The notes beneath the pieces were generated by a model, which was not told where the DNA came from, did no database searches, and saw nothing but the letters and a program-made list of their open reading frames with translations. Positions 1 to 64,000 of a DNA stretch of 64,000 bases are shown here, one piece after another. The stretch spans positions 6,737,722 to 6,801,721 of the forward strand of contig OY970235.1 in assembly GCA_963714145.1 (NCBI GenBank), given 5' to 3'. Position 1 is the stretch's first letter. Every line of letters begins with the position of its first letter. Position numbers and translations under genes: made by a program. The DNA is from an uncultured Actinomycetota bacterium (GTDB taxonomy: Bacteria > Actinomycetota > Actinomycetes > Mycobacteriales > CADCTP01).

Positions 1-1
1 G

Positions 2-259
2 GTGTACGCCGGGGTGATGGTGCTGGCCAGCGCGGCGATGGCGGCCCGGATCGCGGCCACCATCCCGGACATCGAGATCCCGGCCGATCTGGTCGAGCGG
101 GTCGCCGCCGACCGGATGGCCGGGGTGGACGCGGCCTGCGCGCAGATCCTCGCGCTGCGCGACACCGGCGCCTTCGACGGCGTGCACCTGGTCCCGGTCG
201 CCCGCTACCGCGAGGTCGCCGCCCAACTGGAATCGGCCAGCCGCAACCCGACCAGCTGA
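2..259 (+). CDS. C-terminal fragment of a methylenetetrahydrofolate reductase-like protein (5' end outside window)
   Basis: ORF open to the window edge. The tail ...FDGVHLVPVARYREVAAQLE resembles actinobacterial MetF-like proteins; recognised from memory only. Confidence 0.35.
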   Translation: MYAGVMVLASAAMAARIAATIPDIEIPADLVERVAADRMAGVDAACAQILALRDTGAFDGVHLVPVARYREVAAQLESASRNPTS

Positions 260-282
260 CCGCCCGGCCGGCGGCGGTCCGG

Positions 283-1875
283 TCAGTAGGTGAAAGTACT
301 GACCAGCCGGCGCATCTCGGCGGCCAGGCCGGCCAGGTCACGCGCCGCTTCCTCGGTCTTCGCGACACCGTCGGTGGTCTTCGCGGCGGCCTCGCTCGCC
401 GCGCTGACCCCGTCGGCGATCTCGGCCGAGCCGGTGGCCGCCCGCGCGACCCCGCGGCGCATCTCGGCGGTGGTCGCGGTCTGCTCCTCGACCGCGGTCG
501 CGATCGTGGTCTGGGTGTCGCTGATCTCGGCGACGATCTCGCTGATCTGACCGATCGCGCTGACCGCTGCCGCCGACTCCGTCTGGATCGCCTCGATCCG
601 CTGGGTGATCGCCCCGGTGGCCCGGGCGGTCTCCTGGGCCAGATCCTTGACCTCGCTGGCGACCACCGCGAAGCCCTTGCCGGCGGCGCCGGCCCGGGCT
701 GCCTCGATGGTCGCGTTCAGGGCGAGCAGGTTGGTCTGCTCGGCGATCGAGCTGATCATGCGCACCACGTCGCCGATCTCGCCGGACGAGGCGCTGAGCC
801 GCGCCACGGTCGCGTGGGTGTCGGCGGCGACCCGGACGGCCGTCGCGGCCACGGTCGCCGCGTGGCCCGCGTTGCGGGCGATCCCGTCGATCGCGGCGCC
901 CATCTCCTCGGCACCGGCGGCTACCGTGGCGACGTCGTCGGAAACCTGGGCCGCCGTACCGGACACCGCCTGGTTCTGCCGGGCGGCGTCCTGCGCGGTG
1001 CCGCCCATCTCGTTGCTGATGTCCAGCAGCCGCTCCGCCGAGGAACCGAGTGTCTCGGCGGTGACCCCGATACCGCCGATGCTGCGGCGCAGGTCGTGCA
1101 GGAACTCCCGCAGACCCAGGCCCATCCGGCCGATCTCGTCCTGGCCGGTGACGGTGATCTCCTGGGTCAGGTCGCCGCGACCGGCCGCCTCGACGACGGC
1201 GAGGATCTGGCCGGTCTGATTGACGGTCCGGTTGACCGCCCGCCGGATCAGCAGGCCCACCGCCCCGATGCAGAACCCGGTCAGCACGATCAGGATGGCC
1301 ATCAGCCGGCGCGAATCGGCACCCGACTTGTTGGCCAGCGCGGTGTAGCTGTCCCCGAAGTCGCCGATCGCGGCGGTCAACTCGTCGAACCGCTTGTCGA
1401 ACGCCTCCTGCGCCGCCACCACCGCGGCGAGGTCCTTCGTGCCCACCGCCGCCCCGCCCGACGACACCGCCTCGACCGCCTTGCCGGCCTGGATGTACGC
1501 GGCCAGCACGGGCGCGATGTTGGCGAACGCCTGCGTCACCGCCGGCCCGGCACCGAGACCGGCCAGCAGCCGCTGGTTCTCGGCGGTCGCCTCGGTCAGC
1601 GTGAGCAGCCGCTCGTCAAGATCCGCGGTGGCCGCCTTCCGTTCCTCTGCACTGTCCGAAGTGGACAGCAGCAGGGTGTCATAGGCGATGGCGTGGTTGG
1701 CGCCGTCGGTCTCGCCCTGGTTGTAGAGCGCCTGATTGATCACGTTCATGTCCAACACCGTCTGTTGCTGACCGGCGATCGCGTTCCAGCCGATCGCGCC
1801 CACCCCGGCCGAGACGAGCACCGCGAACACGGTGAGCGCCAAGATCTTGGCGCTGATCGACCCGAGCAGTTTCAT
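283..1875 (-). CDS. methyl-accepting chemotaxis protein
   Basis: 530 aa. N-terminal TM helix, second TM followed by a HAMP-like segment. C-terminal MCP signalling hairpin: [35 protein letters not shown]. Confidence 0.9.
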
Positions 1876-2046
1876 CCGTGGCTCCGTTCTGGTGTCCCGC
1901 GGTCGCCCAGCAGGTCGATTCGGCGACCCGGCTCGGCAACTGAGGACAATGTGGACTCGTCCGGTCCGCCGCTACGCATTACTGCGTACCGCGCTTACCG
2001 CCGGGAGCGGACGAGCGGCGCCGCCCGAGCGCCTAATCTCGACGGC

Positions 2047-3252
2047 ATGGACCTGCCGACGCGGATCAGCCGAGCCGCGGTGGCCGACGCGCTACTGGCG
2101 CTGGCCACCGCGGTCGTGATCCTGTTCGGCACCCCGCATGCCGCCGAACTGCAGGTGCCGGAGCGGGTAGCCGTGGACCGGGTCGGCTACCTGTTGCTGG
2201 CCATCGCGGTGGCCGGTCTGCTGCCCCGCCGGCGGGCCCCGCTGGTCGCGCTCGGGATCACCGCCGGCGCCACCTCGGTCTACCTCGCGATCGGCTACCC
2301 GTACGGGCCGGTGCTCTTCACGGTCGGGCTGGCCACGTACGCGGTGGCCAGCCGGCTGCCGTTGCTGCGCTCGCTGGCGGCCTGCCTGGCCGCGCTGGCC
2401 GTCGCGCTGCCGGTGGTGATCTACTCCGGGTTGAGCCGGCCGACCCCGCACGCAACCGGTTGGCTGGTGGCCTGGTCGGGTTGGCTGCTGGTGCCCTGGA
2501 CGGCTGGCACCGTGGTCCGGCTGCGCCGGGACGCGGTCGCCCGGGCCAGGGCCGACGACCTGCGCCGGGCCGCGTACGAGGAACGGCTGCGGGTGGCCCG
2601 GGAGGTGCACGACGTGGTTGGGCACGGACTGGCGGTGATCAACATGCAGGCCGGCATCGCCCTGCACGTGCTGGACCGGCGCCCGGAGCAGGCCCGGGTC
2701 GCGCTGGCCGCGGTCAAGCAGACCAGCAAGGACGCCCTGGCCGAGCTCCGCGCCGCGCTCGCCGTCTTCCGCGAACCGGCGGACGGCCCGGACCGACCCG
2801 GTCCGGTCGGCGGCGGGGCCGGCCGGCCGGGCGGCGGGCTGGACGGCGCTGTCCAGGCACGGCAGCCGGTCCCCGGCCTCGGTCAGCTCGACACCCTGCT
2901 CGGTGCCATGCGGGACGCCGGCCTGCCGGTGGAGCTGACCCGTACCGGCGAGCCGGCCGACCTGCCCGCGGTGGTCGACCACGCCGCCTACCGGATCGTG
3001 CAGGAATCGCTGACCAACGTGCTGCGGCACGCGGTACCGGCCCGGGCCAGGGTCTGGCTTGGCTACCAGCCGGCCGAGCTGACCGTGCGGGTGACCGATG
3101 ACGGCGCGCCGGTCGCGGCCGTCCAGCCGGGGCACGGCATCGCCGGGATGCGCGAGCGCGCGGTCGCGGTCGGCGGCACGCTCGCGGCCGGCCCGCTGCC
3201 CGGCCGCGGCTTCCAGGTCAGCGCCCAGCTACCGGTCGGGGACGACGCGTGA
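2047..3252 (+). CDS. sensor histidine kinase, NarL/DesK-type (HisKA_3 + HATPase)
   Basis: In-frame ATG at 2047 (MDLPTRISRAAV...), followed by several TM helices. H-box REVHDVVGHGL; ATPase motifs GHGIAGMRERA and GG..AAGP. The upstream part of track ORF 814-3252 is antisense to the MCP gene and low complexity. Confidence 0.85.
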   Translation: MDLPTRISRAAVADALLALATAVVILFGTPHAAELQVPERVAVDRVGYLLLAIAVAGLLPRRRAPLVALGITAGATSVYLAIGYPYGPVLFTVGLATYAVASRLPLLRSLAACLAALAVALPVVIYSGLSRPTPHATGWLVAWSGWLLVPWTAGTVVRLRRDAVARARADDLRRAAYEERLRVAREVHDVVGHGLAVINMQAGIALHVLDRRPEQARVALAAVKQTSKDALAELRAALAVFREPADGPDRPGPVGGGAGRPGGGLDGAVQARQPVPGLGQLDTLLGAMRDAGLPVELTRTGEPADLPAVVDHAAYRIVQESLTNVLRHAVPARARVWLGYQPAELTVRVTDDGAPVAAVQPGHGIAGMRERAVAVGGTLAAGPLPGRGFQVSAQLPVGDDA

Positions 3253-3899
3253 TCCGGGTGGTCGTGGCCGACGACCAGGCGCTGGTCCGGGTCGGGCTGA
3301 AGGTGCTCCTGGATACCGAGGACGACCTGGAACTGGTCGGCGAGGCGGAGAACGGGCAGGTCGCGGTCGAGGTGGTCCGGCGCACCCGGCCGGACGTGGT
3401 GCTGATGGACGTCCGGATGCCGGTGCTGGACGGGATCGGGGCGCTCCGCCAGATCGTCGCCGACCCGGCGCTGGCGCACACCCGGGTCGTCGTGCTGACC
3501 ACGTTCGAGCTGGACGAGTACGTGTTCGAGGCGCTGCGCGGCGGCGCCAGCGGCTTCCTGATCAAGGACACCGAGCCGGCCGAACTGCTCCGCGCGGTCC
3601 GGGTGGTGGCCGCCGGCGAGTCGCTGCTGTCGCCGTCGGTGACCCGCCGGGTGATCGGCGAGCTGGCCGCCCGCGCGTCCCGGACGACCACCCCGCACCC
3701 GGAGCTGGGCCGGCTCACCGACCGGGAACGGGAGATCGTCGGCCTCGTCGCGGCCGGTCTGTCCAATGAGGACATTGCCCGGCAACTCGTGCTCAGCCCG
3801 GCCACCGTCCGCACCCACGTCAGCCGGGCGATGGTCAAGCTGCACGCTCGCGACCGGGCCCAGCTCGTCGTCTTCGCGGTCCAGTCCGGCCTGTCCTGA
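3249..3899 (+). CDS. LuxR/NarL-family response regulator
   Basis: GTGA overlap with the kinase stop. REC domain (VVVADDQALVR...DVVLMDVRMP). C-terminal LuxR HTH (LTDREREIVGLVAAGLSNEDIARQLVLSPATVRTHV). Confidence 0.92.
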   Translation: MIRVVVADDQALVRVGLKVLLDTEDDLELVGEAENGQVAVEVVRRTRPDVVLMDVRMPVLDGIGALRQIVADPALAHTRVVVLTTFELDEYVFEALRGGASGFLIKDTEPAELLRAVRVVAAGESLLSPSVTRRVIGELAARASRTTTPHPELGRLTDREREIVGLVAAGLSNEDIARQLVLSPATVRTHVSRAMVKLHARDRAQLVVFAVQSGLS

Positions 3900-4349
3900 T
3901 CGACCGTCCGGACCGTCCGAGCTGACCGAACCTGACCGGACCCGTCCGGATCGGATCGTGCGGACGGGACGGATCGGACGGACCGGACCCGCGGCTCCAG
4001 CCCGGAACCGGACGAGCCGGTCCGGTTCGCCGCCGACCCGGGTCCGCTGCCGGCCCGGCGCGGTCGATCGAGGGCAAGACGGACGACACCCGGCTAGCCG
4101 GCGGGCAGCCGAACGCGCCGGACCTCGTCCCGTCCTACCGTGGCAGCACACCCCGGCTCGGGGTGTCCTGGACCGGCGCCCCGGCTCGGTCCACCTGGGT
4201 TTCCGCGCCGGTACGGCGGTCGACGTGTTCGGCCCGCCGTTTGCTGGCGGCCCCGGTCGCGCAGACATCCGGGGCCAGCCGGCACCGCGTCGCGCCGGAA
4301 CCCAACAGCACCACCGGCAGGAGGCTGATCATGGCAGTGAGCCACGTCC

Positions 4350-4847
4350 TTGCGAACCCGTGACCCCATGGCCGACCCGTCGCCGGCCGGCGGCCGGGTA
4401 CCGATCCCGGACCCGACGCTGCTCACCACGGAGGCGCTGCAACGGGAGATCGCGCACCTCCGCGAGCTGCTGACCGCCCAGATCGACGACGTGCGGCGGC
4501 AGATCAACGAGGCCGACCTGCGGTACCAGCAGCGGTACGAGGCGCAGACGAAGGCGCTGGACGCCGCTCGGGTGGCCGCGGACACGGCCATGCAGGCGGC
4601 CCTGGCGGCGGCGGAGAAGGCGGTCTCGAAGGCCGAGGCCGCCGCCGAGAAGCGGTTCGACGCCGTGTCCGCGCGGGTCGACGACCTGAAGGAGGACTCG
4701 GCACACACGTTTGCCGGCATCCAGGTCCAGCTGGCCGGGTCGGTCGGCCGCGGGGCGGGGCTGAGCGCCGGCTGGGGGTACCTGGTCGCCGGGGTCGGGC
4801 TGGTCGCCGCCATAGTCGCGATCGTGCTGGCGGTGCTGCCACAGTGA
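4350..4847 (+). CDS. hypothetical coiled-coil protein with C-terminal TM anchor
   Basis: 165 aa ORF with an Ala/Glu-rich helical middle and the hydrophobic tail GWGYLVAGVGLVAAIVAIVLAVL. An alternative ATG start lies at 4368. Confidence 0.5.
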   Translation: MRTRDPMADPSPAGGRVPIPDPTLLTTEALQREIAHLRELLTAQIDDVRRQINEADLRYQQRYEAQTKALDAARVAADTAMQAALAAAEKAVSKAEAAAEKRFDAVSARVDDLKEDSAHTFAGIQVQLAGSVGRGAGLSAGWGYLVAGVGLVAAIVAIVLAVLPQ

Positions 4848-4924
4848 CCCAGCGCGTACCAACCCCGGCGCCGAGCTCCCGCGGCCCGGGACCGTCCAGA
4901 TCGGACTGAGTCCGATGTGGACGG

Positions 4925-6043
4925 TCAGCCGGGCGGCTCGGCCGCGACCGCTTCGGCGATCTCGACGGTGTTCAGCGCGGCGCCCTTGCGCAGGTTGTCG
5001 CCGACCAGGAACAGCTCGAGCGTGTTCGGAAAGTCCAGTGCCTGCCGGATCCGGCCGACGTAGGTGGCGTCCGTGCCGACAGCGTCCGCCGGGGTGGGGA
5101 AGATGCCTGCCGCGGCGTCGTCCAGCACGACCACGCTGGGCACCGCCGCCAGCGCGGCCCGGGCCGCCTCGACGCTGACCGGACGATCGAACGTCGCGTG
5201 CACGGCGACCGAGTGCGTGGTGACCACCGGCACCCGGACGCAGGTCGCCGACACCGCCAGGCCGGGGATGCCGAGGATCTTCCGCGATTCGTTGCGGATC
5301 TTCAGCTCCTCCGAGGACCAGCCGGCGTCGCGCGCCGAGCCGGCCCAGGGCACCACGTTCAGCGCCAGCGGCGCCGGGAACGGCGACTCGTCCGGCAGCC
5401 CGGCCGAGGCCAGCGCCTTGCGCACATCGCCGGCCACCTGGCCGACGGAGGAGTCGCCACCGACCGCGGCCAGCTCCGCGTACAGCCGGTCGACGCCGGC
5501 CTGACCGGCCCCGGAAGCGGCCTGGTACGACGCCGCCACCAGCGCGGTCAGCCCGAAGCCGCGGTGCAGCGCGCCGAGCGCGACCACCATGGCCAGGGTC
5601 GTGCAGTTCGGGTTGGCGATGATGCCGCGCGGCCGGTTCCGGATCGCGTCCGGGTTCACCTCGGGTACCACCAGCGGCACGTCCGGGTCCATCCGGAATG
5701 CGCCGGAGTTGTCCACCACCACCGCGCCGCGGGCGGCCGCGATCGGCGCCCACTGCGCCGAGACCTCGTCCGGGACGTCGAACATGGCGACGTCCACGCC
5801 GTCGAACACGTCCGCGGCGAGTGCCTGTACCGGGACCTCGACGCCGCGTACCGGCAGCAACCGACCGGCCGAGCGCGGCGAGGCGATCAGCCGCACCTCA
5901 CCCCACGGGTCCGGCCGGACCGCGGCCCGCTCGGTCAGGATGGACAGCAGCACGCTGCCGACCGCGCCGGTGGCGCCCACCACCGCGAGGGTCGGCCGGC
6001 GGGCCGCCGCCTGCCCCGCGGCCCCCGGCCGCGGCCCGGTCAC
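4925..6043 (-). CDS. asd: aspartate-semialdehyde dehydrogenase
   Basis: [17 protein letters not shown]-binding motif, IIANPNCTT active-site region, full-length family similarity. Proposed GTG start makes a GTGA overlap with the ask stop. The track ORF extends further 5' inside ask and that part is rejected. Confidence 0.9.
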
Positions 6044-6558
6044 CGCCCGGTCCCGGCGTAGACGGTGGCCTCCACGTCGCCGCCGAGGTCGAACGCGTCG
6101 TGCACAGCGTTCACCGCCGACCGCACGTCCGAGTCGCGGCAGACGATCGAGATCCGGATCTCCGACGTGGAGATGATCTCGACGTTCACCCCCGCGTCGG
6201 CCAGCGCGCCGAAGAACTTCGCCGATACCCCGGGGTGCGAGCGCATCCCGGCACCGATCAGCGAAACCTTGCCGATGTGGTCGTCGTACAGCAGCGAGTC
6301 GAAGCCGACCGAGCCCTGCACCTTCTGCAGCGCGGCCATCGCGGTCGGACCGTCGGTCTTCGGCAGCGTGAACGAGATGTCGGTGCGCGAGGTGGCCGCC
6401 GCCGACACGTTCTGCACGATCATGTCGATGTTGATCTCGGCGTCGGCCAGGCAGCGGAAGATCGCCGCGGCCTCGCCCGGCTTGTCCGGCACGCCGACCA
6501 CCGTGACCTTGGCCTCGCTGCGGTCGTGCGCGACACCGGTGATGATGGCCTGTTCCAC
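6040..6558 (-). CDS. possible in-frame aspartokinase beta subunit (internal start)
   Basis: Internal GTG at 6558 (V250, [20 protein letters not shown]) is preceded by GAGGA about 7 nt upstream. Corynebacterial and mycobacterial lysC encode a nested beta subunit at this position. This is inference. Confidence 0.4.
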
Positions 6559-7305
6559 GGGCAGATCCTCCGTCGAGCCGATGACCAGCGTGCCGTCCTG
6601 CTGGGTGAAGGACGAGCGGACGTGCACCGGGATGCCGTACCGCCGGGCGTACTCCACGCAGCGCAGCATCAGCACCTTCGCGCCGCATGCCGCCATTTCC
6701 AGCATTTCCTCGTAGGTGATCCGGTCCAGCCGGCGGGCCCGGGGCACTATCCGCGGGTCGGCGGTGTAGACCCCGGCCACGTCGGTGTAGATCTCGCAGA
6801 CGTCCGCGCCGAGCGCGGCGCCCAGGGCCACCGCGGTGGTGTCCGAACCGCCCCGGCCCAGCGTAGTTATGTCCTTTGTGGACTGTGAGACGCCCTGGAA
6901 ACCGGCCACGATGGCGATCGCGCCGCCGTCCAGCGCGGCGCGGATGCGGCCGGGCGTGATGTCGATGATCCGGGCCTTGCCATGCGTGCTGTCGGTGATC
7001 ACACCGGCCTGCGAGCCGGTGAACGAACGCGCCTCGAAGCCGAGCGTCGAGATCGCCATCGCCAGCAGCGCCATCGAGATCCGCTCGCCGGCGGTGAGCA
7101 GCATGTCCAACTCGCGCCCGGACGGCAGCGGCGAGACGTGTTTGGCCAGGTCCAGCAGTTCGTCGGTGGTGTCTCCCATGGCCGATACCACGACGACCAC
7201 CTCGTGCCCCAGACGCCGGGTAGCGACGATGCGCTCGGCCACCCGCTTGATCCGCTCTGCGTCCGCGACCGACGAGCCGCCGTACTTCTGTACGACGAGC
7301 CCCAC
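6040..7305 (-). CDS. lysC: aspartokinase (alpha subunit reading frame)
   Basis: 421 aa. [44 protein letters not shown], and two C-terminal ACT domains. Classical ask-asd operon order. Confidence 0.95.
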
Positions 7306-7590
7306 CCGGACCCTCCTCGTTCGTCCTGACCAGATGCCGTCGCCAGCCTACCGGCCGGGTCGGAACCGCCCGACTCGTTAAGCCGGCCGGAGTCGGGCCG
7401 GAACCTGGGGGCGGGCGGCAACATCGCAGGGTCCGACGACGTCATTCCACCGACCAGCGGACCCGGCACCGAGCCCGAACGGCGGTGTCGCGGCAGGAGG
7501 ATAGGTTGTGCCGATGACCGTGCCGCCCGGCGGCCTCCTCCGCTACTGGTCGCTGGGGCTCGCTGCGATGCTCACTCCGGAGGCCACCTC

Positions 7591-8574
7591 ATGACTGAGC
7601 CGGACGTTCTCGGCAGTGAGCCGGCGGCCGACGCGCCGCCACCCGGGGCAGCGCAACCGGGGGTGTGGGCCAGAGGGGTGCGCCGGTCGTTCGGCCCGGT
7701 GCACGCCGTGCAGGGCGTCGATCTGGACGCGCCACCCGGCCAGGTGACCGCGCTGGTCGGCCCGAACGGCTCCGGCAAGACGACGCTGCTGCTGGTGCTG
7801 GCCACGTTGCTGAGGCCGGACGCCGGCGACGTCCGGGTGGCCGGCTTCGACCCGATGACCCAGTCCGACCAGGTGCGGGCCCGGATGGGCTGGTCGCCGG
7901 ACGTCTTCGGGCTCTACGACAACCTCACCGCCCGGGAGTACCTGGAGGTGATGGCCGCCGCGTACCGGGTACCGGTGGCCGCCCGGACCGAACGCGCGGA
8001 CTACCTGCTGCAACTGGCCCGGCTGCCGGAGAAGGCGGACATGCCGGTACACAGCCTGTCCCGCGGGCAGAAACAGCGGCTCGGCCTGGTCCGCGCGCTG
8101 GTGCATGACCCGACCGTGCTGCTGCTGGACGAGCCCGCCTCCGGGTTGGACCCGCGCAGCCGGTCCGAACTGCGCGACCTGCTGCGACAACTGGCCGGCG
8201 AGGGCCGCACCGTGGTCGTTTCCAGCCACATCCTGTCCGACCTGGAGGAGGTCGCCGACCGGGTGGTGTTCGTGGACGCCGGGCGCACCGTCGGGCAGCA
8301 CGACATCGACGACCTGCCGGCCAGTCAGGCGGTCCGCACCTACCGGCTGCGCGCGCTGGACCTGCCCGGGATGCGGTCCGCGCTGGAACGCTCCGGCTGG
8401 CCGTGCTCCGACGCCGGCCAGGCCGGGCTGGACGTACAGGTCACCGGCGGCGAGCCGGAGGCGGCCCGGCTACTGGCCAGCCTGGTCACCGCCGGCGTCC
8501 CGGTCACCGCGTTCGCGCCCCTCGGCGGCGCGCTGGAAGCCACCTACCTCAACCTGATGGAGGGCCGGTCATGA
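7591..8574 (+). CDS. ABC transporter ATP-binding protein
   Basis: Walker A GPNGSGKTT, signature LSRGQKQRL, Walker B LLLLDEP, H-loop SSHIL. Confidence 0.92.
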   Translation: MTEPDVLGSEPAADAPPPGAAQPGVWARGVRRSFGPVHAVQGVDLDAPPGQVTALVGPNGSGKTTLLLVLATLLRPDAGDVRVAGFDPMTQSDQVRARMGWSPDVFGLYDNLTAREYLEVMAAAYRVPVAARTERADYLLQLARLPEKADMPVHSLSRGQKQRLGLVRALVHDPTVLLLDEPASGLDPRSRSELRDLLRQLAGEGRTVVVSSHILSDLEEVADRVVFVDAGRTVGQHDIDDLPASQAVRTYRLRALDLPGMRSALERSGWPCSDAGQAGLDVQVTGGEPEAARLLASLVTAGVPVTAFAPLGGALEATYLNLMEGRS

Positions 8575-9644
8575 GGACCGCGCTGGCTGGGGTGATGACC
8601 GTGGCCCGGCTGGAGTTCCGGCTGCGGATCAGGGCCGGGCGGTGGCGCTGGCTGGTGGCCGCCTGGTTCGTGCTGCTGCTGGCGATCACCGCGCTGGTCC
8701 GGGCGTCGCTGACCGAGCGGAACCTGTCCACCGAGCAGGTCGAGGCCCGCGGCGCGGTCATGTTCGGGGTTGTGATGATCATTGTGCTGGCGCTGGCGCT
8801 GCTGGTCAGCCCGGCGCTGGCGGCCCAGTCGGTGAACGGCGACCGGGAACGCGGCACGCTGGCCACCTTGCAGGTGACCCGGCTGCGTCCGGGCGAGATC
8901 GCGGTCGGCAAGCTGCTCGCGTCCTGGAGCACCGCGCTGGTGTTCCTCGGCGTCACGCTGCCGCTGGCGCTCTGGTGCTTCGCCGAGGGCGGTCTGTCGG
9001 TGCTGCGGGTGTTCGGCGTCTACCTGGTGACCGCGCTGCTGCTCGGGGTGATCTGTGCGCTGGCACTGGCCTTGTCCGCGCTGCTGGCCCGCAGCACCAC
9101 GTCCGGCGTGCTGGCCTACCTGACCGTGTTCGCCCTGTCGGTCGGCACGTTCATCGCGTTCGGCCTGGCCACCGTGCTCACCCAGGAACACGCCAAGGCC
9201 AGCACGGTCGGCTGCGCGTACGACGAGACCGGCAACGAGGTGCCCGGGTCGTGCGTGCCGCAGGAGTACGAGACCTCGGTGCCGCGGACCGACCGCACCT
9301 GGTGGCTGCTGGCCCCGAACCCGTTCGCGGTGCTGGCCGACTCGGCGCCGGCCGGCCCGACCCGCGAGGTCCGGGCGCCGGACGGCCGGTTGGTCCGGGA
9401 GGGGGTCTCGCTCGACCCGCTCGGCGCGATGTCCCGCGCGCTGCACCAGATCCGGGTCAAGCCGACGATCCAGGACAGCGGCATGGGCACCTTCTACGAC
9501 GTCCCGGACGGCGTGGTCGGCAGCTCGGTCTGGCCGACCGGCCTGATCATCGACCTGCTGCTGGGCATCGGCGCGGTCTGGCTGACCGCCCGCCGGCTGC
9601 GCACCCCGACGTACAAGCTCGCCCGCGGCCAGCGGATCGCCTGA
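8571..9644 (+). CDS. ABC-2-type transporter permease-like membrane protein
   Basis: ATGA overlap with the ATPase stop (ATG 8571, MRTALAGVMTVARLEF...). About six hydrophobic helices with a large extracytoplasmic loop. Confidence 0.7.
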   Translation: MRTALAGVMTVARLEFRLRIRAGRWRWLVAAWFVLLLAITALVRASLTERNLSTEQVEARGAVMFGVVMIIVLALALLVSPALAAQSVNGDRERGTLATLQVTRLRPGEIAVGKLLASWSTALVFLGVTLPLALWCFAEGGLSVLRVFGVYLVTALLLGVICALALALSALLARSTTSGVLAYLTVFALSVGTFIAFGLATVLTQEHAKASTVGCAYDETGNEVPGSCVPQEYETSVPRTDRTWWLLAPNPFAVLADSAPAGPTREVRAPDGRLVREGVSLDPLGAMSRALHQIRVKPTIQDSGMGTFYDVPDGVVGSSVWPTGLIIDLLLGIGAVWLTARRLRTPTYKLARGQRIA

Positions 9645-9763
9645 GCCCGGCTCGCCTGATCCGGCTCGCCTGATCCGGGGGCCTGACCGGGGGCTGGCGT
9701 GGGTTTCCCGGCGGGGCGGTGCGTCAGGTTTGAAGCTAAGTGTTCGCTGGTAAGGTAACGGCG

Positions 9764-9808
9764 ATGTCACGTGGCCTCCTGCTTATGGGCCGCGGCGGGG
9801 GCCCGTAG
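9764..9808 (+). promoter_or_regulatory. candidate leuA leader peptide ORF (MSRGLLLMGRGGGP*) with three consecutive Leu codons
   Basis: ATG at 9764, codons CTC CTG CTT at positions 5-7, stop at 9806-9808. GC-rich self-complementary segments follow before the leuA start at 9916. Confidence 0.45.
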
Positions 9809-9885
9809 CGGGCTGGCTCCCCTGCCGCGGGTAATCGCGGTGCGCGCCGGCCCACGGTCCTGGACGACCTAACCGATCCAGTTGA

Positions 9886-11643
<1,758 letters not shown>

Positions 11644-11837
11644 CAGCCCGACTGAGCCTGAACGACCGGATTGAGGCCACTCACCGTCACCACGCCCTGC
11701 CGTCCGGCGGCCAGTCGGGCGAATCACCGAGCGTGAGCGGACACGTGCTCTCAGGCGCGCTAGGCTCCTCAGCGCTGGCGGATCTGGTCACCGAGCGCGA
11801 TGCGCATCCGCCGTCCTTAGTCGTGTTGCTTCCCTGG

Positions 11838-11873
11838 CGGGAGTGGGTGGTCAATGAAGACCACCCACTCCCG
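11838..11873. terminator. perfect 14-15 bp stem-loop between convergent leuA and recR
   Basis: cGGGAGTGGGTGGTC-aatgaa-GACCACCCACTCCCg, read directly. No T-tract, as is usual in high-GC actinobacteria. Confidence 0.55.
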
Positions 11874-11969
11874 CGGCCCAATTCTGGGGCCCTTATACCC
11901 GTCGTGACCGGGAACGCGTCGTGACCGGGAGCCCGCTGTGACCGGGACCGTCGTGACCGGGACGGGGCG

Positions 11970-12569
11970 TCACACGTCGAGCAGCCGGCGGCCGGAGAAG
12001 GCGCGACCCAGCGTGATCTCGTCCGCGTACTCCAGATCGCCGCCCACCGGCAGCCCGCTGGCCAGCCGGGTCACCCGCAGCCCCATCGGTTTGACCAGCC
12101 GGGCCAGGTAGGTCGCGGTGGCCTCGCCCTCCAGGTTCGGGTCGGTGGCCAGGATCAGCTCGGTGACCGTGCCGTCCTGCAGCCGCACCATCAGCTCGCG
12201 GACCCGCAGGTCGTCCGGCCCGACCCCCTCGATCGGACTGATCGCGCCGCCGAGCACGTGGTAGCGGCCGCGGAACTCGCGGGTGCGCTCGATCGCCACC
12301 ACGTCCTTCGGCTCCTCGACCACGCAGATCACCGCCTGGTCGCGCCGGGCGTCCAGGCAGATCCGGCACTGCTCGGCCTCGGCGACGTTCCCGCAGGTAC
12401 GGCAGAACCGCACCTCGTCCTTCACCCGCTGCAGCGCCGACTGCAGCCGGACGACATCCGCCGGCTCGGCGGCCAGCAGGTGGAAGGCGATCCGCTGCGC
12501 GCTCTTCGGCCCGACCCCGGGCAGCCGGCCGAGCTCGTCGATGAGGTCCTGTACGGGACCCTCGTACAT
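11970..12569 (-). CDS. recR: recombination protein RecR
   Basis: 199 aa. [17 protein letters not shown] HhH motif, zinc finger CRTCGN..C.IC, Toprim [14 protein letters not shown]. Confidence 0.95.
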
Positions 12570-12575
12570 GCGCCC

Positions 12576-12911
12576 CTACATTCCCGGCAGGCCCAGGCCG
12601 CCGAGACCACCGGTGACCGGGCCCATCTTCTCGTTGGCCAACTGTTGAGCCGCGCGGGCCGCGTCCCGCACCGCGGCGACCACCAGGTCCTGCAGGGTCT
12701 CCGCGTCCTCCGGGTCGATCACGCTCGGGTCGATCACCAGGTTCTGCAGCTCGCCGGACCCGTTGACGGTCGCGGTGACCAGGCCACCACCGGCCGTCCC
12801 GGTGACTTCGGCGCTGGCCAGTTCCTCCTGCGCGGCGAGCAGCTGCTGCTGCATCTTCTGCGCCTGCTTCATGAGCTGCTGCATGTTCGGGGGCTGGCCA
12901 CCGGGTCGCAC
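12576..12911 (-). CDS. ybaB: YbaB/EbfC nucleoid-associated protein
   Basis: Proposed GTG start at 12911 ([24 protein letters not shown]...) with AGGAG upstream. Conserved dnaX-ybaB-recR order. The track ORF extends 5' into a low-complexity region, which is rejected. Confidence 0.85.
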
Positions 12912-13026
12912 GGGAACTCCTGTTATCTGGTGGGCGGGACGGCTTGAGGGTATCCGCCGGCACCGACAACCTGCCGCGCACGGCTCCCCGGCGCGCCTTT
13001 CCGGCCGGCCTGGCACCCTATGGGAC

Positions 13027-13959
13027 ATGACCGGCCGCGATCGCCCCCCGGCCCCCGCCGCGGCGCTGGCCCGGCTCGGTCTGGCGGCCGCGGCGGTGTG
13101 CCTGCTGGTCGGCTGCGCCGGGCCGGCGACCCGGGTGCCGCAGGCGGTCGCGCAGGCACCGCCCACCCCGACCGCCACCCCGACACCCCCGATCCCGGCC
13201 CGCCCGGTGGCCGGGACCCGGCCGGTCACCGGCGCGCCACGGCGGGCGTCCCCGTCCCAGCCGCCCGGTGCCCCGTCCTCCGTCCGGCCGGCGCCGCCAC
13301 CCGGGCTGGTCGTGGTGCTCGACCCGGGCCACAACGGCGGCAACGCCGACCACCCGGAGATCATCAACAAGCCGGTGGACGCCGGTCTCGGCCAGCGGAA
13401 GGCGTGCAACACGGTCGGCGCCGAGACCGTCGATGGCTACCCGGAACACGCCTTCAACTTCGACGTCGCGCTGCGGGTCGAGCGGCTGCTCACCGGGCAC
13501 GGCGTCACCGTGCTGCTGACCAGGCCGGACGACACCGGGGTCGGCCCGTGCGTGGACGTCCGGGCCGAGTTCGGCAACAGCCGCGAGGCAGACGCCGTGA
13601 TCTCCATCCACGCCGACGGCGCCCCGCCCAGCGGGACCGGCTTCCACGTGATCGAGGCGGCCGGCGCACCCGGCGGCGCCGCGGTGGCCGCCGCCACCCA
13701 GCACCTGGCCCTGCGGGTCCGCGCCGCGATGCTGGCCGAGTCCGGCTTCGGCTACGCCACCTACGTCGCCGGCGGCGGGGGCCTCGACCACCGCTCCGAC
13801 CTCGGCGGCCTCAACCTCGCCACCCGCCCGTCGATCATGGTCGAGTGCGGCAACATGCGGAACCCGGCCGACGCCGCCCGGATGACCTCCCCGGCCGGCC
13901 GGCAGCGGGTCGCCACGGCTCTCGCCGACGGCATCCTGGCCGCGCTCAGCCCGGGCTGA
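13027..13959 (+). CDS. N-acetylmuramoyl-L-alanine amidase (Amidase_3), lipoprotein
   Basis: ATG at 13027. Lipobox [23 protein letters not shown] and VECGNM amidase_3 motifs. Confidence 0.85.
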
Positions 13960-14113
13960 GCCTCAGCGCCGCTGGCCGGCCCGGGTGACCAGGCCGGGTG
14001 ACCGGCCCGGGTGACCGGGCCGGCTGGCCGGTCCGGCTGGCCGGTCCGGCTGGCCGGTCCGCGCGGGCCGGTCCGGGTGGCCGCGAGGGTGAGCTCAGCG
14101 GTTGAGCGGTGGG

Positions 14114-16138
14114 TCAGCCGGTGGGGTCGATCCGGCGGGCGCCGAGGGTGGATTCGAGCAGCGAGATCGCGGCCTGCTCCGGGTCGGCGCGCGGCGGCGG
14201 GCTGGCCGCCGGTGCGCCGGGCTGGTAGCCGGGGTCGTCGTCCCGGGGGTCGTCGGGGGGCGGCTCGGCCGCGCCGGCGCGCCCACCGCCGGCCGCCGTG
14301 CCGCCGTCCACCTGGACCTTGACCCGCCAGTCGACGCCGAGCACGTCCCGCACCGCGCCGCGTACGCACTCGAGGTTGAGCTCCTCGCCGAGCAGCCGGG
14401 ACAGCGGCTCGGACGAGATCGCCAACGTGAGCAGCCCGCCGCCGACCGACTGCACCGACACGTTCATCAGCAGCGCGTGCGTGGTGCGGCGACGGCGCTT
14501 GACCGCCTCCAGCACCTCCGGCCAGATCCGCCGGACCGCCGCCGCGTCGATCTCCCCCGCCGGCACCGGCGCCGGGCGCTGCGGCGCCGCCGGCTGCGCT
14601 GGACGGGCCGCGCCCTGGTCTGCTGCCGGACCACGGCCGGTGGCCCCGTCCGAAGCGCGACCCGGGCCGTCCGGAACCTGCCCCGGGCGACCGCCGGCGG
14701 CCCGACTCGAACCATCCTCCGGTTGGCCAGGCGCGCCGCCCGACGGTTGGCCCGACGCGGCGTCCGCGGCCCGGCCCGGCGCGTTGCCGCCGGCCCGGCC
14801 CGGCCCGCCACCCGAGGCGGCCCGACCGGCGGCGGACCGCGCGGCGGGCTCGGCCGGCCGCTCCGTCGCCGCGGCGTCTGCCGGCGCCCGCCGGTCGTCG
14901 CCGGCCGGGGCGGCCCGCGGCCCGGCCGGGGCAGCCCGCGGCCCGGCCGGGGCGGCCTCGGCCGGCGTGGCGCCGGTCATCGTCAGCCGCCGCTCCAGCC
15001 GTTCCAGCCGCTGCAGCACCGCGCCATCCTCGCCGGACGCCGCCGGCAGCATCATCCGCGCACAGAGCAGTTCCAGCAGCAGCCGCGGCGAGGTGGTGCC
15101 GCGCATCTCGACCAGCCCGGTGTGCACGATGTCGGCCAGCCGGGACAGTGTCGCCGTGCCGAGCCGGGCCGCCTGGTCGGTCATCCGGTCGAACTGGTCG
15201 GCCGGCCCGTCCAGCAGGCCTTTCGTGACCGCGTCCGGCACCGCGTCCAGGATCACCAGGTCGCGCAGGCGTTCCAGCAGGTCGACGGCGAACCGGCGCG
15301 GGTCGTGCCCGGCGTCTACCACCTTGTCGACGGTCTGGTAGACGGCGGCGCGGTCACCGGCGGCCAGCGCGTCCACGATCTCGTCCAGCAGCGCCGCGTC
15401 GGTGACGCCGAGCAGGGCGACCGCGCGGGCGTACGTCACACCCTCCGCGCCGGCCCCGGCGAGCAACTGGTCCATGACCGACAGCGAGTCACGCGCCGAC
15501 CCACCACCGGCCCGGACCACCACCGGATACACCGGCGGCTCCACCTTGACCGCCTCGGCTGTGCAGATCTGCTCCAGCAGGCCGCGCATCTTGCCCGGCG
15601 GCATCAGCCGGAACGGGTAGTGATGGGTGCGGGACCGGATCGTCGGCAGCACCTTGTCCGGCTCGGTGGTGGCGAAGACGAACACGAGGAAGTCCGGCGG
15701 CTCCTCGACGAGCTTCAGCAGGGCGTTGAAGCCCTGCGTGCTCACCATGTGCGCCTCGTCCACGATGTAGACCTTGTAGCGCGAGCTCACCGGCGCGAAG
15801 AAGGCCCGCTCCCGCAGGTCACGCGCGTCGTCCACGCCGCCGTGCGAGGCCGCGTCGATCTCGATCACGTCCAGGCTGCCCGGCCCGTCCGGAGCCAGCG
15901 CCACGCAGGAGTCACAGACCCCGCACGGCTCCGGCGTCGGACCCTTCACGCAGTTCAGCGACCGCGCCAGGATCCGCGCGCTGGACGTCTTGCCACACCC
16001 GCGCGGCCCGGAGAACAGGTACGCGTGGTTGATCCGCCCCGACCGCAACGCCTGCGCGAGCGGTTCGGTGACGTGGTCTTGCCCGATCACCTCGGCGAAC
16101 GTCGCCGGACGGTACTTGCGGTACAGCGCGAGAGCCAC
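14114..16138 (-). CDS. dnaX: DNA polymerase III subunits gamma/tau
   Basis: Proposed GTG start at 16138 (VALALYRKYRPATFAEVIGQ). Walker A GPRGCGKTS. Long Pro/Ala/Gly-rich linker typical of actinobacterial tau. Confidence 0.92.
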   Translation of the reverse strand: MALALYRKYRPATFAEVIGQDHVTEPLAQALRSGRINHAYLFSGPRGCGKTSSARILARSLNCVKGPTPEPCGVCDSCVALAPDGPGSLDVIEIDAASHGGVDDARDLRERAFFAPVSSRYKVYIVDEAHMVSTQGFNALLKLVEEPPDFLVFVFATTEPDKVLPTIRSRTHHYPFRLMPPGKMRGLLEQICTAEAVKVEPPVYPVVVRAGGGSARDSLSVMDQLLAGAGAEGVTYARAVALLGVTDAALLDEIVDALAAGDRAAVYQTVDKVVDAGHDPRRFAVDLLERLRDLVILDAVPDAVTKGLLDGPADQFDRMTDQAARLGTATLSRLADIVHTGLVEMRGTTSPRLLLELLCARMMLPAASGEDGAVLQRLERLERRLTMTGATPAEAAPAGPRAAPAGPRAAPAGDDRRAPADAAATERPAEPAARSAAGRAASGGGPGRAGGNAPGRAADAASGQPSGGAPGQPEDGSSRAAGGRPGQVPDGPGRASDGATGRGPAADQGAARPAQPAAPQRPAPVPAGEIDAAAVRRIWPEVLEAVKRRRRTTHALLMNVSVQSVGGGLLTLAISSEPLSRLLGEELNLECVRGAVRDVLGVDWRVKVQVDGGTAAGGGRAGAAEPPPDDPRDDDPGYQPGAPAASPPPRADPEQAAISLLESTLGARRIDPTG

Positions 16139-16171
16139 GAGCGGCAACCCTAGTCGCAACCACCGACAGGA

Positions 16172-16266
16172 AGGACCCCCCGTGCACCCGCCAGAGCTCG
16201 CTTACCCTTGCTGCCTTCCGGCCCTGGGGGAGTTCACAAGGTGGACGCCGCACGAGGGGTCCCAGG
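16172..16266 (-). ncRNA. ffs: signal recognition particle RNA (small bacterial SRP / 4.5S)
   Basis: The minus strand reads ...CCUCGUGCGGCGUCCACCUUGUGAACUCCCCCAGGGCCGGAAGGCAGCAAGGGUAAGCGAGCUCUGGCGGGUGCACGGGGGG. It contains the conserved domain IV GGAAGGCAGCA motif and pairing ends. Its position upstream of dnaX is the conserved actinobacterial arrangement. Ends are approximate. Confidence 0.8.
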
Positions 16267-16316
16267 CCACTGTACTGCCACGCGCCCCACCCCGACCGCC
16301 CGGTACACTCCCGCCC

Positions 16317-16401
16317 GGAGGATTCGCCTAGTGGCCTAGGGCGCACGCTTGGAAAGCGTGTTGGGGGCAACCCCTCAAGAGTTCGAATCTCTTATCCTCC
16401 G
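16317..16401 (+). tRNA. tRNA-Ser (anticodon GGA)
   Basis: Acceptor GGAGGAT/ATCCTCC, anticodon stem CACGC/GCGTG with loop TTGGAAA, long variable arm TTGGGGGCAACCCCTC, T-arm AAGAG-TTCGAAT-CTCTT. CCA is not encoded. Confidence 0.93.
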
Positions 16402-16407
16402 CGTCTC
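16348..16407 (+). repeat. attL core: 60 bp of tRNA-Ser(GGA), from the anticodon loop to 6 bp past the 3' end, identical to 32920-32979
   Basis: cttggaaagcgtgttgggggcaacccctcaagagttcgaatctcttatcctccgcgtctc was read at both positions. Confidence 0.85.
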
Positions 16408-16562
16408 TGACCAGGGCAAACGCCGGCCGTGTGGGGTACGCCGTGTCCCACGGGTGCCGGGTCCGTCTCAGTTCCCGTCTCAGTCGGAGGTTGGGTGCCT
16501 AGACCGTCCAGCCTCGCTGTGGCCGGCCGCAGGGTCGGAGCACCGTCCCGGCGGAGGCCAGG

Positions 16563-17381
16563 ATGAACCGTCAGATCGAAGCAGCACCGCCAGTCGACTG
16601 GCGTGACCTTGAGGAGAGGGCGGCGCGGATCCTCGCGGACTGCGGCATGGAGACCCTGCGTGCGCACAAGATGGCGACGGTCCGCGGCGAAGTCGTGGTC
16701 GACGTACACGCTGTAGATCCGACCACTACTCCTCAGACAACCATCATCGTGGAGTGCAAGAATTGGCGAAAGCGGGTGCCGAAGACAGTCGTCCACGCTT
16801 TCCGGACTGTCCTTGGTGACACTGGCGTCAACTTAGGACTCCTGCTCTCGGCAGCCGGGTTTCAGAGTGGAGCCCTAGAAGCCGCGGCGCACAGCAACAT
16901 TCGCCTACTCGACTGGCGAGCGTTCGAAGAGATGTTCGTCGAGCGGTGGAGACGAGATTGCATGGTACCGAAGGTCCTAGACCAGGCGGAGCCACTGTTG
17001 GAGTACACCGAGCCGGTCAACTTCCGCATCTTTCCGCACCTTGAGGCGCTTCCCCCGACGAAACAGGCCAGATTCTCGGCGCTCCAGGACAAGCACCTTG
17101 CCTTGGCCTATCTCCTGACACCATGGTCTGTCGCGCGATTTCTGAGCCTGCGTCCGACCTCGCGGGTGCCATCGCCGGACCGGCAGCTTGAAGCACTAAC
17201 ACTACCTCTGCGCGAGTATTTGCCAGTCGCTTGGGTAGGCGCTGACGGCGACCGACTCGTGCAGGGCCTGCCAGAGGAAGTTCTCGACGCGAACGCACTC
17301 AGACCCTTGCTGGACGCGCTCCTCGCTAGCATTCGGGCGGCCATAGCTGAATTCGACGAGGTATTCGGAGGGCGTGCCTAA
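16563..17381 (+). CDS. Mrr-like (PD-(D/E)xK) restriction endonuclease domain protein with unknown C-terminal half
   Basis: N-terminal WRDLEERAARILADCGMET...VVVDVHAVD...TIIVECKNWRKRVPKTVVHAFRTVLGDTGVNLGLLLSAAGFQSGALEAA matches the Mrr_cat pattern (D...ExK, then a v..l.g segment, then s.gF). About 150 aa at the C-terminus are unassigned. GC is visibly lower than the core genome. Confidence 0.7.
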   Translation: MNRQIEAAPPVDWRDLEERAARILADCGMETLRAHKMATVRGEVVVDVHAVDPTTTPQTTIIVECKNWRKRVPKTVVHAFRTVLGDTGVNLGLLLSAAGFQSGALEAAAHSNIRLLDWRAFEEMFVERWRRDCMVPKVLDQAEPLLEYTEPVNFRIFPHLEALPPTKQARFSALQDKHLALAYLLTPWSVARFLSLRPTSRVPSPDRQLEALTLPLREYLPVAWVGADGDRLVQGLPEEVLDANALRPLLDALLASIRAAIAEFDEVFGGRA

Positions 17382-17404
17382 CGTCCGCTGTCCGGAGCCG
17401 CGTC

Positions 17405-17795
17405 CAGAATATTTCTCCGACCTGAGCCGCGATGACGCACCGGATCTTGCTGGTCACATGTCGGTAGGGCTTGCCATGCCGGTGTCGGCCCAGCGTATGA
17501 GGGGCATGACGGTGCACTCGGGGACACCGACGACCAGGGAGGACGGTAGCGGCGTTGTGGCGAACGTCGCGCAGGCGGGGCGGCGCGGGACTCGGGTCGT
17601 GCGGAGGAGTCGTTTTCTAGTCGTGGTAGTCGGTGCTGGGGCCGACCGCTTGGCCGGTGGGTGAGGTGATGACCCAGTCGCTTTCGCACCAGAGCGGGGC
17701 GACGGGCTGACGCTCGCGGTCCTGCGCGACGCGGTGGGCGCGCAGAACCTCGCCAGCTCGTCAGGTAGGCCGACGACGCGGCGGCCATTGCCGGA
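17405..17795 (-). pseudogene. remnant of a second tyrosine integrase (C-terminal catalytic part only, frameshifted)
   Basis: About 360 nt align by eye at roughly 70-75% identity with 18480-18850 of the intact int gene (e.g. tcgtggtagtcggtgct, ccggtgggtgaggtga, gctcgcggtcctg). The coding sense is split between two track frames (17454-17957 and 17378-17788). Confidence 0.75.
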
Positions 17796-17822
17796 GGCCG
17801 ACGGTCGAGCGAGTATCAGCAA

Positions 17823-18377
17823 ATGTCGGCGAAGTGTCCCCGTGCGCCCGCTGAGCTCGCTATTGTGATCGGCATGGGCTACAGAATGACTGGCTTCAGC
17901 GCCTTCGGCCTTGGCGTCGAGTGGGAGAAGGTTCCAGGCGACGAAAAGGTGGCACACCGCGTGATCGCCTACCTTGAAAATCGACGGCTATTGTTCGGAT
18001 CGCGCCATTCCAAAGATCAGGACCACTGCGTCGCCTCGGCGATCGAGATTCGCAACTATCTGACGACCGAGCTTGGCTTGACCAAGCAAGGCAGCAGCCT
18101 GTCCATGAGTCTGCGCGCGATTCGGGCGGCCTGCCGGCAGTTCGTGGAGGCAGGTGGGCCGCGCGGACGGAACTTCCTCGGAGACGCGCCCTGGGACGCT
18201 GGGCCCTTTGGTCTCGCTCTCGGCGACCTCCGGACTCTCGTTGGTTGGCAGGTGGCCACGATCGCAGGCGAGTACGAGATCGAGGTCGAGCCCGAACTCG
18301 CCGCGATCATGCCGCCTTCGTTGGACTCTGACGAGGATGACCCGTCGTGGCTACCGGGCTTCGAGGACCAGACGTGA
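17823..18377 (+). CDS. hypothetical protein (no recognisable domain)
   Basis: 184 aa ORF; the start is more likely the ATG at 17874 (MGYRMTGFSAFGLGVEWEKV). Its stop lies 1 nt from the convergent int stop. Acidic C-terminal tail. Confidence 0.5.
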   Translation: MSAKCPRAPAELAIVIGMGYRMTGFSAFGLGVEWEKVPGDEKVAHRVIAYLENRRLLFGSRHSKDQDHCVASAIEIRNYLTTELGLTKQGSSLSMSLRAIRAACRQFVEAGGPRGRNFLGDAPWDAGPFGLALGDLRTLVGWQVATIAGEYEIEVEPELAAIMPPSLDSDEDDPSWLPGFEDQT

Positions 18378-18378
18378 C

Positions 18379-19659
18379 TTAGCTGTCATCGCTTGCACCC
18401 TCTTCTCCGTCGGCTGCGTCTTGAGCCTTGTCGTCCTTCACCGGCCTGGGTGCCCATAGGAGCCCGCCGACCTGCCCCGCGATGTCGTGTCGGACTTGGC
18501 TCGTGATGTGCTGGTAGCGCTTGGCCAGGCCGGTGTCTGCCCAGCCCATCAGTGCCATGACCGCCCGCTCAGGTACACCGAGGATCAGCAGGACCGTGGC
18601 GGCGGTGTGGCGGGCGTCGTGCAGGCGAGCGTCGCGGACTCCGGCGACGCGGAGAAGCCGTTTCCAATCGTGGTAGTCGGTGCTCGGGTTGACCGGCCGG
18701 CCGGTGGGTGAGGTGAAGATCCAGTCGCCGTCGTGCCAGAGCTGGCCGGCGAGCTGGCGCTCGCGGTCCTGTTCGTCGCGGTGGATGCCCAAGAGCTTCA
18801 CCAGCTCCTCGGGTAGACCGATGGCGCGGCGGCCGTTGGCCGATTTCGTGTTGCCGGCTTCCGACCGGATGAGCCGGCGAGCTGGGCAGTAGCCGGCGCG
18901 GTCCCGGTCGCACTTCCCGTCGCAGCCGTGCTCGTACTTCGGACGGTTGCGGCTCCGGCGGACGAAGAGCGACGCGTCGTCGAGGTCGACGTCCGGCCAG
19001 CGGAGGCCGAGCGCCTCGCCCTGACGGAGGCCGAGCGCGAGCGCGACCGCCCAGCGGACACCGTTTCGCCGCTCCGCGGCGGCGGCCAGGATGCGCTGAA
19101 CCTCGTCGACCGTGTACGGCTCGACCTCGGTCTCGGTCAGCCGAGGCGGCTTCGCCAGCTCGGCTGGGTTGATCGTGATATGGCCACGACGGACCGCTTC
19201 GCCGAGCGCGGTACGGATTGTGCGGTGCGCCTGATGGGCCGTGGCCGGCGAGCTGCCCTTGGCCTGCATTCGCTTGTAGAGCTTTTCGAGGTGTTCCGGC
19301 TGGAGCTTGTCGAGGCGGTGCGCGCCCACGCCGGGGATGAGGTGGACGCGGACGGCGACCCGATAGCCAGCGAGCGTGTTCTCCGAGATGGACGGCGCGG
19401 CGATCTCCTCGACCCAGTGGTTCAGCCACTGCTCGACGGTCGAGGGGCGGCCGGGTTTGCGTACGTGGCCGGAGTCGCGCTGCTTCTCCAGCTCGCGCAC
19501 CTTGCGGTACACCTCGGTCCGTGTCTTCGCTTCGACGTGCCGACGGTCCGGCTTGCCGTCGTCGCGCGTTCCCATCGTGACCCGGCCGTGCCACTTGCCG
19601 TCCTTGCCGAGGTAGATCGAAGATGCGCCGTTCGGAGCGCGGCCCTTGTCGCTAGGCAT
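18379..19659 (-). CDS. int: tyrosine-type site-specific integrase
   Basis: 426 aa. N-terminal SAM-like/core-binding domain. Catalytic region LALGLRQGEALGLRW...HDARHTAATVLL...VMALMGWADTGLAKRYQH contains the R..HxxR..Y elements. Confidence 0.92.
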   Translation of the reverse strand: MPSDKGRAPNGASSIYLGKDGKWHGRVTMGTRDDGKPDRRHVEAKTRTEVYRKVRELEKQRDSGHVRKPGRPSTVEQWLNHWVEEIAAPSISENTLAGYRVAVRVHLIPGVGAHRLDKLQPEHLEKLYKRMQAKGSSPATAHQAHRTIRTALGEAVRRGHITINPAELAKPPRLTETEVEPYTVDEVQRILAAAAERRNGVRWAVALALGLRQGEALGLRWPDVDLDDASLFVRRSRNRPKYEHGCDGKCDRDRAGYCPARRLIRSEAGNTKSANGRRAIGLPEELVKLLGIHRDEQDRERQLAGQLWHDGDWIFTSPTGRPVNPSTDYHDWKRLLRVAGVRDARLHDARHTAATVLLILGVPERAVMALMGWADTGLAKRYQHITSQVRHDIAGQVGGLLWAPRPVKDDKAQDAADGEEGASDDS

Positions 19660-19670
19660 GGGGCGGCTCC

Positions 19671-19898
19671 TCAGGCGGCCGGCCGGTCGGCGGCCAGGCC
19701 GCGGAGCCGGTCGAGGAAGGCGGGTAGGGCGTCGGCTGGGATGCGGCGGAGCCGTCCAATTTGGACGGACTCGACTTCGCCGGCCTTGACGAGTGCGTAG
19801 ACGAGGGTGCGGCCGATGCCGAGTTGGTCGGCGGCTTCCTCAATGGTGAGCAGGAGCCGAGCGGGAACGGTGGTGGGCTGGTCGGGGTGCTGGAACAT
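19671..19898 (-). CDS. xis: excisionase-family helix-turn-helix DNA-binding protein
   Basis: 75 aa. LLTIEEAADQLGIGRTLVYALVKAGEVESVQIGRLRRIP is the excisionase/MerR-like HTH_17 pattern. Located directly upstream of int. Confidence 0.85.
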   Translation of the reverse strand: MFQHPDQPTTVPARLLLTIEEAADQLGIGRTLVYALVKAGEVESVQIGRLRRIPADALPAFLDRLRGLAADRPAA

Positions 19899-20144
19899 GG
19901 CGAGCCTTTCGAGGCGGGGTTTGGGTGGGCCGGCGGCGGGGCCGAGCGGGCGGGAGAACGCCGGATCGGTCCGGGCGGAGGTCGAGGACTGGGCCGCGGT
20001 CGGCGACCGGTGGCGGGCCTCTGGGGGATCCCTGTACGGGCCATAGAGCGCCGTTCTCGGGCCGGCCGGTGTGAGGGACCGGGGCGGCGGCCGAGGCCGT
20101 CACGGCGGGGCGCCGCACAGAACTCGCGGAACCCACAGAAGGGG

Positions 20145-21722
20145 TCATCGCCGGCCTCCGGCGGGCGGTTCTGTGGGTTGTGTGGGTTCTGTGCAGGCGG
20201 GGTGGACCTCGTAGGCCGGCGACGGCGGTCGGCCGCCTTGCGGCGTCGATGCCGGCGGCGGGACGGGCCGGATGTGGCCGTGGTCGACCAGCAGCCCGAG
20301 TGCCGGGTCGAGGTCGGTGACCTTGCGGTACCGGGTACCGCGTAATGCGGCGAATGCGTCGCGGCGGGTGAATCGGTCGGCGCCGGTGCGGGCGATCCAG
20401 TCGAGGACGGCGCGGCCGTCGTCGACGAGGGGATCGGCGCCCATGTGGTCGAAGACTGCGAGCGCGTGGGCGAGGTAGTAGTGGCCGAGCCGGGCGGCGG
20501 CGTCCACTGTGGACGCGGGCACCGGCCTGTTCCAGCCGCTGTCGTGGTGGGTTGCGACGTGCAGGAGTCCGGCGATGCGGACGGTTGCGCCGGTGAGTTT
20601 GGATGCCCAGTCGGCGAGGTGGCCGAGGTCGCCGGTGCCGGCGGCGAGGCGGGGTTCGATGGCGGTTTCGAGGTCGAGGACACGGGCGTCGGCGTCGGGC
20701 GCGAGCGGGAGGACGGCGGGGTCGGTCCAGTCGGCGAGCGCGAGGACCAGGGCGCGGAGGTTGTCCGCGTAGCCGGCGGTCACGGCGGCGGGCGGCGGCG
20801 GGGTGCCGATGCGGCGGCGGCCGACGGTGTTGGCCGGCAGCGAGTAGAGGATGCGGGCGAGCAGTCCGCGGCCGCGGAAGCCGGGCATGCGTGCGATGTC
20901 GACCAGGACTTCGGGTTGGACGGCGAGGCCGAGGGTGAGGGCGGGTTGTTCGACGTGCTCGGCGGGCCGGCCTTTGCGGTCGACGCGGAGCATGTCTCCG
21001 GCGTGGCCCTTGAGGAACACTTCGAGGTTCGGCGCGCCGGAGTAGCGGCCGGCCAGTGTGGTGAAGATGCCGGCCTCGGCCGACAGGACGGCGAGCCGGC
21101 CGCCCTGCTCGGCCAGCAGCGACGCCGCGGCCTCGGGGGTGACGTCGTCGGCGACCAGCCGAGGCAGCACCGGGACATTGATCTCGTCGGCGGCGAGCGC
21201 GGCCGAGGATGCGTCGGCGAACGCGGTCATGCGCGCGTCAGTGGTTGCGGCGTTCTCGGCGGCCTTCGCGGTCCGCTCGGCCCGTGCCCGGGCGACCCGG
21301 GCGGCGAGCTCGGCCTCGACGACCTGCGGGCGGGCCAGCTCGACGAGCGCGGCCTCGGCTGCCAGTAGTGGTGCGGTCATGGCGGCGAAGACCGCCGACT
21401 TGCGGGAGCCGGGCGGCATCGCTACCGCGGTGAACAGGTTGACCGGCTCCCGCCAGCCGGGCCGAACCTCGACCACGGCCCGGCCGCCGGCCGCGGTCGA
21501 AATCGCGGCGAGTGCGATGCAGCCGGCGAGGTCGGCCGGGGTCTGGGTGAACTCGGCGACCGCGGCGACCTGGTCGCCGAGCCAGCCCGGTAGCGCGTCG
21601 ACCGGGAACGGCGGGAGCAGCCGACGAGCGGACAGCGGCACCGGCTCGCCGTCCCATCCAGTGCCGGCCAGCACCCGCAGCGGCCGGCCGGGATCGGCTC
21701 CGGCAGGGTCAAGGGCAGTCAT
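20145..21722 (-). CDS. DUF3987 (YfjI-like) protein, putative replication helicase/loader partner of prim-pol
   Basis: ATG at 21722 (MTALDPAGADPG...) makes an ATGA overlap with the upstream stop. PPFPVDALPGWLGDQVAAVAEFTQTPADLAG...AMPPGSRKSAVF is the DUF3987 signature as I recall it. The 5' part of the track ORF is low complexity and rejected. Confidence 0.7.
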   Translation of the reverse strand: MTALDPAGADPGRPLRVLAGTGWDGEPVPLSARRLLPPFPVDALPGWLGDQVAAVAEFTQTPADLAGCIALAAISTAAGGRAVVEVRPGWREPVNLFTAVAMPPGSRKSAVFAAMTAPLLAAEAALVELARPQVVEAELAARVARARAERTAKAAENAATTDARMTAFADASSAALAADEINVPVLPRLVADDVTPEAAASLLAEQGGRLAVLSAEAGIFTTLAGRYSGAPNLEVFLKGHAGDMLRVDRKGRPAEHVEQPALTLGLAVQPEVLVDIARMPGFRGRGLLARILYSLPANTVGRRRIGTPPPPAAVTAGYADNLRALVLALADWTDPAVLPLAPDADARVLDLETAIEPRLAAGTGDLGHLADWASKLTGATVRIAGLLHVATHHDSGWNRPVPASTVDAAARLGHYYLAHALAVFDHMGADPLVDDGRAVLDWIARTGADRFTRRDAFAALRGTRYRKVTDLDPALGLLVDHGHIRPVPPPASTPQGGRPPSPAYEVHPACTEPTQPTEPPAGGRR

Positions 21723-22930
21723 GCTGCGGCCTGGCCGGGACGGCGCGGCCGGCGGCCACCGGCACGCAGCCCGGACCGGATGGTGCTGGCCGCCTCGGCC
21801 TGGCCCAGCCCGATCCCGACGGCAGCCTGTTCCAGCTCGGCCGTGACGAGGTCGGCGGGCAGAGCGCCACCGGCGACGAGCTGGCCGAGGGCTACCGCGG
21901 CGGTGAACAGGATGCGGTTGCGGCGTCCCTCCGGCGCGGCGGCGACCACGGCGACCTCGCGGGCGACTGCGGCCCGCAGGTACGCGGGCAGCCGGCCGGC
22001 CGCCGGAGCGGGCGCCGCGGGCCGGGGTCGCGCAGCCGGTGCGGTGAGGCGGCCGGCGAGCCAGTCGGGCAGTGGCGCGGCTGGCTGGTCGAGCGCGACC
22101 GTGTACGGACGTCCGTCCACTGTGGAGCCGGAGCCCACGACGTAGCCGCCGTGGCCGCGGGTGTCGACCAGCCAGCCGAGCGCGCCCGCCGTGTTGCCCA
22201 GTCGCGTGCCGGCCGGGGCGGTGAAGTACAGGTGGGTTCCGCCCCGTCCGGTGTGGACGGTGTGGGTGGCGGCCGGGAACGGCTGCCCGGCCTGCTCGGC
22301 AAGGGCCGCGAGGACGTCGGAGCCGTCGTGCACTCCGTCGAGTCGCCACGGCTCCGGCGGGCCGTCATCGGTCTTCGGCTGGTCGAGGTCGACCACGAGC
22401 AGGCCGGACGGTCCACATGCGACTCCGATGCCGTAGCGGCGGGTCGACCAGGCACGGCGGATGCGGTCGCGGTCAGTGGTGGCGCGTGGTTCCCAGCCGG
22501 TGTGACCGTCCCGGCACCAGGGATCGGCGCGGGTGCAGCGGTCGGCGGTGTGGTCGGGGAACGCGGGCCGCTTCGCGTCGGGCCGCAGCGGGAATACGCG
22601 CCAGCCGCGGCCGGCGGCGGCGAGCGCGGCGGCCAGGGCCGGCGCGGTGTGCGGAATGTCGGCTGGCGCGTGCCGGCCAGCCGGCGGCGGCCCGGCCTCG
22701 ACCAGGCCGGCCGCCGTCCAGCCGGCGAGGAAGGCGAGTGCCCCGCCGCGGGTGATCCGCGCGGCTTCGGCGAGGCTGGCGGCGGTGACCGGGCCGCCGT
22801 CGAGGTCGACCAGCGCTCGCCAGGCGCGGTCACGAAGGACGCTCGCGTCACGCTGGGTGTTCGGCGTCGAGGGTCGGTTAGCGGTGCCGGGGCGGGGGGT
22901 CATGACGCCTCCTGAGCCTGTTTCGGGCAT
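21719..22930 (-). CDS. bifunctional DNA primase/polymerase (Prim-Pol), AICE replication protein
   Basis: RGWRVFPLRPDAKRPAF...YGIGVACGPSGLLVVDLD...GGTHLYF...VDTRGHGGYVVGSGS matches the archaeo-eukaryotic primase-like prim-pol N-terminal domain. The start could be 22930 or the GTG at 22903. Confidence 0.8.
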   Translation of the reverse strand: MPETGSGGVMTPRPGTANRPSTPNTQRDASVLRDRAWRALVDLDGGPVTAASLAEAARITRGGALAFLAGWTAAGLVEAGPPPAGRHAPADIPHTAPALAAALAAAGRGWRVFPLRPDAKRPAFPDHTADRCTRADPWCRDGHTGWEPRATTDRDRIRRAWSTRRYGIGVACGPSGLLVVDLDQPKTDDGPPEPWRLDGVHDGSDVLAALAEQAGQPFPAATHTVHTGRGGTHLYFTAPAGTRLGNTAGALGWLVDTRGHGGYVVGSGSTVDGRPYTVALDQPAAPLPDWLAGRLTAPAARPRPAAPAPAAGRLPAYLRAAVAREVAVVAAAPEGRRNRILFTAAVALGQLVAGGALPADLVTAELEQAAVGIGLGQAEAASTIRSGLRAGGRRPRRPGQAAA

Positions 22931-22942
22931 GGGTCAGGTAGG

Positions 22943-23031
22943 GGCGCTAGCGCGCTAGCGTCCTGGCCAGTCGGGTTGTTGAGGGCTAGCGGGGGCGCTA
23001 GGTCTAGCGGGGGCAGGGGCTAGACCTAGCG
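22943..23031. repeat. cluster of CTAG-centred repeats (GCTAGCG x3, GCTAGGTCTAGC / GCTAGACCTAGC inverted pair)
   Basis: Read directly in the 111-bp gap between the tra stop (23042) and the prim-pol start (22930). Confidence 0.8.
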
Positions 23032-23041
23032 GCGCCCGCGG

Positions 23042-25204
23042 TCAGCCGGCGCGCCTGCGGCGGTCACGTTCGGCGACGGCGGCGGCGACGTCCTCGCGGT
23101 GGATGCCCTTGCGGTTGGCGCCCTTGCCGGTGGTCGGGTCGGTGCCCCAGACCTGCCGGCCGGTGGTGACGGCGTGCGGGCGCAGCGCGGCGGCGAGCTG
23201 TTCGGGGCGCCAGCCGAGGTAGACGACCGGGCGCAGCTCGGCGAGCCGTTCGACCACGGTCTCCGACCAGATCTTGCCCTCGGTCACCGGGACCACGGTC
23301 AGGATGTCGTCCAGCAGCGAGGCCGCGGCGAGGTCGGCGGCCTGCTCCGGCTCCTGGCCGAGCGCGTGCCCGGACAGCGTGCCGGCCTGCTCCCGCATGA
23401 CTCGGGCGCGGGCGATGACGCGCTCGGCGGCCGGGCCGTCGATGTAGTAGGAGCGGGTGATCCGCGGGTCGTCGCCTTCCCCGGCGAGGTAGCCGATGCC
23501 GAGGTCCTTGCGGCTGAACGTGGTCGCGCGGATGCCGTTCTTGTAGGCCGAGGTGCCGAGCACCATGTCGTTGGAGAGCTGGCCCATGACCTTGAGGCAG
23601 AACCGGAGGACGGCGTTGTCGGAGATGCCGGTCGGCAGTGACTTCGCGTCCGGCCGCTGGGTGGCGAACATCGGGATGATGCCGGCGGCCGGGCCGCGCC
23701 GGACGAGGTCTTCGGCGATGGCGACCAGCTCGTCCCCGTAGGTCGGGTGCTCGAACCAGCGCTGGCACTCGTCCACCACGATGACGATCGGGTGCAGCCG
23801 GTACGCCTTCATGCCGGCCAGCTCTGGCGTGATCTTGTTCTCCGGGCAGAGGTGGCGCGGTAGGCCGCGGATCACCTTTGCCCGTCGGCGTAGTTCGGCT
23901 TGCAGCTCGCGCATGTCGGCGAGCGCGTAGGCGATGTCCTCGTCCTCGTCGCCGGACCGGTAGCGGTGCGACACCGGCTCCAATGTGGACAGGTCGCCGG
24001 TGCCTTTCAGCTCGTACGGGTGCAGCTCGGCGCGCGGGTCGAGCGCGGCGGCCAGCAGCGCGAGCCGGACGGCGAACGTCTTGCCCATCCGCGGGACCGA
24101 GCCGAACACCATCGAGGCGAACATCAACAGCAGCGTCACCGGCCGGCCACGCTGGTCGGTGCCGAACGGGATCGGCTGGAACAGGTCGGTGCGGCCCGCC
24201 TTGAGCAGCGGCCAGGCCGGCTGCTTGGTCTGCGCCATGTCCCGGTCACCCACCCACAGGACCAGCCGACCCGCGTGCGCCTCGGTCACCGGCTCCGGCC
24301 ACACGCAGCCCAGCGGACGGCGTAGCCCGGATGCGAGCTTCTCCCGCCGCTCGGCGACATCGCCAACCGTTACCCCGTAAGGGAGATCGACCTCGGCGCG
24401 CCATCCGGGGCCGTCGCGGGTGATCGGCGACGGGAACGTGATCCCGCCTCCGCCCTTGGCAAGCGCCTGGTTGATGCCAGCCAGGCCGAGCGAGCCCAGC
24501 GCCCGGACCACCACGTCGGCGGTCAGCCTCGGCGGTGCCGTGGTGACGACGGCCGGGCCGATCAGCGGCCGGTCCTGCCGCCGGCCGGCAGCGCCCAACA
24601 GCGCGACCGTGCCGGCGACGACGGCGGCATTGAGCCATCCGGGCGCGAGCGTCCACAGCGTGAGCGCGGTCGTCGTGGCGACGAGCAGTCCAAAGAGGAC
24701 TGTTCCAATCCGGGTCCGCACGCGCTCGTCCCGACGGCGCAGCAGGGCCATGTAGTCGCGCGGTTCGCCGCGCCAGGCCGAGTCACGGCGCAGCCCGGCC
24801 GACTCCGCGTCGACAGTCCACCGGGCCAGCGCGACGGTTGCTCGGCCGAGGCCGCGCGGCGACTGCCCGGCGAGCTGGGCGCAGTACAGCGGTACCCGTA
24901 CCGCGTGGAACGCCATGGTGTGCCCGGCCCGGTTGGCTGCCCACCGGGCCGCGGCCTTCCGGGTGGCGCGGTCGGTCAGCCACTGCGGCAGCACTGGCCG
25001 GCGCTCGGTCGGTCGCTCCCAGGCCGGCCCGAGGGTCGATGCCGGCAGCGGTTCGGGGTCGACCGGGACGGGCGGGGCGTCCTCGTCGCCCGGGTTGTCG
25101 ACGTCAGCCGGTTCTGCGGCCGGGCGGAAGCGGAGCACGTCGGCCGGCTCCTGGTCGGGCTGGTCGGCGCCGTCGTCATCGACCGGCATCGGGTTCTCGG
25201 TCAT
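23042..25204 (-). CDS. FtsK/SpoIIIE-family conjugal DNA translocase (TraSA/TraB-like)
   Basis: 720 aa. N-terminal TM helices, Walker A GSVPRMGKTF, Walker B IVIVVDECQ. It is the only large transfer ATPase in the element, as in Streptomyces-type dsDNA transfer. Confidence 0.88.
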   Translation of the reverse strand: MTENPMPVDDDGADQPDQEPADVLRFRPAAEPADVDNPGDEDAPPVPVDPEPLPASTLGPAWERPTERRPVLPQWLTDRATRKAAARWAANRAGHTMAFHAVRVPLYCAQLAGQSPRGLGRATVALARWTVDAESAGLRRDSAWRGEPRDYMALLRRRDERVRTRIGTVLFGLLVATTTALTLWTLAPGWLNAAVVAGTVALLGAAGRRQDRPLIGPAVVTTAPPRLTADVVVRALGSLGLAGINQALAKGGGGITFPSPITRDGPGWRAEVDLPYGVTVGDVAERREKLASGLRRPLGCVWPEPVTEAHAGRLVLWVGDRDMAQTKQPAWPLLKAGRTDLFQPIPFGTDQRGRPVTLLLMFASMVFGSVPRMGKTFAVRLALLAAALDPRAELHPYELKGTGDLSTLEPVSHRYRSGDEDEDIAYALADMRELQAELRRRAKVIRGLPRHLCPENKITPELAGMKAYRLHPIVIVVDECQRWFEHPTYGDELVAIAEDLVRRGPAAGIIPMFATQRPDAKSLPTGISDNAVLRFCLKVMGQLSNDMVLGTSAYKNGIRATTFSRKDLGIGYLAGEGDDPRITRSYYIDGPAAERVIARARVMREQAGTLSGHALGQEPEQAADLAAASLLDDILTVVPVTEGKIWSETVVERLAELRPVVYLGWRPEQLAAALRPHAVTTGRQVWGTDPTTGKGANRKGIHREDVAAAVAERDRRRRAG

Positions 25205-25222
25205 CGTTGGTCTCCTTCCGGG

Positions 25223-26023
25223 TCAGGCGGCGACCGGAGCCGGCTCGGCCGGCTGGTCCTGGTCGGTGGTCGGGGCGGTGCGGAGCAGGCCGGCGGCGGC
25301 GAGCAGTCGGCGGGCGCGGTCCGGGCCGCAGCGGGCAGCGGCGGTCGCGCGGCGGATCGGCACCGTGCCGTCCGGCTCCCGCGGCAGCGCTGCCAGTACG
25401 GCGGTCAGCTCGGCATCGGTACGGCCGGCGGTACGGGTACCGGTACGGCCTGGCCGGCGGGTACCGGTACGGCCGGCGGTACGCGGTCGGCGGGGCGTCG
25501 CCGGTGCGGTCCGCTCCCCCGGTTCGGCCGGCTCCGCGGGCGGCTCGACGACAGCCTCGACCGCGGCGGCGAGCGCGGCCCGGGCGGCCGAGGCGATCAG
25601 CGCGCCGGAGGCCATGACCATGAGCCCGTCGACCGCCAGCGGGCCGATGACTGCGGTGAGCGGGTCTTCCCGGTAGTGGGTCAGCAGGCCGGACAGGTGC
25701 CGGTACGACACCACGGCGGCGACCAGCGCGACGGGCAGCAGCCCGACGTACCGCAGCGCCACCCACCGGCGGCCGGCCGGCCACGCGGTCCGGGCGACGA
25801 TCTCGACCACCACGAACAGCGCCACCGGCCAGAACACGGCACCGATCACGGCTCCCGGCTCCGGCGCCCAGCCAGCGGCGGCCGGCGGCAGTCCGGCCGG
25901 CGGCACGAAGGAGTGCGCCACGTTGGCTGCGATCGACACGGCTCCGCCGAGGCCGGCACCGGCGTACGCCCAGCCGCGGCCCCGGCCGGCTCGGCTCGTC
26001 GTCGCCCTGGTCGTCGTGCTCAT
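25223..26023 (-). CDS. DUF2637/SpdA-like membrane protein (spread function candidate)
   Basis: ATG at 26023 (MSTTTRATTSRAG...) makes an ATGA overlap with the upstream stop. Four hydrophobic helices, then a Pro/Thr/Arg-rich tandemly repeated linker (RTAGRTGTRRPGRTGTRTAGRT). Confidence 0.6.
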   Translation of the reverse strand: MSTTTRATTSRAGRGRGWAYAGAGLGGAVSIAANVAHSFVPPAGLPPAAAGWAPEPGAVIGAVFWPVALFVVVEIVARTAWPAGRRWVALRYVGLLPVALVAAVVSYRHLSGLLTHYREDPLTAVIGPLAVDGLMVMASGALIASAARAALAAAVEAVVEPPAEPAEPGERTAPATPRRPRTAGRTGTRRPGRTGTRTAGRTDAELTAVLAALPREPDGTVPIRRATAAARCGPDRARRLLAAAGLLRTAPTTDQDQPAEPAPVAA

Positions 26024-26436
26024 GCCGCATCTCCGATCTGGTCGGGCGCGCCGGGTTCGTCGGCGCAGTCGAGGCACTCGCCGAGCGAGCGCGGGATCAC
26101 GTAGCTGGCGACCCGCCCGCAGGTCGGGCAGGTGCGGCGAGCCGAATCGGCCTTCGCCAACGCGATGAGCTGGGCCACGGTCGGCTCGCGGCGGGGCGCG
26201 GCCAGCTCGACCCGGTACAGCAGCGCGAACCGGGTCCGGGACTGCCGCCGCGGTGAGTACCGGCGCGACGTCCAGCAGACCTGCCCAGCCGCCGGCTGCC
26301 CGGCGGGCCGCAGACCTGCGGCAGCGAGCTGGCGACGGGTCATCAACCCGTCCGGCGCCATCCGCCAGGGCCACGTTGGCAGCCCGCCATGCCGGGTGCC
26401 CTCCGGGTCGTGGTGCGCCCGGTAACCGCGGCTCAC
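26020..26436 (-). CDS. RRQRL-motif-like zinc-ribbon protein common in AICEs
   Basis: GTG at 26436 makes a GTGA overlap. GLPTWPWRMAPDGLMTRRQLAAAGLRPAGQ... followed by CPTCG..(x19)..CLDC. Family name recalled from memory. Confidence 0.55.
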   Translation of the reverse strand: MSRGYRAHHDPEGTRHGGLPTWPWRMAPDGLMTRRQLAAAGLRPAGQPAAGQVCWTSRRYSPRRQSRTRFALLYRVELAAPRREPTVAQLIALAKADSARRTCPTCGRVASYVIPRSLGECLDCADEPGAPDQIGDAA

Positions 26437-26966
26437 CGCTGGCCCCCGACCGCCGGCAGGACCGCCCGGACGAGCGCGCGGACGGCGGCGTCGCGGGTGT
26501 GGAAGCCGTCGCCGTGCCCGGCGGCATCGCCCCACGTTCCCCACCGGAATCGGAGCGCGCCACGGTCGGTCCAGGTCCGTTCGACCAGGCCGAGCACGTT
26601 GCCGTCCCGGTCGGTGGCGAGCCATTGGTAGGCGTCCTCGGCCCGCCCATACAGCCACGCTTCGACGTGCACCAGCGTCCGGCCGACCCGCTCGGGCGGT
26701 ACCGAGGCCGGGTACCTGCGGGTGCCCGAGGTCGAGACGGCCAGGGCCGGCCGGTGCTCGGCCGGGACGTCGCGGGCGGTGTCGTAGCCGTGCGCGCCGG
26801 GGTCGTCGGTGGCCGGCGTCCACGCGGCCAGCTCGATGACCTGCCGGCAGGTCCAGCAGATCAGCTCGACCCGGCGGGGCCGCTGGTCGGCGAACACCGG
26901 CTGGTCGATCAGCGCCGACCAGCCCCGGCACGCAGCGTCGCGATGCTCGACGAGAGTCAGGCTCAT
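26433..26966 (-). CDS. hypothetical protein
   Basis: 177 aa. ATG at 26966 makes an ATGA overlap with the GGDEF gene stop. No motif recognised. Confidence 0.5.
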   Translation of the reverse strand: MSLTLVEHRDAACRGWSALIDQPVFADQRPRRVELICWTCRQVIELAAWTPATDDPGAHGYDTARDVPAEHRPALAVSTSGTRRYPASVPPERVGRTLVHVEAWLYGRAEDAYQWLATDRDGNVLGLVERTWTDRGALRFRWGTWGDAAGHGDGFHTRDAAVRALVRAVLPAVGGQR

Positions 26967-27688
26967 GCCGCACCGCCGACCCGGCGAGCGCCGGCCACCG
27001 GCGCTACTGCGGTGTCGCGCAGCCGGCCGGCGGGGCGCCGTGGCGGCGGGACCTGCGCCGGCTCCTGGTCGAGGTCGGGCGCGACCCGCAGCCCGCCCCC
27101 GCCGCCCTTGGCCGCGTACATCGCCACATCCGCGGCGGCCAGTGCGGCAGCCAACCCGGCCGCCGGCACGACAGCAGCGCACGGCACCGTCGCGGCACCG
27201 ACGGACGCGCCGACCGCCAACTCGACCCCACCGACCACGTACGGGGCGGCCAGGGCCGCGCTCACCCGCTCGGCGACGGCCAGCGCCGCAGCTACGGCGG
27301 CGTCCGGGTCGGCCGGCAGCCCGGGCAGCAGGACGACGAACTCGTCCCCACCGAGCCGGGCGACCGTCACCCCCGGCCGGCCGGCTGCCGACAGCCGCCG
27401 GCCTACGGCGGACAACACCTCGTCGCCCGCGGCGTGCCCGTAGCGGTCGTTGACCGGCTTGAACCGGTCCAGGTCGACCAGCAGCACGCCCACGCGGCCG
27501 GCCCGGCCGGGGCCGAACACCTCGTCCGCCGCGGCGGACAGCCCGACCCGGTTGGCCACCCCGGTCAGCGCATCCGTACGCGCGGCCCGGCCGGCGGCAG
27601 CCGCGCGCCGGACAACCGGCCACCGGCCAGCCACCCAGCCCAGCACCGGACCAGCAGCCACAGCCGCGTACGCGGCGACGGCCGTCAT
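26963..27688 (-). CDS. GGDEF-domain diguanylate cyclase (one N-terminal hydrophobic helix, no sensor domain)
   Basis: TDALTGVANR, LLVDLDRFKPVNDRYGHAAGDEVL, ARLGGDEFVVLL, ADVAMYAAK. The metal and substrate motifs are intact. No RxxD I-site was seen upstream of GGDEF. Confidence 0.88.
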   Translation of the reverse strand: MTAVAAYAAVAAGPVLGWVAGRWPVVRRAAAAGRAARTDALTGVANRVGLSAAADEVFGPGRAGRVGVLLVDLDRFKPVNDRYGHAAGDEVLSAVGRRLSAAGRPGVTVARLGGDEFVVLLPGLPADPDAAVAAALAVAERVSAALAAPYVVGGVELAVGASVGAATVPCAAVVPAAGLAAALAAADVAMYAAKGGGGGLRVAPDLDQEPAQVPPPRRPAGRLRDTAVAPVAGARRVGGAA

Positions 27689-27996
27689 GCCGCACCGCCC
27701 AACGTCTGCCCGCCGGCCGGGTCGCCGACGGTGAATGTCGGGCGCGGGTCCGGGTCGGGCGACACGAGCGCAGTGGGCCGGCCGCCGTGCATCAGGTCGT
27801 CATGGGTGCCGGCGAGCTGGCCGGCCTCGGCCGGCGGGAACGGGCCGGCGTGCAGCTCGCAGGCCGGGCAGTCGAGCACCACGAGCCGCGCCGGCCGCAG
27901 CGCCGGGCGGGGCATCACGTAGCCGGCGGCGAACCGGGGCGCCGGGTCGGCGCGTCGGGTCTGGGCGGGTGGTGGCGTGCGGAAGCGGGCAGCCAT
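27685..27996 (-). CDS. hypothetical protein
   Basis: ATG at 27996 (MAARFRTPPP...) with AAGGAAAGG upstream. Its stop overlaps the GGDEF start (ATGA). Contains a CPAC pair. Confidence 0.45.
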   Translation of the reverse strand: MAARFRTPPPAQTRRADPAPRFAAGYVMPRPALRPARLVVLDCPACELHAGPFPPAEAGQLAGTHDDLMHGGRPTALVSPDPDPRPTFTVGDPAGGQTLGGAA

Positions 27997-28104
27997 GATG
28001 GGCGCGCCTTTCCTTGGTGGGAGCCAGGAGGGGTGTTGTCGGGCCGCCCGTGTCTTCAGCACGGGCGGCCCCCAAGCGGAGGGCCGGAGCGCGGTCGCGG
28101 CGGC

Positions 28105-28320
28105 TCAGTTGCTGGCCTGCTGGAGCAGGCTGACCACGAGGTCGGTGACCCAACTGATCAGCGCGACGAGCATCCCGGCGACCTTCGCCATCGCGGCCTT
28201 CCAGGACTCCGGGTCGTTCCGCGCCCACATGACGAGGCCGACCAGGACGCCGAACAGGACCACGACCTTGATGGCGCCGGTCAGCGCGTGCACCGCGCCG
28301 CCGACCATCTTTTCGATCAT
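28105..28320 (-). CDS. small two-TM membrane protein
   Basis: 71 aa with two clear hydrophobic helices. Confidence 0.5.
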   Translation of the reverse strand: MIEKMVGGAVHALTGAIKVVVLFGVLVGLVMWARNDPESWKAAMAKVAGMLVALISWVTDLVVSLLQQASN

Positions 28321-28398
28321 GAAAGTGCCTTCCTCGCGGCCAGGCTCGTCCCGGCCCGCGGCGCCACCTCCGGACCTCCCCGGCGATGACGCGGCGGG

Positions 28399-28704
28399 TC
28401 AGGCCGCCGGCCGCTCGCGGTCCGCCCGCCGCGCCGACCGGCGCTCCTCGGCGCTGAGCCCACCGACCACGCCATGCGTGAGCAGCGGCCCGAACGTCGC
28501 CAGGCACAGCGCCGTCACCGGGCACGCCGCACAGACCGCCTTCGCCACGTCCGGCGACTGGCCCTTCTCCGGGAAGAACACCTCGGGGTCGACCTGCGAG
28601 CACAACGCCGACTCCCACACCTGCCGCACCGCGTCCGCATGCGTGCGGACCGCCGGGAACAGCGCCGCCGCGGCGGCCACCGCCCGTCCGTTCACTGCCG
28701 TCAT
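28399..28704 (-). CDS. WhiB-family transcriptional regulator
   Basis: C-x(n)-C-x2-C-x5-C cysteine pattern (ALCSQVDPEVFFPEKG...AKAVCAACPVTALCL) followed by GVVGG and a basic tail. Confidence 0.85.
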   Translation of the reverse strand: MTAVNGRAVAAAAALFPAVRTHADAVRQVWESALCSQVDPEVFFPEKGQSPDVAKAVCAACPVTALCLATFGPLLTHGVVGGLSAEERRSARRADRERPAA

Positions 28705-28725
28705 GACTCGACCCTTCGTCCCGTT

Positions 28726-28797
28726 GATCTAGATTGACCTAGGCTAACCTAGGTCAATCTAGATCACAATGATGCCGATGCCGATGACCTAGGTCAT
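28726..28797. promoter_or_regulatory. operator-like palindromes in the divergent whiB / gntR intergenic region
   Basis: Perfect 18-4-18 palindrome GATCTAGATTGACCTAGG-ctaa-CCTAGGTCAATCTAGATC at 28726-28765. A second site, ATGACCTAGGTCAT at 28784-28797, shares the core TGACCTAGGTCA. Confidence 0.7.
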
Positions 28798-28810
28798 CTA
28801 CTGTTCAGAG

Positions 28811-29182
28811 GTGGCCGTGACCCCCAACGACCCCCGACCGCCCTACCTCCAGGTCGCCGACGACCTGCGGGCCGCCATCACATCCGGCCGGTACGCGCCG
28901 GGCGAGCGGCTGCCCTCCGGCCGGGACCTCGCCCGCGAGTACGGCGTCGCCCTGATGACGATGCAGCGCGCGCTGAGCGCCCTGGCCGAGGAGGGCCACG
29001 TCGCGCTCTACAAGAGCCGCGGCGCCTTCGTCCGCTCGGCCGAGCCCGGCGACGGCGCCGAGACTCGGCCGACCCTCGCCGGCCTGGCCCGGGAGGTAAG
29101 CGACCTCCGCGCGACCGTCCAGGCTCTCGAAGGGCGGCTCGACCAGCTCGAACGACCCAAGCGCGGCCGGTCCGGTGCCTGA
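28811..29182 (+). CDS. GntR-family transcriptional regulator (KorSA-like)
   Basis: PPYLQVADDLRAAITSGRYAPGERLPSGRDLAREYGVALMTMQRALSALAEEGHV is a GntR wHTH. Short coiled C-terminal tail. Confidence 0.85.
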   Translation: MAVTPNDPRPPYLQVADDLRAAITSGRYAPGERLPSGRDLAREYGVALMTMQRALSALAEEGHVALYKSRGAFVRSAEPGDGAETRPTLAGLAREVSDLRATVQALEGRLDQLERPKRGRSGA

Positions 29183-29314
29183 CTGCCCGATCATGTCGTT
29201 CCGCCTCCCTGTCCCGGCTGCTGTGCTGGGAGCCAGTGAAGTCGGGATCGGGGCCGTCCGTGATGACCTGGCAGTGCACCCGCAGTGCACTCGGCTCGCG
29301 GAGGGGAGGCAGCC

Positions 29315-30880
29315 GTGGATGTCGTCGACACCTGGACCGGCCGGCACGCGACCGCGCTACGCCGGGCGCTGCGCCTGACGAACGAGGCACTGGCCGAGGA
29401 GCTGGGCACCGCCGTGCGCACGGTTGCCAAGTGGAACGCCGATCCCGACCTCGTCCCGGTCCCGGACATGCAACGAGCGCTCGACACGGTGCTCAGCCGG
29501 GCGCCGGAGCCAGCCCGTGCCCGGTTCACGCTGCTTCTCGCGGCCGACCTGCCAGCCTCCGCCCCGCCGGTGACCGAGGCGGCGGCGGCCGAGCTGGCCG
29601 GCGACGACAGCAGCGCCGCCGCCGCGCTCGCCTGGGTCGACCAGGCCGCCGGCTGGCAGCCGGAGACGGCGTCGCGGCTGCTGGCCGAGCGCGCGGCATT
29701 GACCGACCGTCGGCGCATCCGGCAGGTTGCCGCCGCGCGTGCCCGGGTCGGCCGTGACGACCTGGCCGCCGCGCTCGCCGCGTACTACGGCACCGACGAC
29801 GAGCACGGCGTCTACCGGGGCGTCTGCGCCGGGCAACGGCTGACCACCAGCGTCCTGACCCGGCCGTCCTGGCTCGACCTGCGGCTCCCGCTCGGTGCTG
29901 GCCGGGAACACCTACGCCTGTCGCCCGGGCCGGCCGCGCCGATCGCCGTCGACCAGCTCGGCGCCGCCGCGGCGGTCGACCGCATCGCCACCGGCCTGCA
30001 AGCCGACCTGCGCATGGTCAACGCGCCCATCTACTCCCTGACCGACGTGACCGTGTCGGCCGGCGGCATCGCCGGCATGGTCAGCCTGGCCGGCTTCTTC
30101 GACTACGCCCTCACCCTCGACCTGCTCGAAGCCGAGCTGACGGACGCGATCGGCGCTGGCCTGCCACCGGCACGCGGACACCTGCCACTGCGCGACCGCT
30201 ACCTACCCGACCTCGCCAGCGTGCTCAACGTCGCCGGCCGGCTCTGCGCCGGCGGCCCGCCCGCCCTCTGCGCCATCGCCCGGCCCGCCACCCGCAACCG
30301 CGGCCCGGACTACCTCCTGCTCATCCAAGAGCGCTCCGGCCGGGTCCTCAACTCCGCCCGCCGGCTCGCGGTCATCCCGAAGTCGTTCCACGGGCCGCTC
30401 GTCGACTACGCCGAAGACGCACAGATTCACCGCTCGGTCGAACGCGAGATGGAAGAGGAACTGTTCGGCCGGGACGACGTCGACTCGGTCCTGTCCGGCC
30501 AGCGCAGCGCCGACCCGATGCACCGAAGCCGCCTGTCCGTCCCGATGCGGTCGCTGATGGACCGGCCCGACGACGGTTCCTGGCGGATGGAGTGCACCGG
30601 CTACGGCTACAACCTCCTGACCGGAAACTACGAATTCGCCACCCTCATAGCTGTCCACGACGAGACCTGGTGGGCCGAGTACGGCGGCCACATCGAAGCC
30701 AACTGGGAATCCGCCAGCCTCCGCCGCTACTCCACCCGCGACCGCGACGCCATCACCGCACTAGCCTTCGACCCAGCCTGGAGCAACGAAGGACTCTTCG
30801 CCCTCCTCCAAGGACTACGCCGCCTCGCCGAGATCGACAGCGACCGCACCGACCTACCTGCAATCGACTGGGAGACCTGA
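29315..30880 (+). CDS. XRE-type HTH protein with C-terminal Nudix-like region (Pif-like)
   Basis: GTG at 29315 is preceded by GGAGGGGAGG. N-terminal HTH LRLTNEALAEELGTAVRTVAKWN. The C-terminal SVEREMEEELFG resembles, but does not exactly fit, the Nudix box REUxEExGU. Confidence 0.55.
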   Translation: MDVVDTWTGRHATALRRALRLTNEALAEELGTAVRTVAKWNADPDLVPVPDMQRALDTVLSRAPEPARARFTLLLAADLPASAPPVTEAAAAELAGDDSSAAAALAWVDQAAGWQPETASRLLAERAALTDRRRIRQVAAARARVGRDDLAAALAAYYGTDDEHGVYRGVCAGQRLTTSVLTRPSWLDLRLPLGAGREHLRLSPGPAAPIAVDQLGAAAAVDRIATGLQADLRMVNAPIYSLTDVTVSAGGIAGMVSLAGFFDYALTLDLLEAELTDAIGAGLPPARGHLPLRDRYLPDLASVLNVAGRLCAGGPPALCAIARPATRNRGPDYLLLIQERSGRVLNSARRLAVIPKSFHGPLVDYAEDAQIHRSVEREMEEELFGRDDVDSVLSGQRSADPMHRSRLSVPMRSLMDRPDDGSWRMECTGYGYNLLTGNYEFATLIAVHDETWWAEYGGHIEANWESASLRRYSTRDRDAITALAFDPAWSNEGLFALLQGLRRLAEIDSDRTDLPAIDWET

Positions 30881-30881
30881 T

Positions 30882-31238
30882 ATGGCAGACAACTGGTACC
30901 AGGGCAACGCCGCCGCCGAGAACGACCAGCACCGCGGCTGGTTGCTCGGCCACTTCATCGACGGCGAGGACGCCACCATTCGCAAGACCAACGCCCTCGA
31001 AGTCAAATGGGGAATCCACAAGGCCGGCGAGGAACGCCCCGAATGGACCACCGGCGAAGACCGCACAACCCTCTTCATGCTCATCAGCGGCAAGTGGCGC
31101 CTAGACCTCACCGTCGGCACCTTCACCCTTGACCGCCCCGGCGACTATATCGTCTGGGGACCCGGCATCGACCACTCCTGGCAAGCCCAGGCCGACAGTA
31201 CCGTCCTAACTATCCGCTGGCCTTCGAGCCAACTGTAA
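30882..31238 (+). CDS. small cupin-like protein
   Basis: 118 aa starting 2 nt after the preceding stop. A beta-rich sequence with G.Y...GPG..H.W; cupin assignment from pattern only. Confidence 0.45.
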   Translation: MADNWYQGNAAAENDQHRGWLLGHFIDGEDATIRKTNALEVKWGIHKAGEERPEWTTGEDRTTLFMLISGKWRLDLTVGTFTLDRPGDYIVWGPGIDHSWQAQADSTVLTIRWPSSQL

Positions 31239-31330
31239 CGCAGCGTGGACGACAGAACTACTGACATGTCAGCCAATGAACACACATCAGAGGTCCGGCG
31301 AGGTAATTGCGCTTCGCTATGAAGACTGAC

Positions 31331-32575
31331 CTACTGTCCGCCATGCGACACGACATAAGGAGGCCGCGCTTGGGTTCGGCCATACGGGTAGCGATCCGCG
31401 ACCGTTGACAGATACCGATCGACCGCTTCGATGTCTCGGAAGTGCTCGTGCTTATAGTTCGGAAAGTTGTCCACTCGCGGCTTCTTTGTAACACTCAGTC
31501 GAACATCCTGAAACGGAATGGGATCTGAAGGCAGTGGCCCCGCACCGGAGAGAACGAGGCACATCACCTGCTGGGCGTCGGTTCGTGTTGTCAAATTGTA
31601 TATTCGATGCATCCCATCAATTATCACCAATGTACCATCGGGCTGCCGTTCAACAATTGGCGGCAGAACCACCGTGCGATTGCCGCTGCCCTCAACTCGA
31701 CACGGCTCAAAGAACTCTAATCCGAACCGTTCATATCCCTCAAGGAGAGGGGAACCCTTAGCAACGTTCGCGGCCTTTACGGTGCGACAACATGAGTATA
31801 GCGACGCACAAGAAACCATTTCGATAGAGATCGAATTTGTAGTCAAGCGACTGTAGTGCGGAATTCGCGACAGAATATGACGGACTTCGTCCGCATCCAA
31901 TACCAAGCGATCCAAGATCACTCCCGGCGGGAGAGTCTCCCAGACTGAATCGAAAAGCTGGTGCAACATGGCGATGTAGCTCATGTCCCGCCCAGGGAGG
32001 TAGCGGCGAGCATGATAGTCAAATAGGCTGTCCGTGCCGGCCTCTCCTTCAATTAGAGCAATGCGCTGCTTCGGGTGCTTGGTCACGGTAAGCGCAGTTC
32101 CATTGTCAAGGCTAGTCTTCGTGTCGACGACCAGACCCCGCAGCTTTACCATATCTCCGGTGTAGTACTTCACCTGCACGCCGGCCCCGAAAAGAACCCG
32201 AACCTGCTCTAGCAGAATAGGCGTAGAAGGCCACCTACAAAGAACGCGAATTACTACCCCTAGCTGAGTCCGCTCAAGAATCGGATTCTTACTACTCTCC
32301 GCCCAGGAAACATCACCGGCAAAGACCGCCACGGATGAATCCGCCCGGGTGAGGAGCGCGCGCCAAGCCAAGTCGACCGTTCGCTTGCCGTTAAACACGT
32401 TTGCGTCACGGTGGAAAATCTGCACGAAGACCAGCACAGCAAAGGCCGCGAAAGAAATACCGATAAGCAGATAGGACACGGTCGACTGAACGTTGACCAA
32501 CTTGTCAAAAGACATTCCAGTAATACCGATAACAATGCTCGCCCATTGGATGATGTTGGCAACCTTACGGGTCAT
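31331..32575 (-). CDS. low-GC cargo protein: N-terminal 2 TM helices, unassigned central domain, C-terminal ParB/Srx-like (DGxHR) domain
   Basis: ATG at 32575 (MTRKVANIIQW...) with GGAAGG upstream; the track ORF allows a start at 32668. TM helices IIQWASIVIGITGMSF and VSYLLIGISFAAFAVLVFVQIF. C-terminal PPIVERQPDGTLVIIDGMHRIYNL. Composition is clearly A/T-richer than everything around it. Confidence 0.7.
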   Translation of the reverse strand: MTRKVANIIQWASIVIGITGMSFDKLVNVQSTVSYLLIGISFAAFAVLVFVQIFHRDANVFNGKRTVDLAWRALLTRADSSVAVFAGDVSWAESSKNPILERTQLGVVIRVLCRWPSTPILLEQVRVLFGAGVQVKYYTGDMVKLRGLVVDTKTSLDNGTALTVTKHPKQRIALIEGEAGTDSLFDYHARRYLPGRDMSYIAMLHQLFDSVWETLPPGVILDRLVLDADEVRHILSRIPHYSRLTTNSISIEMVSCASLYSCCRTVKAANVAKGSPLLEGYERFGLEFFEPCRVEGSGNRTVVLPPIVERQPDGTLVIIDGMHRIYNLTTRTDAQQVMCLVLSGAGPLPSDPIPFQDVRLSVTKKPRVDNFPNYKHEHFRDIEAVDRYLSTVADRYPYGRTQARPPYVVSHGGQ

Positions 32576-32919
32576 CAGCCTTCCACTTCTCAGCATGCCA
32601 TGAACCAGCCCAAGCCAGGATTCACCCTCATCAAGGTGATCGAACCGAACCCCCGTTCGCCGCCACACCCTTGGACCTGGGTGACTCTAGCGTCAGTTCT
32701 GCTACCTCGTCGGTCGCCCTCACCTGATCAGCCCGAGCGATGGGGGGATCGTCGGCGTCTCCAACGCTGCTCGCCTGCCACCTACGCCACACCTCGTCGG
32801 CCGGTCCGTCTCAGTTCCCGTCTCGTTCGTCTCAGTCCACTGGCGGCCGGACAGGACCGCGGTTGGCCGGCCAGCGCTTGCCAGCACGAGACGGACCGCC
32901 ACGGACGGCGCGGAGCAGA

Positions 32920-32979
32920 CTTGGAAAGCGTGTTGGGGGCAACCCCTCAAGAGTTCGAATCTCTTATCCTCCGCGTCTC
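32920..32979 (+). repeat. attR core (exact 60-bp copy of the tRNA-Ser(GGA) 3' part; no tRNA 5' half)
   Basis: Identical to 16348-16407. Confidence 0.85.
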
Positions 32980-33279
32980 CGATCAGGCACGATGCTCAAT
33001 CCTTGGACCGCTGCGATCCTTGGAGCGCGAGCCCGTCTCAGTTGAGCCGACGGCACACCAGCAGTCTCGACGTGCTCGGCACTCGTGACCCGCGGGCGTC
33101 ACGGCCGGCTAGCGGCGGTGTCGGTGGCGGGCCGATGACCTGCCGCCGAGTGCCAGCGTCCGGTCGTCGCCGTCGACTGGTGCTCCACCCGGCCGCTCTA
33201 TCCCGGTTTGCGAGGTTGTGCTGGCGGCCCGGCGCGGCCGGGCTGTCGTCAGCGCGAGCCGGTGAGGCATCCTGGGTGG

Positions 33280-33597
33280 GTGAGTCGGTATGCGGAGGCG
33301 AAGCCATACGCGGTGCCGAGGTCGCTGTCCGACCTGACCGGGCCGACTGGCGGCACCGTCGTGCTGCCCCGACACATCGATTGGGGCCCCGCATATGTGT
33401 ACGACCTCGCAGATGAGTCAGATCTGGCTCTTCTCTACGAGCGGGTGATCCGGGAGGCCCAGACCCCTGATGATCTCACCGCCTTCCTGGACGGGGCGAC
33501 GCTGCGCCGGCTGTGGCCCACGCTGATCGTTCCCCGGCCGGCCCGCGCCAGGTGGGAGGCACGTTTCGAGGAACTGGCCCACCAAGCGGTCGCGTAG
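33280..33597 (+). CDS. putative antitoxin partner of the AbiEii-like nucleotidyltransferase
   Basis: GTG at 33280 (VSRYAEAKPYAVPRSL...). Its TAG stop overlaps the GTG of the downstream gene (TAGTG). No domain recognised; the call is by position only. Confidence 0.4.
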   Translation: MSRYAEAKPYAVPRSLSDLTGPTGGTVVLPRHIDWGPAYVYDLADESDLALLYERVIREAQTPDDLTAFLDGATLRRLWPTLIVPRPARARWEARFEELAHQAVA

Positions 33598-34253
33598 TGG
33601 ACGAGTTCCATCAACGCCTGATCCGGATCGGCTTGGACGCACTGGCCGTTGACGACGGCTACGCGCTGGCCGGCGGCTACGCCGTCCAGGCACACCACTT
33701 CATCGACCGCCTCAGCGACGACGTTGACCTGTTCGTGCCCATAGAACGCAAGCATGAGATGCCGACCGCGACTGCTCGAATCATCGCAGCATACGACCAG
33801 GCCGGGCTTCGGGCGCAGATTCGCCAGCACGCCGATACCTATGTACGCCTCGATGTCACCGATCCGGCGATCGGCCGTACCGTCAAGGTCGAACTCGTCG
33901 CAGAATTCCTCATGAATCCACCCGTCCCGTCCGATCTCGGCCCCGTCCTGCACCCAGACGACGTTGCCGCTGGAAAGCTTGAAGCGCTGTTCACCCGCGC
34001 CGAGGTCCGTGATTTCATCGACGTGGACGCCCTACTGCGGGGCGGATACAACCGGAGCCAGCTCATCGAGCTGGCTAAACGGCGCGACGCGGGCTTCGAT
34101 GAATCAGTCCTCGCGGACATGTTTGCGAGCCTGTACCGTCTCAACGATCGCCAGTTCGCCGTCTACGGGATAGACGCAGCCGCCATCCAGGAGATCCGCG
34201 ACCAATTCAAGAGCTGGCAACAAGATATCCGCGACCGACTCAAGAACAGTTGA
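33597..34253 (+). CDS. nucleotidyltransferase AbiEii/AbiGii-family toxin (DUF1814)
   Basis: 218 aa. ALAGGYAVQAHHFIDRLSDDVDLFV (NTase G..(x)n..DxD) and the C-terminal helical region are typical of type IV TA toxins. Confidence 0.75.
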   Translation: MDEFHQRLIRIGLDALAVDDGYALAGGYAVQAHHFIDRLSDDVDLFVPIERKHEMPTATARIIAAYDQAGLRAQIRQHADTYVRLDVTDPAIGRTVKVELVAEFLMNPPVPSDLGPVLHPDDVAAGKLEALFTRAEVRDFIDVDALLRGGYNRSQLIELAKRRDAGFDESVLADMFASLYRLNDRQFAVYGIDAAAIQEIRDQFKSWQQDIRDRLKNS

Positions 34254-34424
34254 CGACCAGCCATCGCTCCTGCGGCGATGCGGAGTGCGGGCGCGAGCGG
34301 CAACCGCGTGCGTCTCGTTTGCCGTCTTGTTCACGGCCGTTCAGACGGGTGCCGGCGGGTACGTCCGGGGCGCCGCAACGAACCAACGGGCCCAGCCGAA
34401 CCGGGCGGAACGGACACCGGCAGA

Positions 34425-34482
34425 CTTGGAAAGCGTGTTGGGGGCAACCCCTCAAGAGCTCGAATCTCTTTTCCCCGCTCCC
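34425..34482 (+). repeat. decayed third copy of the tRNA-Ser(GGA) 3' part
   Basis: cttggaaagcgtgttgggggcaacccctcaagagCtcgaatctcttTtccCcgc; a few substitutions relative to 16348-16407. Confidence 0.8.
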
Positions 34483-34566
34483 CTGACCAGCACGAACGCC
34501 GAGAGCCGGCCGCCGAGCGGGTAGTTTGAATCGCATGTACATCGCCCACAGGGAGCTGCGATAACC

Positions 34567-34782
34567 GTGACGCAGATTGATCTTGATGACGACGCGCTCA
34601 GCGAAGCGATGCGGCTCTCCGGCGCGAAGAGCAAGAAGGAGACGGTGAATCTCGCACTGCGGGAGTACTCCGCTCGGCACCGCCGCATCGCGGCACTTGA
34701 TCACTACGCCACTGTCGCCAAGGGCTGGGACTACGAGGGCTGGCGGGAGTTGCGAGGCGAGGGCAAGGCACCCATTGCGTGA
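34567..34782 (+). CDS. vapB: type II antitoxin, VapB-like (DUF2191 type)
   Basis: 71 aa. TQIDLDDDALSEAMRLSGAKSKKETVNLALREY is the typical pattern. Overlaps the downstream PIN gene. Confidence 0.75.
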   Translation: MTQIDLDDDALSEAMRLSGAKSKKETVNLALREYSARHRRIAALDHYATVAKGWDYEGWRELRGEGKAPIA

Positions 34783-35201
34783 TGCATTACCTGGCCGACT
34801 CGTCGGCCCTCTGGCGTGTTTTGCGCGACCCCGACGTACGGGCTGGCTGGAATGAGGTGATCTCCAGCCACGCGATCGGGTCGTGCCAGCCGCAGCGCAC
34901 CGAGTTTCGCCGCTCAGCTCGCAATCTCGACGAGTACGAGCAGATGACCGCGATGTTTGTCGATCTGTACCCCGATTTCCCGGTGCCGAACGCGGCCTGG
35001 CAGTGGGTCGAGTCGGCCCAGTACCGACTACTGCGGGTTGGGGCGCACCGAGCGCTGTCCTGTGTGGATCTGCTCGCCTGCGCCTGTGCGGCCATCCGGG
35101 GACTCGTGATTCTGCATGACGACAATGACTTCGTCGTGGCCGTGCAGCACCTGCCGGATCTCGCCGAGCGGCGGATACAAGCGCTCCCCGGGTCCGCATG
35201 A
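34779..35201 (+). CDS. vapC: PIN-domain toxin VapC
   Basis: YLADSSALWRV (first acidic residue), E at about position 43, and C-terminal ILHDDNDF. GTGATG overlap with vapB. Confidence 0.8.
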   Translation: MMHYLADSSALWRVLRDPDVRAGWNEVISSHAIGSCQPQRTEFRRSARNLDEYEQMTAMFVDLYPDFPVPNAAWQWVESAQYRLLRVGAHRALSCVDLLACACAAIRGLVILHDDNDFVVAVQHLPDLAERRIQALPGSA

Positions 35202-35290
35202 CCTGCACGACCGCGGGCGCCGGCGTGACGAGCCCGGCGCGCCACCACTAGCCAACTCGATGCCCGCTCGTGCAGTCCGCGCGGTCCCGC

Positions 35291-35325
35291 CTGCTCCGCT
35301 CCCTGACCAGGACAAACGCGGGCGG
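35291..35325 (+). repeat. possible further att/tRNA-trailer remnant
   Basis: ctgctccgctccctgaccaggacaaacgcgggcgg versus atcctccgcgtctctgaccagggcaaacgccggcc at 16394-16428; about 27 of 32 positions by eye. Confidence 0.45.
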
Positions 35326-35450
35326 CGGCTGCCCGCCCACCCGGCGTTCAGGCTGTTCGTCATTTCGGCCGCCTCGGTCTCAGCTCGGCCTCGTGTGATC
35401 CGGTCGGCGAGGTCCGTCCGCCTGGCTCGGCCGCGACTACACTGCACTAC

Positions 35451-35873
35451 ATGTCATCCCCACTGTCGATCAGGTTCGACCCGGCGCTGTTGGCTCGACT
35501 GCGGCGACGGGCGGAGGCGGCGGCCGGCGGCAGTGTGTCGACGCTGGCGCAGACGCTGATCGATGAAGGACTGCGGATGGCCGAGCACCCGGGGATCGTC
35601 TTCAAGTCAGGGCCGAGCGGCCGGCGGGCAGCGCTGTCGAACGGCCCCGATGTCTGGGAGATGATCAAGTTCCTGCATGAGATCGATGAGCGTGGCCAAG
35701 CAGCGGTGGCCGCCGCGGCCGAGGTGTTCGGTCTGCCCGAGGCCCGGGTGCGCACAGCGATGAGGTACTACACCGACTACGACGCCGATATCGAGGGTGA
35801 GATCGCGCTCGCCGACGCCGAGTCGGCTGCGGCCGAGGCCGCCTGGATCACCGAGCAGCGCCTGCTCGCGTGA
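35451..35873 (+). CDS. DUF433-like antitoxin candidate
   Basis: 140 aa with an RHH-like N-terminus and GIVFKSGPSGRRAALSNGPDVWEMI. Its stop overlaps the downstream gene. Confidence 0.55.
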   Translation: MSSPLSIRFDPALLARLRRRAEAAAGGSVSTLAQTLIDEGLRMAEHPGIVFKSGPSGRRAALSNGPDVWEMIKFLHEIDERGQAAVAAAAEVFGLPEARVRTAMRYYTDYDADIEGEIALADAESAAAEAAWITEQRLLA

Positions 35874-36262
35874 CGCCACCGTCGGACCCGATCACCGTCC
35901 CGCTCCTACTGGATGAGATGTTTGCCCCGATCGTCGCAGAAGCCCTGCGAGACAAGGGTTATGACGTTATCGCGATCGTGGCCGACTCCGGTCTACGAGC
36001 GCTGAGCGATGACGAGGTGTATGCCTGGGCAGCTGCCCAGCGACGGTGCCTCGTCACCGAGAACGTGAAGGATTTCCGGCCCATCCTCACCCGCGCTGAG
36101 GAAGCCGGCAGCCCGGTCGCCGCCCTGTTGTTCACCAGCAGCCGCACCTTCCCCCGCAGCCGGCGCAACCCGGGGCCCCTCATCGACGCCTTGGACACCT
36201 GGCTTCGAGCGGCCGGCCCGACGCCGGCGAGCGTGGAGCAGTGGCTACAGCCCGGAAAATAG
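35870..36262 (+). CDS. DUF5615 / Mut7-C PIN-like toxin candidate
   Basis: 130 aa. LLLDEMFAPIVAEALRDKGYDVIAI...LVTENVKDF. The usual partner of DUF433 proteins. Confidence 0.55.
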   Translation: MTPPSDPITVPLLLDEMFAPIVAEALRDKGYDVIAIVADSGLRALSDDEVYAWAAAQRRCLVTENVKDFRPILTRAEEAGSPVAALLFTSSRTFPRSRRNPGPLIDALDTWLRAAGPTPASVEQWLQPGK

Positions 36263-36344
36263 CGCGTGGACTGCCACGGACGGCCATGAACGGGGCCCTC
36301 AGCAGGCTTGGTAACCCGGACGTACCTTCGCGTGTACCGGCACG

Positions 36345-36388
36345 CAGACCCGGGAAAGCGTTGGGGCGACCCCTCGGGGTTCGGCGGG
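36345..36388 (+). repeat. strongly decayed fourth copy of the tRNA-Ser(GGA) 3' part
   Basis: cagacccgggaaagcgttggggcgacccctcggggttcggcgg versus cagacttggaaagcgtgttgggggcaacccctcaagagttcgaatc. Confidence 0.55.
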
Positions 36389-36402
36389 CGGATTCGCCCG
36401 AA

Positions 36403-36432
36403 GCGCGGGTGGGCTCCGCTGCCCACCCGCGC
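36403..36432. terminator. perfect 12-bp stem-loop between convergent operons
   Basis: GCGCGGGTGGGC-tccgct-GCCCACCCGCGC. Confidence 0.55.
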
Positions 36433-36492
36433 CGCTGGATCCCTACCGGAGCCGCGGGGATTCGTCCCCGCAAAGCTCGTAGGGTCGATGTG

Positions 36493-38097
36493 TTACGGGC
36501 AGTTGCCGATGTCGCTTTCGGACGAGGCCACGGTGATGTGGACGGCGGCCAATCCGAGGGTGTTGACGTCAATGCGGATGGCGTTGACGGTGAGGCCCTT
36601 GTCCGGCGTGCTGAAGGGGATCTGCTGGTTGAGGATCAGCGCGACCACGCCCACGTTGACCCCGGTGTTCGGGGCTATCTGAGTGGGCTGGGAGATGACC
36701 ACGGTGTTGCCGACCTTGAGGAAGGCGATCGTGGTGCTACCGGTGGATCCCGCGCAGTTGGTCGTCGAGGACGACTGGACGGCGGTCAGGGTGATCGCGG
36801 GGATTCCGAGGATTGCCACGCCGGCGTCGGCTACTGACGCGGTGGCCGTCGATCTACCCGGGCCGGTCGCGGTGGTGACGTTGGCGCAGAGCACGTGCGC
36901 GGCGATCGCTCCGTTCAGGGTCGCGACACACGGCGTCGAGGTGGTCGATGGTGACGTGGTGGAAATCGGGCCGGTGTCGGGTGTGCGCGGAATGGTGAGG
37001 AGGGGAAGGCCGAGCAGGGTGGCGTTCGCCTTCAGGCCGTACGCCCGGCCGGTCAGCGTCTGGGCGGTGACGACGACCCGCTCACTCCCGCACGGCGAGG
37101 TGACCGGGCTGTTGTTCGCGTCGCCGCTGTAGGTGGCCACCCAGTTGTAGGTGCCCGCGGTGCTGGCCGGGACGTTGCCGGAGGCGGCGTTGCCGCCACT
37201 CAGGACGCCGGTTCTGGTGGCTATCGGTGTCGCACAGGCGTTGTCGCCCGGCCCGAACAGGGCGAAGACCACCGTCCCGGTCGGGGCCGCTCCACCGGTC
37301 AGGTGCGCGGAGTCCGAGATGTTGCCACCGGCTGGTACCGAACCCGAGGGCGTGGTGGTGATCGCGGGGCTGGCCTTGCCGCCGGCGCCCGCGCAGGTGC
37401 TGACGTTGTTGCTGTCCATCGTCACCGCACCGGTGTGCGCGTACAGGCTGCCGGTGCTGGTGGCGCCGGCGTTGAAGGTGATCGACGTGTTCGCCAGGAT
37501 GTTGCCGACGAAACTGGAGCCGGTGCCGACGGTGGCACTGCTGCCGACCTGCCAGGTGACGTTGTTGTTGTTACACGGGGTCGCCCCGTTGACGAGCACG
37601 ACGGCCGAATTGCTCGCCGTGGTGAGGGAGCTGGTGACCTGGAAGAGCCAGGCGGCGTTGGGATTTCCCTGCGCGTCCAGGCTCAGGGTGCCGGTCAACT
37701 GCGCCGACGAATTGAAGCAGTAGACGCCGGGCGGCAACGTCATGCCGCCCAGATCCTGACCGCTGAGGTTCTGGTCGCACGGCTCGCCGGCGGCAAAGGC
37801 GTAGGCCGTGGCGACATCACCCTGCGCCTGGGTCGCCGCCGGATCGCCGGCGTGGATCGTCCCGGTCACCTGGCCCGGCGGGAATCCGGCCACCGCGGTG
37901 CCGGGGCTGACGCCCAGGTCCCCGGTCACGACGCTCGGACCGGTATTGGTCACAGTCGAGGCCCCCAGCACGGCAAAGCCCGCGGCGGCGCCCAACGGTG
38001 GCGTGGTGGCCACGGCGTGCGCCGCGGGCTGAGCGAGGAGAGCCATGCCCAGGGCCAGGACGGTCGTCCCGACACATGCTTGAACTGTACGTCTCAC
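36493..38097 (-). CDS. secreted DUF3494 (ice-binding-like fold) protein with C-terminal Ig-like / choice-of-anchor-type domains
   Basis: Signal peptide ...ALLAQPAAHA. LGAAAGFAVLGASTVTNTGPSVVTGDLGVSPG...PGVYCF... are the DUF3494 beta-solenoid motifs. Confidence 0.7.
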   Translation of the reverse strand: MRRTVQACVGTTVLALGMALLAQPAAHAVATTPPLGAAAGFAVLGASTVTNTGPSVVTGDLGVSPGTAVAGFPPGQVTGTIHAGDPAATQAQGDVATAYAFAAGEPCDQNLSGQDLGGMTLPPGVYCFNSSAQLTGTLSLDAQGNPNAAWLFQVTSSLTTASNSAVVLVNGATPCNNNNVTWQVGSSATVGTGSSFVGNILANTSITFNAGATSTGSLYAHTGAVTMDSNNVSTCAGAGGKASPAITTTPSGSVPAGGNISDSAHLTGGAAPTGTVVFALFGPGDNACATPIATRTGVLSGGNAASGNVPASTAGTYNWVATYSGDANNSPVTSPCGSERVVVTAQTLTGRAYGLKANATLLGLPLLTIPRTPDTGPISTTSPSTTSTPCVATLNGAIAAHVLCANVTTATGPGRSTATASVADAGVAILGIPAITLTAVQSSSTTNCAGSTGSTTIAFLKVGNTVVISQPTQIAPNTGVNVGVVALILNQQIPFSTPDKGLTVNAIRIDVNTLGLAAVHITVASSESDIGNCP

Positions 38098-38354
38098 GAC
38101 GTCACCTTCTTGGAGCGATAATCACGCGGCTACGGCGCGGCCGTGGGGATCCACGACGCCGACAAGTGCCATGATGCGGACAAATGAAATTCGGTTGACC
38201 GCAGGTCGAAGCGCGCGCTTACCACGCTGGCGTTGCCCGCTGCCGGGTGAATTCGATCCACCGGGCCCGTTTCCCCGCTATTCCATCGTCTGGGGATTAC
38301 CTACCCAGCCGGCGTTGTATCACTCGTGAATCAACACACCAGACATCGTGAATA

Positions 38355-38819
38355 TCACGGGTTTGAACCGCGGCGGCAGGACGGGATTCCGCCGGCCGGT
38401 TCGGGCAGGAGCTGGTGGGTGTGGCGGGTGAGGGTGAGCAGCCGCAGCGCGGGCCGGCTCACGTCTTCGACCACGAGCCTGCCGCCCGCGCGGTCGAGCC
38501 GGTGCTGCAGCCCGACGAGAGCGCCGAGGGCGGCGCAGTCGAGGAACGTCACGCGTGCGAGCTGGAGGAGGACGACGCGGTCGGTGTTGCTGGTGCCGGC
38601 GGCGGCGAACAGCAGCCGGTCGGCGGTCGCGGTGATCGCCAGGGCGGCGACGACGTCGATCTCGCCGGCAAGGACGAGAGCCGGCGGCCGGCCGGGTTCG
38701 GTCCGGACATCCACCCGGAATCCCGCGGCATCCCCGTCCGGACCTGCCGCGACGGGTGCGCTGGGCTGGTCGAGACCCAGGCTGTCGAAGGACGGACGGG
38801 AGAGTTGACCGGTGGCCAT
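38355..38819 (-). CDS. STAS-domain anti-sigma-factor antagonist-like protein
   Basis: ATG at 38819 with GGGAG upstream. LVLAGEIDVVAA...VLLQLARVTFLDCAALGALV is the STAS pattern. Confidence 0.7.
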   Translation of the reverse strand: MATGQLSRPSFDSLGLDQPSAPVAAGPDGDAAGFRVDVRTEPGRPPALVLAGEIDVVAALAITATADRLLFAAAGTSNTDRVVLLQLARVTFLDCAALGALVGLQHRLDRAGGRLVVEDVSRPALRLLTLTRHTHQLLPEPAGGIPSCRRGSNP

Positions 38820-38956
38820 TGCGGCTCCCAAGCGGGAAGACGCGGTACTCGGCGTCGCCTTTGCTCACTGCCCGCGCTCGGCGGGGGGACGCAAGTGGCT
38901 CGGCCGGCTGCTGTTTGCTCAGCTACCTGCAGCGTAGGGGCTTTTGGTCAGCTCCG

Positions 38957-39544
38957 CTATGGCGTGCCCGTCGGATCCGGCCAGCGGGGCACGGAGCCGG
39001 CGGCGGCGACCACCTCGCCGGCGGCCGCAGCGGCGGTCTGGGGCTTCGCGCTGGCCAGCGCACGCAGCCGGGCGCTGGCGTGCTCGCGCGAGCCGCCGTG
39101 GCGGTGCATCAGCACCCCGATGGCCTGGTTCCGCAGTCCCTCCGCCGCGAACGGGTCCGCCGGTCCCCGGTCCTGGCCGCCGGCCGCGGCGGGCACCCGG
39201 ACGACCCCCGCGTCGGGGATCGGCTCGGAGCCGATGCCGGCACGCAGCGGATCGAGGGCGAGCGGTGTGCTCGCGTCCAGCCGCAGCACGACCGTGTGGC
39301 CACCGGCTGCGGCCAGCGGTATCGACAGTGAACTAGCGCCGGCTGACCGGTCCACGGCGTCGGTGAGGACGAGAGCCGGGCTGTCGTCATCGGGCTGGAC
39401 GGTGATGGAGACGGTGACGGGGGCATCGACCGCGACGCGCCAACCCGCCACCACGAGCCCGAAGCCGGCGCGAAGATCGACATCGTCATCGAGGGCAGCC
39501 GAGAGGTCGTCAAGCAGCCGAGCGATCTCGGCGCTGTGCGCCAT
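38957..39544 (-). CDS. ANTAR-domain RNA-binding regulator
   Basis: ATG at 39544 with AGGAG upstream. C-terminal NQAIGVLMHRHGGSREHASARLRALA is an ANTAR motif. Confidence 0.7.
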   Translation of the reverse strand: MAHSAEIARLLDDLSAALDDDVDLRAGFGLVVAGWRVAVDAPVTVSITVQPDDDSPALVLTDAVDRSAGASSLSIPLAAAGGHTVVLRLDASTPLALDPLRAGIGSEPIPDAGVVRVPAAAGGQDRGPADPFAAEGLRNQAIGVLMHRHGGSREHASARLRALASAKPQTAAAAAGEVVAAAGSVPRWPDPTGTP

Positions 39545-39674
39545 GGTGGCTCCTGACACGGCGTCCGGCCCGCATTCCCGGCTGGACCCCGCCTTGGCCC
39601 GGTGCACCTGCTGCTGGCTCAGCGGTGGTCTGTGCTTACCCGGCCGGCCGACCGGCTAGCCGGGTATGAGCTAT

Positions 39675-40484
39675 TTACTTGGCCGGTGGGCGGCGGGCGA
39701 TCTCGGTGACCATGTCGTGGGCGACGTCCCGCAGTTTGCGGTGGCTGCTCTGGCTGGCCTCCCGCAGCAGCGCGAACGCCTGGTCGGCGTCACAGCCGTG
39801 CACGGCCATCAGGATCCCCTTGGCCTGATCGATCACGGCCCGGCCGCGCAGCGCCTCGCCGAGATGCTCGGCCAGCTGGCGACTGTCGGCCAGGATCTGC
39901 GCGGTGGCCGCGGTCACCGCGGCCGGGCCGGCGAACAGCTCACCGATGCGGACCGCCGGCAGATCGAAGCTGCCTTCGGTCCGGGAGTACACGTTCAACG
40001 CCCCCCGGGTCACGCCCCGCACCTGCAGCGGCAACGACAACACCGACAGCACCCCGTGCTCGACCGCCCGGGCGGCGAACCTCGGCCAACGCCGATCCGC
40101 GTGCACCGACCGGACGACGTGCGTGCGCCCCGAATCCAGCGCCGCCACACACGGGCCCTCCCGCAGCGAGTACTGCGCATCGTCCAGCGACCGCACGAAC
40201 TCCGCTGAAGCGACGACGTTGGCCGGGCCACGGTTCTCCAGCAACGTCACACCGGCGCCGTCCGCCCCGGGAATCGCCGCCACCGTGTAGTCCGCGACCT
40301 GGCGCAGCGTGTCCTGCAACGGCTGGCCGTCGACCAGCAGCGCACCGAGATCGGCGAGGCTGGACTCCAGATCCAGCTCAGCCTGCCGCCCCGCCCAGTC
40401 ACCGATCCGCTCCCCGAACGACGATGGAGCCGCCGGCCGCGCGGAAGCGGCTGTGGTCTCCTGCACCCGGTGCCCTTCGCTCAT
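39675..40484 (-). CDS. GAF + ANTAR domain regulator
   Basis: ATG at 40484 (MSEGHRVQ). GAF region GADGAGVTLL...REGPCVAAL. ANTAR RAVIDQAKGILMAVHGCDADQAFALLREASQSSHRKLRDVA. Confidence 0.8.
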   Translation of the reverse strand: MSEGHRVQETTAASARPAAPSSFGERIGDWAGRQAELDLESSLADLGALLVDGQPLQDTLRQVADYTVAAIPGADGAGVTLLENRGPANVVASAEFVRSLDDAQYSLREGPCVAALDSGRTHVVRSVHADRRWPRFAARAVEHGVLSVLSLPLQVRGVTRGALNVYSRTEGSFDLPAVRIGELFAGPAAVTAATAQILADSRQLAEHLGEALRGRAVIDQAKGILMAVHGCDADQAFALLREASQSSHRKLRDVAHDMVTEIARRPPAK

Positions 40485-40797
40485 CGAAACCGCTCTCCCG
40501 CGACATCCGCCGCAACCCGGGGAAACCGGCGTAACTGTACTTAGCCGTGCACTGCCGCGAACAGCGCTCGACCGACCGTCGTCGTCGCCACCCCGGTGGT
40601 GAGTGGAAACGCTCGCGCGGGCGCGGCAGCACGTGCGGCGGCTGGAGGCCAGGGCGGCAATTGCCCAGCGACCCGACGCTACGCCGGATGCGGCCGATCG
40701 GGGCACGGCGAGGCGTACGGTGGAACTACCGAGGACATCTCGCACGCTGACAGTCAGGTCTCCGTCGCCCCCGGCGAGCGCTGGTGAGAAGGTCGTC

Positions 40798-41706
40798 GTG
40801 AACACAGGGGTAACCGTCGCACTCATTGTCGTGGCCGGGCTCGCGCTGCTCACGCTGATGCTGTCGGTGCGGGTGGTGCAGCAGTACGAGCGGGGAGTGG
40901 TGTTCCGCCTCGGCCGGGTCCGGCGGGTGGTCCGGGAACCGGGGCTGCGGCTGATCGTCCCGATCGTCGACCGGATGCGGAAGGTGAACCTGCAGATCAC
41001 CACCTTCAGCGTGCCCGGGCAGGACTGCATCACCCGGGACAACGTCAGCGTGCGGGTCGACGCGGTCGTGTACTTCCGGGTGATCGACCCGGTCAAGGCG
41101 CTGGTCAACGTGCGCGACTACCTGTTCGCCACCTCGCAGGTGGCGCAGACGTCGCTGCGCGCGGTGATCGGCCGCGCCGACCTCGACGAGCTGCTGTCCA
41201 ACCGGGACAAGCTCAACGCGGAGCTGACCGGCATCATCGACACCCCGACCGAGGACCCGTGGGGCGTCAAGGTCGAGCGGGTCGAGGTGAAGGACGTCGC
41301 CCTGCCCGACTCGATGAAGCGGTCGATGTCCCGCCAGGCCGAGGCCGAGCGGGAGCGCCGGGCCCGGGTCATCGCCGCTGACGGCGAGTTCCAGGCATCC
41401 AAGAAGCTCGCCCAGGCCGCCGCCGCAATGGCCGCCGACCCCGCCGCGCTGCAACTACGCCTGCTGCAGACGGTGGTCGAGGTCGCCGCCGAGAAGAACA
41501 GCACGCTGGTCATGCCGTTCCCGGTCGAACTCCTGCGCTTCCTCGACCACGCCACGCAGCCCGCAACCGCTCGCGAGCCCGCCCGGCCGGCGCCCGAGCC
41601 CGACAGCACCACGCCGGACGATGGCGCCATCGAACCCGCGAGCACCAGCCTGACCCCGGCTACCCTCCCAGCCGGCCCGAACGGCACGACAACCCGCACC
41701 GGCTGA
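40798..41706 (+). CDS. SPFH/band-7 (stomatin-like) membrane protein
   Basis: GTG at 40798, a TM helix, then VVQQYERGVVFRLGR...TRDNVSVRVDAVVYFRV...AEAERERRA. Confidence 0.85.
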   Translation: MNTGVTVALIVVAGLALLTLMLSVRVVQQYERGVVFRLGRVRRVVREPGLRLIVPIVDRMRKVNLQITTFSVPGQDCITRDNVSVRVDAVVYFRVIDPVKALVNVRDYLFATSQVAQTSLRAVIGRADLDELLSNRDKLNAELTGIIDTPTEDPWGVKVERVEVKDVALPDSMKRSMSRQAEAERERRARVIAADGEFQASKKLAQAAAAMAADPAALQLRLLQTVVEVAAEKNSTLVMPFPVELLRFLDHATQPATAREPARPAPEPDSTTPDDGAIEPASTSLTPATLPAGPNGTTTRTG

Positions 41707-41805
41707 GATCCCCGGGCTGGCCGGCGCCGGCGGCCGGCGCCCCCGGCCGCCTCGGCGGTCGGCCAGCCGCCCGGGCCGTTCCGGCGCGGAGGCGCTGCCG
41801 GCTCC

Positions 41806-42357
41806 TCAGCTCGGATTCAGCGTCCGGGTGCCCAGGTGCGCGGCGATCGCGGCCAGGACGCCGGCGAGGGCATCCCGGACGGCGGGGTCGGCGATGAGGC
41901 CATCGGCGCCGACCGTGTCGCGGGCGACGAAGATCCGGGTGCAGGCGGCCTCGATGATCTCCGCGGCGACGTAGCCGAGCACGACCCGCAGGGTGGCCTC
42001 GGCGCCCGCACCCCGGCCCGGCGCGGCGACGTTGATGAACGCGACCGGCTTCCCGTAGAGCTCGCCGGTGCCGACCGTCCAGTCGAGCAGATTCTTGAAG
42101 CTGCCCGGCAGCGTGCCCGCGTACTCGGGGGTGCAGAACAGGACCGCGTCCGCCCCGGCCAGTTGTCCACGCAGCGCCGCGACTGCCGGCCCCTGCTCCC
42201 CGTCCGGCACGAACGCCGGCAGCTGCGTCAGCCCCGGATAGAAGACGGCCCGGACGCCGTCGGGCGCCACCACCGCGGCCGTGCGCAGCGCGGCCGTGTT
42301 CCCCGACCCGGCCCGGGTGCTGCCCGAGACCAGTGCGACCGTCCACGGCGGGGTCAT
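41806..42357 (-). CDS. NADPH-dependent FMN reductase
   Basis: ATG at 42357. VALVSGSTRAGSGNTAAL...LFCTPEYAGTLPGSFKNLLDW. Confidence 0.8.
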   Translation of the reverse strand: MTPPWTVALVSGSTRAGSGNTAALRTAAVVAPDGVRAVFYPGLTQLPAFVPDGEQGPAVAALRGQLAGADAVLFCTPEYAGTLPGSFKNLLDWTVGTGELYGKPVAFINVAAPGRGAGAEATLRVVLGYVAAEIIEAACTRIFVARDTVGADGLIADPAVRDALAGVLAAIAAHLGTRTLNPS

Positions 42358-42452
42358 CCCGTTGTCGTCCACGTCAAGCCGGCAACCGCGGCGGCTGCCG
42401 ACCTGTTCCCAGCAACTTGACACAGGTCGGTTAGCCAGTACTAACGTTAGGC

Positions 42453-42776
42453 GTGGCTAACGTTGCGGCGGCGATCGCGGCGTTGGGGGATCCGACCCGG
42501 CGCGCGGTGTTCGAGCGGTTGCGGGACGGCCCGCGCGCGGTCGGCGAACTGGCGGACGGGTTGCCGGTGACCCGCTCGGCGGTGTCGCAGCACCTGCGGG
42601 TGTTGGGCGAGGCCGGGCTGGTCAGCCAGACCCGGGTTGGGACGCGGCGGCTGTACCGGGTGGAGCCGGACGGGCTAGCCGCGGTACGGGCGTACTTCGA
42701 CGATCTCTGGGGGTCGGCGCTGGGCGCTATGAGAGACCTCGCCGAGGCCGATGAGTCCGATGTGGAGGATCCATGA
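42453..42776 (+). CDS. ArsR/SmtB-family transcriptional regulator
   Basis: LGDPTRRAVFERL....VGELADGLPVTRSAVSQHLRVL. Confidence 0.85.
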   Translation: MANVAAAIAALGDPTRRAVFERLRDGPRAVGELADGLPVTRSAVSQHLRVLGEAGLVSQTRVGTRRLYRVEPDGLAAVRAYFDDLWGSALGAMRDLAEADESDVEDP

Positions 42777-43216
42777 CCACGGTGCCGGTCCTCGCCGCGG
42801 TACACGTGCGGCGGTCGCCAGAAGCCGCATTCCGGACGTTCACCGAACGCATCAGCGATTGGTGGCCGCTGCGGACGCACGGCGTCTACGGCGAAGCAGC
42901 CGTCGGACTGGACATTGTGGACGGTCAACTGGTGGAGCGGTCGGCGCATGGCGAGACCAGTGTCTGGGGCGAGGTGGTGCGCTGGGAGCCGCCGCACCGG
43001 TTCGCCTGCACCTGGCACCCGGGCCGCGCCCAGGACGGCGTGCACACGCTGATCGAGGTGGAGTTCCAGCCGGACGAGGACGGCACCCGGGTCGAACTCA
43101 CCCACTCCGGCTGGGAGATCTACGGCGACGAGGCGGAGCAGCGACGCGCTCCGTACCAGGCGCCCGACGCCTGGAACCACGTGCTCGGGCTGTTCGCCCG
43201 GGCTGGCAGCGATTGA
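42773..43216 (+). CDS. SRPBCC/Aha1-domain protein
   Basis: Typical ArsR-adjacent partner. FTERISDWWPL...GEVVRWEPPHRFACTW. Confidence 0.7.
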   Translation: MTTVPVLAAVHVRRSPEAAFRTFTERISDWWPLRTHGVYGEAAVGLDIVDGQLVERSAHGETSVWGEVVRWEPPHRFACTWHPGRAQDGVHTLIEVEFQPDEDGTRVELTHSGWEIYGDEAEQRRAPYQAPDAWNHVLGLFARAGSD

Positions 43217-43225
43217 GGGGAAGCC

Positions 43226-43708
43226 GTGCAGACCGAGCAACTGGAAGCCGCGTACCAGGCGTTCATCGCCGAGGCGAAAGCCGGCAGGTTCGGGCCACCG
43301 CCGCCCGGCGAGTGGACCGCCCGCCAACTGGTCGCGCACATCGCGGTGAACGACGAACTGCTCGCCTCGGCGGCCGAACAGGTCATCGCCGGCGAGCCCG
43401 CCCGGTTCGACAACACGAACGCCGTCGACTGGGCGAAGGTGAGCGCGTTCGCCGACGAGCACGGCAGCCTGGCCGGCGGGATCGAAGCGGTGCGGGCGTC
43501 CGGGGAGCGGGTCTGCGCGGTCGCCGGCCGGATCACCGACGAGCATGCCGCGACCAGCCTCGACGTGCACATCCTGGACGGCACCGAGGTCGCGATGGAC
43601 CAGCCGATGCCGCTCGGCCAACTGCTCGGCCTCCAGGCGTCGTTCCACCTGCCGGCCCACGCCGACCAACTCCGCGCACTGCGCGCCGGGGGTGGCCCCG
43701 CGTCGTAG
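43226..43708 (+). CDS. DinB/MDMPI_N-like four-helix-bundle protein
   Basis: WTARQLVAHIAVNDELLA pattern; weak assignment. Confidence 0.5.
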   Translation: MQTEQLEAAYQAFIAEAKAGRFGPPPPGEWTARQLVAHIAVNDELLASAAEQVIAGEPARFDNTNAVDWAKVSAFADEHGSLAGGIEAVRASGERVCAVAGRITDEHAATSLDVHILDGTEVAMDQPMPLGQLLGLQASFHLPAHADQLRALRAGGGPAS

Positions 43709-43717
43709 GCTCGCCAG

Positions 43718-44983
43718 GTGAGCAACCGGGGGGCGGACGAGCGCATCGTGGTCGAGGCCGCGCCGCGGGACGATCTGGACGGGCGGCGCTACGACGTCGC
43801 GGTCATCGGCGGCGGCATCGTCGGCCTCGTCACCGCGTACCAGCTGACCCGGCAGCGGCCGGGCATCCGGGTGGTGGTGCTGGAGAAGGAACACCGCTGG
43901 GCCAGCCACCAGACCGGCCACAACAGCGGCGTGATCCACAGCGGCATCTACTACACGCCGGGCAGCCGCAAGGCGCGGTACGCGGTCCAGGGCGCCCGAC
44001 AGATGGTCGAGTTCTGCCAGGAACACGACCTGCCGTACGAGGTCACCGGCAAGGTGATCGTGGCGACCGGCGACGCGGAACTGTCCCAATTGGACAGGCT
44101 GCACGACCGTGGCACCGCCAACGGGGTCCGGGTGCGGCGGCTGGACCGGGCCGGCCTGCTGGAGTACGAGCCGCACACCAGCGGCATCGCCGCGCTGCAC
44201 GTCGCCGACACCGGCATCTGCGACTACGTCGCGGTCGCCCGCACCTACGCGAAGCTGGCCGAGGCGGCCGGCGCGGACCTGCGGGTCGCCACCACGGTCA
44301 CCGCGCTGCGGCCGGACGGCCGGGGCGTGCTCGTCCACACCGGACGCGGCGAGGTCCGGGCGGCGACCGTGGTGAACTGCGCCGGGCTGCACTGCGACCG
44401 GGTTGCGGCGCTGTCCGGCGGGCCGGTGCCGGCCCGGATCGTGCCGTTCCGCGGCGAGTACTACGAACTGCCGGCCGATCGGCGGCACCTGGTCCGCAAC
44501 CTCATCTACCCGGTACCCAACCCGGATTTCCCTTTCCTCGGCGTACATTTCACCCGCATGATCGATGGCTCCGTCCATATCGGACCCAACGCCGTGCTCG
44601 CGCTGCGCCGGGAGGGCTACCGCTGGGCCTCGGCCAGCCCGCGCGACCTGGCCCAGACCCTCGGCTACCCGGGTTTCTGGAAGCTGGCCCGGGCCAACTG
44701 GCGGGAAGGCGCCGCCGAGATGCGCCGATCGCTGTCCCGACGGCAGTTCGCCGCCGCCGCCCGCCGCCTGATCCCCGACCTCGCCGACACCGACCTGATC
44801 CGTTCCGGCGCCGGCGTCCGCGCCCAGGCCATCACACCCGAGGGCCGCCTGGTCGACGACTTTCTCCTGGTCGAGCGCGGCCCACTGGTACACGTCCTGA
44901 ACGCGCCCTCGCCCGCCGCCACCGCCTCCCTCCCGATCGGCGCCGAAATAGCCACCCGCGTCACCGCCCACCTCCCCGACTGA
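43718..44983 (+). CDS. lhgO: L-2-hydroxyglutarate oxidase (FAD-dependent)
   Basis: YDVAVIGGGIVGL...LEKEHRWASHQTGHNSGVIHSGIYYTPGS. Confidence 0.8.
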   Translation: MSNRGADERIVVEAAPRDDLDGRRYDVAVIGGGIVGLVTAYQLTRQRPGIRVVVLEKEHRWASHQTGHNSGVIHSGIYYTPGSRKARYAVQGARQMVEFCQEHDLPYEVTGKVIVATGDAELSQLDRLHDRGTANGVRVRRLDRAGLLEYEPHTSGIAALHVADTGICDYVAVARTYAKLAEAAGADLRVATTVTALRPDGRGVLVHTGRGEVRAATVVNCAGLHCDRVAALSGGPVPARIVPFRGEYYELPADRRHLVRNLIYPVPNPDFPFLGVHFTRMIDGSVHIGPNAVLALRREGYRWASASPRDLAQTLGYPGFWKLARANWREGAAEMRRSLSRRQFAAAARRLIPDLADTDLIRSGAGVRAQAITPEGRLVDDFLLVERGPLVHVLNAPSPAATASLPIGAEIATRVTAHLPD

Positions 44984-45281
44984 ACCGGGCTCCGTCCCGG
45001 CGGCGGTAGCGCCCGAACCGGCGCGACCGACCTGCCGCGCCGCCCGCAGGCTGACAGCGGCGCCCCCGGTGACGTCTTCCGCCGAGCGGTGACGGCCTCG
45101 CTCCGCCAGTGACGCCCACCCGCCGTCACCCCAGCCACCAATCCATCACCCGGGGACGGACGCCGTCACCTCGCGCCGGAACCCGTCACCGGGACCTGTC
45201 CGGGCCCGCGCGGCCCATCGCCGGCGCGGCCGCGCGGATATGCGGCGGGAGCACGGCGGGCCATCCCGTACACTCGCGGAC

Positions 45282-45369
45282 GGTGGAGTCGCCTAGTGGC
45301 CGAGGGCGCACGCCTCGAAAGCGTGTGAAGTGCAAGCTTCCGTGGGTTCAAATCCCACCTCCACCGCCA
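45282..45369 (+). tRNA. tRNA-Ser (anticodon CGA), CCA encoded
   Basis: Acceptor GGTGGAG/CTCCACC, anticodon stem CACGC/GCGTG with loop CTCGAAA, long variable arm, T-loop GGTTCAAATCC, 3' GCCA. Confidence 0.92.
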
Positions 45370-45459
45370 CCCTGACCAGCGGAAACGCCGGCCGGCCCAC
45401 CCCGGGCCGACCGGCGTTCGCGCGTCTGGTCTCAGTTTCAGCATGGCTTCCGGCCGGCC

Positions 45460-46263
45460 TCATGACGGACATGCGCCGCCCGTGACAGGGCAAAGCATGA
45501 CGTCGTACGGTTCGGAGAACCGGTCCAACAGCCGCCGATGGTCAGGCCAGTCATGTCGACACCAGCGCGCCACGCAGAGCACGGTGACCTTCGCTGCTCC
45601 CGCGGTACGAACCGCCAATGCCGCCGACTGCGCCTTGCAGCCTGACGTCCATGTGTCGTCCACCAGGAGAACGCTCTTGCCCCGGATCCGTTCGGCCTGC
45701 CCTGATGCGACGACGAAGCGGTCGGCGAGGACCGCCCGGCCGTCCTGTTGCAGGCGCAGGCCGCATTCAATCAGGAATCGCTGCTCGGGCGTCATTCCCC
45801 ATACATTCCTAGCAAGTTGAGCAACCGGGTGGTTCGGCCCAGGCCAGGTCGCGGATGGGACGAAGCTGACGGCGGTCCACGGCGTGCCGAGAGCTCGCGC
45901 CGCGCACGCCGCATGAACCCCAGTCGCCGCCAACACCATGAGAGCCAAGTCCGCGGCCGCCTTCTCGGATGGCGGCTGCGCCTTGTAAGCACGCATCGTA
46001 AACGCGGACTGGTGGTAGCCAGGCGCGTTTCCACGTGCGTACGCAAGCGTCAGCGCAAGATCAGCCAGTCGCGGCCCGAATTGGTCGGACTGTTGCTGGC
46101 ATTGCGGACAGAGGTGCCGGTCTGCCGGCCCTCGACAGCCGGCACATGACAACCCCGGCACGAAGTTTGTGTTGTGGAAGAAACCGCCGACGCGATCACG
46201 TAGCAAGATGCGAAGATCCGATTGCGCCTCGTCGGAAATCACTGCTTCGCCAGGGTCAGCCAC
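45460..46263 (-). CDS. ComF-like phosphoribosyltransferase (zinc ribbon + PRTase)
   Basis: N-terminal CAGC...CPQC ribbon. C-terminal PRPP-binding loop SVLLVDDTWTSGCKAQSAA. Overlaps the upstream DprA-like gene by 25 nt. Confidence 0.8.
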   Translation of the reverse strand: MADPGEAVISDEAQSDLRILLRDRVGGFFHNTNFVPGLSCAGCRGPADRHLCPQCQQQSDQFGPRLADLALTLAYARGNAPGYHQSAFTMRAYKAQPPSEKAAADLALMVLAATGVHAACAARALGTPWTAVSFVPSATWPGPNHPVAQLARNVWGMTPEQRFLIECGLRLQQDGRAVLADRFVVASGQAERIRGKSVLLVDDTWTSGCKAQSAALAVRTAGAAKVTVLCVARWCRHDWPDHRRLLDRFSEPYDVMLCPVTGGACPS

Positions 46264-47246
46264 CGATCGACCTGTGCCTCCGATTCCAGAATCTCGGCGA
46301 CGGCATCCAGCGCATGCTCGGCGGTCCGAATGACGCTCACACCGGGATTGCCGACCATTGCCCGTCCCCAGCTCGTCGAGTCGACCACGGTCTGGGAAAG
46401 CAACACGGGACGGCCGTGCTCGACCGCCAGGCGGGCCTGGATCCGGGCTCCGCTAGTCTCCCCTGCTTCTACGACGATCGTTGCCCGGCCGTACGCGCTC
46501 ATCACGGCATTGCGCATGGGAAACGAGTGTTTGGTCGGCGGAGCGGACGGCCAGAACTGCGACAGCACGAGACCATCCTCGCCAATTCGATGCTGGAGCG
46601 ATGCGTTCGCCGCTGGATAGCAACGTTCGATACCGGTGCCGATCACGGCTACCGTGCGGCCACCCGCCTCCATCGCTGCGCGATGGGCGGCAGTGTCGAT
46701 GCCTAGCGCCAAACCCGACACGACCGACAATGAGCGTTCAGCCAGTCCTCTGCTGATGTCGGTCGCGAGCGCCACCCCTCGATCAGAGGCATCCCGTGAG
46801 CCGACAACGCAGACACCGACATCGTCGCCCGTGAATCTGCCGTAGCTGAACACCACTGGCGGCATCTGATGGACGTCGCGAAGACGGGAAGGATAGCGGG
46901 CGTCCATGAACGTCAGGAAGTCAAACGACGCGCTCTCCCAGCGACAGACATCCGCCCGGGCCTCTACCAGCACAGGGTGATCATCAGCGATAGGATCGAA
47001 GAGGTCACCCGTCACGGTGCGGGACCAGACCTCACGCGCACTGCCCGCCTCGGCGACCAGGGCCGTGATCTCCGGCCAACTGAGGCGCTCGGGACGTGCC
47101 CGCAGCAACGCAACCAGCGCTGCCCGCTCCTCGCCGTCCCGATCGGCACCCACGGCGCCCAGCCTACGGTCTCCACCCCACGAACGACTGACGACGGCGC
47201 CCGGTGACCAGGGATCCGTCGAACGGGCTGCCCGACTGCCTGCCAT
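46239..47246 (-). CDS. DprA/Smf-like Rossmann (SLOG-type) protein
   Basis: VCVVGSRDASDRGVALATDISRGLAERSLSVVSGLALGIDTAAHRAAMEAGGRTVAVIGTGIERCYPAAN...FPMRNAVMSAYGRATIVVEAGETSGA is the DprA core. Confidence 0.85.
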   Translation of the reverse strand: MAGSRAARSTDPWSPGAVVSRSWGGDRRLGAVGADRDGEERAALVALLRARPERLSWPEITALVAEAGSAREVWSRTVTGDLFDPIADDHPVLVEARADVCRWESASFDFLTFMDARYPSRLRDVHQMPPVVFSYGRFTGDDVGVCVVGSRDASDRGVALATDISRGLAERSLSVVSGLALGIDTAAHRAAMEAGGRTVAVIGTGIERCYPAANASLQHRIGEDGLVLSQFWPSAPPTKHSFPMRNAVMSAYGRATIVVEAGETSGARIQARLAVEHGRPVLLSQTVVDSTSWGRAMVGNPGVSVIRTAEHALDAVAEILESEAQVDRWLTLAKQ

Positions 47247-47266
47247 CGCGACACCACCCTCGAACT

Positions 47267-47282
47267 TCGAACGTATGTTCGA
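47267..47282. promoter_or_regulatory. LexA (SOS) box, actinobacterial type TCGAAC-N4-GTTCGA
   Basis: TCGAACGTATGTTCGA, both hexamers perfect, 21 nt upstream of the DprA-like ATG (47246). An extra TCGAAC half-site lies at 47260-47265. Confidence 0.7.
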
Positions 47283-47585
47283 TTATACCTTGGCGAATCG
47301 ACCGACAGCAGTGGCGCACCTCGCGGCGCCCCCACCGTCTGGTTGCCCCTCCTGGACGATCTCGCTCAAGCCCGCCGTCGTGGTCACGCAGACCGGTGCC
47401 GACTGGCCGCCCTGCGTGGTGTACCGAGGCGGTCGGCGGCTGTGCATTCGGCCGGGGTCGGGATCCGCCGCCGGCCGGTTAGCTACTGCTTCACCCAGAA
47501 ACGTGACATCGTGATCGGGCCGGTTGCCGGTCGTACGACGGCCGGAATAATTGGCCAACGTCGCTTGACGCGGCAATAGCTGGGT

Positions 47586-48353
47586 TTGTCGAAGCCGCTC
47601 GCCTGGGTAGCGACCCGGGGCGGGGCGGCGGGATCTGACATGGTGGTCGGTATGGTGGATTCCGGCCCGGCTCGGCCCGCGCTGTCCAGGTCTGGGCATG
47701 ATCTTGATGTTGGCGGCACCGGGCCCGGTGCCGCTGGTTGGCTGGCGGTCACCGCGACGGCATACGTTCTGCTCCATCATGTCGGCACCGCCCTCGGCTG
47801 GCTCGGCAGCGTTGGTCTCACCCGATGGGCGGACTGGGTGGATCTCGGCACGCCGTACGCCGTGGTGCTGTCCGCCGGAATTGGCCTGGCCCGCTCCGGG
47901 CGGGCCGGTGCGTGGGTGTGGGGCGTCTATGCGGTCGGGGCGGTGACCTACGTCGAGGGGCACGGAATCCATCTGGCCGCGAACTCGATCGGCAATGTCG
48001 CACCTGGGCCGGCTGCGCATTTCTGGGACGAGACGGCCGGCCATTACCTTTGGCAGGCCGGCTGGATCCTGGTGCTCGCCGCGTTGACCGCGGTGTTCGC
48101 CGGCCGTCCCGCACCGCGGGGGCCCTGGCCCTATTGTCTGGCGGCCGCGTTAGGCGTGACGGCCGCGACAAATACGCTGGAAGGTGGCACGGCAGCGCTC
48201 GGCCTCTTGTCGGCTCTCGCCTTTGTCGCAGCCGGCTGGATGACACGTCGCGGAACCGGGCGCCTGCTCCTGTTGGCGTACGGGCTCAGCTTGTTGATCC
48301 TGGTCGGCTACGGGCTCTGGCAGCAGGGCTTCCCGCAACCCTCGCAGCTGTAG
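47586..48353 (+). CDS. hypothetical polytopic membrane protein
   Basis: About 7 hydrophobic helices; no motif recognised. The start may be at 47640. Confidence 0.5.
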   Translation: MSKPLAWVATRGGAAGSDMVVGMVDSGPARPALSRSGHDLDVGGTGPGAAGWLAVTATAYVLLHHVGTALGWLGSVGLTRWADWVDLGTPYAVVLSAGIGLARSGRAGAWVWGVYAVGAVTYVEGHGIHLAANSIGNVAPGPAAHFWDETAGHYLWQAGWILVLAALTAVFAGRPAPRGPWPYCLAAALGVTAATNTLEGGTAALGLLSALAFVAAGWMTRRGTGRLLLLAYGLSLLILVGYGLWQQGFPQPSQL

Positions 48354-48391
48354 CTGGCCTTGCCCGGCCGGCGGCGAAGCCCGGCTGGTGG

Positions 48392-48868
48392 TCACGGCCG
48401 GTGCTGGTCGAAGAACTCGCGGAGCAGGGCGGCGCATTCGGTTTCCAGGATGCCGGGGATGACCTCGGGGCGGTGGTTCAGGCGGCGGTCGCGGACGACG
48501 TCCCAGAGGGAGCCCACGGCGCCGGCCTTGGGGTCGGTGGCGCCGTAGATGAGGCGGTCGACGCGGGCCAGGACCAGGGCGCCGGCGCACATCGTGCAGG
48601 GCTCCAGCGTGACCACCAGGGTGCAGCCGGTCAGCCGCCATGACCCGACGGCGAGGGCGGCCCGGCGCAGGGCGAGGATCTCGGCGTGCGCGGTCGGATC
48701 GGCGGCGCGCTCCCGCTCGTTGGCGGCCTCGGCCAGCACGGCGCCGGACGGTCCGATGACCACCGCGCCCACCGGCACGTCCCCCGCCGCGCCGCCGGCA
48801 TCCGCCTGGGCGACGGCCAGCGCCAGGCGCATCCAGTCGCGGTAGCGGGCCGGGGCGGGAGCGGTCAC
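48392..48868 (-). CDS. tadA: tRNA-specific adenosine deaminase
   Basis: GTG at 48868 with GGAGG upstream. HAEILALR...TLEPCTMCAGAL CDA zinc motifs. Confidence 0.9.
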   Translation of the reverse strand: MTAPAPARYRDWMRLALAVAQADAGGAAGDVPVGAVVIGPSGAVLAEAANERERAADPTAHAEILALRRAALAVGSWRLTGCTLVVTLEPCTMCAGALVLARVDRLIYGATDPKAGAVGSLWDVVRDRRLNHRPEVIPGILETECAALLREFFDQHRP

Positions 48869-48941
48869 GAGCCGGCCCTCCTGCGCGCGGAGCGTTTCCG
48901 TGCGGTGCCGCGGAGCGCGGCGGGCCGCCGGGCTGGCCGGG

Positions 48942-49430
48942 TCACACGCCGAGCCGGAGAGCTTCGAGTTCGTCCAGGCAGCCGGCACGCTCGCAGAGCT
49001 CGGTGATCACGTCGGCGGGCAGGTTGCCCTCGTGCGCGCACAGGGCGAGCAGTGCCCGGGCCGGGGTGCCCAGGTCGGCGAGCAGGTCGGGGGCGCCGAG
49101 CGGTTCGGCGTCGTAGCCGAGGTCGGAGTCCGAGTCGGGGTCGGGGTCGGCTGTTCCGGCCGCGGCCGCCAGCATGGCCACGGTCAGGTAGTCGGCGGCG
49201 GCGCGGCGATCGGAGACGAAGACGCGCGGCTCCTCGGCGCCCGCGTCGACCCGGACGATCGCCACGTACTCGTCGTCCTCCTCGACGAACAGCACCGTGC
49301 TGCTGGCGTCCGGGTCGACGTCCCGGATCAGTTCGGCGAGGTCGTCGAGGTCGTCCACGCCGTCGAGGTCGACCTCGTGGGCGGCCCATCCATCGGGTGT
49401 GCGGGCGAGAGCGGCGGCAAAGTAGGCCAC
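48942..49430 (-). CDS. tRNA adenosine deaminase-associated protein
   Basis: Acidic 162 aa protein directly upstream of tadA. Matches the actinobacterial family as recalled (AYFAAALARTPDGW...VLFVEEDDEYVAIVR). Confidence 0.6.
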   Translation of the reverse strand: MAYFAAALARTPDGWAAHEVDLDGVDDLDDLAELIRDVDPDASSTVLFVEEDDEYVAIVRVDAGAEEPRVFVSDRRAAADYLTVAMLAAAAGTADPDPDSDSDLGYDAEPLGAPDLLADLGTPARALLALCAHEGNLPADVITELCERAGCLDELEALRLGV

Positions 49431-49547
49431 GTCCTTCCTCCGGCTGATCGGCGGGCGGGCAATCGGCGGGTAGCGGGACAGGTAGGCGGCGGGACAGGTC
49501 GGCGGCGGGAGCGGTGGGCACCGGATCGGGTCGGCCCGGCGGGACGG

Positions 49548-50027
49548 TCAGGCGGGAGCGTCGACGACCTTCGCGTACTCGTCGCCGACCCCGATCCGGC
49601 GGGCGATCAGGGTCAGCATCTCGTCCGCGTAGAGGTCCAGGTCGTCGAGGATCATGCCGAGGTCGCGTTCGTCCAGGCCGAGGTCGGCGAACATGCCCAG
49701 ATCCCCGGCCGGCCATACTTCGTCAAGTTCCTCGTCGGCGGGCACGTCCTCACCGAGGAGTTCGACCGCCTGCCGGGCCAGGTCCCAGTCGACCGCCGCG
49801 GTCGCGTCGGACAGCAGCACCCGCAGTTCCCCGGTCGGGGCCAGCCGCAGCGCGACGAAGAACTCGTCATCGACGTCGAGCAGCGCGAACGGGCCGCCCT
49901 CCTTGGGCTGCTGGCGCAGTGCCGCCACGCAGTGGTCCAGGTCGCTGAGTACCGCCGGCGGCAGCAACGCGCACTGCCAGCGTTCTCCCTCGCGGTACAC
50001 CGTTACCGCGAAGCCGTCCTCCGCCAT
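49548..50027 (-). CDS. paralogue of the tRNA adenosine deaminase-associated protein
   Basis: ATG at 50027. Same layout (FAVTVYREGERWQCALLP...ALLDVDDEFFVALR...LGMILDD) as the neighbouring gene. Confidence 0.55.
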   Translation of the reverse strand: MAEDGFAVTVYREGERWQCALLPPAVLSDLDHCVAALRQQPKEGGPFALLDVDDEFFVALRLAPTGELRVLLSDATAAVDWDLARQAVELLGEDVPADEELDEVWPAGDLGMFADLGLDERDLGMILDDLDLYADEMLTLIARRIGVGDEYAKVVDAPA

Positions 50028-50331
50028 CCGGAACCCTCGCAATCTCCACGCGGATCGTGGCAGACCGGCGACCACCCGGCATAGGGGAGTTCCCCGGTCG
50101 CGTGCCACCCCTAACCCGCTGACCACTGCGCGCAACAGTCAGTGACTGTACGTGTTCCACTCGTCCGAGGTGCCGTTGACATTCCGTGCCGGGCCGGCCA
50201 AGCATCGTAGCTACCGCCTGTCCCGCAGGGGGGTGCGGCACCGAGCGAGCGGACGGGTCCGTGGCGCGACCGGGCAGCACACCGGCGCCGGAACCCGGAG
50301 ACGACGACGCGCTGCCGGGAGGAGCAAGGCA

Positions 50332-51446
50332 ATGAGCACCAGCGAGAAGTACGTCATTCCGGTGGAACTGCGGACCTGGGACATAGCGGCCACCGGCGCC
50401 GCCCGCTTCAACTGGGACTACGACGACGGCCGCGACCAGCTCCTCAGCCTTTACCAGAAGGGCAAGGACAAGCAGTGGGACGCGATCCACCGGATCGACT
50501 GGGAGCTCGACGTCGACCCGGACGACCCGTTGGGCATGCCCCCGCTGGCCAACCCGATCGCCACCTCCCGCACCTGGGAGCGGATCCAGGACGACCCGAA
50601 GGCGGTCGGCGAACTGCGCCAGCACCAGGCGGCCTGGCAGTTCAGCCAGTTCCTGCACGGCGAGCAGGGCGCGATGATCTGCTCGGCCCGGATCGTGGAG
50701 TCGGTGCCCGACCTCGACGCCAAGTTCTACGCGGCCACCCAGACGATGGACGAGGCCCGGCACGCCGAGACCTACGCGCGGTTCCTGCAGGAGAAGATCG
50801 GCCTGGTCTACCCGATCAACCCGGACCTGAAGGCGCTGCTCGGACGACACCCTGTCCGACTCCCGCTGGGACATGCCCTACCTCGGCATGCAGGTGCTGA
50901 TCGAAGGGCTGGCGCTGGCCGCCTTCGGCGTGCTGCGGGACATGACGACCACGCCGCTGCCCAAGCAGATCCTGGCGTACGTGATGCAGGACGAGGCCCG
51001 GCATGTCGCGTTCGGACGGATCGCGCTGCGGGACTACTACCGCGAGCTGACCGACGGCGGAGCGGCGACGAGCGCGAGGAGTTCGTCGTCGAGGGCTGCT
51101 ACCTGATGCGGGACCGGTTCCGCGGCCAGGAGATCTGGGACCTGCTCGGCTACGACCGGGCCGACTGCGAGGAGGCGGTCCGCACCTCGCCGTTCATGCA
51201 GGCGTACCAGGCGCTGCTGTTCAGCCGGATCGTGCCGTGCGTGCAAGGACATCGGCCTGTGGGGCCCGAAGGTCCAGCAGGCGTACGTGGACATGGGCGT
51301 GCTGGACATGGCCGGGGTCAACCTGGACGAGCTGATGGCCGCAGGACGAGAGCCTGGCCGAGCAGGTGGACGCGGAGAAGCGGGAGTTGGCCGGCCGCCG
51401 GGCCGAGGTGGACAAGGTGATCTCCATCGGCGACGCCGCTGGCTGA
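50332..51446 (+). pseudogene. ferritin-like diiron-carboxylate protein gene, interrupted by about 5 single-base indels at 4 sites
   Basis: The coherent protein sense (QFLHGEQGAM, MDEARHAETYARF, MPYLGMQVLIEGLALAAF, MQDEARHVAFG, EREEFVVEGCYLMRDRF, KDIGLWGPKVQQAYVDMGV, AEQVDAEKRELAG) hops between frames at about 50842, 51056-51066, 51244 and 51344. Confidence 0.7.
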
Positions 51447-51592
51447 CCCGGACCGGCCGGGCCGGGCGTCGCGCTCCCCCCGCCACCAGCCGGCTAGCAC
51501 CCAGTCGGGAGGACGGGTAGCCGGGTAGCCGGGTGGCCCGTCCGCCCAGCACACTGACCCGCACCCGGTCGACCAGTCACTCAGTGCACTCA

Positions 51593-51652
51593 GATCCATT
51601 CGGACGGTTACCAACCGTCAGGTGGAATGGATCACAGCGGCGCGCCGTGATC
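51593..51652. promoter_or_regulatory. nested and overlapping palindromes upstream of hpnC
   Basis: GATCCATTC-g-GACGGTT-acc-AACCGTC-aggtg-GAATGGATC (51593-51633), overlapping GATCAC-agcggcgcgcc-GTGATC (51630-51652). Located 70-130 nt upstream of the hpnC ATG at 51722. Confidence 0.5.
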
Positions 51653-51721
51653 ATTACTGGCCACCCAGGTGTAACGTCCGCGCAGGAATATCGTTAGTGA
51701 CGGGAAGTCTTCCCTCTGGCG

Positions 51722-52639
51722 ATGGATGCCGCCTCATCGGAACCCGCTCCCGCCCCGGCACGCCGCGGCGGCGGTGACGCGCAATCCCCGTTGCGGCGCG
51801 GACCCGAGGAGATCGCGGCGCAGGCGTCCGGCGAGAACTTTCCGGTGGCGCTGAAGCTGCTCCCGAAGGACGCCCGTCGTCATCTTCAGTCGATCTATGG
51901 TTACGCACGGTTCGTCGACGACATCGGCGACGAGGCGCCCGGCGACCGGCTGCGGCTGCTCGACGCGGTTGCCGCCGACCTCGACCGGCTCTACGCGGGC
52001 CGGCCGCCCACGCTGCCGGTGCTGGCCGCGCTGGCCCCGACCGTCCGCGCGAAAGAGCTCCCGGAGCAGCCGTTCCGGGATCTCATCCAGGCGAACCGGG
52101 TCGATCAGCGGGTGACCCGCTACCAGACCTGGGCCGACCTGGTCGGCTACTGCGAGCTGTCGGCGAACCCGGTCGGCCGGCTGGTCCTGCACGTGGCCGG
52201 CCGGGCCACCCCCGGCCGGATCGCCCAGTCCGACGACGTCTGCACCGCCCTGCAGGTGATCGAGCACCTGCAGGACATCGGCGAGGACCACCGGGCCGGC
52301 CGGATCTACCTGCCCCAGCAGGATCTGGCCGAGTACGGCGTCACCGACGCCGACCTGGCCGCCGGTTCCGCCAGCCCGGCGGTACGCGGTCTCGTCGCCT
52401 ACGAGGCGCGGCGGGCCGCTCGGCTGCTCGACTCCGGCCGTCCGCTGGTCGCCAGCCTGCACGGCTGGGCCCGGCTGGCGGTCGCCGGGTACGTCGGCGG
52501 CGGGCGGGCCGCCGTAACCGGAATTGCGGGTGTGCACTTCGACACGCTGCGGCAGGCTGTACATCCGTCTCGCCGGCACGTGATCGTCGAGACGGTGCGC
52601 CTGGTCACCGCCCCGGCCAGGTTCAGGAGGCCCGCGTGA
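51722..52639 (+). CDS. hpnC: hydroxysqualene synthase / squalene synthase HpnC
   Basis: ENFPVA...YGYARFVDDIGDE...QDIGED: trans-isoprenyl diphosphate synthase head-to-head family. First gene of the hopanoid operon. Confidence 0.85.
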   Translation: MDAASSEPAPAPARRGGGDAQSPLRRGPEEIAAQASGENFPVALKLLPKDARRHLQSIYGYARFVDDIGDEAPGDRLRLLDAVAADLDRLYAGRPPTLPVLAALAPTVRAKELPEQPFRDLIQANRVDQRVTRYQTWADLVGYCELSANPVGRLVLHVAGRATPGRIAQSDDVCTALQVIEHLQDIGEDHRAGRIYLPQQDLAEYGVTDADLAAGSASPAVRGLVAYEARRAARLLDSGRPLVASLHGWARLAVAGYVGGGRAAVTGIAGVHFDTLRQAVHPSRRHVIVETVRLVTAPARFRRPA

Positions 52640-53517
52640 CATTTGCCATTCCCGGCCGCAGCAGCGTCGAGCGGGCCTACGAGCAGTGCGAGCAGATCAC
52701 CAAAGCCGAGGCGAAGAACTTCTCCTACGGCATCCGGCTGCTGCCCCGGCCCAAGCGGCGGGCGCTGTCGGCGGTCTACGCGTTCGCCCGCCGGGTGGAC
52801 GACATCGGCGACGGCACGCTGCCGGCGGCGGAGAAACTGGCCGCGCTGGACGAGGCCCGGCACGCGGTGCTGAACCCGCAGCAGCACCCGGGCGACCCGG
52901 TGCTGGTCGCGCTGGCCGACGCCGCGCAGCGGATGGCGTTGCCGCTGAAGGCGTTCACGGAGCTGGTGGACGGCTGCGAGATGGACGTCCGGGGCACCCA
53001 CTACCGGACCTTCGCCGACCTGGACCGGTACTGCCGGTGCGTGGCCGGCTCGATCGGCCGGCTCTCGCTGGCGGTCTTCTCGCCCAGCCCGGACGCCGAG
53101 GCGGTCCGGCTGGCCGACCGGCTCGGGGTGGCCCTGCAGTTGACGAACATCCTGCGGGACATCCGGGAAGACTTCCTGAACGGCCGGGTCTACCTGCCCC
53201 AGGAGGATCTGGACGACTTCGGCGTGACGCTGACCCTGGCCGAGGACGGCCGGCTGGACCCGCAGGGCGGCCGGCTGGTCGACCTGGTCCGCCGCGAGGT
53301 GGCCCGGGCCCGCGAACTCTACGACGACGGCCTGGGGCTGCTGCCGCTGCTGGACCGGCGCAGCGCGGCCTGCTGCGGCGCGATGGCCGGCATCTACCGG
53401 CAACTGCTGGACGTGATCGACGCCGACCCGGAACGGATCTGCCTGGGCCGGACCTCGCTGAGCCGGGAGGCGAAGCTGGCCGTCGCGGCCCGCGCGCTGC
53501 TGCGGCGGTCCGCATGA
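52636..53517 (+). CDS. hpnD: presqualene diphosphate synthase HpnD
   Basis: GTGA overlap with hpnC. KNFSYGIRLLP...YAFARRVDDIGDG...NILRDIRED. Confidence 0.85.
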   Translation: MTFAIPGRSSVERAYEQCEQITKAEAKNFSYGIRLLPRPKRRALSAVYAFARRVDDIGDGTLPAAEKLAALDEARHAVLNPQQHPGDPVLVALADAAQRMALPLKAFTELVDGCEMDVRGTHYRTFADLDRYCRCVAGSIGRLSLAVFSPSPDAEAVRLADRLGVALQLTNILRDIREDFLNGRVYLPQEDLDDFGVTLTLAEDGRLDPQGGRLVDLVRREVARARELYDDGLGLLPLLDRRSAACCGAMAGIYRQLLDVIDADPERICLGRTSLSREAKLAVAARALLRRSA

Positions 53518-55046
53518 CGACGACCGATTCGGCCCCGCCGGCAGGCGCGCCGACCACCCCCCGCCCGGTCGAGCCCCGCTCCGGTCAGCCCCGCGCCGCC
53601 GAAGCTCGCGCCGCCGAACCCCGCGCCGCCGAGCCGCGGGCCGCCGAGCCCGGGCACGGCGCGGACCGGCGCCGGCCGCACGCGGTGGTGATCGGCGGCG
53701 GGCTGGCCGGGATCACCGCGGCGCTCGGCCTGGCCGACGCGGCCGTCCCGACCACGCTGCTGGAGCGGCGGCCCCGCCTCGGCGGGGCGACCACCTCGTT
53801 CCAGCACGGCGAGCTGACCGTCGACAATGGACAGCACGTCTTCCTGCGCTGCTGCACGGAGTACCGCGCGCTGCTGCGCCGGCTCGGCGTGGCCGGCCAG
53901 GTAACCCTGCAGGACCGGCTGGATGTGACCGTGCTGGCGCCCGGCGGGGTGCGCGCCCGGCTGCGCCGTGACCCGCTGCCGGCGCCGGCGCACCTGACCT
54001 CCGCGCTGGCCGGCTACCGGCACCTGACCCCGCTGCAGCGGGCGAAGGTGGTGCGCGGCGCGCTGGCGCTGCGCCGCCTGGACCCGGCCGACCGCTCGCT
54101 GGACACCCGGACGCTGGGCGATTTCCTCGCCGCGCACGGGCAGAGCGAGCAGATGCTGGCCGCCTTCTGGGACGTGTTCGCGATCGCCACGCTGAACCTG
54201 CCGGCCCGGCAGGCCTCGCTGCAGACGGCGGCCAAGGTGTTCCGCACCGGCCTGCTGGACACCGCGGACGCCGGTGACATCGGCTGGTCCGCGGTCCCGC
54301 TGGGCGACCTGCACGGCACCGCCGGGCTGCGCGCGCTGACCGCGGCCGGGGTGGCCACCCGCACCCACGCCGTGGTCCGCGGGGTCGAACCGACCGGCGA
54401 CGGCTGGCTGGTGCACACCGAGGCCGACGGTCCGATCCGGGCCGACACGGTGGTGCTCGCGGTCCCGGCGGCGGACGCGGAGAAGCTGCTGCCGCCCGGC
54501 GCGCTGCCGGCGCCGGAACGGCTGGCCGCGCTGGGCGCCTCGCCGATCGTGAACGTGCACGTGATCTACGACCGGCCGGTGCTGCCGGTACCGCTCGCGG
54601 CCGCCGTCCGGTCGCCGGTGCAGTGGGTGTTCGACCGGACCGGACCGTCCGGCCTCACCGACGGGCAGTACCTCGCGGTCTCGGTGTCCGCGGCGGACGG
54701 CTGGATCGACCGGCCGACCGCGGAGATCCGGGAGACGTTCCTGCCCGCGCTGGCCGGCGTACTGCCGGGCGCCCGGCACGCGCGGATCCGGGAGTTCTTC
54801 GTGACCCGCGAGCGGCGGGCCACGTTCCGGCAGCGGGTGGGCAGCGCGGCCCTCCGGCCCGGGCCGGCCACCGCGCTGCCTGGTCTGGTGCTGGCCGGCG
54901 CCTGGACCGACACCGGTTGGCCGGACACCATGGAGAGCGCCGTCCGAAGTGGACGGTCCGCCGTCCGGGGCGCCCTCGACCACCTCACCCGCACCTCGCC
55001 GACCCGGCGCGGCGCGGCCGACAGACGAGGGGGAAGTGCCGCATGA
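53514..55046 (+). CDS. hpnE: hydroxysqualene dehydroxylase HpnE (FAD amine-oxidase family)
   Basis: ATGA overlap with hpnD. VVIGGGLAGITAALGLAD dinucleotide fold. N-terminal in-frame repeat AAEARAAEPRAAEPRAAEP. Confidence 0.8.
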   Translation: MTTTDSAPPAGAPTTPRPVEPRSGQPRAAEARAAEPRAAEPRAAEPGHGADRRRPHAVVIGGGLAGITAALGLADAAVPTTLLERRPRLGGATTSFQHGELTVDNGQHVFLRCCTEYRALLRRLGVAGQVTLQDRLDVTVLAPGGVRARLRRDPLPAPAHLTSALAGYRHLTPLQRAKVVRGALALRRLDPADRSLDTRTLGDFLAAHGQSEQMLAAFWDVFAIATLNLPARQASLQTAAKVFRTGLLDTADAGDIGWSAVPLGDLHGTAGLRALTAAGVATRTHAVVRGVEPTGDGWLVHTEADGPIRADTVVLAVPAADAEKLLPPGALPAPERLAALGASPIVNVHVIYDRPVLPVPLAAAVRSPVQWVFDRTGPSGLTDGQYLAVSVSAADGWIDRPTAEIRETFLPALAGVLPGARHARIREFFVTRERRATFRQRVGSAALRPGPATALPGLVLAGAWTDTGWPDTMESAVRSGRSAVRGALDHLTRTSPTRRGAADRRGGSAA

Positions 55047-55107
55047 GAACACCCCACGAAAACGCTCCGCGCGCAGAGCGCACTCCACGTTTCCGTGGGG
55101 GTCCCGC

Positions 55108-56124
55108 ATGACCATCGTGCTGCCCGAGACCATTGCCCGCGCCCAGACCCTGGTCGAGCCGGTGCTGCGGCAGGCCGTCGACCGGCTGCCGGAGCGGCCC
55201 CGGCTGATCGCCGGCTACCACCGCGGCTGGTGGGACGCCGAGGGCCAGCCGGTGACCAGGGGCGCCGGCAAGGCGATCCGGCCGGCGCTGACCGTGCTGT
55301 CCGCGGAGGCCGCCGGCGGCCCGGCCGAGCTGGCGCTGCCGGCCGCGGCGGCGGTCGAGCTGGTACACGACTTCTCGCTGCTGCACGACGACGTGATGGA
55401 CGGCGACACCGAGCGCCGGCACCAGCCGGCGGCCTGGGCGGTGTACGGCACCCCGCAGGCGCTGCTGGCCGGTGACGCGGTGCTGGCGCTGGCCGTCCAG
55501 GTCGCGGCCGAGTCGCCGGCGCCGGGCCGGGACGATGCGCTGGCCGCGCTGCTGGAAGCGGTGCACCAGCTGATCCGCGGCCAGTTCGACGACCTCGCCT
55601 TCGAGCCGCGGACCGACATCGAGATGGACGCCTGCCTGCGGATGGAGGCGGACAAGACCGCCGCGCTGCTGGCCTGTGCGGCCTCGATCGGGGCCCGGGC
55701 GCTGGCCGCGCCGGCGCCGCTGGTGGCCGCGCTGCACCGGTACGGCTTCGAACTCGGCCTGGCCTTCCAGCTGATCGACGACCTGCTCGGCATCTGGGGC
55801 GAGCCGGAGGTGACCGGCAAGCCGGTGCTGGCCGACCTGCGCACCGGCAAGCGGAGCAGCCCGGTGGTGGCGGCGATGCGGTCCGGCACGGCGGCCGGCG
55901 AGGAGCTGGCCGGGCTGCTGGCCGACGGGCCGCCGGCCAACGAGGCGGACGTGGGCCGGGCCGCCGCGCTGATCGAGGAGTCCGGCGCCCGGGACTGGTG
56001 CGTGGCCGAGGCGGACCGCCGGCTGGCCGGCGCGCTGGCCGCGCTGGAGGAGACCGCGCTCGCCACCGGCTCCCGGCAGGAACTGGAAGCCGTCGCCCGG
56101 TTCGTCACCGAGCGGGACCGGTGA
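55108..56124 (+). CDS. polyprenyl diphosphate synthase (hopanoid-cluster FPP/GGPP synthase)
   Basis: ATG at 55108. First DDxxD LLHDDVMDGD, second QLIDDLLGIWG. Confidence 0.85.
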   Translation: MTIVLPETIARAQTLVEPVLRQAVDRLPERPRLIAGYHRGWWDAEGQPVTRGAGKAIRPALTVLSAEAAGGPAELALPAAAAVELVHDFSLLHDDVMDGDTERRHQPAAWAVYGTPQALLAGDAVLALAVQVAAESPAPGRDDALAALLEAVHQLIRGQFDDLAFEPRTDIEMDACLRMEADKTAALLACAASIGARALAAPAPLVAALHRYGFELGLAFQLIDDLLGIWGEPEVTGKPVLADLRTGKRSSPVVAAMRSGTAAGEELAGLLADGPPANEADVGRAAALIEESGARDWCVAEADRRLAGALAALEETALATGSRQELEAVARFVTERDR

Positions 56125-58103
56125 TGCCGGCCCGGACCGGACCGACAGCGGCTGGCCCAGCCCGGACGACGCCAGCCGACAACGGCCTGGCCGACAGCAG
56201 GCTGGCCGACAGCGGGGTGCTGTCGGCGGCGGCGGCGCTCGACCGCGGCGCGGCACACCTGCTCAGCCAGCAGGATCCGGCCGGTTGGTGGAAGGGCGAG
56301 CTGGAGACCAACGTCACCATCGAGGCGGAGGACCTGCTTCCTCCGGCACGTTCCTGGGCATCAGCGACCCGGTGCTCACCGAGCAGACCGCCCGCTGGAT
56401 CCGGTCCAAGCAGCGCGCGGACGGCAGCTGGGCGACGTTCTTCGGCGGCCCGCCGGACCTGTCCACCACGGTCGAGGCGTACGCGGCGCTGCGGCTGGCC
56501 GGCGACCCGGCCGACGCGGCCTGGATGCGCACGGCCGCGCGGTACATCCAGGGCGCCGGCGGGCTGGAGCGCACCCGGGTGTTCACCCGGGTCTGGTTCG
56601 CCATGCTCGGCCTGTGGTCCTGGGACGAGCTGCCGGCGCTGCCCCCCGAGATGATCTTCCTGCCCCGCTGGATGCCGCTGAACATGTACGACTTCGGCTG
56701 CTGGGCCCGGCAGACCGTCGTGCCGCTGACCGTGGTCGGCACGCTGCGGCCGTCCGTGCCGGTGCCGTTCGAGCTGGCCGAGCTGCGCACCGGCGCCCGG
56801 CGGCCGGAACTGGAGCCGCGCCGCGGCGTGCCCGGGCTGTTCCAGCGGCTGGACGTGCTGCTGCACCGGTACGCCCGGCACCCGATCCGGCCGCTGCGCC
56901 GGCTGGCGATGCGCCGGGCCGCCGAGTGGATCGTCGCCCGGCAGGAGTCGGACGGCTCCTGGGGCGGGATCCAGCCGCCCTGGGTGTACTCATTGCTGGC
57001 GCTGCACCTGCTCGGCTACCCGCGCGACCATCCGGTGCTGCGCGCCGGACTGGCCGGGCTGGCCGGCTTCACCGTGCTGGAGTCCACTGCGGACGGTCCG
57101 GTGCGCCGGCTGGAGGCGTGCCAGTCGCCGGTCTGGGACACCGGGCTGGCGGTGATCGCGCTGCGCGACGCCGGGCTGCCGGCGGACGCAGCCGGAGCTG
57201 ATCCGGGCGGCCGACTGGCTGGTGGCCGAGGAGATCCGGGTGCCCGGCGACTGGTCGGTGCGCCGGCCCGGCCTGGCGCCGGGCGGCTGGGCCTTCGAGT
57301 TCGCCAACGACGGCTACCCCGACATCGACGACACCGCCGAGGTGGTGCTCGCCCTGCGCCGGGTCACCGGGGGCGCCGAGGGCGCCCGCCGGGCGGCCGT
57401 CGAGCGCGGCGTCGCCTGGGTGATCGGGATGCAGTCGAAGGACGGCGGCTGGGGCGCGTTCGACGCGGACAACACCCGCCGGCTGGCCGGACGAGCCTGC
57501 CGTTCTGCGACTTCGGCGCGGTGATCGACCCGCCGTCCGCGGACGTGACCGCGCACATCGTGGAGATGCTGGCCGCCGACGGGAAGGCCGACCACCCGGC
57601 CGCCCGGCGCGGGGTGGCCTGGCTGCTGCGGCACCAGGAGCGGGACGGTTCCTGGTTCGGCCGGTGGGGCGCCAACTACCTGTACGGCACCGGCGCGGTG
57701 CTGCCGGCGCTGGTGGCGGCCGGGGTCGCGCCCGGGGTGGCGCCGATCCGGCGGGCGGTGCGCTGGCTGGAGCGGGTGCAGAACCCGGACGGCGGCTGGG
57801 GCGAGGACCTGCGCTCGTACCGGGATCCGGGCTGGATCGGCCGGGGCACCTCGACCGCCTCGCAGACCGCCTGGGCGCTGCTGGCGCTGCTGGCCGCGGG
57901 CGAGCGGTCGGCCGCGGTCACCCGCGGGGTGGACTGGCTGGTGCGCACCCAGCGCCCGGACGGCAGCTGGGACGAGCCGGAGTTCACCGGCACCGGCTTC
58001 CCCGGCGACTTCTACCTCAACTACCACCTGTACCGGCAGGTGTTCCCGGTCACGCGCGCTCGGCCGCTACCTGGGCCGGTCCGACCAGCGGGCCGCCGGG
58101 TGA
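56124..58103 (+). pseudogene. shc: squalene-hopene cyclase gene interrupted by about 6 single-base insertions
   Basis: SHC sense (WWKGELETNVTIEAEDLL / FLGISDPVLTEQTARWIRSKQRADGSW / QW motifs / PGDWSVRRPGLAPGGWAFEFANDGYPDIDDTAEV with the DxDD catalytic motif / LPFCDFGAVIDPPSADVTAH / GTGFPGDFYLNYHLYRQVFPV) switches frame at about 56340, 56350, 57188, 57489, 57496 and 58055. Confidence 0.75.
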
Positions 58104-58821
58104 CCGCCCTGGTCGTGGTGCCGCTGCTGGCCGAGCGGGTCGCGCTCGGCCGGCGGGTGCCGGCGCTGCGGGTCGGCGCCGGGCCGCGCCGGGCCGCCGC
58201 CGCGGCCGGCCGGATCCGGTCCGAACTGGACAGTGGCCGGTACGCCGGGCTGCTGATCACCGGCACCTGCGGCGGGCTGATGACCGGGATGCATCCCGGC
58301 GACCTTGTCGTCGCGTCCGAAGTGGACTGCACTCCCGGGCTGGCCCGCTCCGACCTGGCCCGCTCGGACCTGGCCGGGTCTGACCTGGCCCGGTCCGACC
58401 TCACGGGGTCCGAACCTGGCGGTCGGGTGCCGGCGGCCCGACCGGTCCGGTGCGTCGAACCTGAACAGCTGGTCGAGGAGCTGACCGAGGCGCTCCGCCG
58501 GTACGGCCACATGGTCCATATCGGACGGATGTACACCGCGGACCACCTCGTGGACGGGCCGGAGCGGGCCACCATCGCGGCCACCGGGGCGATCGCGGTG
58601 GACACCGAGTCGGCGATCCTCGCCGCGGCGGCCGGCGACCGGCCGGTGGTCGTCATCCGCGTGGTCTCCGACACCCCGGCGCAGCCGCTGCGTTCGGTCC
58701 GGATCGTCCGCAATGGACTGTCGGCGCTGCGCTCGCTGCACGCGGCGGCCCCGGTTGTCAGGAACTGTCAGTGCCGGCGAACAAGCTCGGGGCGGACGAA
58801 GCGGAAAGGGAGGTGGGCTGA
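58100..58821 (+). pseudogene. hpnG: hopanoid-associated nucleosidase/phosphorylase HpnG-like, probable -1 frameshift near the 3' end
   Basis: GTGA overlap with the reconstructed shc stop. PNP_UDP-type motifs (GTCGGL, AVDTESAILAAAA). Its frame has no stop until 59365, deep inside hpnH; shifting at about 58762 gives a stop at 58819-58821 just before the hpnH RBS. Contains an in-frame (LARSD)-like x4 repeat. Confidence 0.55.
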
Positions 58822-58823
58822 CG

Positions 58824-59834
58824 GTGGGGGTTCCCCTGCGGCAGTCTGTGAAGATCGGCATGTACATGTTCCGGCAGAAGGTGCGCGGCCGGAAGAAGTT
58901 CCCGCTCATCGTCGAGCTCGAGCCGCTGTTCGCCTGCAACCTGAAATGCGCGGGCTGCGGCAAGATCCAGCACCCGGCCAGTGTCCTCAAGCAGCGGATG
59001 CCGGTGGAGCAGGCGATCGGCGCGATCGAGGAGTCCGGCGCGCCGATGGTCTCGATCGCCGGCGGCGAGCCGCTGATGCACCCGCAGATCGACGAGATCG
59101 TCCGCCAGCTGCTGAAGCGGAAGAAGTTCGTCTACCTGTGCACCAACGCCGTGCTGCTGCCCAAGCACATCCACAAGTTCAAGCCCTCGCCGTACTTCGC
59201 CTGGGTGGTGCACATCGACGGGCTGCGCGAGCGGCACGACGAGTCGGTGGCCAAGGAGGGTGTGTTCGACGAGGCGGTGGAGGCGATCAAGCGACGCCAA
59301 GCGGCGCGGCTTCCAGGTCACCACCAACACCACCTTCTTCAACACCGACACCCCGCAGACCGTGATCGACGTCCTGGACTACCTGAACGACGAACTCGAG
59401 CGTGGACCGAGATGATGATCTCGCCGGCGTACGCGTACGAGAAGGCGCCGGACCAGGAGCACTTCCTCGGCGTCCGAGGAGACCACGTGAGCTGTTCGCC
59501 AAGGCGTTCGCCGCCGGCCGGCGGCGGCGCTGGCGGCTGAACCACTCGCCGCTGTTCCTGGACTTCCTCGAGGGCAAGGTCGACTTCCAGTGCACCGCCT
59601 GGGGCGTCCCGTCGTACTCGCTGTTCGGCTGGCAGCGGCCGTGCTACCTGATGTCGCGACGGATACACCGAGACGTACAAGGAACTGGTCGAGACGACCG
59701 ACTGGGAGAAGTACGGCCGGGGCCGGGACCCGCGCTGCAACAACTGCATGGCGCACTGCGGCTACGAGCCGTCCGCGGTGATCGCCACGGCGGGTTCGCT
59801 GCGCGAGTCGATCCGGGCCGTACGGGATCTCTAG
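58824..59834 (+). pseudogene. hpnH: adenosylhopane synthase (radical SAM) HpnH gene interrupted by about 6 single-base insertions
   Basis: GTG at 58824 after GGGAGG. The CNLKCAGC radical-SAM cluster is intact. The sense hops frames at about 59292, 59399, 59408, 59475, 59485 and 59657, and ends ...CMAHCGYEPSAVIATAGSLRESIRAVRDL*. Confidence 0.75.
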
Positions 59835-59944
59835 CGCCGCCGGCAGGCGGCGCTGCCCCGGCGGCCGCCGGGGCGGGTGGCACCGGGCGGGTGCCACCAA
59901 GCGGGTGGCGGCAGGGAGGCCGGCACCGGGGCGGGGAGGACGGG

Positions 59945-60760
59945 TTGACGAACGGGCAGGCGAGCCGGGCGCGGGGGCTGGAGGTCACCGTCGCGCCGGC
60001 CTGGCTGCGGGATCTCTGGGATGTCGGCGCCGGGCTGCTGGTGTTCAGCCTCTACCTGGTCGTCGCCGGCAACGTCGCCGGCCGGCTGGCCAGGGCCAAC
60101 GGCGTCGCCGGCAACATCGACGCCGCCGAGCGCTGGCTGCACCTGCCGTCCGAGCGGTCGATCAACGCGTGGACCTCCGGGCACAAGCTGATATCGCAGG
60201 TCGCCAACTACCACTATGCGGTGGGTTACCTCGCCACTACGCTGGGTGTGGTGCTGTGGCTGCGGTTCGCGCACCGGCCGAACTACGGCCGGCACATCGC
60301 CTCGTTGCTGGCGATCAACGTGCTGGCGATCACGTTCTTCTTCATCTGGCCGTGCACCCCGCCGCGGCTGCTGCCCGCGGCCGGCTTCGTGGACACCGTC
60401 GAGCAGCACGGCACCTGGGGCTCCTGGGGCACCGGGCTGGTCTCGTCCACGGCCAACCAGCACGCCGCGATGCCGTCCCTGCATGTGGCCTGGGCGACCT
60501 GGGTGGCGATCACGCTGATCGTGCAGCGGGCGCCCTGGTGGTTGCGCCGCACCGGGGTACTGCACATCGGCACCACCACCGCGGTGATCGTGATGACCGG
60601 CAACCACTGGATCCTGGACGCGGTGGCCGGCCTGCTGCTGACGCTGACCGTGGAGCTGGTCGCGGCCGCCGTGTTCCGGCGGGTCCGGGCCCGGGCGCGG
60701 GCCCGCGACGAGGGCGGCAGCCGGGCCGAGCTGGCCGACGCCACCGCCGGCCCGGGCTGA
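59945..60760 (+). CDS. PAP2-superfamily membrane protein (inositolphosphotransferase-like PAP2_3)
   Basis: TTG at 59945 after GGAGGA. Motifs AMPSLHVAWATW and TGNHWILDAVAG. The upstream part of track ORF 59402-60760 is the frameshifted hpnH tail. Confidence 0.65.
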   Translation: MTNGQASRARGLEVTVAPAWLRDLWDVGAGLLVFSLYLVVAGNVAGRLARANGVAGNIDAAERWLHLPSERSINAWTSGHKLISQVANYHYAVGYLATTLGVVLWLRFAHRPNYGRHIASLLAINVLAITFFFIWPCTPPRLLPAAGFVDTVEQHGTWGSWGTGLVSSTANQHAAMPSLHVAWATWVAITLIVQRAPWWLRRTGVLHIGTTTAVIVMTGNHWILDAVAGLLLTLTVELVAAAVFRRVRARARARDEGGSRAELADATAGPG

Positions 60761-60764
60761 GCCG

Positions 60765-61748
60765 GTGCTGCTCGTCGTCATCCCGCTGAGCCTGCTGGCC
60801 GCGTTCATGTTCGCGGCCTCGGCCGCGCTGCAGCAGGTCGCCGCGCACCGGACGGCCAGCCGCGCGGCGGCGGCCAAGGAGCCGGCGATGACCGCCTCGG
60901 CCCGGCACTGGACCACCTGGCTGCCGGTGGTGACGCTGCTGCACCGGCTGGTCCGGGACCGGATCTGGCTGTTCGGCTGGCTGACCAACCTGGCCGGGTT
61001 CTTCGTCCAGGCGGCCGCGCTGCACTTCGGCTCGATCTCGGTGGTGCAGCCGCTGCTGGTCGCCCAACTGCTGTTCGCGCTGCCGCTGGGCACCATGCTC
61101 AGCCACCGGCGGATGCTGCGCCGGGACTGGCTCGGCGCGGCCTCGGTCTGCGCCGGGCTGATCGTCCTGCTGTCGGTGCGCGGCGCCGCGCCGGACAGCG
61201 GCGACCCGAGCCGGCCGCACGTGCTGCTGGCCACCGCCGCCGCGATCGTGCTGGTGGTCGGCCTGGTCGCGGCCGGCCGCCGGGCGCAGGAGCAGCCCCA
61301 GGTGCGGGCCGCGCTGGTCTCGGTGGCGGCCGGGATCTGCTTCTGCATGAGCGCCGTCTTCATCACGCTCACCACCGGCGACCTGATCCACCGCGGCGTC
61401 GGCGCCACCGCGACCGACTGGCCCGGGTACGCGCTGGCCGCGTCCACCCTGCTCGGCCTGCTGCTGGAGCAGGACGCGTTCGCCGCCGGCTCGCTGCCGA
61501 CCGCGGTCGCCGCGATGACGATCACCAACCCGGTGGCCAGCTACCTGGCCGGCGTGTTCGTCTTCGACGGCATGGCCCCGGAGACACCCGGCGCGCTGGC
61601 CGGCGTCGCCTCGGCCGGCCTGCTGGTGATCGTCGGCGTGATCGCACTCGCCCAGTCGCCGAACGTGCACGACGAGTACGCGCCGACCGATGCGGCCGCC
61701 GAGCGGCCGGCGGGCGACGTGCGGGCCCGCCCTCATCCGGCCGGGTGA
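60765..61748 (+). CDS. DMT-like polytopic membrane protein
   Basis: About 9-10 hydrophobic helices; no catalytic motif. Confidence 0.55.
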   Translation: MLLVVIPLSLLAAFMFAASAALQQVAAHRTASRAAAAKEPAMTASARHWTTWLPVVTLLHRLVRDRIWLFGWLTNLAGFFVQAAALHFGSISVVQPLLVAQLLFALPLGTMLSHRRMLRRDWLGAASVCAGLIVLLSVRGAAPDSGDPSRPHVLLATAAAIVLVVGLVAAGRRAQEQPQVRAALVSVAAGICFCMSAVFITLTTGDLIHRGVGATATDWPGYALAASTLLGLLLEQDAFAAGSLPTAVAAMTITNPVASYLAGVFVFDGMAPETPGALAGVASAGLLVIVGVIALAQSPNVHDEYAPTDAAAERPAGDVRARPHPAG

Positions 61749-61803
61749 CCACGGACGGCCAAATTCGGTGGACACAGCCGAGGTGTGCATACTCAGCCCC
61801 TTG

Positions 61804-62547
61804 ATGCGGGAAGATGCACCCATGCGGGCCGGGCCCCGGTGGCGGGCCGACGAGCAAGTGCTGGCTCCTCGAGCCGGCGTCCTGGTGCGGGCCAACCTCC
61901 CGTTGGTGATCGAACTGCCGCCGCTGCGGCCGGCTCTGCTCGGCGCGATCCGGCTGCTGGCCGAGAGCGTGCTGGTGCCGACCGCGCTGTTCGGCCTGGT
62001 GTTCCACACCAGCGGCCTGCGCCCGGCCCTGGCCGCCGCGCTGAGCTGGTGTTACCTGATCGTGGTGGTGCGCTGGGTGAGCGGTCGCCGGCTGCCCGGC
62101 ACGCTGATGCTCTGCGTCGGCATGTTCACCGGGCGGGCCTGCGTGGCGCTGGTGGCGTCCAGCGCGCTGCTGTTCCTGCTGCAGCCGGTGCTCGGCTCGC
62201 TACTCATGGCCGCGCTGTTCATGGGCAGCGCGCTGGTCGGCCGGCCGGTCACCGTCCGGCTGGCCCGGGATTTCGTCTCGGTGCCCGCGCACATCCTGGG
62301 CCGCTGGCGGGTGCGCCGGATGTTCCGGAACGTGGCGATCATCTGGGGGCTGTCCCGGGTGGCCGACGCCGCGCTGAACTTCCTGTTCCTGCACCGGGGC
62401 ATCGACGCCGGGCTGCTCGCCCGCGGCCTGTTCAGCCCACTGCTGACCCTACTGACCATCGCCGTGTGCACGTTCTGGGGCTGGCGGGCGCTCAGCTCGG
62501 AGGGCATCCGGCTGCGCCGGGCCGGCTCCGCCCGCCCGGCTGACTGA
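61804..62547 (+). CDS. hypothetical polytopic membrane protein
   Basis: ATG at 61804 (alternative at 61822); 6 or more hydrophobic helices. Confidence 0.5.
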   Translation: MREDAPMRAGPRWRADEQVLAPRAGVLVRANLPLVIELPPLRPALLGAIRLLAESVLVPTALFGLVFHTSGLRPALAAALSWCYLIVVVRWVSGRRLPGTLMLCVGMFTGRACVALVASSALLFLLQPVLGSLLMAALFMGSALVGRPVTVRLARDFVSVPAHILGRWRVRRMFRNVAIIWGLSRVADAALNFLFLHRGIDAGLLARGLFSPLLTLLTIAVCTFWGWRALSSEGIRLRRAGSARPAD

Positions 62548-62645
62548 CTTCCGGGCCACCCGGCACCGCCCGGGCGGCGGGAAGGGTCGCCGGCTGGCAG
62601 AGTTGCCGCTAGCGACAACCCCCGGCTCAGCTGGAAGGAACCCGC

Positions 62646-63041
62646 ATGGCCACGCTCACGGACGACGCTAAGGACCTGCTCCGCCGACCGATCTACGCCT
62701 GGGCGACGACGCTGTACGCGGACGGCTCGCCGCACAGCACGGTCGTCTGGGTGGACGTGGACGGCGACGAGGTGGTCTTCAACACCGCGGTCGGCCGGGC
62801 CAAGGAGCGGCACCTGCGCCGCGACCCGCGGGTCACGGTCAGCGTGCTCGACCCGGACAACCCGTACCACCTGCTCAGCGTCACCGGCAGCGCCCGGCTG
62901 GACACCAGCGACGGGGACGCGGTGATCGACGCGCTGGCCAAGAAGTACCTCGGCGTGGACAGCTACCCCGGCCGCACCCCGACCGAGCAGCGGATCACCG
63001 TCCGGTTCGTCCCGGAGCGGGTGATCTACAACGGCAGCTGA
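62646..63041 (+). CDS. PPOX-class (pyridoxamine 5'-phosphate oxidase-like) probable F420-dependent oxidoreductase
   Basis: LLRRPIYAWATTLYADGSPHSTVVWVDVDGDEVVFNT...RDPRVTVSV is the split-barrel pattern. Confidence 0.7.
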   Translation: MATLTDDAKDLLRRPIYAWATTLYADGSPHSTVVWVDVDGDEVVFNTAVGRAKERHLRRDPRVTVSVLDPDNPYHLLSVTGSARLDTSDGDAVIDALAKKYLGVDSYPGRTPTEQRITVRFVPERVIYNGS

Positions 63042-63049
63042 CCCGCCGG

Positions 63050-63832
63050 TCAGCCGAGGCGGCGAGCGAGGCGCCGGTAGGTGCCGGGTAGCACGGCCCG
63101 GACCTTCGGCGCCACGCCCAGCCAGCGCGGCAGCACCACGTCCCGGTCCCGCTCGGTGGCCCGGACCACGGCCCGGGCCACCCGCCGCACGTCCAGCGGG
63201 CGGGGAAACCCCCGGTCGTACGGGGTGCCGCGGCGGGCGAAGAACCCGGTGTCGACGGCGCCGGGGCTCACCACCGCGACACCCACGCCAGACCCGGCCA
63301 CCTCCAGCCGTAGGCTCTCGGCAAACACGACCAACCCGGCCTTGGTGGCCGCGTAGACGCTCTCGGAGGCGACCCCGGTGAGGCCCGCGATCGACGCCAG
63401 CAGGGTGAGTTGCCCGGTGCCGCGGGCCAGCATGCCCGGCAGCAGCGCGCGGGCGAGCAGGATCGGGGCACGCAGGTTCAGCGCGATCAGCTCGTCCAGG
63501 GTGCCGGCGGGCATTTCGGCGAGCGGCCCGCGCCAGCCCGCGCCGGCGCTGGCGACCAGCGCGTCCACCCGGCCGTGCACCGCGAGCGCCGCCGCGGCCA
63601 GCTCGTCCGGGCCGGTCGGGGTGCCGAGATCGGCCAGCAGCGGGTGCGCGCCGGTGCGGTCGGCCACCGCGGCGGTCGCCACCGGGTCCCGGCCGGCGGC
63701 CAGCACCCGCGCACCGCGGCCGGCCAACTGGGCCGCGACCGCCGCGCCGATCCCGGCCGACGCCCCGGTGACCAGCACCACCGCACCCTCGAACCGCACG
63801 GCCGGACTGTAGGCCATGGCCCCGCCAGCCAC
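63050..63832 (-). CDS. short-chain dehydrogenase/reductase
   Basis: VLVTGASAGIGAAVA Rossmann motif, YAATKAG catalytic YxxxK. An alternative start lies at 63817. Confidence 0.85.
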   Translation of the reverse strand: MAGGAMAYSPAVRFEGAVVLVTGASAGIGAAVAAQLAGRGARVLAAGRDPVATAAVADRTGAHPLLADLGTPTGPDELAAAALAVHGRVDALVASAGAGWRGPLAEMPAGTLDELIALNLRAPILLARALLPGMLARGTGQLTLLASIAGLTGVASESVYAATKAGLVVFAESLRLEVAGSGVGVAVVSPGAVDTGFFARRGTPYDRGFPRPLDVRRVARAVVRATERDRDVVLPRWLGVAPKVRAVLPGTYRRLARRLG

Positions 63833-64000
63833 CCCGCCCCGCCCGGCCGCCCACTCCCGCCCGGCCGCCCACCCCGGTCCGGCCGCCGGCCACCGCCCGG
63901 CCGCCGGCCACCGTCCGGCCGCGTAGCCATGGCCCGTCCCCGCCTGCCGCGCCGGCCCGCGCCCGAACCGGCACCGGAGTTGGAGCCGGAGCCGGAGCCG

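Follow-up and report, generated by a model that had tools for sequence, protein, structure and literature searches.

The 64-kb window (the whole stretch of DNA that was analysed, 64,000 nt) carries, next to an intact tRNA-Ser(CGA), two overlapping minus-strand genes for a DprA-like protein and a zinc-ribbon phosphoribosyltransferase (PRTase), preceded by a perfect match to the LexA operator consensus (Table 1). The coordinates given in an earlier note for the two reading frames, with 25 nt of overlap between them, and their location beside the tRNA all hold.

Table 1. Features of the tRNA-Ser(CGA) locus, in window positions
Feature	Position	Strand	Basis
tRNA-Ser(CGA), intact	45282..45369	+	ARAGORN; Rfam tRNA 56.4 bits
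GC-rich hairpin, 16-bp stem, between PRTase stop and tRNA	45379..45423	.	inverted repeat I6
Two-gene cassette, 2,239 bp, indel relative to close relatives	45380..47618	-	blastn against L082-L084
Zinc-ribbon PRTase, 267 aa from GTG 46263; putative toxin/effector	45460..46263	-	translation, family alignment
DprA-like protein, 335 aa, ATG; putative antitoxin and RecA/ssDNA-binding partner	46239..47246	-	Pfam, PADLOC
Shine-Dalgarno-like GAGGGTG, 8 nt before DprA-like ATG	47255..47261	-	sequence; kept in L081
Predicted LexA (SOS) operator, perfect, TCGAAC-GTAT-GTTCGA	47267..47282	.	consensus TCGAAC-N4-GTTCGA
Candidate -10 hexamer TATAAT, last base common to LexA box	47282..47287	-	sequence; TATGAT in L081
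TGTCGGTC, resembling the RecA-NDp upstream element, 12 nt upstream of -10	47300..47307	-	sequence
Hypothetical membrane protein, core genome, 237 aa, outside cassette	47640..48353	+	gene calls in L082-L084

Insertion at tRNA-Ser(CGA)

Comparison of this tRNA site between related genomes, which had been proposed in the earlier note, revealed that the gene pair is absent from three contigs of close relatives (L082-L084). Their flanks are 98.8% identical over window positions 56000->47619 by blastn, where the alignment jumps directly from 47619 to 45379->45313, and the junction alignment displays CCGCCCCGCC and TGGTCAGGG uninterrupted in these cassette-less relatives. The inserted segment starts 10 nt beyond the 3' end of the tRNA, placing the insertion 9-10 nt downstream of it, and comprises the candidate terminator, the genes for the PRTase and the DprA-like protein with the promoter/operator region, and a non-coding stretch of about 330 bp. 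In the relatives the site is occupied by another island, which includes a TIR_2/Mrr_cat protein, and their tRNA-Ser(CGA) is reduced to a 3' half, an att-like fragment. Both cassette genes are intact, and they are 92-95% identical in L081, an independent contig that shares the flank.

The lower GC content of the pair, estimated by eye in the low 60s, was borne out by measurement: both genes have 65-66% GC vs 72% for the whole window, and a GC3 of 0.71-0.72 vs 0.86-0.94 in neighbouring genes. Within the window, no integrase was found around the cassette and no convincing flanking repeats, in agreement with what had been noted before. Judged from these sequence comparisons, 45380-47618 is a self-contained two-gene cassette, horizontally acquired and residing in a slot that holds differing cargo in near-identical genomes.

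Both ends of the cassette carry potential regulatory elements. The hairpin that separates the PRTase gene from the tRNA (RNA fold of -53.1 kcal/mol, z = -3.0), which is kept in L081, looks like the operon terminator and may be bidirectional. At the opposite end, the ATG of the membrane-protein gene lies only 21 nt from the junction in the alignment, so that the cassette end now serves as its upstream region; the promoter consensus scan placed a promoter-like site at 47524-47551, within the cassette on this side.

The two encoded proteins

The DprA-like protein matches Pfam DNA_processg_A at 1.1e-57 and the PADLOC ShosA model PDLC03961 at 1.6e-57, while it scores 167.8 bits with TIGR00732, under the equivalog cut-off of 191.15, and 145 with PRK10736 against a cut-off of 495. 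DNA_processg_A was the sole Pfam match, the winged-helix domain of DprA giving none. Among PDB sequences, 3uqz (4e-36) and ShosA (2e-21) are matched, with 128 bits for the S. pneumoniae competence DprA vs 80 for E. coli ShosA. The AF2 model (pLDDT 89.5) features a helical SAM-like N-domain, then a Rossmann fold and finally a helix at the C-terminus, and Foldseek matched it to DprA (3uqz, 3maj) and to ShosA (8zva), the latter in a full-length alignment with TM 0.68/0.73. Profile scores and model thus suggest about equally good fits to ShosA and to DprA. Because the pair is absent in near-identical relatives, and its DprA-like protein falls below the DprA equivalog cut-off and lacks a winged-helix match, the pair is, by sequence comparison, an accessory insertion and not a housekeeping dprA, in line with the earlier note.

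For the PRTase, the longest reading frame starts at GTG 46263 and accounts for the 25-nt overlap. We consider GTG 46242 (260 aa) the more likely true start, since it would give a GTGA 4-nt overlap with the DprA-like stop, as found in homologous loci. In the family alignment A1, C39, C42, C51 and C54 are invariant, and the PRPP motif D-D-T-W-x-x-G follows the pattern [DE]-D-T-W-x-x-G, invariant or nearly so in 61 homologues. The AF2 model (pLDDT 95.7) has H. pylori ComF (7p0h) and E. coli ShosT as top PDB structural neighbours by Foldseek, both with weak similarity (TM 0.33-0.40, with 0.40 for ComF).

The PADLOC check suggested in the earlier note succeeded clearly for the DprA-like protein, but the PRTase matches the ShosT model PDLC03962 (1.3e-06) at the PRPP loop only, namely at profile positions 166-215 of 237. 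The second ShosT model, PDLC03012, reached 0.058 and PsyrT 1.6e-4, the latter at positions 632-683 alone of a model of 689 positions; in a comparison with ShosT 8zvb only residues 323-365 were aligned (E 0.036), and comF TIGR00201 scored 19.5 bits against a cut-off of 233.55. Over the family, PDLC03962 is matched by 38/61 members (best 1.1e-07), PsyrT by 15/61, and comF, weakly, by 26/61, the most of any NCBIfam model. The ShosT, PsyrT and ComF models all cover about 50 residues of the PRTase here, confined to the PRPP loop. Since the defence models reach this loop only, automated annotation probably misses the family. In place of the N-terminal pyrophosphatase-like domain, the protein has a ComF-like zinc ribbon, and the PRTase is not of the E. 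coli ShosT type.

Promoter elements and distribution of the pair

The perfect LexA box claimed in the earlier note upstream of the DprA-like gene is confirmed at 47267-47282 as TCGAACGTATGTTCGA, separated by 20 nt from the ATG. It is the single perfect match to the actinobacterial consensus (as in PMC9380542) in the window, and 0 of 100 shuffles gave any; in L081 the box differs in its N4 spacer only. The abutting TATAAT is the candidate -10 of the operon, and LexA bound to the box would cover the transcription start. The consensus scan found no -35 element. The second TCGAAC half-site described earlier is indeed present, at 47260-47265, but it is probably incidental, since it is not conserved in the 92-95% identical L081. 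We rejected TGTCGGTC as a RecA-NDp (PafBC) promoter element, as it is spaced by 12 nt where 8 are expected (consensus tTGTCRgtg-8nt-TannnT, PMC5656591) and is not conserved in L081; it is probably not functional.

Searching with the PRTase profile yielded 80 related genome loci from many actinobacterial genera, and in 79/80 the DprA-like gene lies directly upstream of the PRTase gene on the same strand. A LexA box with at most one mismatch is found upstream of the DprA-like gene in 48/75 scorable loci vs 12/1,306 size-matched control windows; among these 75 loci, the best upstream match is perfect in 21, has one mismatch in 27 and two mismatches in 7. Over 86 loci, 22/23 perfect boxes are situated upstream of the DprA-like gene. 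A -10-like hexamer adjoins the box on one side or the other in related loci, and the arrangement of CATAAT or TATAAT followed by the box recurs in Nocardia, Amycolatopsis and Pseudonocardia. Among loci devoid of a box, 6/20, together with a plasmid copy, carry TGTCR-N3-N8-TAnnnT with the exact 8-nt spacing of the PafBC-type RecA-NDp promoter, against a background frequency of 0.004 per 290 nt; 7 loci with a box have both elements in register, and about 14/75 have neither. The proposal that the pair is wired to the SOS response, made from the single locus in the earlier note, is strongly supported by this cross-locus comparison of predicted sites, the box occupying an equivalent position in the majority of related loci, from many genera, and in a phage.

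The pair is also carried by 12 actinobacterial plasmids and by two Gordonia phages, Vasanti and Bosnia. In the temperate phage Vasanti, the pair is located between integrase/HTH genes and tail genes, in the lysogeny region, with the LexA box GCGAACAAATGTTCGA upstream of gp30, while on a Mycolicibacterium plasmid it adjoins a DNA methyltransferase and a DEAD/DEAH helicase. The 146 immediate neighbours match 137 different Pfam families, which leaves no conserved synteny over 75 loci, and several loci have a tRNA gene beside the pair, not always the same one. About 330 bp at the upstream end of the cassette have no homology to other loci. The immediate neighbours are mostly ordinary metabolic or regulatory genes with only a handful of defence genes, and guilt by association is consequently modest.

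Interpretation and comparison with known systems

We consider it probable that the pair is a ShosTA-related toxin-antitoxin or defence cassette under SOS transcriptional control. In the mechanism that we propose, the TATAAT promoter would drive the operon, and the LexA operator would cover its -10 and start site and thereby keep it silent in undamaged cells. RecA filaments on ssDNA, stemming from DNA damage, from phage or plasmid replication intermediates or from prophage induction, would then lead to LexA self-cleavage and derepression. Translationally coupled to the DprA-like ssDNA/RecA-binding protein, the PRTase would bind PRPP and, by analogy with E. coli ShosTA, could perturb nucleotide metabolism and replication; this would be counteracted by the DprA-like protein working with co-induced RecA, and infection might upset this balance, resulting in growth arrest or abortive infection. 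As neutralisation of ShosT by ShosA requires RecA and ssDNA binding (PMC12961424), co-regulation with RecA would be mechanistically sensible. LexA binding and induction we infer from the operator, and toxicity, antitoxin action and anti-phage activity from the relation to ShosTA.

A non-toxic, DNA-damage-inducible module for ssDNA handling and recombination, paralogous to the ComFC-DprA hand-off pair, would explain part of these data as well; its task in the SOS response would be the loading of RecA onto ssDNA, gapped or incoming, and to plasmids and phages it would be of use in their own establishment or recombination and not in defence. The DprA-like protein is nearest to competence DprA 3uqz in sequence and structure, the PRTase joins a 4-Cys zinc ribbon to a PRTase domain as ComF does, with H. 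pylori ComF as its top structural match and comF as the NCBIfam model matched most often in its family, LexA and PafBC regulons consist mainly of repair genes, and most neighbours of the pair are not defence genes. However, the distribution is patchy, down to 98.8%-identical relatives without the pair; the tRNA-flanking slot is variable and holds a TIR/Mrr-type gene in those relatives, the pair lies in the lysogeny region of a temperate phage and next to restriction-like genes on a plasmid, and the comF score is far under its cut-off. Moreover, the DprA-like and PRTase pairs that were studied experimentally are all toxin-antitoxin or defence systems (PMC9122126, PMC11961720, PMC12961424). We therefore regard such a module as unlikely, although not far-fetched.

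Quite improbable appears an addiction module acting by post-segregational killing, or a stabilisation module, without any anti-phage role, of which the chromosomal copy would be a remnant of a decayed element, stranded at tRNA-Ser. The copies on plasmids and a prophage, the missing integrase and att repeats around the cassette, the upstream 330 bp, which could be debris, and the intrinsic instability reported for ShosA (PMC11961720), reminiscent of addiction antitoxins, are compatible with it. Yet both genes are intact and closely similar in the independent contig L081, conserved LexA/PafBC control would be unnecessary for simple addiction, and most copies are chromosomal and lie in unrelated contexts. 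That the genes are an ordinary housekeeping dprA and a neighbouring comF-like gene, next to a palindrome matching by chance, has a negligible probability and is in substance refuted: the Pfam match is strong and no second dprA was found in the 64-kb window, but the 98.8%-identical relatives lack the pair here, equivalog score, winged-helix search and GC3 are all atypical of such a gene, and the perfect box is not reproduced by shuffling and keeps its position across genera.

Returning to the favoured reading of a ShosTA-related cassette under SOS control, its interest lies in what the ShosTA work (PMC12961424) left open, namely the trigger and the role of the PRTase, while it found that the DprA-like antitoxin acts via RecA and ssDNA. 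A branch tied to RecA-LexA/PafBC would offer a direct, testable link from the DNA-damage response to a toxin-antitoxin or defence module, and with this family the SOS and PafBC regulons of actinobacteria would gain a mobile, non-repair member. In the searched literature, we found no experiments on the actinobacterial family of zinc-ribbon PRTase and DprA-like protein. A tractable example is the Gordonia terrae Vasanti lysogen, which carries the pair together with a LexA box.

SOS control of toxin-antitoxin modules has precedents in tisB, symE and yafNO of E. coli, and imuA-imuB-dnaE2 is a LexA-regulated mobile cassette. Caulobacter higBA is likewise an SOS-controlled toxin-antitoxin module (PMC13384398). 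The pair resembles these as a small unit spreading with its own LexA operator and as a toxin-antitoxin-like pair with SOS control, but differs in gene content and in that a PafBC-type RecA-NDp promoter can replace or join the LexA box.

The pair probably forms an actinobacterial branch of the DprA-like and PRTase systems that include ShosTA, PsyrTA/RqlHI and the P2-hotspot pair. ShosTA, a type IV toxin-antitoxin system of E. coli APEC O1 with anti-phage activity (PMC11961720, PMC12961424), likewise has adjacent, co-oriented genes, and ShosA also combines a SAM-like N-domain and a Rossmann fold without a C-terminal winged helix. In that system, the PRTase toxin is neutralised by a DprA-like protein that does not bind it. 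The acidic PRPP motif, of which mutation at D331/D332 removes ShosT toxicity (PMC11961720), is kept in the PRTase here, and the functional tie to RecA and ssDNA would be a further likeness. [quoted passage not shown]

The anti-phage pair of DprA and PRTase from P2-like prophage hotspots, mentioned in the earlier note, is indeed published and is reported to protect against T7 and lambda (Rousset et al. 2022, PMC9122126). Like PsyrTA/RqlHI, it joins a DprA-like protein to a PRTase-containing partner, and it shares the carriage by mobile elements in variable hotspots, here a tRNA-flanking slot and a temperate phage. Host clade, domain layout and regulation differ from both, and PsyrT has a large N-terminal region outside the short segment matched here.

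With the competence proteins ComFC and DprA, the pair shares the two protein types, ComF 7p0h and DprA 3uqz being the best matches, and the order of an N-terminal four-cysteine zinc finger and a type I PRTase fold. It departs from them in comF and dprA scores below both cut-offs, in the low TM to ComF and in being an accessory insertion instead of a conserved competence locus. More tentatively, and with considerable doubt, the family could be a distinct, undescribed DprA-PRTase class with a ComFC-derived zinc-ribbon effector, spreading with its operator over chromosomes, plasmids and temperate phages of Actinobacteria. On this reading, ComFC-DprA, which hands off ssDNA in competence, may have been the origin of ShosTA-type defence. 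The sensor of the family would be host RecA-LexA/PafBC transcription, in contrast to the toxin-antitoxin-type defence systems studied so far, in which the trigger is release of a pre-made toxin.

The cassette at tRNA-Ser(CGA)

Both minus-strand genes, tRNA-Ser(CGA) and the LexA (SOS) box were re-located in the window, and the coordinates and features of the earlier note proved correct (see table). For the downstream zinc-ribbon phosphoribosyltransferase (PRTase), a start at the GTG at 46242 is more probable than one at 46263; the former overlaps the TGA of the DprA-like gene as GTGA, and an identical 4-nt overlap is present in homologous loci. Both genes have a GC content of 65–66%, compared with 72% for the window, and a GC3 of 0.71–0.72 versus 0.86–0.94 in neighbouring genes. 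A putative, terminator-like hairpin of the cassette folds with -53 kcal/mol (z = -3.0), and the Rfam scan gave nothing beyond tRNA.

Features of the cassette and of further regions, in window positions
Feature	Position	Strand	Remarks
tRNA-Ser(CGA)	45282-45369	+	ARAGORN and Rfam
PRTase ORF	45460-46263	-	267 aa, GTG start
DprA-like ORF	46239-47246	-	335 aa, ATG start
LexA box, predicted	47267-47282		TCGAACGTATGTTCGA; perfect TCGAAC-N4-GTTCGA
-10 hexamer TATAAT, consensus	47287-47282	-	last base common to operator
Shine-Dalgarno-like GAGGGTG	8 nt 5' of DprA-like ATG	-	sequence
tRNA-Ser(GGA)	16317-16402		followed by lower-GC stretch, 64-66%
Mrr_cat restriction-endonuclease-like protein	16563-17381
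DUF6650 protein	17823-18377
Tyrosine integrase	18379-19659	-
Protein with inactive-HKD endonuclease and ParB-CE domains	31331-32668	-
AbiEii-type nucleotidyltransferase toxin	33513-34253		adjoins HKD/ParB-CE protein gene

Relatives reached via the tadA-like neighbour comprised three contigs from metagenome assemblies, with the label Mycobacteriales bacterium (L082–L084, TadA 99–100% identical), which match the window at 98.8% identity from 56000 down to 47619. Position 47619 is there joined straight to 67 nt matching window 45379–45313, a piece made up of the 9-nt 3' flank and the 3' half of tRNA-Ser up to the anticodon loop; no intact tRNA was found at this junction by ARAGORN, and beyond the 67 nt the contigs run into unrelated genes, including those for a TIR_2/Mrr_cat protein, a GntR regulator and a WhiB protein. 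As judged by alignment, this direct junction identifies window 45380–47618 (2,239 bp) as an indel. Its content is confined to the putative terminator hairpin, the two genes with their promoter/operator, and some 330 bp of DNA that could not be assigned. For this upstream non-coding stretch, no homologue among the loci and no Pfam match was obtained. In an independent contig, 92–95% identical (L081), this operon is likewise attached to tRNA-Ser(CGA). Around the cassette we found no integrase or flanking repeat to account for the insertion, and at its ends no convincing direct or terminal inverted repeats, bearing out the previous statement that neither integrase nor att repeat flanks the pair.

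The three contigs carry a different island 3' of tRNA-Ser(CGA) (L082 10606–19833, L083 6468–15695, L084 11214–20441), which starts with a diverged tRNA 3' half, with the crossover at the anticodon loop, and encodes TIR_2/Mrr_cat, GntR, WhiB and GGDEF proteins and several ORFs without Pfam match; its intact tRNA end lies outside the contigs. The ATG of the core membrane-protein gene (47640) lies 21 nt past the cassette end, so the inserted DNA supplies the upstream region of this gene, including a promoter-like TTGCCG-16-AATAAT at 47524–47551. A second tRNA-flanking island occupies 16317–19659, and the lowest GC of the window (56–58%) is reached at 31–33 kb, within region 31000–34253. The window is rich in defence-like cargo.

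Distribution of the gene pair

Scanning one genome per species showed the PRTase to have at least 529 relatives, of which the top 80 were taken as loci. These 80 are all from Actinobacteria, among them Actinopolyspora, Pseudonocardia, Nocardia, Amycolatopsis, Saccharothrix, Frankia, Mycobacterium, Thermobifida, Nakamurella, Micrococcales and others, and in 79 of them a DprA-like gene lies directly upstream of the PRTase on the same strand. Their 146 immediate neighbours fall into 137 different Pfam families, and some copies are flanked by different tRNA genes. Taken together, the constant pairing, varied neighbours and varied tRNA genes indicate that the unit moves as a pair, its surroundings not being conserved. 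Enrichment in defence islands was not apparent among these neighbours, which are mostly ordinary metabolic and regulatory genes with a few defence genes and integrases, and guilt by association was therefore set aside as strong evidence.

The pair is also found on 12 actinobacterial plasmids and in the Gordonia phages Vasanti and Bosnia. In Vasanti it is gp30/gp29, located between integrase/HTH genes and tail genes, and gp29 is a full-length homologue with every motif of the PRTase family; on a Mycolicibacterium plasmid it follows genes for a DNA methyltransferase and a DEAD/DEAH helicase. An IMG/VR scan with the PRTase profile gave no relatives, probably owing to its restriction to set peptide patterns. 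By these comparisons the operon is shown to be accessory and mobile. Among the single loci, a Frankia locus (L010) has two divergently oriented DprA-like genes (3536–4378 and 5065–5913) beside one PRTase. Pseudonocardia endophytica has the pair twice, at separate loci (L030, L033), and a further DprA-like fragment (L033 11649–12176).

DNA-damage elements at the promoter

The operator of the window copy is the sole perfect TCGAAC-N4-GTTCGA within 64 kb, and a perfect box arose in none of 100 dinucleotide-preserving shuffles. On the strand of the gene, the promoter region reads TATAAT-CGAACATACGTTCGA-AGTTCGA-GGGTGG-TGTCGCG-ATG, so that a repressor sitting on the box would mask the end of the -10 hexamer and the start site; no -35 was found by consensus scan of this region. 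In L081, changes in the operator are confined to the N4 spacer and the -10 reads TATGAT, some 60 nt upstream of which similarity to the window ends. An extra half-site at 47260–47265 is not conserved in L081 and was for this reason not counted as part of the operator. Likewise, an element of the window resembling RecA-NDp, the PafBC-type DNA-damage promoter, was judged probably non-functional because of wrong spacing and missing conservation.

For the family, we scored the best LexA-box match upstream of the DprA-like gene in 75 scorable loci, where 21 boxes had no mismatch, 27 had one and 7 had two. Of 1,306 control windows, taken from these loci and matched in size, 12 contained a box match with at most one mismatch and 63 a match with at most two. 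The DNA-damage wiring proposed in the earlier note is therefore supported by comparison (48/75 loci versus 12/1,306 controls at one mismatch or less). Of 23 perfect boxes in 86 loci, 22 lie upstream of the DprA-like gene; the remaining one (L069 8416–8431) lies just past the 5' end of a large minus-strand ORF (5047–8298). Next to the box is a -10-like hexamer, which reads CATAAT/TATAAT where it lies just 5', as in the window, and is TACACT-like where it lies just 3'.

Among the 20 loci without a box, six have TGTCR-N3-N8-TAnnnT, spaced by exactly 8 nt, the background being 0.004 per 290 nt; such promoters correspond to RecA-NDp (consensus in PMC5656591), which is used by PafBC (PMC6789036). 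Seven box-bearing loci, mainly from Nocardia, combine the box with a TGTCR element placed in register 5' of the -10, which suggests dual control. Vasanti has a LexA box with one mismatch upstream of gp30, and the Mycolicibacterium plasmid copy has the RecA-NDp motif. The comparison hereby shows DNA-damage-response elements at the promoter to be kept by selection across genera and replicon types. About 14 loci have neither element. Six loci without either (L066, L069, L073, L074, L075 and L080), mostly from Streptosporangiaceae or unclassified MAGs, with L069 from Pseudonocardiaceae, share a TACGCT/TACCCT hexamer about 5–10 nt before the apparent start, suggesting leaderless transcripts under some other control.

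The two proteins, their proposed action and known systems

The DprA-like protein matches Pfam DNA_processg_A (1.1e-57) and, among the PADLOC models previously suggested for both proteins, ShosA (1.6e-57); it scores 167.8 bits against the DprA equivalog TIGR00732, below the cut-off of 191.15, and no winged-helix domain was matched in Pfam. An exact-sequence look-up of this protein gave no entry. Its sequence similarity is higher to S. pneumoniae DprA, at 128 bits, than to E. coli ShosA, at 80 bits. Its AlphaFold model (pLDDT 89.5) aligns over the full length to DprA 3uqz, DprA 3maj and ShosA 8zva alike, so the predicted fold does not tell DprA from ShosA.

The PRTase family is well defined in an alignment of 61 sequences, with an invariant zinc ribbon CxxC...CxxC, the conserved PRPP motif [DE]-D-T-W-x-x-G and a conserved C-terminal CPxTGGxCP. 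Beyond the N-terminal four-cysteine ribbon, H116 is invariant and C119, C257 and C264 are nearly so; these residues might constitute a second metal site. No curated model covers the family: the PRTase reaches 15 bits with Pfam Pribosyltran, under the cut-off, and 19.5 bits with the comF model (cut-off 233.55), while its match to PADLOC ShosT (1.3e-06) is confined to about 50 of 237 profile positions. PDB chains match its sequence at the PRPP loop only, and the very confident model (pLDDT 95.7) has as best solved neighbours H. pylori ComF (TM 0.40) and then E. coli ShosT (TM 0.33), both weak. E. coli ShosT has an N-terminal pyrophosphatase-like domain (PMC11961720), which is absent from the PRTase of the window. 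The comparisons of both proteins thus indicate a relationship of the pair to ShosTA, with an effector of different, ComF-like architecture.

In the mechanism we propose as the most likely, LexA would repress the operon and RecA filaments on ssDNA would lift this repression, whereupon translation would yield the DprA-like protein first and, through coupling, the PRTase. Following the analogy of ShosTA in E. coli, the PRTase would be an effector that arrests growth, with the DprA-like protein as an antagonist dependent on RecA: ShosT is a PRPP-binding PRTase that disturbs purine metabolism and replication, and its neutralisation by the antitoxin ShosA depends on RecA and on binding of ssDNA (PMC11961720, PMC12961424). 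Co-induction with RecA would make sense for such an effector/antagonist pair. The ComF-like layout of the PRTase and the DprA similarity of its partner speak for the main rival, in which the pair would be non-toxic, would handle ssDNA upon SOS induction and would derive from ComFC-DprA; we consider this rather unlikely. A pure addiction role is clearly less probable than this, and a housekeeping dprA, which would be syntenic in all relatives, is highly improbable; compared at tRNA-Ser(CGA), contigs L082–L084 are without the cassette.

The anti-phage pair of DprA and PRTase mentioned in the earlier note is reported in PMC9122126, the mechanism of ShosTA is already known, and for other bacteria neither toxin-antitoxin modules under SOS control nor a link between DNA damage and the control of defence genes is a new idea. 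Full-text literature searches did not turn up any account of a DprA-PRTase pair controlled by LexA, SOS or PafBC, in agreement with the earlier note's view that an SOS-controlled module of this kind is not known to be described, and the words SOS and LexA are absent from both ShosTA papers (PMC11961720, PMC12961424). The earlier reading of a tRNA-adjacent DprA-PRTase pair with proposed damage wiring is supported, with the caveat that the PRTase is not a typical ShosT, given the short profile match and the other architecture. Compared with the known pairs, the operon, whose functions are putative, thus appears new in its differing effector architecture and its conserved DNA-damage wiring.
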